NCBI GenBank assembly: GCA_040752415.1
Contig: JBFMGU010000203.1
Location: forward strand, 1 to 19,313
Source of the DNA: Myxococcota bacterium
GTDB taxonomy: Bacteria; Myxococcota; JACRCW01
Direction of reading: 5' to 3'
Length of the DNA stretch: 19,313 bases
In this document: positions 1 through 19,313 of the stretch, piece by piece
Layout of the letters: every line of letters begins with the position of its first letter
Position numbering within the stretch: position 1 is the stretch's first letter
Position numbers and translations under genes: made by a program
Notes under the pieces: model-generated
What the model saw: the letters and a program-made list of their open reading frames with translations, nothing else
What the model was told of the DNA's origin: nothing
Databases searched by the model: none

Positions 1-913
1 GGTCCTGTCCCTCGCGCGCCATGACGCGCCCCCTGGTGGGCTCCCGCGGCAACGAGGCCAACAGCACCATCCCGACGAGAGAAGCGATCCCACCGACGGC
101 AACACCCAGGGTGGCCAGCGCCAGCCCCACCAATCCTCCGACGGAGAGCGCGGTCCCGACGAGCTGCGGCGCGCGGGAAGGCGGGGCGGGAGGCGGCGGC
201 GGCTCGGTGCTCACGCGCGGCGCAGGCGGCACCACCACCAGGTCCACGTCCTTGGCGGTGGTGGTGACCCAGACGCTGGCCACGCCGTCGCTGGGCAGCT
301 GCACGGTGGTGTCCGCCTCCGAGAGGTCCTCCATCACCACGCGCACCTTGTGACCGCCGGCGGGCAGCCCCGCCACCACCAGCTCCATGCCCGGCCGCAC
401 AAAGCTGCGCTCATCCACGGTGACCTCGGCCACCGGCCGCGCGAAGTGGAAACGGATTCCCGCGCCCCACACCGGCAGCTCCTCCACCACCGCGCGCAGC
501 ACCGGCGGCCAGCGCTCCAGGTCACTGGGCAGCTCCCGCTCCACGCGACCGCGCTCGGTGGCCTGCGCCACGTCGATGACGCGCACCAGGAGCCGCGGCG
601 TCACCGCGGTGCCGGAGATGGTGGCCTCCACCAGCAGGTCCACCGCCAGCGCGCGACCCAGCTGCGCCAGGCACGCCGGCGCCCCGTCACAACGCCAACC
701 CGCTTCCCGCGCCTGGTCACGCCCCATCAGGGTGTCACCCGCGCCCTGCACCCGCAGCGTGCCCACGCGGTCCAACGTGGCGCGCAGCTCGGCGTGGACC
801 CGGTCGGCCACGGCGGGCGGCATCCCGGCGCCGGGCTGGTGTACCAGTGCCGCGCTCCACAATGGCCCGTCGCTGGCCACCGCCCCCGCGAGCACTGCCC
901 AGAGGAACAACAT
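1..913 (-). CDS. Exported PEGA-domain-type membrane protein, 3'-partial (runs off the window)
   Basis: Absent from the ORF track because it has no stop in the window. Read by hand from ATG at 913: MLFLWAVLAGAVASDG (signal-like), then CDGAPACLAQLGRALAVDLLVEATISG (myxobacterial TolB-N/CsgG-like alpha/beta motif), AEVTVDERSF...LVVAGLPAGGHKVRVV (PEGA-like), a Pro-rich linker and hydrophobic helices (LVGTALSVGGLVGLALATLGVAVGGIASLVGMVLLA). The + ORFs 21-353 and 387-1079 are its antisense shadows. Confidence 0.8.
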   Translation of the reverse strand, partial: MLFLWAVLAGAVASDGPLWSAALVHQPGAGMPPAVADRVHAELRATLDRVGTLRVQGAGDTLMGRDQAREAGWRCDGAPACLAQLGRALAVDLLVEATISGTAVTPRLLVRVIDVAQATERGRVERELPSDLERWPPVLRAVVEELPVWGAGIRFHFARPVAEVTVDERSFVRPGMELVVAGLPAGGHKVRVVMEDLSEADTTVQLPSDGVASVWVTTTAKDVDLVVVPPAPRVSTEPPPPPAPPSRAPQLVGTALSVGGLVGLALATLGVAVGGIASLVGMVLLASLPREPTRGRVMAREGQD

Positions 914-1130
914 GGCGCGGCATGATGGGGCACGCCCGGGGGGAACCACAACGACAAACACGCGCGGCGGGGACGTGGTCACGCGCTCAAGGCCGGCTCC
1001 GGCTCGACGCTGCGCCCGCCGCGCGCGTGCCGCGGCCGGACCGCGCGGGACGTGGTACCGCAAAACCTGCCGTCCGTGACAACGCGGAGCGCGGGTGCGC
1101 GGCGGGAGCGCCTGGGGGCGTCGGGAAACC

Positions 1131-1219
1131 CAAAGGGAAGTCAGGAGTCAGAAGTCAGGAGTCAGAAGGGGATCCCGTGTCGACGACGGCAATCACCTTC
1201 TGACTTCTGACTTCCTTTG
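1131..1219. repeat. Inverted repeat built from AGTCAG(G/A) heptamers; stem-loop, possible terminator of the regulator gene
   Basis: Left arm caaagggaagtcaggagtcagaagtcaggagtcagaagg (1131-1169, 4 heptamers). Right arm ccttctgacttctgacttcctttg (1196-1219) has reverse complement caaaggaagtcagaagtcagaagg. It lies 20 nt past the regulator stop codon. Confidence 0.85.
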
Positions 1220-1239
1220 CGGGACTCACCAACGGCCCC

Positions 1240-2673
<1,434 letters not shown>

Positions 2674-2984
2674 GGGCGGGCCCGGGGCGCGTGCGGCGCG
2701 AGGCCGAAAGATTTGCCGGACTGCCACCTCGCGGGCAAGGGATTTCCACGGATACCCGACAGAGGCCGCGCCGCTGCCGCATGCCGGGAAGGCCGGTGGG
2801 GCCGCCCTGGCCCACGGGGGTCCCTGGGAGGTGGCGGTCGCGCGGCGCTGCCGACGGGCGGGCCCGGAAGCACCAGGGACCGGCGCGGGTGGCGGGAGCG
2901 CGGGTTGAATCCCCGGCAGGGCCACGGCTAATCTCTTCGTAAGTTTCATCCACGACGAAGTGACGCGGTCCGCGGGGGTGTGCC

Positions 2985-4193
2985 ATGGGATTCGTTCGTG
3001 CGCGTGGCGCGGAAGGTCTGCTGCTGCTGGTGCTGGCGTGCCGGCCGGACGGTGCATCCCCGCCGGATGCGGGCGCCACGGCGGTGGACGCGGGAAGCTC
3101 GTCGGCCGGGCTGTCTTCGCAGGCGGTGCTGGCGGCGCATGACGCGCTGCAGGGCGGCAGCACCGACGTGGCGCTCTCGTTGGACGGGCGGGTGCGCCTG
3201 CGGCGGGTGATGCAGGGGGCGCAGGTGGTGCAGGCGGAGATCCTCGTCGACGGGGAACGGGTCATGCAACGCACCCACGACGCCACCGGCTGGACCGCGG
3301 TGTGGGACCAGGACCGCGACGGCGTCCCGGAGCGTCGCATGACCATGACGCGGGACGCGGAGACCGGCGGCCGCACCACGGTGGTGGAGGAGGTGCCCGG
3401 ACCGCACGGCCTGCGTCGTCGGGAGACCACCCGGCGCCTCGACGAGTCGCTGGAGATTGTCTGGGAGTGGATGGAGGCCGACGGCAGCTTCTCCACGGTG
3501 CTGGATTGGACCACCACGCTGTGGCAGCCCGCCGGCATTGAGGGCCCGTTGGGCGGGGGCGAGTGCACCGCGGAACAGGCCGAACAGATCCACGCGGCCA
3601 CCGAGGAGGCCCTGCAGCGTGGCATGTCGTGCTTCGAGGAGCTGGGAATGTATGACGTGGCCCAGTTCTTTGCGTCCCAGGCCGCCGAGCGCGGGATCAC
3701 GCTGGCGTGTGAGGACCTGGAGGCCAACTACGGGCTGGCGGACGGTTGCGCGCTCAACGTGTCCGCCGACCCCGCGGAGGACCAGCGGATCAGCATCTCC
3801 GTCGACGACCGCGCCTTCACCGACCCGCGCTGCGGCGACCTGTTGCCCCTGCTCCTCCATGAGCTGCTGCATTCCTCGCTGGGCGGGCACAACCCCTTTG
3901 CGCACTCCATCGAGCGGGAACACCGCTCCGAGTACGACCGCGTCAACGCGTGCACCAGGATCTGCACCGACCGCTCCAGCGCCACCAGGTGTGACTGCGC
4001 GCAGTGCCTGGGCACCGACCCGTGCGACCCGCGTTGCGCCGAGTACAACCCATGTGGGCGGGGCGGGATCTTCTACTGCACGTGCGTTGACCAGAACTAC
4101 ACGTTCCCCACCCTGGAGGCGTGCGAGTCCGGATGTCCCGCCACCATCGGCTGCTTTGCCCGACGGTGCGTGAAGTTCCCCAGCTGCCAGTGA
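2985..4193 (+). CDS. Putative lipoprotein with zincin-like HExxH motif and Cys-rich C-terminus, 402 aa
   Basis: Lipobox-like [17 protein letters not shown] (DxDxDG Ca-loop-like), LLLHELLHS (HELLH at 3858-3872) and 15 Cys in the last 81 residues. Confidence 0.8.
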
Positions 4194-4202
4194 GCCTCCC
4201 GC

Positions 4203-4889
4203 TCACACGCGCACCATCACGTCCTCCAGGGGCTTCTTGACCAGCGCGTGCGCGGGCACGGTGGCGTCGGGCGCGGGGTAGCCCACCGGGATGAGGAACT
4301 CCGCGCGCTCGTTGTCCGGCCGCCCCAGGATGGTGCCGAGGAACGCCATGGGCGCGGGGGTATGGGTCAACGTGGCCAGGCCCGCGTGCGTGAGGCTGGC
4401 CAGCAGCAGTCCCACCGCAATCCCCACGCTCTCGCGCACGTAGTAGTGCTTCACCTTGATGCGCGTGCCGTCGGGCGCCTGCTCCCAGCCGTGCGTGATG
4501 GCAAAGACCACGACGAGATAGGGCGCCGTGGTGAGGTAGGCCTTGTTCTCGTCGGTACCCAGCGGCTCCAGCGCCTGGCGCCATTCCTCCGGCGCGCTGC
4601 GGTAGAACTCGCGCTCCTCCTCCTCCGCGCCCGCGCGGATGCGCTGCTTCACCGCGGGATCCTGCACCACCACGAAGCGCCAGGGCTGCTGGTTGGCCCC
4701 GCTGGGCGCGCTGGCCGCGGCACGCACCGCGTTCTCGACGAGCGCGAAGGGCACCGGCTCCGCCGAGAAGGCGCGCACCGAGCGACGGCGCTGCATCACC
4801 TCGAGGAACATGCGCGAGCGGTGGAGCTGCACGTCGGGAGCGAGCCGCTCATGACGGAGCGGGACGGGCTGGTAGCGGGAGGAAGCCAT
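4203..4889 (-). CDS. Nitroreductase-superfamily flavoprotein, iodotyrosine deiodinase (IYD)-like, 228 aa
   Basis: FMN-binding motifs RRRSVRAF and APSGANQQPW. IYD-type motifs AEEEEREFY, LGTDENKAYL, HYYVRESVGIAVG, GLATLTHTP and IPVGYP. Confidence 0.9.
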   Translation of the reverse strand: MASSRYQPVPLRHERLAPDVQLHRSRMFLEVMQRRRSVRAFSAEPVPFALVENAVRAAASAPSGANQQPWRFVVVQDPAVKQRIRAGAEEEEREFYRSAPEEWRQALEPLGTDENKAYLTTAPYLVVVFAITHGWEQAPDGTRIKVKHYYVRESVGIAVGLLLASLTHAGLATLTHTPAPMAFLGTILGRPDNERAEFLIPVGYPAPDATVPAHALVKKPLEDVMVRV

Positions 4890-5027
4890 GCGCCGAGCAT
4901 GACGGCAGGCGACCCGGGCCGCCAGGGTAGGCGCCGCTCACACCCGCGGTTTTCTGGAGCTTCCTCGAGCGCAGGCTAGAGTGTGAGGACCGTGACGTCG
5001 TCACGACGTGCCTGGAGGGGTTCTTCC

Positions 5028-7967
5028 ATGATGCGCCTGTTCCGTGTGGTGTTGCCTGCGCTGGTCCTGCTGCCCATTGCCTGCACCACGGGGCAGCCGC
5101 CCGGGGAGACCCCCGAGGAGAGCACCAGCACGTCCTCCGCGTCTTCTTCGTCCTCGAGCTCCTCTTCATCCAGCAGCGGTTCCGTCTCCAGCACCTCCTC
5201 CAGCTCGTCCTCGTCGGGTGACAGCTCCACCGCCAGCGGGACCAGCTCCTCGTCGTCCAGCTCCTCGGGCGGAAGCACCTCCACGTCCGGGAGCACGTCC
5301 TCCTCCGGCGGCCTGGACGCGGGTGTCGCTGACGGCGGGACCACCGACGCGGGCGGCACCGACGCGGGACCGGTGTGTGGCGACGGCGCGGTGCAGTCCC
5401 CGGAGGAATGCGACGACAGCGGCACCGTCGACAACGACGGCTGCTCCAGCACCTGCACCAACGAGGTCACGCCGGCGTGCGGCGACGGGATCCTCCAGGC
5501 CGGGGAGACGTGCGACGACGGCGTGCAGAACAGCGACAGCGTTGCCGACGCGTGCCGCACCACGTGCATCCCCGCCGGTTGCGGCGACGGCGTGACGGAT
5601 ACCGGAGAGAGCTGCGACGACGGCGCACAGAACAGCGACACCACCGCCGACGCCTGCCGCACGTCATGCCAGCCGCCCTCCTGCGGCGACTCCGTCACGG
5701 ACACCGGTGAGACCTGCGACGACGGCCCGGCCAACAGCGACACCGCCGCGGACGCCTGCCGCACCACCTGCGCCTCCGCCACCTGCGGCGACGGCGTGAC
5801 GGACACCGGAGAGGGCTGCGACGACGGCGCGCAGAACAGCGACACCACCGCGGATGCCTGCCGCACCCGCTGCGCGCTGCCGGGCTGTGGCGACGGAGTC
5901 CAGGACAACGGCGAGCAGTGCGACAACGGCGCGCAGAACAGCGACCTCACCGCCGACGCGTGCCGCACCACCTGCGTGAACCCCAGCTGTGGCGATGGGA
6001 TGGTGGACACCGGCGAAGCGTGCGACGACGGCAACAATGCCGACTCCGACGGCTGTTCCAGCACGTGTGCCAACGAGGTCACGCCCGCCTGTGGCGACGG
6101 GATCCTGCAAAGCGGCGAGCAGTGCGACAACGGCGCGCAGAACAGCGACACGGTGGCCGACGCGTGCCGGACCACCTGCGTGCGCGCCGCGTGTGGTGAC
6201 TCGGTCATCGACACCAATGAGACCTGCGACGACGGCGCACAGAACAGCGACACCACGGTCGACGCGTGCCGCACCACCTGCCTGCCGGCAGCCTGCGGCG
6301 ACGGCGTGATCGACAGCAATGAGACTTGCGACGACGGCGCGCAGAACAGCGACACCACGCCTGACGCGTGTCGTACCACCTGTGTGCCGGCGGGTTGCGG
6401 CGACGGTGTCACGGACACCAATGAGACCTGCGACAACGCCGGGCTCAACAGCGACACCACGCCCGACGCCTGCCGCACCAGCTGCACGCTTGCCGCCTGC
6501 GGCGACTCGGTGGTGGACAGCGCGGAGCAGTGCGACGACGGCGGGCAGAACAACGACATCGCGCAGGGGGCCTGTCGCAGCACTTGCCTGAGCGCGCACT
6601 GCGGTGACGGCGTGGTCGACTACACGCTGGGAGAGCGGTGCGAGGACGGCAACACCGCCGACGGCGACGGGTGCAGCTCGGCCTGCCAGGTGGAAGCGGC
6701 GCCCACCTGTGGCGACGGCACGCTGGACCTGGCCAATGACGAGCAGTGCGACGACAGCAACAACGTCGCCGGCGACGGCTGCGACCCGAGTTGCCAGTTC
6801 GAGCTGGTGGGCCAGACGTGCGGCGACGGCACGGTGGACGCCAACGAGATTTGTGACGACAACAACACCTCCAACGGCGACAGCTGCAACCCCACCTGCA
6901 ACTTCACCAACACCACCGCGCTGTTTGCCGGCACCCCCGGACAGCCGGGCTCGGTGGACGGCGTGGTGAACACCGCCACGTTCCAGGGCACGTTCTACAT
7001 GGCGGCGGACGACCACTTCCTGTGGGTGACCCAGCCCGGCAACCTCAACGGCCTCATCCGCCGGGTCACGGTCAACGACCCCACGTCGTCGACGGTGGCC
7101 GGCGAGGTGGTGACCGTGGCGGGCGGAGGAAACTCGCTGCCGCCGTGCCTGGGTACCGCGTGTCGCCTGGTGGGCGTGGATTCCATTGCCACCGACGGAA
7201 CGCGGGTCTGGTTCTCCGCCAACGGCCGCATCATGGAGATGAGCGCCACCGCGCCCTTCCAGGTCAACGCCGTGGCCGGCGACGGAACCTGCGGCAATAT
7301 CGACGCCACCGCGCCCGGAACCGCGCTGGCCGCGCGCTTTGATGACCTGCGCGGGCTCACCTGGTTCAACGGCCTGCTGTATTTCGTGGATGCCCGCGCC
7401 GCCACGCTGCGCGCCTTCGACCCGAACGCGGGCACCGTCGTCACGCTGGCGGGCACGGCGTATCCCGGAGGCCGCGGAGCGTGCGGCAGCGGCGGTAACG
7501 GCAATCCCGTGGCGACGGATGACTATGGCACCGCGGCGGTGATGGACAGCCCGCGCTTCATCACCTCCGACAACTCCGGGATGCTCTACATCGCGGACAA
7601 CCTTGGCTACACCATCCGCTCCTACAATACGGTGACGACGTACCTGGGCACCTTCGTGGGCCAGAAGAACACGCCGGGGTACCTGGACAGCACCGGCACC
7701 AGCGCGCTCCTGGACCGCCCGCGCGACCTCACCTCCGACGGGACGAGCATCTACTTCACCGAGCAGGAGGCGTACACCATCCGCCAGGCGGTGATTGCCG
7801 ACGCCACGGTGACGACGATGATCGGCGCCCCCAACCAGAGCGGCTACGTGGAGGGCACGGGGAGCGCCGCGCGGATGGGCCAACCCTTTGACGTGGTCTA
7901 CCACTTCCCCAGCCGGCGCCTGTTCTTCGCCGACAGCGGCAACCACGTCATCCGCGAGATCCGCTGA
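5028..7967 (+). CDS. Large surface lipoprotein: Ser-rich stalk, 15 Myxococcus Cys-rich repeats (DUF4215-like), C-terminal NHL-like beta-propeller, about 979 aa
   Basis: RBS ggagggg before ATG 5028, lipobox LPIA-C, Ser/Thr/Gly run and CGDG-x-E-x-CDDG-x-C-x3-C repeats. C-terminal blades include FDDLRGLTW..LYFVD, MDSPRFITSD..LYIAD, LDRPRDLTSDG..IYFTE and FFADSGNHVIREI. Confidence 0.92.
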   Translation: MMRLFRVVLPALVLLPIACTTGQPPGETPEESTSTSSASSSSSSSSSSSSGSVSSTSSSSSSSGDSSTASGTSSSSSSSSGGSTSTSGSTSSSGGLDAGVADGGTTDAGGTDAGPVCGDGAVQSPEECDDSGTVDNDGCSSTCTNEVTPACGDGILQAGETCDDGVQNSDSVADACRTTCIPAGCGDGVTDTGESCDDGAQNSDTTADACRTSCQPPSCGDSVTDTGETCDDGPANSDTAADACRTTCASATCGDGVTDTGEGCDDGAQNSDTTADACRTRCALPGCGDGVQDNGEQCDNGAQNSDLTADACRTTCVNPSCGDGMVDTGEACDDGNNADSDGCSSTCANEVTPACGDGILQSGEQCDNGAQNSDTVADACRTTCVRAACGDSVIDTNETCDDGAQNSDTTVDACRTTCLPAACGDGVIDSNETCDDGAQNSDTTPDACRTTCVPAGCGDGVTDTNETCDNAGLNSDTTPDACRTSCTLAACGDSVVDSAEQCDDGGQNNDIAQGACRSTCLSAHCGDGVVDYTLGERCEDGNTADGDGCSSACQVEAAPTCGDGTLDLANDEQCDDSNNVAGDGCDPSCQFELVGQTCGDGTVDANEICDDNNTSNGDSCNPTCNFTNTTALFAGTPGQPGSVDGVVNTATFQGTFYMAADDHFLWVTQPGNLNGLIRRVTVNDPTSSTVAGEVVTVAGGGNSLPPCLGTACRLVGVDSIATDGTRVWFSANGRIMEMSATAPFQVNAVAGDGTCGNIDATAPGTALAARFDDLRGLTWFNGLLYFVDARAATLRAFDPNAGTVVTLAGTAYPGGRGACGSGGNGNPVATDDYGTAAVMDSPRFITSDNSGMLYIADNLGYTIRSYNTVTTYLGTFVGQKNTPGYLDSTGTSALLDRPRDLTSDGTSIYFTEQEAYTIRQAVIADATVTTMIGAPNQSGYVEGTGSAARMGQPFDVVYHFPSRRLFFADSGNHVIREIR
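5373..6905 (+). repeat. Intragenic array of 15 Cys-rich units (mostly 102 nt) with a 612-nt higher-order period
   Basis: Units counted from the translation. DGCSSTC(T/A)NEVTPACGDGILQ occurs at 5436 and 6048, 612 nt (6 x 102) apart. Confidence 0.9.
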
Positions 7968-9053
7968 TCAATACTGCTGCTTCCCGCCGCCACCGCTCCC
8001 GCCGGTGAGCTGTTCCTGCGCCTCCTCGCTCGCCTCCGGCGTGTCGGGCTCCTCCGCTCCTCCCACCGGAACCGGCGCGGGCTTCGGCTCGGCGCGCGGG
8101 GGCGTGTCGACGTCAGGTGTGGCCGACGCGCGCCGCTTGAGGAAGATCCCGGTGGGCCAGCCCGCGCCGCTGAGACACCCGCAACAGGTGCAGCCAAACA
8201 GGTGCAACCACGAGACCACCAGCGCCGTGCCCGCGCCCTCGCCGCTGCCGCCGCCCGCAATGGCCAACGCCAACGTGAGCCAACCCAGGCCCAGGCAGCA
8301 GTTGAGCACCGCGCACGCCGTGAGCAGCCCGGACACCACCATCACCGGCTGCCACGGATTGAACCCACCTCCACCACCCGAGGTCGACGCCGCCGCGGGA
8401 GCGGCCTTGGTGGGAGCGGGCGCGGTGACGGCGGGCTTCTGCGCGGGGGGCGGGCGCGAGGGCGCGGGGGACGTGGTGGTTGCCGAGGTGGCGGGTGGCG
8501 GTGTTTCCGTGGCGCCGTTGCTGCGTGGGCCCAGCTCCTTGCGCGCGGCCTCACCAAACCGCACCGCCAGCCGCTGCACGCCCTCCAGCAGCGCCTGCTC
8601 GTCGGCGGAAGCCACCACTTCCTGGTCGGAGAGGCGGAGCTGCGCGCGCTGCACGTCCATCAGCTTCACGGTGATGACAATGCTGTTGCCCACGCGCGCA
8701 AAGCGGCCAATCACCAGGTAGCGCACGCCCAGCGCCCCGCCGATCTCCGTGAGGCAGCTGGTGCTGTCGCAGCCCATGAGGGACTTCTGCTGCTCGAACG
8801 TGACGAGCGAGGCGATGTCCTGCTGCCCGATCACGTTCCGCTCCGAGGCCCGCGCGAACCGGATCTGGAAGGTGTCCATCAACGCCGCCGTCAGCTCGGT
8901 ATCCACCTTGCGGGTGTCGAACGGCATGATGGCAATCTCCGCCTTCTTCTCCTCCTGCGCGTCCGCGCGCGCCGCGACCGGCAGCAGCGTCGAGACCACC
9001 GCCAACACCCAGCACACGCGAGTCCAGGGCAACGAGCTCATGGTTGCACCCAT
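7968..9053 (-). CDS. Exported protein with TolB-N/CsgG-like alpha/beta domain, Pro/Ala linker and Cys-rich C-terminal membrane helices, 361 aa
   Basis: Signal peptide ending ARA-D, then IAIMPFD and MGCDSTSCLTEIGGALGVRYLVIGRFARVG..ITVKLMDV, a PPPATSATTTSPAP linker and hydrophobic segments near the C-terminus. An alternative start is 9041. Confidence 0.85.
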   Translation of the reverse strand: MGATMSSLPWTRVCWVLAVVSTLLPVAARADAQEEKKAEIAIMPFDTRKVDTELTAALMDTFQIRFARASERNVIGQQDIASLVTFEQQKSLMGCDSTSCLTEIGGALGVRYLVIGRFARVGNSIVITVKLMDVQRAQLRLSDQEVVASADEQALLEGVQRLAVRFGEAARKELGPRSNGATETPPPATSATTTSPAPSRPPPAQKPAVTAPAPTKAAPAAASTSGGGGGFNPWQPVMVVSGLLTACAVLNCCLGLGWLTLALAIAGGGSGEGAGTALVVSWLHLFGCTCCGCLSGAGWPTGIFLKRRASATPDVDTPPRAEPKPAPVPVGGAEEPDTPEASEEAQEQLTGGSGGGGKQQY

Positions 9054-9186
9054 GCTTCCCCAACCGGACGGGTGCGCACAACTTCCTTCCGCACCACGTC
9101 GTCCGGGGCCGTGTGCTCGCCACGCTTGCGTTCTGGTCCGGGTGGAGGGCGCCGCTACAATGGACGCAGCGTTGGGGCGGTCCGCC

Positions 9187-9235
9187 TGAACGACGGCTCA
9201 CCGTGCGGGAAGACGTCGTGAACAGCGGTTCACCG
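9187..9235. promoter_or_regulatory. Pair of TGAAC-N4-GTTCA-type palindromic operator candidates in a divergent intergenic region
   Basis: tgaacgacggctcaccg (9187-9203) and tgaacagcggttcaccg (9219-9235) match at 14/17 positions, 32 bp apart. The second contains a perfect GTGAAC-N4-GTTCAC. A -10-like TACAAT lies at 9156-9161. Confidence 0.5.
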
Positions 9236-9400
9236 CGGCCCTGAAGCACCCATCATCCCGTCGCCGCCACCGCAACCATGCCGGTGGCCTGCCGCCACCC
9301 CGCCCGTGGTGGTGGCAGCCATGACCATCGCGCGGCTCACGTGGCGGCGAACGCCGTTGCGCCGGTCCGCGGCATCCGTCCCGACCCTCGGGGGAGTTCC

Positions 9401-12400
9401 ATGCGCATTGCAAGCACGCTCGTCCTGGCGTTCTCGGTCCTCTTGCCCGCGGTTGCCGCGGCCCAGACCCAGCCGCCCACCTTCAGCGTCCCGCGAGGCT
9501 TCTATTCGTCCTCCTTTACGGTCACCCTAAGCAGCCCCACCTCCGGCGCCACCATCCGCTACACCACCAACGGCACCACGCCCACCTCGGGCCGGGGCAC
9601 GCTGTACAGCGGTCCCATCACCATCAGCACCACCACGCCGCTGCGCGCGGTGGCCTACCGTTCCAGCACGGACGTCTCGCCGGTGGTGACGCAGACGTAC
9701 ATCTTCATTGGCGCAGTGCTGCGGCAGCCCGGCCGTCCCAGCGGCTACCCCAGCTACTTCGCCGACGACGACGGCGACGGCCCCTATCCCGCGGACTACG
9801 AGATGGACCCGGAGGTGGTGGGCGACAGCGACTACGCCACTGCGCTGCCGGACTCCCTGCGTGACATCCCCACCGTGTCACTGGTGACGGACGTCGCCAA
9901 CCTCTTCGACGCGGATACCGGCATCTATTACAACCCGCTGGAGAAGGGCGACGCGTGGGAGCGGCCCGTCTCCGTCGAGTGGATCAACCCGGACAACACC
10001 ACCGCCTTCGCCCTCACGGCGGGAGCGCGCATCCACGGCCAGTCCAGCCGGCGTCCCCGCAGCACGCCCAAGAAGAGCTTCCGCCTCTACTTCCGCTCCA
10101 GCCTGGGCGCCGCGAAGCTGGACTATCCCGTCTTCGCGGACATGGACCCGGTCTTCGCCGCCGACGGTGCGGTGCGCCAGTTTGACCGCATCCTGCTCAA
10201 GGGCGGGTCCAACCGGATCTGGACGTCGTGGAAGAGCTACAACCGCGGCATTGCGGACTACGTGAATGACGAGTTCCCGCGCATCGCGTTCCGGGAGATG
10301 GGGCACCTGGCGCCGCACGGGGCGCGCTACGTGCACGTCTATCTCAACGGCCTGTACTGGGGCCTCTATGACATCACCGAGCGCATCGACGACCGTTACC
10401 TGGTGGCCTACCAGGGCGGGACCCTGACGGACTACGACCTGGTCTTCCCCGACGAGGACGCCGAGCCCGCCTACACGCCGGTGGCGGAGGTCGGCACCAT
10501 TGACGCGTGGAACAGCCTGCACAGCCTGCTTTCCAGCACCCCGGTCTCCGACAGCACCTACGCCACGGCGCAACAGCGCGTGGACGTGGTGGACCTGGCG
10601 GACTACGTGATCCTCACCCACTACGTGGGCAACAACGACTGGCCCGAGCACAACTGGTACGCCTACCGCAAGCGGAGCGGCACGGACACGCGCTTCAAGT
10701 TCATCCCCTGGGACAACGACTCCGGGATGAAGCGTCTTGACGACGACATCACCACCGACGACGCGGCAGGCACGCCCGCGCGGCTCTTCCTGCGCCTGAT
10801 GACCAACGCGCAGTTCCGCCAGCTGGTGAATGACCGCGTTGCGCTGCACACCACGGGCAACGGGGTGCTCACCCCCGCACGCTGCGCCGCGCGCTACGGT
10901 GCGCTCACGGACGTCGTCGACCAGGCGGTGATCGCCGAGTCGGCGCGCTGGGGTGACTACTCCCGCGACGTGTACCACTGGGAAGACGCGGAGCCGGACT
11001 CGCTGCCCGCGTACCTGTACACGCGCAATGACTTCTGGGTGCCAACCCGCGACGACAAGCTGAACAACTACTGCCCCAACCGCACCGCGGTCTTCGTCGA
11101 CCAGTACATCGCCAACGGGTGGTACCGTCCCGGCCTGCTGGCGCCCACGTACTCGCAGAACGGCGGGGCCATCCCCAGCGGCTTCCGGCTCACCATCACC
11201 AACCCCAACCGCGGCACGGGCGACATCTTCTACACCACCAACGGCGTCGACCCGCGCAGCGCTACCGGCAGCGTGGTTCCTGGCGCGCTCAACGGCGCGG
11301 ACAGCACGGAAGTGGTCATGGACCAGGTCACCACCGTCCTCTCCCGTGTGAAGGACGGCGACCGCTGGAGCCCGCCCAACCAGGCCACGTTCTACCCGCC
11401 CCAGGACTTCTCCAGGCTGGTGATCAACGAGCTGCACTACCATCCGCCGGCGGACGGGACCGTCGACGGGGACCTGCGGGAGTTCCTGGAGCTGTACAAC
11501 GGCGGGTCCGTGGCGCTGCGCCTGGACAACGCGCGGTTCACCCGCGGCATCGACTTCACCTTTCCGCTGGGAACCAGCATTCCGGCGGGCGGCTACCTGG
11601 TGCTGGCCAGCAACGCCGCCCAGTTCCGCACCGACCACGGGTTGGCGCCCTTTGGCCAGTATGTCGGCAACCTCTCCAACTCCGGCGAGGCCGTGGAGCT
11701 GGTGGACGCGCTGGGGAACGTCATTGACCTCGTGACCTACAGCGACATCGATCCCTGGCCCGCCAGCCCCGACGGCCTGGGTCCGTCCCTGGAGCTGGTC
11801 AATCACACGCTGGACAACGCGCTGGGCTGGAACTGGCACGCCTCCGACGTGGAGGACGGCACGCCCGGTGCGCCCAACTCCGCCTACTCCGGCCCCTCCA
11901 GCAGCAGCTCGTCGTCGGGAGGCGCGGGAGTGAGCAGCTCCTCGTCGTCTTCATCGTCGTCAAGCAGTTCCTCCTCCAGCTCCTCCTCGTCGAGCAGTTC
12001 CTCTTCCTCCAGCAGTTCCTCGTCCTCGAGCAGCTCCTCCTCCAGCGGAGGCAGCGGGGCGTTCCAGGAACAGGGCGGGCTGGTGATCTTCGAGGCGGAG
12101 CACTTCACGACGAAGACCAGCCGAAGCGGGCACGAATGGACTCCGAAGACCAGCCCCACCGGTTATACCGGCGAGGCATCCATGTACGCCGGCCCCAATG
12201 ACGGCACGAACATCGACTCCTCGATCCCCAGCACCAGCCCGCAGATGGACTACCGCGTGAACCTCACACAGGGCGGCTCCTACGTGGCCTGGCTGCGCGT
12301 GCGAGCTTCTGCCACCTCGGCGGACTCCATCCACGCGGGGCTCAACGGGAGCGTGTCCGCCACGGTGCACTACAAGAAGGTCGACACCTGGGTGTGGCGC

Positions 12401-13360
12401 CCCGCCACCGTGCAGGTGCCCGCCGCGGGCATCCACGTCTTCAACCTGTGGATGCGGGAGGATGGTGCCTACGTGGACCGCGTCATCCTCACCAGGGACA
12501 GCGCCTACACCCCCAGCGGCACCGGTCCCGCCGAGAGCCCGCGCGACGGCGGGAGCACCACGCCCACCAACACCTCGCCAACGGTCAACCTCACCGCGCC
12601 CACCAACGGACAAACCGTCACCGAGGGCGACCTGGTCACGCTCACCGCCACCGCGACGGATACCGACGGCACCGTGACCCAGGTGGCCTTCTACGGTGGC
12701 GGCGTGACGCCCCTCTGCGTGGATGGCAGCGCGCCGTACACGTGCTCCTTCACGCCGGACGTGGGTGCCTACCTGCTCACCGCGGTCGCCACCGACGACG
12801 ACAACGCCACCACCACCAGCGCCGCGGTGGCCATCACGGTGGAACCGGCTTCCTCCGGTGGCAGCTCCGGCGCGTTCGTGGAGCAGAATGGGTTGGTGGT
12901 GATGGAGGCTGAGCACTACCACCAGACCACCACGGTGAACGGACATTCCTGGGTGCCGCGCACGAAGTCCGGCGACGTGGCCGAAGGCAACATGCGCTCC
13001 TACCCCAATGACGGGGTGCGGGTGGAGTCCAGCATCACCACCACCAGCCCGGTGCTCACCTACCGCGTGAACTTCACGCGCACCGGCACGTACCGCTTCT
13101 ACGTGCGCGGCTGGGGCAACAGCAGCTCCGACGACTCCGTCTACGTCGGCGTCGACGGTGCGGTGAATGGGACCATCCAGCTCGCCACGTACGACACGTG
13201 GGTCTGGCGCTACGTCCCGGTCACCATCTCCTCGCCCGGCGAGCACACCATCCACGTCTGGATGCGCCAGGACGGCATGTACATGGACCGGGTGGTGCTC
13301 CAGCAGAGCAGCACCGCGCCCAGCGGTTCGGGCCCCGTGGAAAGCCCGCGCGCGCCTTGA
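9401..13360 (+). CDS. Secreted multidomain CotH-family kinase (Fn3/chitobiase-like, CotH, Fn3-like, lamin-tail domain, poly-Ser, CBM-like, Ig-like, CBM-like), about 1319 aa
   Basis: RBS ggggag before ATG 9401 and signal peptide ending AAA-Q. PTFSVPRGFY..IRYTTNGTTP. CotH motifs KKSFRLYF, VHVYLNGLYWGLY, NNDWPEHNWY and FIPWDND. LTD LVINELHYHP..EFLELYN..LSNSGEAVEL. Two F(Q/V)EQxGLVxxEAEH domains (GH115 C-terminal-like) flank an NTSPTVNLTAP Ig-like domain. Confidence 0.93.
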   Translation: MRIASTLVLAFSVLLPAVAAAQTQPPTFSVPRGFYSSSFTVTLSSPTSGATIRYTTNGTTPTSGRGTLYSGPITISTTTPLRAVAYRSSTDVSPVVTQTYIFIGAVLRQPGRPSGYPSYFADDDGDGPYPADYEMDPEVVGDSDYATALPDSLRDIPTVSLVTDVANLFDADTGIYYNPLEKGDAWERPVSVEWINPDNTTAFALTAGARIHGQSSRRPRSTPKKSFRLYFRSSLGAAKLDYPVFADMDPVFAADGAVRQFDRILLKGGSNRIWTSWKSYNRGIADYVNDEFPRIAFREMGHLAPHGARYVHVYLNGLYWGLYDITERIDDRYLVAYQGGTLTDYDLVFPDEDAEPAYTPVAEVGTIDAWNSLHSLLSSTPVSDSTYATAQQRVDVVDLADYVILTHYVGNNDWPEHNWYAYRKRSGTDTRFKFIPWDNDSGMKRLDDDITTDDAAGTPARLFLRLMTNAQFRQLVNDRVALHTTGNGVLTPARCAARYGALTDVVDQAVIAESARWGDYSRDVYHWEDAEPDSLPAYLYTRNDFWVPTRDDKLNNYCPNRTAVFVDQYIANGWYRPGLLAPTYSQNGGAIPSGFRLTITNPNRGTGDIFYTTNGVDPRSATGSVVPGALNGADSTEVVMDQVTTVLSRVKDGDRWSPPNQATFYPPQDFSRLVINELHYHPPADGTVDGDLREFLELYNGGSVALRLDNARFTRGIDFTFPLGTSIPAGGYLVLASNAAQFRTDHGLAPFGQYVGNLSNSGEAVELVDALGNVIDLVTYSDIDPWPASPDGLGPSLELVNHTLDNALGWNWHASDVEDGTPGAPNSAYSGPSSSSSSSGGAGVSSSSSSSSSSSSSSSSSSSSSSSSSSSSSSSSSSSSSSGGSGAFQEQGGLVIFEAEHFTTKTSRSGHEWTPKTSPTGYTGEASMYAGPNDGTNIDSSIPSTSPQMDYRVNLTQGGSYVAWLRVRASATSADSIHAGLNGSVSATVHYKKVDTWVWRPATVQVPAAGIHVFNLWMREDGAYVDRVILTRDSAYTPSGTGPAESPRDGGSTTPTNTSPTVNLTAPTNGQTVTEGDLVTLTATATDTDGTVTQVAFYGGGVTPLCVDGSAPYTCSFTPDVGAYLLTAVATDDDNATTTSAAVAITVEPASSGGSSGAFVEQNGLVVMEAEHYHQTTTVNGHSWVPRTKSGDVAEGNMRSYPNDGVRVESSITTTSPVLTYRVNFTRTGTYRFYVRGWGNSSSDDSVYVGVDGAVNGTIQLATYDTWVWRYVPVTISSPGEHTIHVWMRQDGMYMDRVVLQQSSTAPSGSGPVESPRAP
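11933..12046 (+). repeat. Run of 38 consecutive serine codons (polyserine linker)
   Basis: 114 nt using all six Ser codons, between the LTD and the first CBM-like domain. Confidence 0.9.
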
Positions 13361-13387
13361 GGTCTCCGCGGTCTTCCGCTTCGCAGG
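13319..13387 (+). repeat. 69-bp direct repeat, copy 1 (end of CotH gene, stop codon and 27 nt downstream)
   Basis: cccagcggttcgggccccgtggaaagcccgcgcgcgccttgaggtctccgcggtcttccgcttcgcagg is identical to 15336-15404. Confidence 0.97.
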
Positions 13388-13815
13388 TCTTGTTTGCTCC
13401 GTCGCCCAACCGGAGTTCTCCTCGGACCAGATGACCTCCTCACGGGGCGCCATCTAACAAGAAAGCACCGGCGGGTGAGAGACAGGCTGTCCGGCCTCAG
13501 CGCGCGCTGGGCCCCCGCACCTCGCCATCCTTCCGCGAGCGAGCCAGCGCGTAACCCACGTGACCTGGGCATTGTCATCCGCAAGCCGGCGCGCAGGCTC
13601 ACGGCGGACGAAAGTGCGCACCCAGCGAATGACGCATCGCCGTGGACACACACGCGTCTCAAGCGCGGATGGCTTGCTACACGCCGCGCGCGCCCGGGTG
13701 AGGAAGGGTGCAGCGCGTCGGCGCGCGGGTTGCCGAGTGACAGCCGGCGTGTTGTGCTTCGGGTTCATGGACAACGCCACACGCTGAAGAGTGCCTGCCG
13801 CTGCGGAGGGGAATC

Positions 13816-15303
13816 GTGTTTCACACATGTCATGCCCTGACCCTCTGCGCGCTCTTGTCGTCCGCCAGTAGTTCGGCTGAGACGTTGGAGGCACCACAAG
13901 ACGTCGCGAAGCTCCGCTATGAAGAGCGGCTGGGGCTCGCGCGGGCTGCGTTGTCTGAGGGGCTTCCGCTCGACGCCTTGTTCCACGCCGAAGCAGCACT
14001 GAACTGGGACCACCGGGGGCGGGAGGCGCTGCAAATCCTGGAGGCCCTTTACAACGAGCTCGACCGGGATGCCGACGCCCAGCGGGTTCATCGCGAATTG
14101 GCACGGACGACGCCTCCGCCTCGTCCCATCGACCCCACCGTGCAGGCTCCGGGTCCCGCTCCGCGTCCAGGCCTCTTTCTGTTCGTCCAGGCCAGTGCCC
14201 TGAATGTTCGAGAGCGCGCCAGTCAGACGGGGCGTTCGATCGCACTGCTTCGCGTCGGGGACCGAGTCAGAGTGCTGGAGATCCACGGCGAATTCGCGAA
14301 GGTCTCATGGAACGCCGCGGCCCACCGCACGCTGGTGATCAACATGATGTCGGAGGAAGCTGCTCTTCCGCCGCTGCCATCGGTACCGGTGCAGGAATCA
14401 TCCGGGTACGTGGCGTGGGCATATCTGTCTGCGGAGGAGCCGAACGCTCACGCGCTGCTTTCGCACGGGATCGATCTTGAAACGGCGGGGCGATATCCGG
14501 AGGCCACCGATGCCTTGGAACGGGCAGCCTGGTTGTTGCCTTCGCACGGTGGCGTTCTCCGTCGTCTGGCTCGCTGTGCCACGTTGGCGGAGCGCTACAG
14601 GGTAGCGGTGTCGGCGGGGCTGCGCCTCACGCAGGTCCAGGACGTCCCGGCAGCGTCAAGCGTCCTCCTTGGATGTCGCGGGAGTCCGCTGGACGCGGAG
14701 GTCTTTGCATCCACCAGCGAGGTACCTGAGGGGGCCACGGCTGCGTGCGTGACGGAACCCGACATTCCGCGGTCCTGCGAGCCGTGTGGAATCCCCAATT
14801 CCCCGAGCGAGGAGTTCGAGCAGGACATCGAGATGCGGCGCGAGGCGGCCCACCGTGAGCAGGAGGAATATGACGAGTCCTCCAGAAGGGTCGAAGAAGC
14901 GCGGGATGCTATCAAGACTCGGTTTCCGAACGGCGCCTGGGTTCACATCCGTGTTCCATCGGATGAGAAGCGTGGGACCTTCACCGCCTATTTCTACTCC
15001 ATGCGCATGAAGCTCCGGCATTCATGTGGCTCGTACTCCCTGAACGGTCAAACCGGAGAGGTGACGCTGTCTCCGCCACTGCGAATCCGCGAGAGGACTA
15101 GCGTGGACATCTGGGTGCGTGTTCCGGACGAATCCGACCAGCTCTACGGGTTGGTGGCGACACATGACGGGGTTCTGGCTCGGTCCTTCGTCGTCAACAT
15201 GGTTCAGAAGATGCACGTGGATACCTTTGAGGGCGCCATCGCCTCCCTGCCGAGGGGCTCCGCCCACACCGTGAGGAAGGCGTGCGGGTGTTGCGGCTGC
15301 TAG
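13816..15303 (+). CDS. Exported TPR- and SH3b-containing hypothetical protein ending in CGCCGC, 495 aa
   Basis: GTG start with ggagggg upstream and a signal-like N-terminus. SH3b-like VQASALNVRERASQTGRSIALLRVGDRVRVLEIHGEFAKV...GYVAWAYLS. TPR-like HGIDLETAGRYPEATDALERAAWLLP. Confidence 0.8.
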   Translation: MFHTCHALTLCALLSSASSSAETLEAPQDVAKLRYEERLGLARAALSEGLPLDALFHAEAALNWDHRGREALQILEALYNELDRDADAQRVHRELARTTPPPRPIDPTVQAPGPAPRPGLFLFVQASALNVRERASQTGRSIALLRVGDRVRVLEIHGEFAKVSWNAAAHRTLVINMMSEEAALPPLPSVPVQESSGYVAWAYLSAEEPNAHALLSHGIDLETAGRYPEATDALERAAWLLPSHGGVLRRLARCATLAERYRVAVSAGLRLTQVQDVPAASSVLLGCRGSPLDAEVFASTSEVPEGATAACVTEPDIPRSCEPCGIPNSPSEEFEQDIEMRREAAHREQEEYDESSRRVEEARDAIKTRFPNGAWVHIRVPSDEKRGTFTAYFYSMRMKLRHSCGSYSLNGQTGEVTLSPPLRIRERTSVDIWVRVPDESDQLYGLVATHDGVLARSFVVNMVQKMHVDTFEGAIASLPRGSAHTVRKACGCCGC

Positions 15304-15377
15304 ATCGCGTGCTGCTCACCCAGGCCAGCAATCGTCCCAGCGGTTCGGGCCCCGTGGAAAGCCCGCGCGCGCCTTGA
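15303..15377 (+). pseudogene. Orphan C-terminal remnant of a CotH-gene homolog (DRVLLTQASNRPSGSGPVESPRAP*)
   Basis: Aligns without gaps to the last 24 codons of the CotH gene (13286-13360, DRVVLQQSSTAPSGSGPVESPRAP*). The first 33 nt match at 20/33 and the rest is identical. Confidence 0.85.
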
Positions 15378-15404
15378 GGTCTCCGCGGTCTTCCGCTTCG
15401 CAGG
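15336..15404 (+). repeat. 69-bp direct repeat, copy 2
   Basis: Identical to 13319-13387. Confidence 0.97.
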
Positions 15405-15561
15405 AAATGTTGCTCCGCCGTCCGTCCGACGACGACGTGCTCCGTCACCCGTCCTACGGCATGTGGGTCCGCCCCCCCACACGACCGATATCGTCGGAGC
15501 CTGGCCCTACGGTTTGCTGCGTGCGTCACGGCATTGCTTCTGCCGCAAACCGGAGAACCTG

Positions 15562-17262
15562 ATGCGACGCGCGCTTCTCTCCTCCATGGTGCTGTTCTCT
15601 CTCGGCTGCCTCACCCCGACGGAGAGCACGGAGATCGACGACGACCACCCGCTGGACATCACCCTCGGTCGCGACGAGATCAAGACCACCTTCACGCTCA
15701 TTGATGGCTACTACGAGTCCCCGGTGATGGAGGTCCCCGCGGGCGCTTCCCGCGTGGCGGCCATGCTCACCCTCACGGACGTGCCGGTGGACATCGCGCG
15801 CAAGCTGCAGGCGCGCCTGGTGCGCGACGACGGCTCCACGTCCGACTGGGTGCCCATGGATGTGACGTTCAACGAAGAGGAGCTGCGCGTCATCCGCACC
15901 GACCTCGCCGAGGTGGGCTCCCAGGTCCAGCTGCGTGTGCCGGAGGGTGACGTGGACTTCATCCGCCTGCTCACCTGGTCCGCGGTCATTCCGCAGGACG
16001 AGGAGCTGGCGGATGACAGCGCCATCTCGGTGGCCAACAGCGAGCAGGGCCAGGCGCTCAACGGGGACCTGGCGAATGCCGGCGTGCTCGCGCGCTCGGC
16101 GTGGAATGCACGTCCCACCCGTTGCACCTCGAGCGACCGTCCCAAGGAGCGCATGGCCATCCACCACACCGCGGGCGCGCCCACCGCCGGCGGCTCGTAC
16201 GAGGCGGGACTGCGCCAGATCCAGGCGTATCACATGGACGGTCGCGGCTACTGCGACGCGGGCTATCACTTCGCGGTCACGCTCGACGGGCGCGTCTGGG
16301 AGCTGCGTCCGCTGAACTTCCTGGGCGGTCACAGCCGCAGCTACAACAGTGGCAACGCGGGCATTGTGCTGGTGGGTTGTTTTGACAGCAGCGGCGCCTG
16401 CGCCAACGTGTCCGGCCCGCGCACGCCTCCCGACGCCATGGTGCAGGGCGCGGCGCGCGTGGTGGCGGCGCTCAGCAACATGTACGGCATTGCCATCAAC
16501 AGCGACCGCATCAAGGGCCACGGCCAGCAGCCCTACCAGCAGACCGGCTGCCCGGGTGACGGCGGGCGCGCGCGCCTGGAGGACATCCGCGCCGCGGCCC
16601 GCAACGGGACGGCTCCCGCGCCCAGCGATCCTCCTCCGCCCGCCGGCGACGAGTGCGGCCAGGTGCGCGTGAACACCAGCGGCGGCACGCTCAACATCCG
16701 TCCCACGGCTTCCACGGCGAACTCACCGGTGGGCACGCTGGCCGACGGGGCGCGCGTGGAGCGCATCAGCTCGACGGAAGGGCAGTCCGTCAACGGCAAC
16801 CGCACCTGGCACCGCATCCGTCGCAATGACGGCGTGGTGGGCTACGTCTCCGCGGCGTACACGCAGTGCATTGCCACGCCCGCGGCGCAGCCGGCCACCG
16901 CGACCCCGGTGGACTCGCCCACCGGCTGCGCGTTCATGGGCGCCAACGAGGCGCTCACCGCGGGTCAGGCGGTGAACTCCTGCGACGGTCGCTTCACCTT
17001 CGTGCACCAGGCCGACGGCAACGTGGTGCTCTACAAGGCGGGCGTGGCGCGCTGGGCCTCCAACACCAACGGCCGCTCGACGGGCACGTTGATCATGCAG
17101 GCCGACGGCAACCTGGTGCTCTACTCGCCGGGTGGCACGGCGGTGTGGAGCAGCCAGACGCACGGCAACCCCGGCGCCACGCTGGCGGTCCAGGATGACG
17201 GCAACGTGGTGATCTACGCGCCGGGCAACCGCGCCATCTGGGCCACCGGCACCGACGAGTAA
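15562..17262 (+). CDS. Lipoprotein: N-acetylmuramoyl-L-alanine amidase (Amidase_2/PGRP-like), SH3b and bulb-type mannose-binding lectin, about 566 aa
   Basis: RBS ggag before ATG 15562 and lipobox FSLG-C. Amidase motifs RSAWNAR, IHHTAG, IQAYHM..GYCDAGYHF, GGHSRSYN and IKGH..TGCPG (His/His/Cys Zn ligands). SH3b LNIRPTAST..GYVSAAY. Three QxDxNxVxY motifs. Confidence 0.93.
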   Translation: MRRALLSSMVLFSLGCLTPTESTEIDDDHPLDITLGRDEIKTTFTLIDGYYESPVMEVPAGASRVAAMLTLTDVPVDIARKLQARLVRDDGSTSDWVPMDVTFNEEELRVIRTDLAEVGSQVQLRVPEGDVDFIRLLTWSAVIPQDEELADDSAISVANSEQGQALNGDLANAGVLARSAWNARPTRCTSSDRPKERMAIHHTAGAPTAGGSYEAGLRQIQAYHMDGRGYCDAGYHFAVTLDGRVWELRPLNFLGGHSRSYNSGNAGIVLVGCFDSSGACANVSGPRTPPDAMVQGAARVVAALSNMYGIAINSDRIKGHGQQPYQQTGCPGDGGRARLEDIRAAARNGTAPAPSDPPPPAGDECGQVRVNTSGGTLNIRPTASTANSPVGTLADGARVERISSTEGQSVNGNRTWHRIRRNDGVVGYVSAAYTQCIATPAAQPATATPVDSPTGCAFMGANEALTAGQAVNSCDGRFTFVHQADGNVVLYKAGVARWASNTNGRSTGTLIMQADGNLVLYSPGGTAVWSSQTHGNPGATLAVQDDGNVVIYAPGNRAIWATGTDE

Positions 17263-17334
17263 GCGCACCTCGGGAAGCGCGCGAACGAAGAGGTCCGGCG
17301 CTCAGCTCCCCGACGACGACGAGGCGGGAGACCA

Positions 17335-18888
17335 TCAGGGACAGTGGAGCGTCTTGAGATACTCCAGGAGCGCGCGCCGGTCGGCGTCGGGGAGCGTGGT
17401 GCCAAACGCCGGGCCGGAGTGTCCCTGCACAAACCGCGCAGGCACCTTGCGCCATAGGAAGTTGGAGCGCGCTGGCCCCCGGGTGATGGCCCGCGCCAAC
17501 GTCCGCGACGTGTAATAGCCCACGTCGACGGGATCGGTGGTCTCGCCGGGATACTGCATGCGGGAGCGCTGCTCCTGGGGCAGGAGCAACTCCGCCAACG
17601 ACGCCACGCCACCGGTGTGCAGGTACGGTGCGTTGAGGAAGGTGCTGCACAGGGGCAGTGCCGCGTAGCCCGGCTCCTCATCCCAGGCGACGCGCGGGAC
17701 AAAGGCCTCCCTAAGCTTCCCGAATGTCTCCAGGACGTCGCGGCGGGCGGCCTGCGCGCGCTCGGGGTCCGTCCGCACCAGCGACAGGGGCGTGATGGTT
17801 GGCGCATACCCGGTCAGGCGTCCGTCCGCGTCGTGCTGACCGTGACAGCTCGCGCACCGGGCAGCGCCGTGGAACAGCTCTCGCCCTCGTGGCAGCAGCT
17901 CGCGCTCCAGGGGCTCCGCCATGAGGTCCTGCCAGCGCGGTGACGGTGTGCTGAACATGACAAATGCATCCAACGCCTCCGCCGTTGGCGTCGCCTGCCT
18001 CTGCCGCCACTCGTCGACGCGCTCCACGCCCAGGAAGTCCAGCACCGGCCACCGCCCCGGCCACGTGGTGTTGATGCTGCCGTCCCAGAAGAAACGGTTG
18101 CGGAAGCGCAAGGTGTTGAGCGGCGGAATCTTGACGACGCCACAAGGGAACCGGGCCCGGTCCTGCTCGTTGGCCAGCTGTTCGGGGCTGCGCAGGACGC
18201 CGGTGCTGGCGTGCCAGATACGCACCCCGGTGACCACGCCCGGCGCAAGCTGCTCCTCGCAGCCCAGGTTCTGCAGCGCCTCATAGCGCTTCACCTTGGC
18301 ACGCTCCGCACGCAGGGAGTCTTGCGCAGCGCGGTGCTGTCCAGGGACCAGGCGCAACAGCACCTCCGTGAGACGAAGCGCCGAGCGGGTGGCGCGGAAC
18401 ATGTTCTGTTGCTGGTAGAAGCGATTGGCAGTGCCGGCGAGCAGCACTCCGTTCACCTGGGCGGTGTGGCACGCCGCGCAGCTCTGCGAGATCCGTCCCG
18501 GCCCCTGCGGGAATACCAGCCCCAGCGGCAGGCCGCCGTCGGGATTGGGCTGCAAGCCCGTCGGCAGGATGCGGTTGGCCCCGGCAAGCAGGGGACCTAC
18601 CGCGTCCAGCGGCACCAGTGGGTCCAGGTCAACGTGGGGCTGCCAGGGAAGGCCAAAGGGCTCGCCCTCGTGCAGCGTGGAGGCGAACCACGCGCGACGC
18701 CCTTCCTCCACCAGCTCCGCGAGCGACCGCGCGCCCGACGCCACGCTGGGCAGGTCCTCGGCACGAGCGACGGGATGCGGCAGTCGCGGGTCCACCTGAA
18801 GCAGTACGCCACCGGGGCCAACCACCGGGGTGCGCGGGGCCATCGACCACAGCGCCGTCGTCAGAGCGAACAGGAGAATCGGCTTCAC
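17335..18888 (-). CDS. Exported di-heme c-type cytochrome (RoxA-like / cytochrome c peroxidase superfamily)
   Basis: CAACH (18466-18480), CASCH (17842-17856), PYLHTGGVASLAELL and GHSGPAFGTTLPDADRRALLEYLKTL. GTG at 18888, with GAGG upstream, gives a signal-like MKPILLFALTTALWSMA. The track start at 18924 is an alternative. Confidence 0.85.
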   Translation of the reverse strand: MKPILLFALTTALWSMAPRTPVVGPGGVLLQVDPRLPHPVARAEDLPSVASGARSLAELVEEGRRAWFASTLHEGEPFGLPWQPHVDLDPLVPLDAVGPLLAGANRILPTGLQPNPDGGLPLGLVFPQGPGRISQSCAACHTAQVNGVLLAGTANRFYQQQNMFRATRSALRLTEVLLRLVPGQHRAAQDSLRAERAKVKRYEALQNLGCEEQLAPGVVTGVRIWHASTGVLRSPEQLANEQDRARFPCGVVKIPPLNTLRFRNRFFWDGSINTTWPGRWPVLDFLGVERVDEWRQRQATPTAEALDAFVMFSTPSPRWQDLMAEPLERELLPRGRELFHGAARCASCHGQHDADGRLTGYAPTITPLSLVRTDPERAQAARRDVLETFGKLREAFVPRVAWDEEPGYAALPLCSTFLNAPYLHTGGVASLAELLLPQEQRSRMQYPGETTDPVDVGYYTSRTLARAITRGPARSNFLWRKVPARFVQGHSGPAFGTTLPDADRRALLEYLKTLHCP

Positions 18889-19017
18889 GCCGACAGCCTC
18901 GTCGGGACCGTGCGCTGCGGTCAAGACTCGCGGCGTACGGAGCCGCGCACTCCGAGGAGGGTCTTGCCGGCCCAGCCTTGAACTTGAGCTGAGGGGTGTC
19001 AGGACCCGCAGAGCAAT

Positions 19018-19053
19018 CCACGCTGACGGTCCAGGACGATGGCAACGTGGTGA
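19018..19053 (+). pseudogene. Orphan fragment of the last lectin motif of the amidase gene (TLTVQDDGNVV)
   Basis: ccacgctgacggtccaggacgatggcaacgtggtga matches 17177-17212 (ccacgctggcggtccaggatgacggcaacgtggtga) at 33/36. Two of the three differences are synonymous. Confidence 0.8.
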
Positions 19054-19070
19054 CGTGGGTGAGCGCGTCT

Positions 19071-19198
19071 AGCAACGCACGACCCGTTCACGAGGCGGGT
19101 GAGCGGAGCGAGCAACGCACGACCCGTTCACGAAGCGGGTAAGCGGAGGGAACGGCGCACGACCCGTTCACGAAGCGGGTGCGCGAAACGAGCGGCGC
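19071..19198. repeat. Three tandem 40-bp units with an internal palindrome (REP-like), plus partial units
   Basis: Units start at 19071, 19111 and 19151 and share cgcacgacccgttcacga(a/g)gcgggt, with hairpin arms ACCCG...CGGGT. Partial units lie at about 19052-19065 and 19191-19198. Confidence 0.9.
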
Positions 19199-19204
19199 CC
19201 TGGA

Positions 19205-19313
19205 GAGGGTGTCTCAGTTTGATGTGACGTCGTGGCGGGTACCTGCGTATGAGGGGGCATGCCCCGAGTCATCGAGCCGGACCGAACACAGCAGGTGCTC
19301 CTTCCCAGGGCCG
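19205..19313 (+). mobile_element. Probable left end of an IS1182-family insertion sequence
   Basis: Candidate terminal sequence GAGGGTGTCTCAGTTTGA at 19205, followed after 54 nt by a transposase-like N-terminus. The right end is outside the window, so the inverted repeat cannot be confirmed. Confidence 0.55.
19259..19313 (+). CDS. Probable IS1182-family transposase, N-terminal 18 aa (runs off the window)
   Basis: RBS gagggg, then MPRVIEPDRTQQVLLPRA, resembling the M-x-R-...-DRxQxxLLP start of IS1182 transposases. Very short evidence. Confidence 0.55.
   Translation, partial: MPRVIEPDRTQQVLLPRA

Follow-up and report, generated by a model that had tools for sequence, protein, structure and literature searches.

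Genes and repeats of the locus

The window analysed here is a stretch of 19,313 nucleotides, positions 1-19,313 of the forward strand of contig JBFMGU010000203.1, from the Myxococcota bacterium (JACRCW01) assembly GCA_040752415.1, a metagenome-assembled draft of ~11 Mb in 520 contigs with an estimated contamination of 4.3%. Nine ORFs of the window were put through a Pfam scan, and the Pfam and NCBIfam matches bore out the gene identities given in the original prediction: a CotH-family gene, an SH3b-protein gene, an amidase-SH3-B-lectin gene and, on the minus strand, a di-heme cytochrome gene. The original prediction also described two consecutive single-gene units, each closed by a copy of the upstream gene's 3' region, and direct repeats do bracket both units.

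In unit 1, the resident gene (9278-13360, plus strand) encodes an exported CotH-family protein of 1,360 aa (Pfam CotH, Fn3_assoc, LTD and Big_7, with two GH115_C-like domains at the C-terminus). Its GC3 stays at 0.93-0.97 right up to the gene end, i.e., host codon usage to position 13279; the genome background, from 4,214 predicted genes, has a mean of 0.897 and an sd of 0.034. The inserted segment behind it (13408-15302, plus strand; ~1.9 kb) consists of a spacer and one gene; its GC of 0.650 is within the lowest 4-5% of genome segments of equal length, and its GC3 runs at 0.63-0.82 compared to ~0.90 in the neighbours. The spacer contains a degenerate hydrolase gene fragment (13510-13615, plus strand) with 73% identity over 104 nt, including an 18-aa in-frame match, to C496:5697-5800 within gene C496:5315-6091; by a motif, we take both to belong to the fumarylacetoacetate-hydrolase family. 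The cargo gene (13816-15303, plus strand) encodes a secreted SH3b-domain protein of 495 aa (Pfam SH3_3) ending in CGCCGC, and its codon usage is foreign (GC3 0.74). Full-length homologues of 28-31% identity are present in Myxococcota and have a common C-terminal motif, C-x-C-C-G-C before the stop; by this comparison, the cargo protein is complete to the native C-terminus of its family, and the repeat copy behind it is therefore not the leftover of a deletion cutting into the cargo gene.

The two copies of repeat 1, the proximal one at 13286-13407 and the orphan at 15303-15423 (both plus strand), are direct, 2,017 bp apart, and match at 84% over 122 bp. Their identity is uneven: an exact 69-bp core (13319-13387 and 15336-15404), which holds the final 14 CotH codons, the TGA stop codon (13358-13360) and 27 nt past it, lies between a left arm (13286-13318, host-like in the proximal copy) alike at 20/33 positions (~61%) and a right arm (13388-13407) that is ~65% alike. 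The orphan begins directly after the cargo stop codon and encodes DRVLLTQASNRPSGSGPVESPRAP and a stop, followed by 47 nt of downstream sequence; its final 14 residues are those of the resident protein, while the left-arm residues diverge (DRVVLQQSSTA versus DRVLLTQASNR). When the whole 11-Mb genome was searched, no occurrence of repeat 1 beyond the two window copies was detected. An exact core between arms of ~61-65% identity does not fit a duplication with even decay and suits recombination of diverged homologues. The comparison supports a reading of the orphan as a diverged version of the gene end that continues into the identical core, and the repeat 1 copies may be donor/recipient hybrids, which the core and the arms would fit. 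For arms of ~61% to flank a perfect core of 69 bp, one has to assume a conversion tract or local conservation of this stretch.

The resident gene of unit 2 (15559-17262, plus strand; ORF open from 15463) encodes a lipoprotein-type protein with amidase_2, SH3_3 and B-lectin domains. An orthologue in metagenome locus L040 is 68% identical with a similar C-terminus; L040, the sole relative of the locus that was found, has no neighbour genes in common with it. The proximal copy of repeat 2 (17177-17212, plus strand) lies in the third lectin repeat of this gene, and the orphan copy (19018-19053, plus strand) follows in direct orientation at a spacing of 1,841 bp, with 33/36 positions alike and unrelated flanks on both sides (6/30 and 8/30 positions alike). 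A second match arose in 0/200 window shuffles, the orphan was the sole significant match in the genome (E ~6e-6), and no further copy of the lectin domain was found there. The original prediction placed both repeats at gene 3' ends, which is right for unit 1, where the repeat spans the stop codon; repeat 2 is inside the gene, ending 48 nt short of its stop codon. The codon-type divergence that it described is likewise clear in unit 1, and in unit 2 it amounts to three substitutions, two third-position and one first-position.

The lectin and cytochrome genes are convergent, and the gap separating them contains 58 bp of an IS91-family (Y2_Tnp) transposase gene (17270-17327, plus strand), with 83-85% identity to C78:1258-1315 and C78:4772-4829; the C78 genes matched are Pfam Y2_Tnp, and 10/10 residues agree in frame. 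The cargo gene of unit 2 (17335-18924, minus strand) encodes a di-heme cytochrome c (peroxidase/RoxA-like) with a GC3 of 0.85 and paralogues on C487 and C149. The unit 2 interior is not foreign in composition, having a GC of 0.698 (68th percentile). The orphan adjoins a tandem array of 40-bp units (19052-19198), behind which the end of a multicopy IS-like element (19200-19313, plus strand) reaches the point where the contig breaks. Identical sequence stands at the ends of eight other contigs (C38, C440, C310, C115, C177, C17, C297 and C339), five of which carry 40-bp-type units before it (6/9 ends with the window); the interior of the element is absent from the assembly.

Gene-end repeats across the genome

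We scanned 17,690 segments of 200 nt each, from ~5,900 genes, and counted same-strand non-genic copies that lay 300-10,000 bp off and included at least 15 coding nt; genes were called by a crude codon-usage caller that overlooks atypical genes, cargo gene 1 among them. With these crude calls, the similar repeats at gene 3' ends that the original prediction had expected elsewhere in the genome proved numerous, with 27 copies downstream versus 1 upstream. Copies of 5' ends were found upstream in 10 cases versus downstream in 3, mid-gene copies numbered 4 and 3, and inverted copies 0-1 per class. The repeat contained the stop codon in 17 of the 27 downstream 3'-end cases, and in 10 of the 27 the interior GC was within the lowest 5%. 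Repeat lengths ranged from 29 to ~340 bp, and the repeats of different islands had no common sequence. A single crossover predicts direct orphans, downstream for 3' ends and upstream for 5' ends, with mid-gene copies rare since the gene would break; the observed bias in side and orientation agrees with this prediction. A restriction to surface-protein genes, as originally suggested, is contradicted by other cases, at the ends of permease, chemoreceptor, HAD hydrolase and matrixin genes.

On contig C51, the end of the HAD gene is followed by a 6-kb island (GC 0.607), two fused fragments, 0.9 kb of sequence and the end of a convergent gene. At the fused joint, part of the convergent gene runs into part of the HAD gene end with a GGGG overlap (22419-22422), and this is what a circularised donor fragment would leave.

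No recombinase or transposase family was detected in the 55 ORFs in and around nine islands, and the nine tyrosine-recombinase (PF00589) matches in the genome all lie on contigs other than those of the nine islands. The Pfam scan likewise found no intact integrase or transposase gene in unit 1 or unit 2; the original statement that neither unit encodes such an enzyme stands for intact genes and has to be amended for the 58-bp Y2 fragment in unit 2. Y2 fragments occur at ~20 places in the genome, several of them within repeat-flanked units (C279, C497, C368, C15 and C3), and none of the genome's Y2 fragments was found in unit 1. With Y2 fragments in at least four such units, a transposase may take part, and the term "recombinase-free" used originally may be too strong.

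Proposed insertion-duplication and alternative origins

We consider it somewhat better than an even bet, with a probability of roughly 0.55, that both units are insertion-duplication scars left by single-crossover (Campbell-type) integration through host recombination. The mechanism itself is already known, and the candidate capture mechanism put forward in the original prediction is not a new one. Circular or circularised DNA from a relative, bearing short homology to the 3' end of the resident gene, would be integrated by one reciprocal crossover through host homologous recombination ("pop-in"), and the product would read intact resident gene, imported DNA, orphan gene end and original downstream DNA. 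The footprint of such an event, one copy continuous with the gene and one orphan copy around the insert, is present in both units, with the orphan truncated in unit 2. Neither an empty site nor a donor or circle was seen, which counts against this reading; relatives in genome collections are too distant, and L040 has other neighbours. The genome carries genes for Ku and a ComEC-type channel, which speak to plausibility only.

For unit 1, the circle would have been ~2 kb in size, carrying ~100 bp from the end of a diverged CotH-family gene, the spacer with its dead hydrolase fragment and the whole SH3b gene, and would have been closed at 15302/15303; the 69-bp identical core would mark the crossover or a conversion tract. 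This joint coincides exactly with the stop codon of the cargo gene, a coincidence for which the insertion-duplication model does not account. For unit 2, we propose the same topology in degraded form, with the joint placed at 19017/19018 and 36 bp of the orphan left beside a later repeat-array/IS insertion. The Y2 remnant within the unit suggests an IS91-family rolling-circle element as a possible maker of the circle, in line with what has been proposed for ISCR1. Contrary to what insertion-duplication predicts, the unit 2 orphan breaks off 48 nt short of the stop codon, and the missing piece, stop codon included, was not found elsewhere in the genome; unit 2 is the weaker case of the two.

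The alternative that survives best, although we think it unlikely, is HFIR (homologous recombination on one side plus illegitimate recombination) or replacement of a neighbouring paralogue, in which a linear donor anchored in CotH would have been joined illegitimately within the recipient gene end or a tandem CotH paralogue, leaving the orphan as an undeleted recipient remnant with no circle involved. HFIR is documented for naturally transformable bacteria and for E. coli conjugation (PMC3240628). It also predicts downstream, direct 3' orphans and homology that stops at the gene end, and the ComEC-type channel would suit it; however, the host codon usage of CotH up to the repeat would confine the anchor to the same ~100 bp, and HFIR would not yield the fused two-gene joint of C51. 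The left arm of the orphan, which adjoins the cargo, has the lower, cargo-like GC3 (8/11 versus 11/11 in the resident copy), whereas the reverse would be predicted for a remnant of the recipient; this is a weak test of just 11 codons each. Nor does the orphan resemble the domain repeat inside CotH or the paralogue on C113 more closely than it resembles the resident end. A layout derived from decayed full-length paralogues is not favoured either, the insertion footprint being supported.

We regard as more doubtful still the reading of the units as decayed or trans-mobilised site-specific islets, with the repeats as attL and attR and an integrase that has been lost or is supplied by another locus. 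Phage 21 and e14 in icd and ICESt1 in fda are well-known examples of elements that restore the gene they target. Such elements classically have att sites in which a block of identity with partially homologous flanks covers a gene 3' end, and ~8 tyrosine recombinase genes in the genome could act in trans, but the islands and their contigs are devoid of recombinases as described above. Moreover, the repeats of the islands are unlike one another and that of unit 1 occurs just twice in the genome, which would call for dozens of site specificities; their variable lengths also argue against att sites, and the orphan has gene homology upstream of the core that an att site does not need.

For unit 2 specifically, an IS91-family element might have brought or rearranged the cytochrome gene, with the later IS and array insertion doing the rest; the 36-bp lectin piece would then be a product of rearrangement and not of a crossover. 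We give this slightly less weight again. The Y2_Tnp fragment directly behind the lectin stop codon, the contact of the orphan with the 40-bp array and IS end, the Y2 fragments in other repeat-flanked units and the normal GC inside unit 2 all point in this direction. IS91-type transposition proceeds without target duplication (PMC3575428), and a direct copy of the neighbouring gene 1.8 kb off still requires a homology-driven or duplicative step. The order of repeat, transposase remnant, cargo and repeat is that of homologous rescue of a rolling-circle product, which makes this alternative a variant of Campbell-type insertion-duplication.

An assembly artefact is very improbable. The genome is a draft with some estimated contamination, and exact 127-bp repeats are present on C107 and C479, but the 46 overlaps between contig ends, each exactly 127 nt, give an assembly k of 127, which exceeds both repeats, so that k-mers span them and single k-mers with unique flanks cross each junction over the identical stretches of 69 bp and 36 bp. 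Assemblers do not invent diverged homologues such as the arms, and a 27:1 side bias with an orientation bias is unlike misjoins. The few exact 127-bp repeats on C107 and C479 resemble k-mer artefacts.

Two further origins were rejected. Target-site duplication, which the original prediction had rightly discounted, does not give repeats of 122 and 36 bp whose copies differ, nor lengths that vary as widely as those across the genome; a diversity-generating retroelement is contradicted by the 13 arm mismatches of repeat 1, which involve all four bases, and no reverse transcriptase family was found in the nine window ORFs.

Relation to known systems

CIMEs, integrase-less islets and the microcin H47 island resemble these units in having small cargo flanked by direct repeats, no recombinase of their own and one repeat within a gene 3' end (PMC3191183, PMC5426353). 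CIMEs derive from integrase-borne elements with which they have att cores in common, whereas here the repeat changes from unit to unit, and an examination of the 55 ORFs of the nine islands and a search for PF00589 revealed no related element with an integrase in the genome. An origin as an integrase-borne island or CIME is not supported, with PF00589 only on other contigs and the core only twice in the genome.

A homologous-rescue model for ISCR1-linked capture was reportedly put forward by Toleman et al. in 2006. In complex class 1 integrons linked to ISCR1, a conserved segment is followed by an IS91-family element, the captured genes and a partial duplicate of the segment, with 3'-CS duplications occurring around ISCR1 (PMC3575428). 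Unit 2 resembles this order in having a Y2-transposase remnant beside the first repeat copy. It differs in that 58 bp of the transposase gene are left and that a 36-bp piece of a lectin gene serves as the repeat in place of a dedicated platform; unit 1, in contrast to ISCR1, has no Y2 remnant.

In the rhs C-terminal displacement model of Jackson et al. 2009, an episomal circle recombines homologously with the resident gene, the old end is moved downstream as a silent fragment and intervening genes are added, with repeated events building arrays (PMC2935791). Homologous recombination of a circle, an orphan end downstream and arrays by repetition are features in common with our proposal. In the rhs case, recombination uses the conserved core that precedes a variable toxin tip, so that one C-terminus replaces another and the immunity gene travels along, whereas here the gene end itself provides the homology, the end that it encodes stays as it was and each unit has an unrelated repeat. 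The C-terminus swapping envisaged originally has left no sign: the unit 1 orphan keeps the same 14 residues, and the tail of the resident lectin matches that of L040. Pfam and NCBIfam scans detected no toxin or immunity families in either unit. The likeness to orphan arrays of polymorphic toxin loci holds for topology and goes no further, and a polymorphic-toxin/Rhs orphan-module array was rejected, the orphan end being the same as the resident end.

The closest likeness is to Campbell-type integration of a suicide plasmid, in which the direct repeats are the common homology, a complete gene is accompanied by an orphan with the side and orientation that are predicted, the repeats would be hybrid, no element-encoded enzyme is needed and the unit can be lost again via the repeats. 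Compared to the plasmid case, the units here have diverged homology of very small extent (36-122 bp) and consist of natural, foreign DNA, and we infer the circle and its origin; the process would have recurred dozens of times in one wild genome.

Two repeat-flanked units in the window

The window is the whole of contig C117 (19,313 bp). In unit 1, the gene of a 1360-aa CotH-family protein with two GH115_C-like domains (9278-13360, + strand) is followed by a cargo gene encoding a 495-aa SH3_3-domain protein with a signal-peptide-like start (13816-15303, + strand) and by an orphan copy of the CotH 3' end. The repeat aligns 13286-13407 with 15303-15423 (122 bp, 84% identity, spacing 2017 bp), and its longest exact run at that offset is a 69-bp core (13319-13387 = 15336-15404) holding the final 14 CotH codons with the stop codon and 27 nt downstream. 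Left of the core 20 of 33 nt match, and to its right about 65% of some 35 nt match, with small gaps; identity this uneven suggests that the core is an exchange or conversion tract. Translated in frame, the orphan reads DRVLLTQASNRPSGSGPVESPRAP* and the resident CotH end DRVVLQQSSTAPSGSGPVESPRAP*; the orphan is therefore a homologue of the gene end that has diverged but is continuous with an identical stretch. The repeat has no further copy in the whole genome. Derivation of the orphan from an internal CotH domain copy or from the sole CotH paralogue (contig C113) was rejected.

The insert differs from its host in composition. CotH codon usage is host-typical to the gene end (GC3 of 0.93-0.97 in the last windows), whereas GC3 of the cargo gene runs from 0.63 to 0.82 along the gene (0.74 overall) against a genome reference of 0.897 (mean; sd 0.034; 4,214 predicted genes, each 300 aa or longer), a contrast exaggerated by the selection of the reference set by codon usage. 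The unit 1 interior (1,895 bp, GC 0.650) falls in the lowest 4-5% of equal-length genome segments. Within the repeat, GC3 is 8/11 in the orphan left arm versus 11/11 in the resident one, and 10/13 in the core; the lower value of the orphan left arm, which the integration model discussed below assigns to the donor, is with such small counts only suggestive. The spacer upstream of the cargo gene contains a degenerate hydrolase-gene fragment (73% over 104 nt to a gene on C496), which gives the imported piece the look of a segment from another chromosome rather than of a tailored cassette.

Only a few bases separate the orphan start from the cargo stop codon, and four of five homologues inspected share the ...C-x-C-C-G-C* end of the cargo protein. 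The cargo gene thus extends intact to its native stop, and this family-native end rules out a deletion cutting into it. No RNA or terminator structure was detected in the repeats (z-scores of +0.33, +1.43, and -0.30), and both a DGR and a target-site duplication were rejected. The unit 1 layout of the original prediction is real, and the unit, with its 122-bp repeat, exact core, and compositionally foreign insert, is a good example of a gene-end scar.

In unit 2, the gene of an amidase_2, SH3_3, and B-lectin protein (15559-17262, + strand) is followed by a di-heme cytochrome c gene with two CxxCH motifs (17335-18924, - strand) and an orphan lectin fragment. Its repeat pairs 17177-17212 with 19018-19053 (33 of 36 nt matching, spacing 1841 bp), the differences falling at one first and two third positions of the lectin frame. 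A second match arose in 0 of 200 shuffles, the pair is the sole significant match against the whole genome, and the lectin domain is single-copy in the genome. The repeat lies inside the lectin gene, 48 nt before the stop codon, with flanks matching at chance (6/30 and 8/30). The repeat of the original prediction is real and significant; the scar is degraded, inside the gene, and short of the stop.

The lectin and cytochrome genes lie 72 bp apart, and this gap includes a 58-bp stretch (17270-17327) that is 83-85% identical to the internal part of two C78 genes matching Pfam Y2_Tnp, the IS91-family rolling-circle transposase, with 10 of 10 residues matching in frame. The absence of integrases and transposases from the units was accordingly foreseen correctly for intact genes, none of which was found in 13286-19053, but not for this fragment of unit 2. 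Y2 transposase gene fragments occur at about 20 genome sites, several of them in repeat-flanked units (C279, C497, C368, and unit 2).

Directly after the unit 2 orphan come a tandem array of 40-bp units (19052-19198) and the end of a multicopy element, whose identical sequence closes eight other contigs. Searching the whole genome for the missing tail of the lectin orphan gave nothing above noise. For unit 2 to fit the topology, the remainder of the orphan must have been lost in a later event, and the neighboring array and IS make such a loss plausible but unproven.

The IS-like element terminates nine contigs in all, this one (19052-19313) and C38, C440, C310, C115, C177, C17, C297, and C339; its interior or other end was not found in the assembly. 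A reading frame from 19258 may encode the N terminus of an IS5/IS1182-type transposase. At six of the nine ends, tandem ~40-bp units with a consensus near CACGAAGCGGGTGAGCGGAAGCAGCGGCGCC, numbering from one to seven or more, stand before the element; they are either its preferred target or part of it. In the first ~330 nt of C177 and C17, a second small element with long terminal inverted repeats (CCCTGGAGTGCGG...CCGCACTCCAG) adjoins the IS end at the same CCCTGGAG insertion site.

Gene-end repeats across the genome

Comparison of the genome with itself yielded 207 direct-repeat pairs 200-10,000 bp apart, 95 of which were left after pairs within one predicted gene were excluded; among these, about a dozen paired a copy overlapping the stop codon of a gene with a copy in non-genic DNA. 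For a polarity test, 17,690 segments of 200 nt from the 3' end, 5' end, and middle of about 5,900 genes 600 nt or longer were used as queries, and same-contig non-genic copies 300-10,000 bp away with at least 15 coding nt were counted, "non-genic" being approximate because our own codon-usage caller misses atypical genes. Copies of 3' ends lay downstream, the predicted side, in 27 cases, upstream in 1, and inverted in 0. The 5' ends gave 10 copies upstream (predicted side), 3 downstream, and 1 inverted, and mid-gene segments gave 4 downstream (predicted side), 3 upstream, and 1 inverted.

The 27 downstream 3'-end copies include both window units; the others are further genomic examples of the kind that the original prediction proposed to look for. 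The stop codon is contained in 17 of the 27 repeats, and in several cases (C279 twice, C51, C135, C477, C481, and C495) the repeat end is 0-2 nt from that codon or falls 2 nt short. Many translated orphans stay in the resident frame through the stop, one with in-frame indels. The interiors are often GC poor, with 10 of 27 in the lowest 5% of GC and 18 in the lowest quarter. The resident genes are varied, with permease, chemoreceptor, HAD hydrolase, and matrixin genes among them, and the pattern is not specific to surface-protein genes.

Among the island cargo are an MmeI-type restriction enzyme accompanied by a helicase, a 1326-aa subtilase on its own, and a molybdopterin oxidoreductase pair. 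No recombinase or transposase family was matched by any of 55 ORFs in and around nine islands (E ≤ 1e-4), and the genome's nine PF00589 matches all lie on contigs other than island contigs. The island at G000:C53:12232-20054 (locus L027 of this genome; 7.6 kb, GC 0.60) carries an MmeI-family restriction-modification enzyme and a DEAD-box helicase without an integrase, and is flanked by a 132-bp direct repeat (95%) starting 18 nt before the stop of an fn3-domain gene. A ~300-bp palindromic repeat at G000:C476:13610-13917 and more than 100 other genome sites, with copies matching on both strands, is probably a MITE-like element.

Contig C51 (16313-23545, locus L026) carries the clearest circle-type joint seen in this genome. 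There, a 6-kb island (GC 0.607) lies behind the 3' end of a HAD hydrolase gene (16313-16385), and after it comes a copy of the convergent neighbor's 3' end (22255-22422, 81% identity), which is fused through a shared GGGG (22419-22422) to a copy of the HAD end (22419-22491, 93% identity); the neighbor gene itself follows after 0.9 kb. Such a joint is expected from a donor fragment that ran from within one gene into the next, was circularized, and was integrated by one crossover. It would not be made by a double crossover or a one-sided illegitimate join; plain tandem duplication would make it, but the interiors should then be alike, and they differ.

Proposed single-crossover integration and its rivals

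The simplest account of all these observations is Campbell-type insertion-duplication by host recombination, i.e., integration of a circle through shared homology, to which we give a probability of roughly 0.55. Incoming DNA would carry a piece of a homologous gene end, and one crossover would duplicate this piece, leaving the resident gene whole and the orphan beyond the insert. Intragenic events would be purged by selection, and the polarity of the scars would arise because selection removes events inside genes. The genome encodes Ku and a ComEC-type channel, which would at least permit DNA uptake and end-joining.

One-sided homologous plus illegitimate recombination (PMC3240628) predicts the same polarity, but we regard it as unlikely, since its anchor would have to lie in the final ~100 bp of CotH, the arm compositions would be expected the other way round, and C51 is left unexplained. 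Islets made by an integrase that has since been lost would suit the att-like look of the repeats; with dozens of unrelated repeats and no integrase in any of the nine islands examined, this origin seems unlikely. The sharp repeat borders and perfect core make a decayed tandem paralogue less likely. Misassembly is unlikely, given that 127 nt is the commonest exact overlap between contig ends (46 cases) of this draft genome (11.0 Mb, 520 contigs, 68.9% GC; estimated completeness 96.8%, contamination 4.3%), which sets the assembly k-mer at 127, longer than either repeat of units 1 and 2. Exact direct repeats of that same length, 227-424 bp apart, occur at C107:17848-18398 and C479:7877-8230 and are probably assembly loops, not biology.

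Single-crossover insertion-duplication is known from the laboratory, and a rescue-by-homologous-recombination model for ISCR1 was reportedly put forward by Toleman et al. in 2006. The same mechanism has been proposed for rhs C-terminal displacement (PMC2935791) and for ISCR1 integrons; it is a known mechanism, not a new way of capturing genes. As described in PMC3575428, ISCR1 places an IS91-family element and captured genes between duplicated integron 3'-conserved segments, an order that the Y2 fragments in repeat-flanked units recall here. Small islands that have direct repeats but no recombinase have also been reported (PMC3191183 and PMC5426353). The results of lasting value are how often such scars occur in one wild genome and how strict their polarity is, plus the preserved circle-type joint.

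When bacteria gain genes, the usual explanation is an integrase, a transposase, or a double crossover in flanking core genes. The present locus and some 40 similar scars in the genome suggest a fourth route, a single crossover via very short gene-end homology, which adds single genes with the resident gene unbroken and creates a repeat through which the insert can later be lost or transferred. If this is general, many orphan gene-end fragments would be datable records of transfer, integrase-based island finders would miss this class, and the minimal homology accepted by host recombination in nature could be read from the scars. We tentatively raise the further possibility, itself doubtful, that integrase-free "pop-in" of end-joined chromosome fragments from relatives, via 30-300 bp of gene-end homology, is a major and reversible accessory-gene route in this Myxococcota lineage. 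The repeats would allow pop-out as a circle and onward movement, amounting to a mobile cassette system driven solely by host recombination, in which some circles would come from IS91-type rolling-circle elements.

Relatives of the window genes

The SH3b cargo protein was matched in 19 of 401 sampled genomes of the phylum, this one included; the best matches have 28-31% identity over nearly full length, and one is a paralogue on C39 of the same genome. Members of this Myxococcota family (loci L047-L050 and G000:C39:20910-22358) are ~470-500 aa long and share a conserved C-terminal cysteine cluster (...CGCCGC, ...CICCGC, ...PCCGC), the SH3_3 domain being all that Pfam and NCBIfam recognize. A metagenome scan with the SH3b protein found no relative, a word-based homologue search returned the self-match only, and a plasmid collection searched in protein mode gave no match. 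No CotH-like genes lay within 1.5 kb of the distant SH3b homologues. In one same-family genome (locus L049, G001:C143, positions 3301-3573), a homologue (31%, 94 aa) of the unnamed window gene at 7968-9053 adjoins an SH3b-cargo homologue; in the window, these two genes flank CotH. Upstream, the 994-aa gene at 4983-7967 contains at least eight tandem 102-bp coding repeats (DUF4215 cysteine-rich units) at 5376-6593.

A DNA search of 40 related genomes, one of the same family, found no synteny. Scanning metagenomes with the amidase-lectin protein gave six loci, the best of which (L040) has 68% amino acid identity. Its neighbors differ on both sides and no neighboring gene is shared with the window, so that it is uninformative on the empty site; its C terminus, ...IYAPGNRAVFATGTAGR*, resembles the resident lectin-gene tail and gives no hint of the C-terminus swapping that had been envisaged. 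On another metagenome contig (L041, 11081-11824), a 42%-identical amidase-lectin relative has two tandem B-lectin domains, not one.
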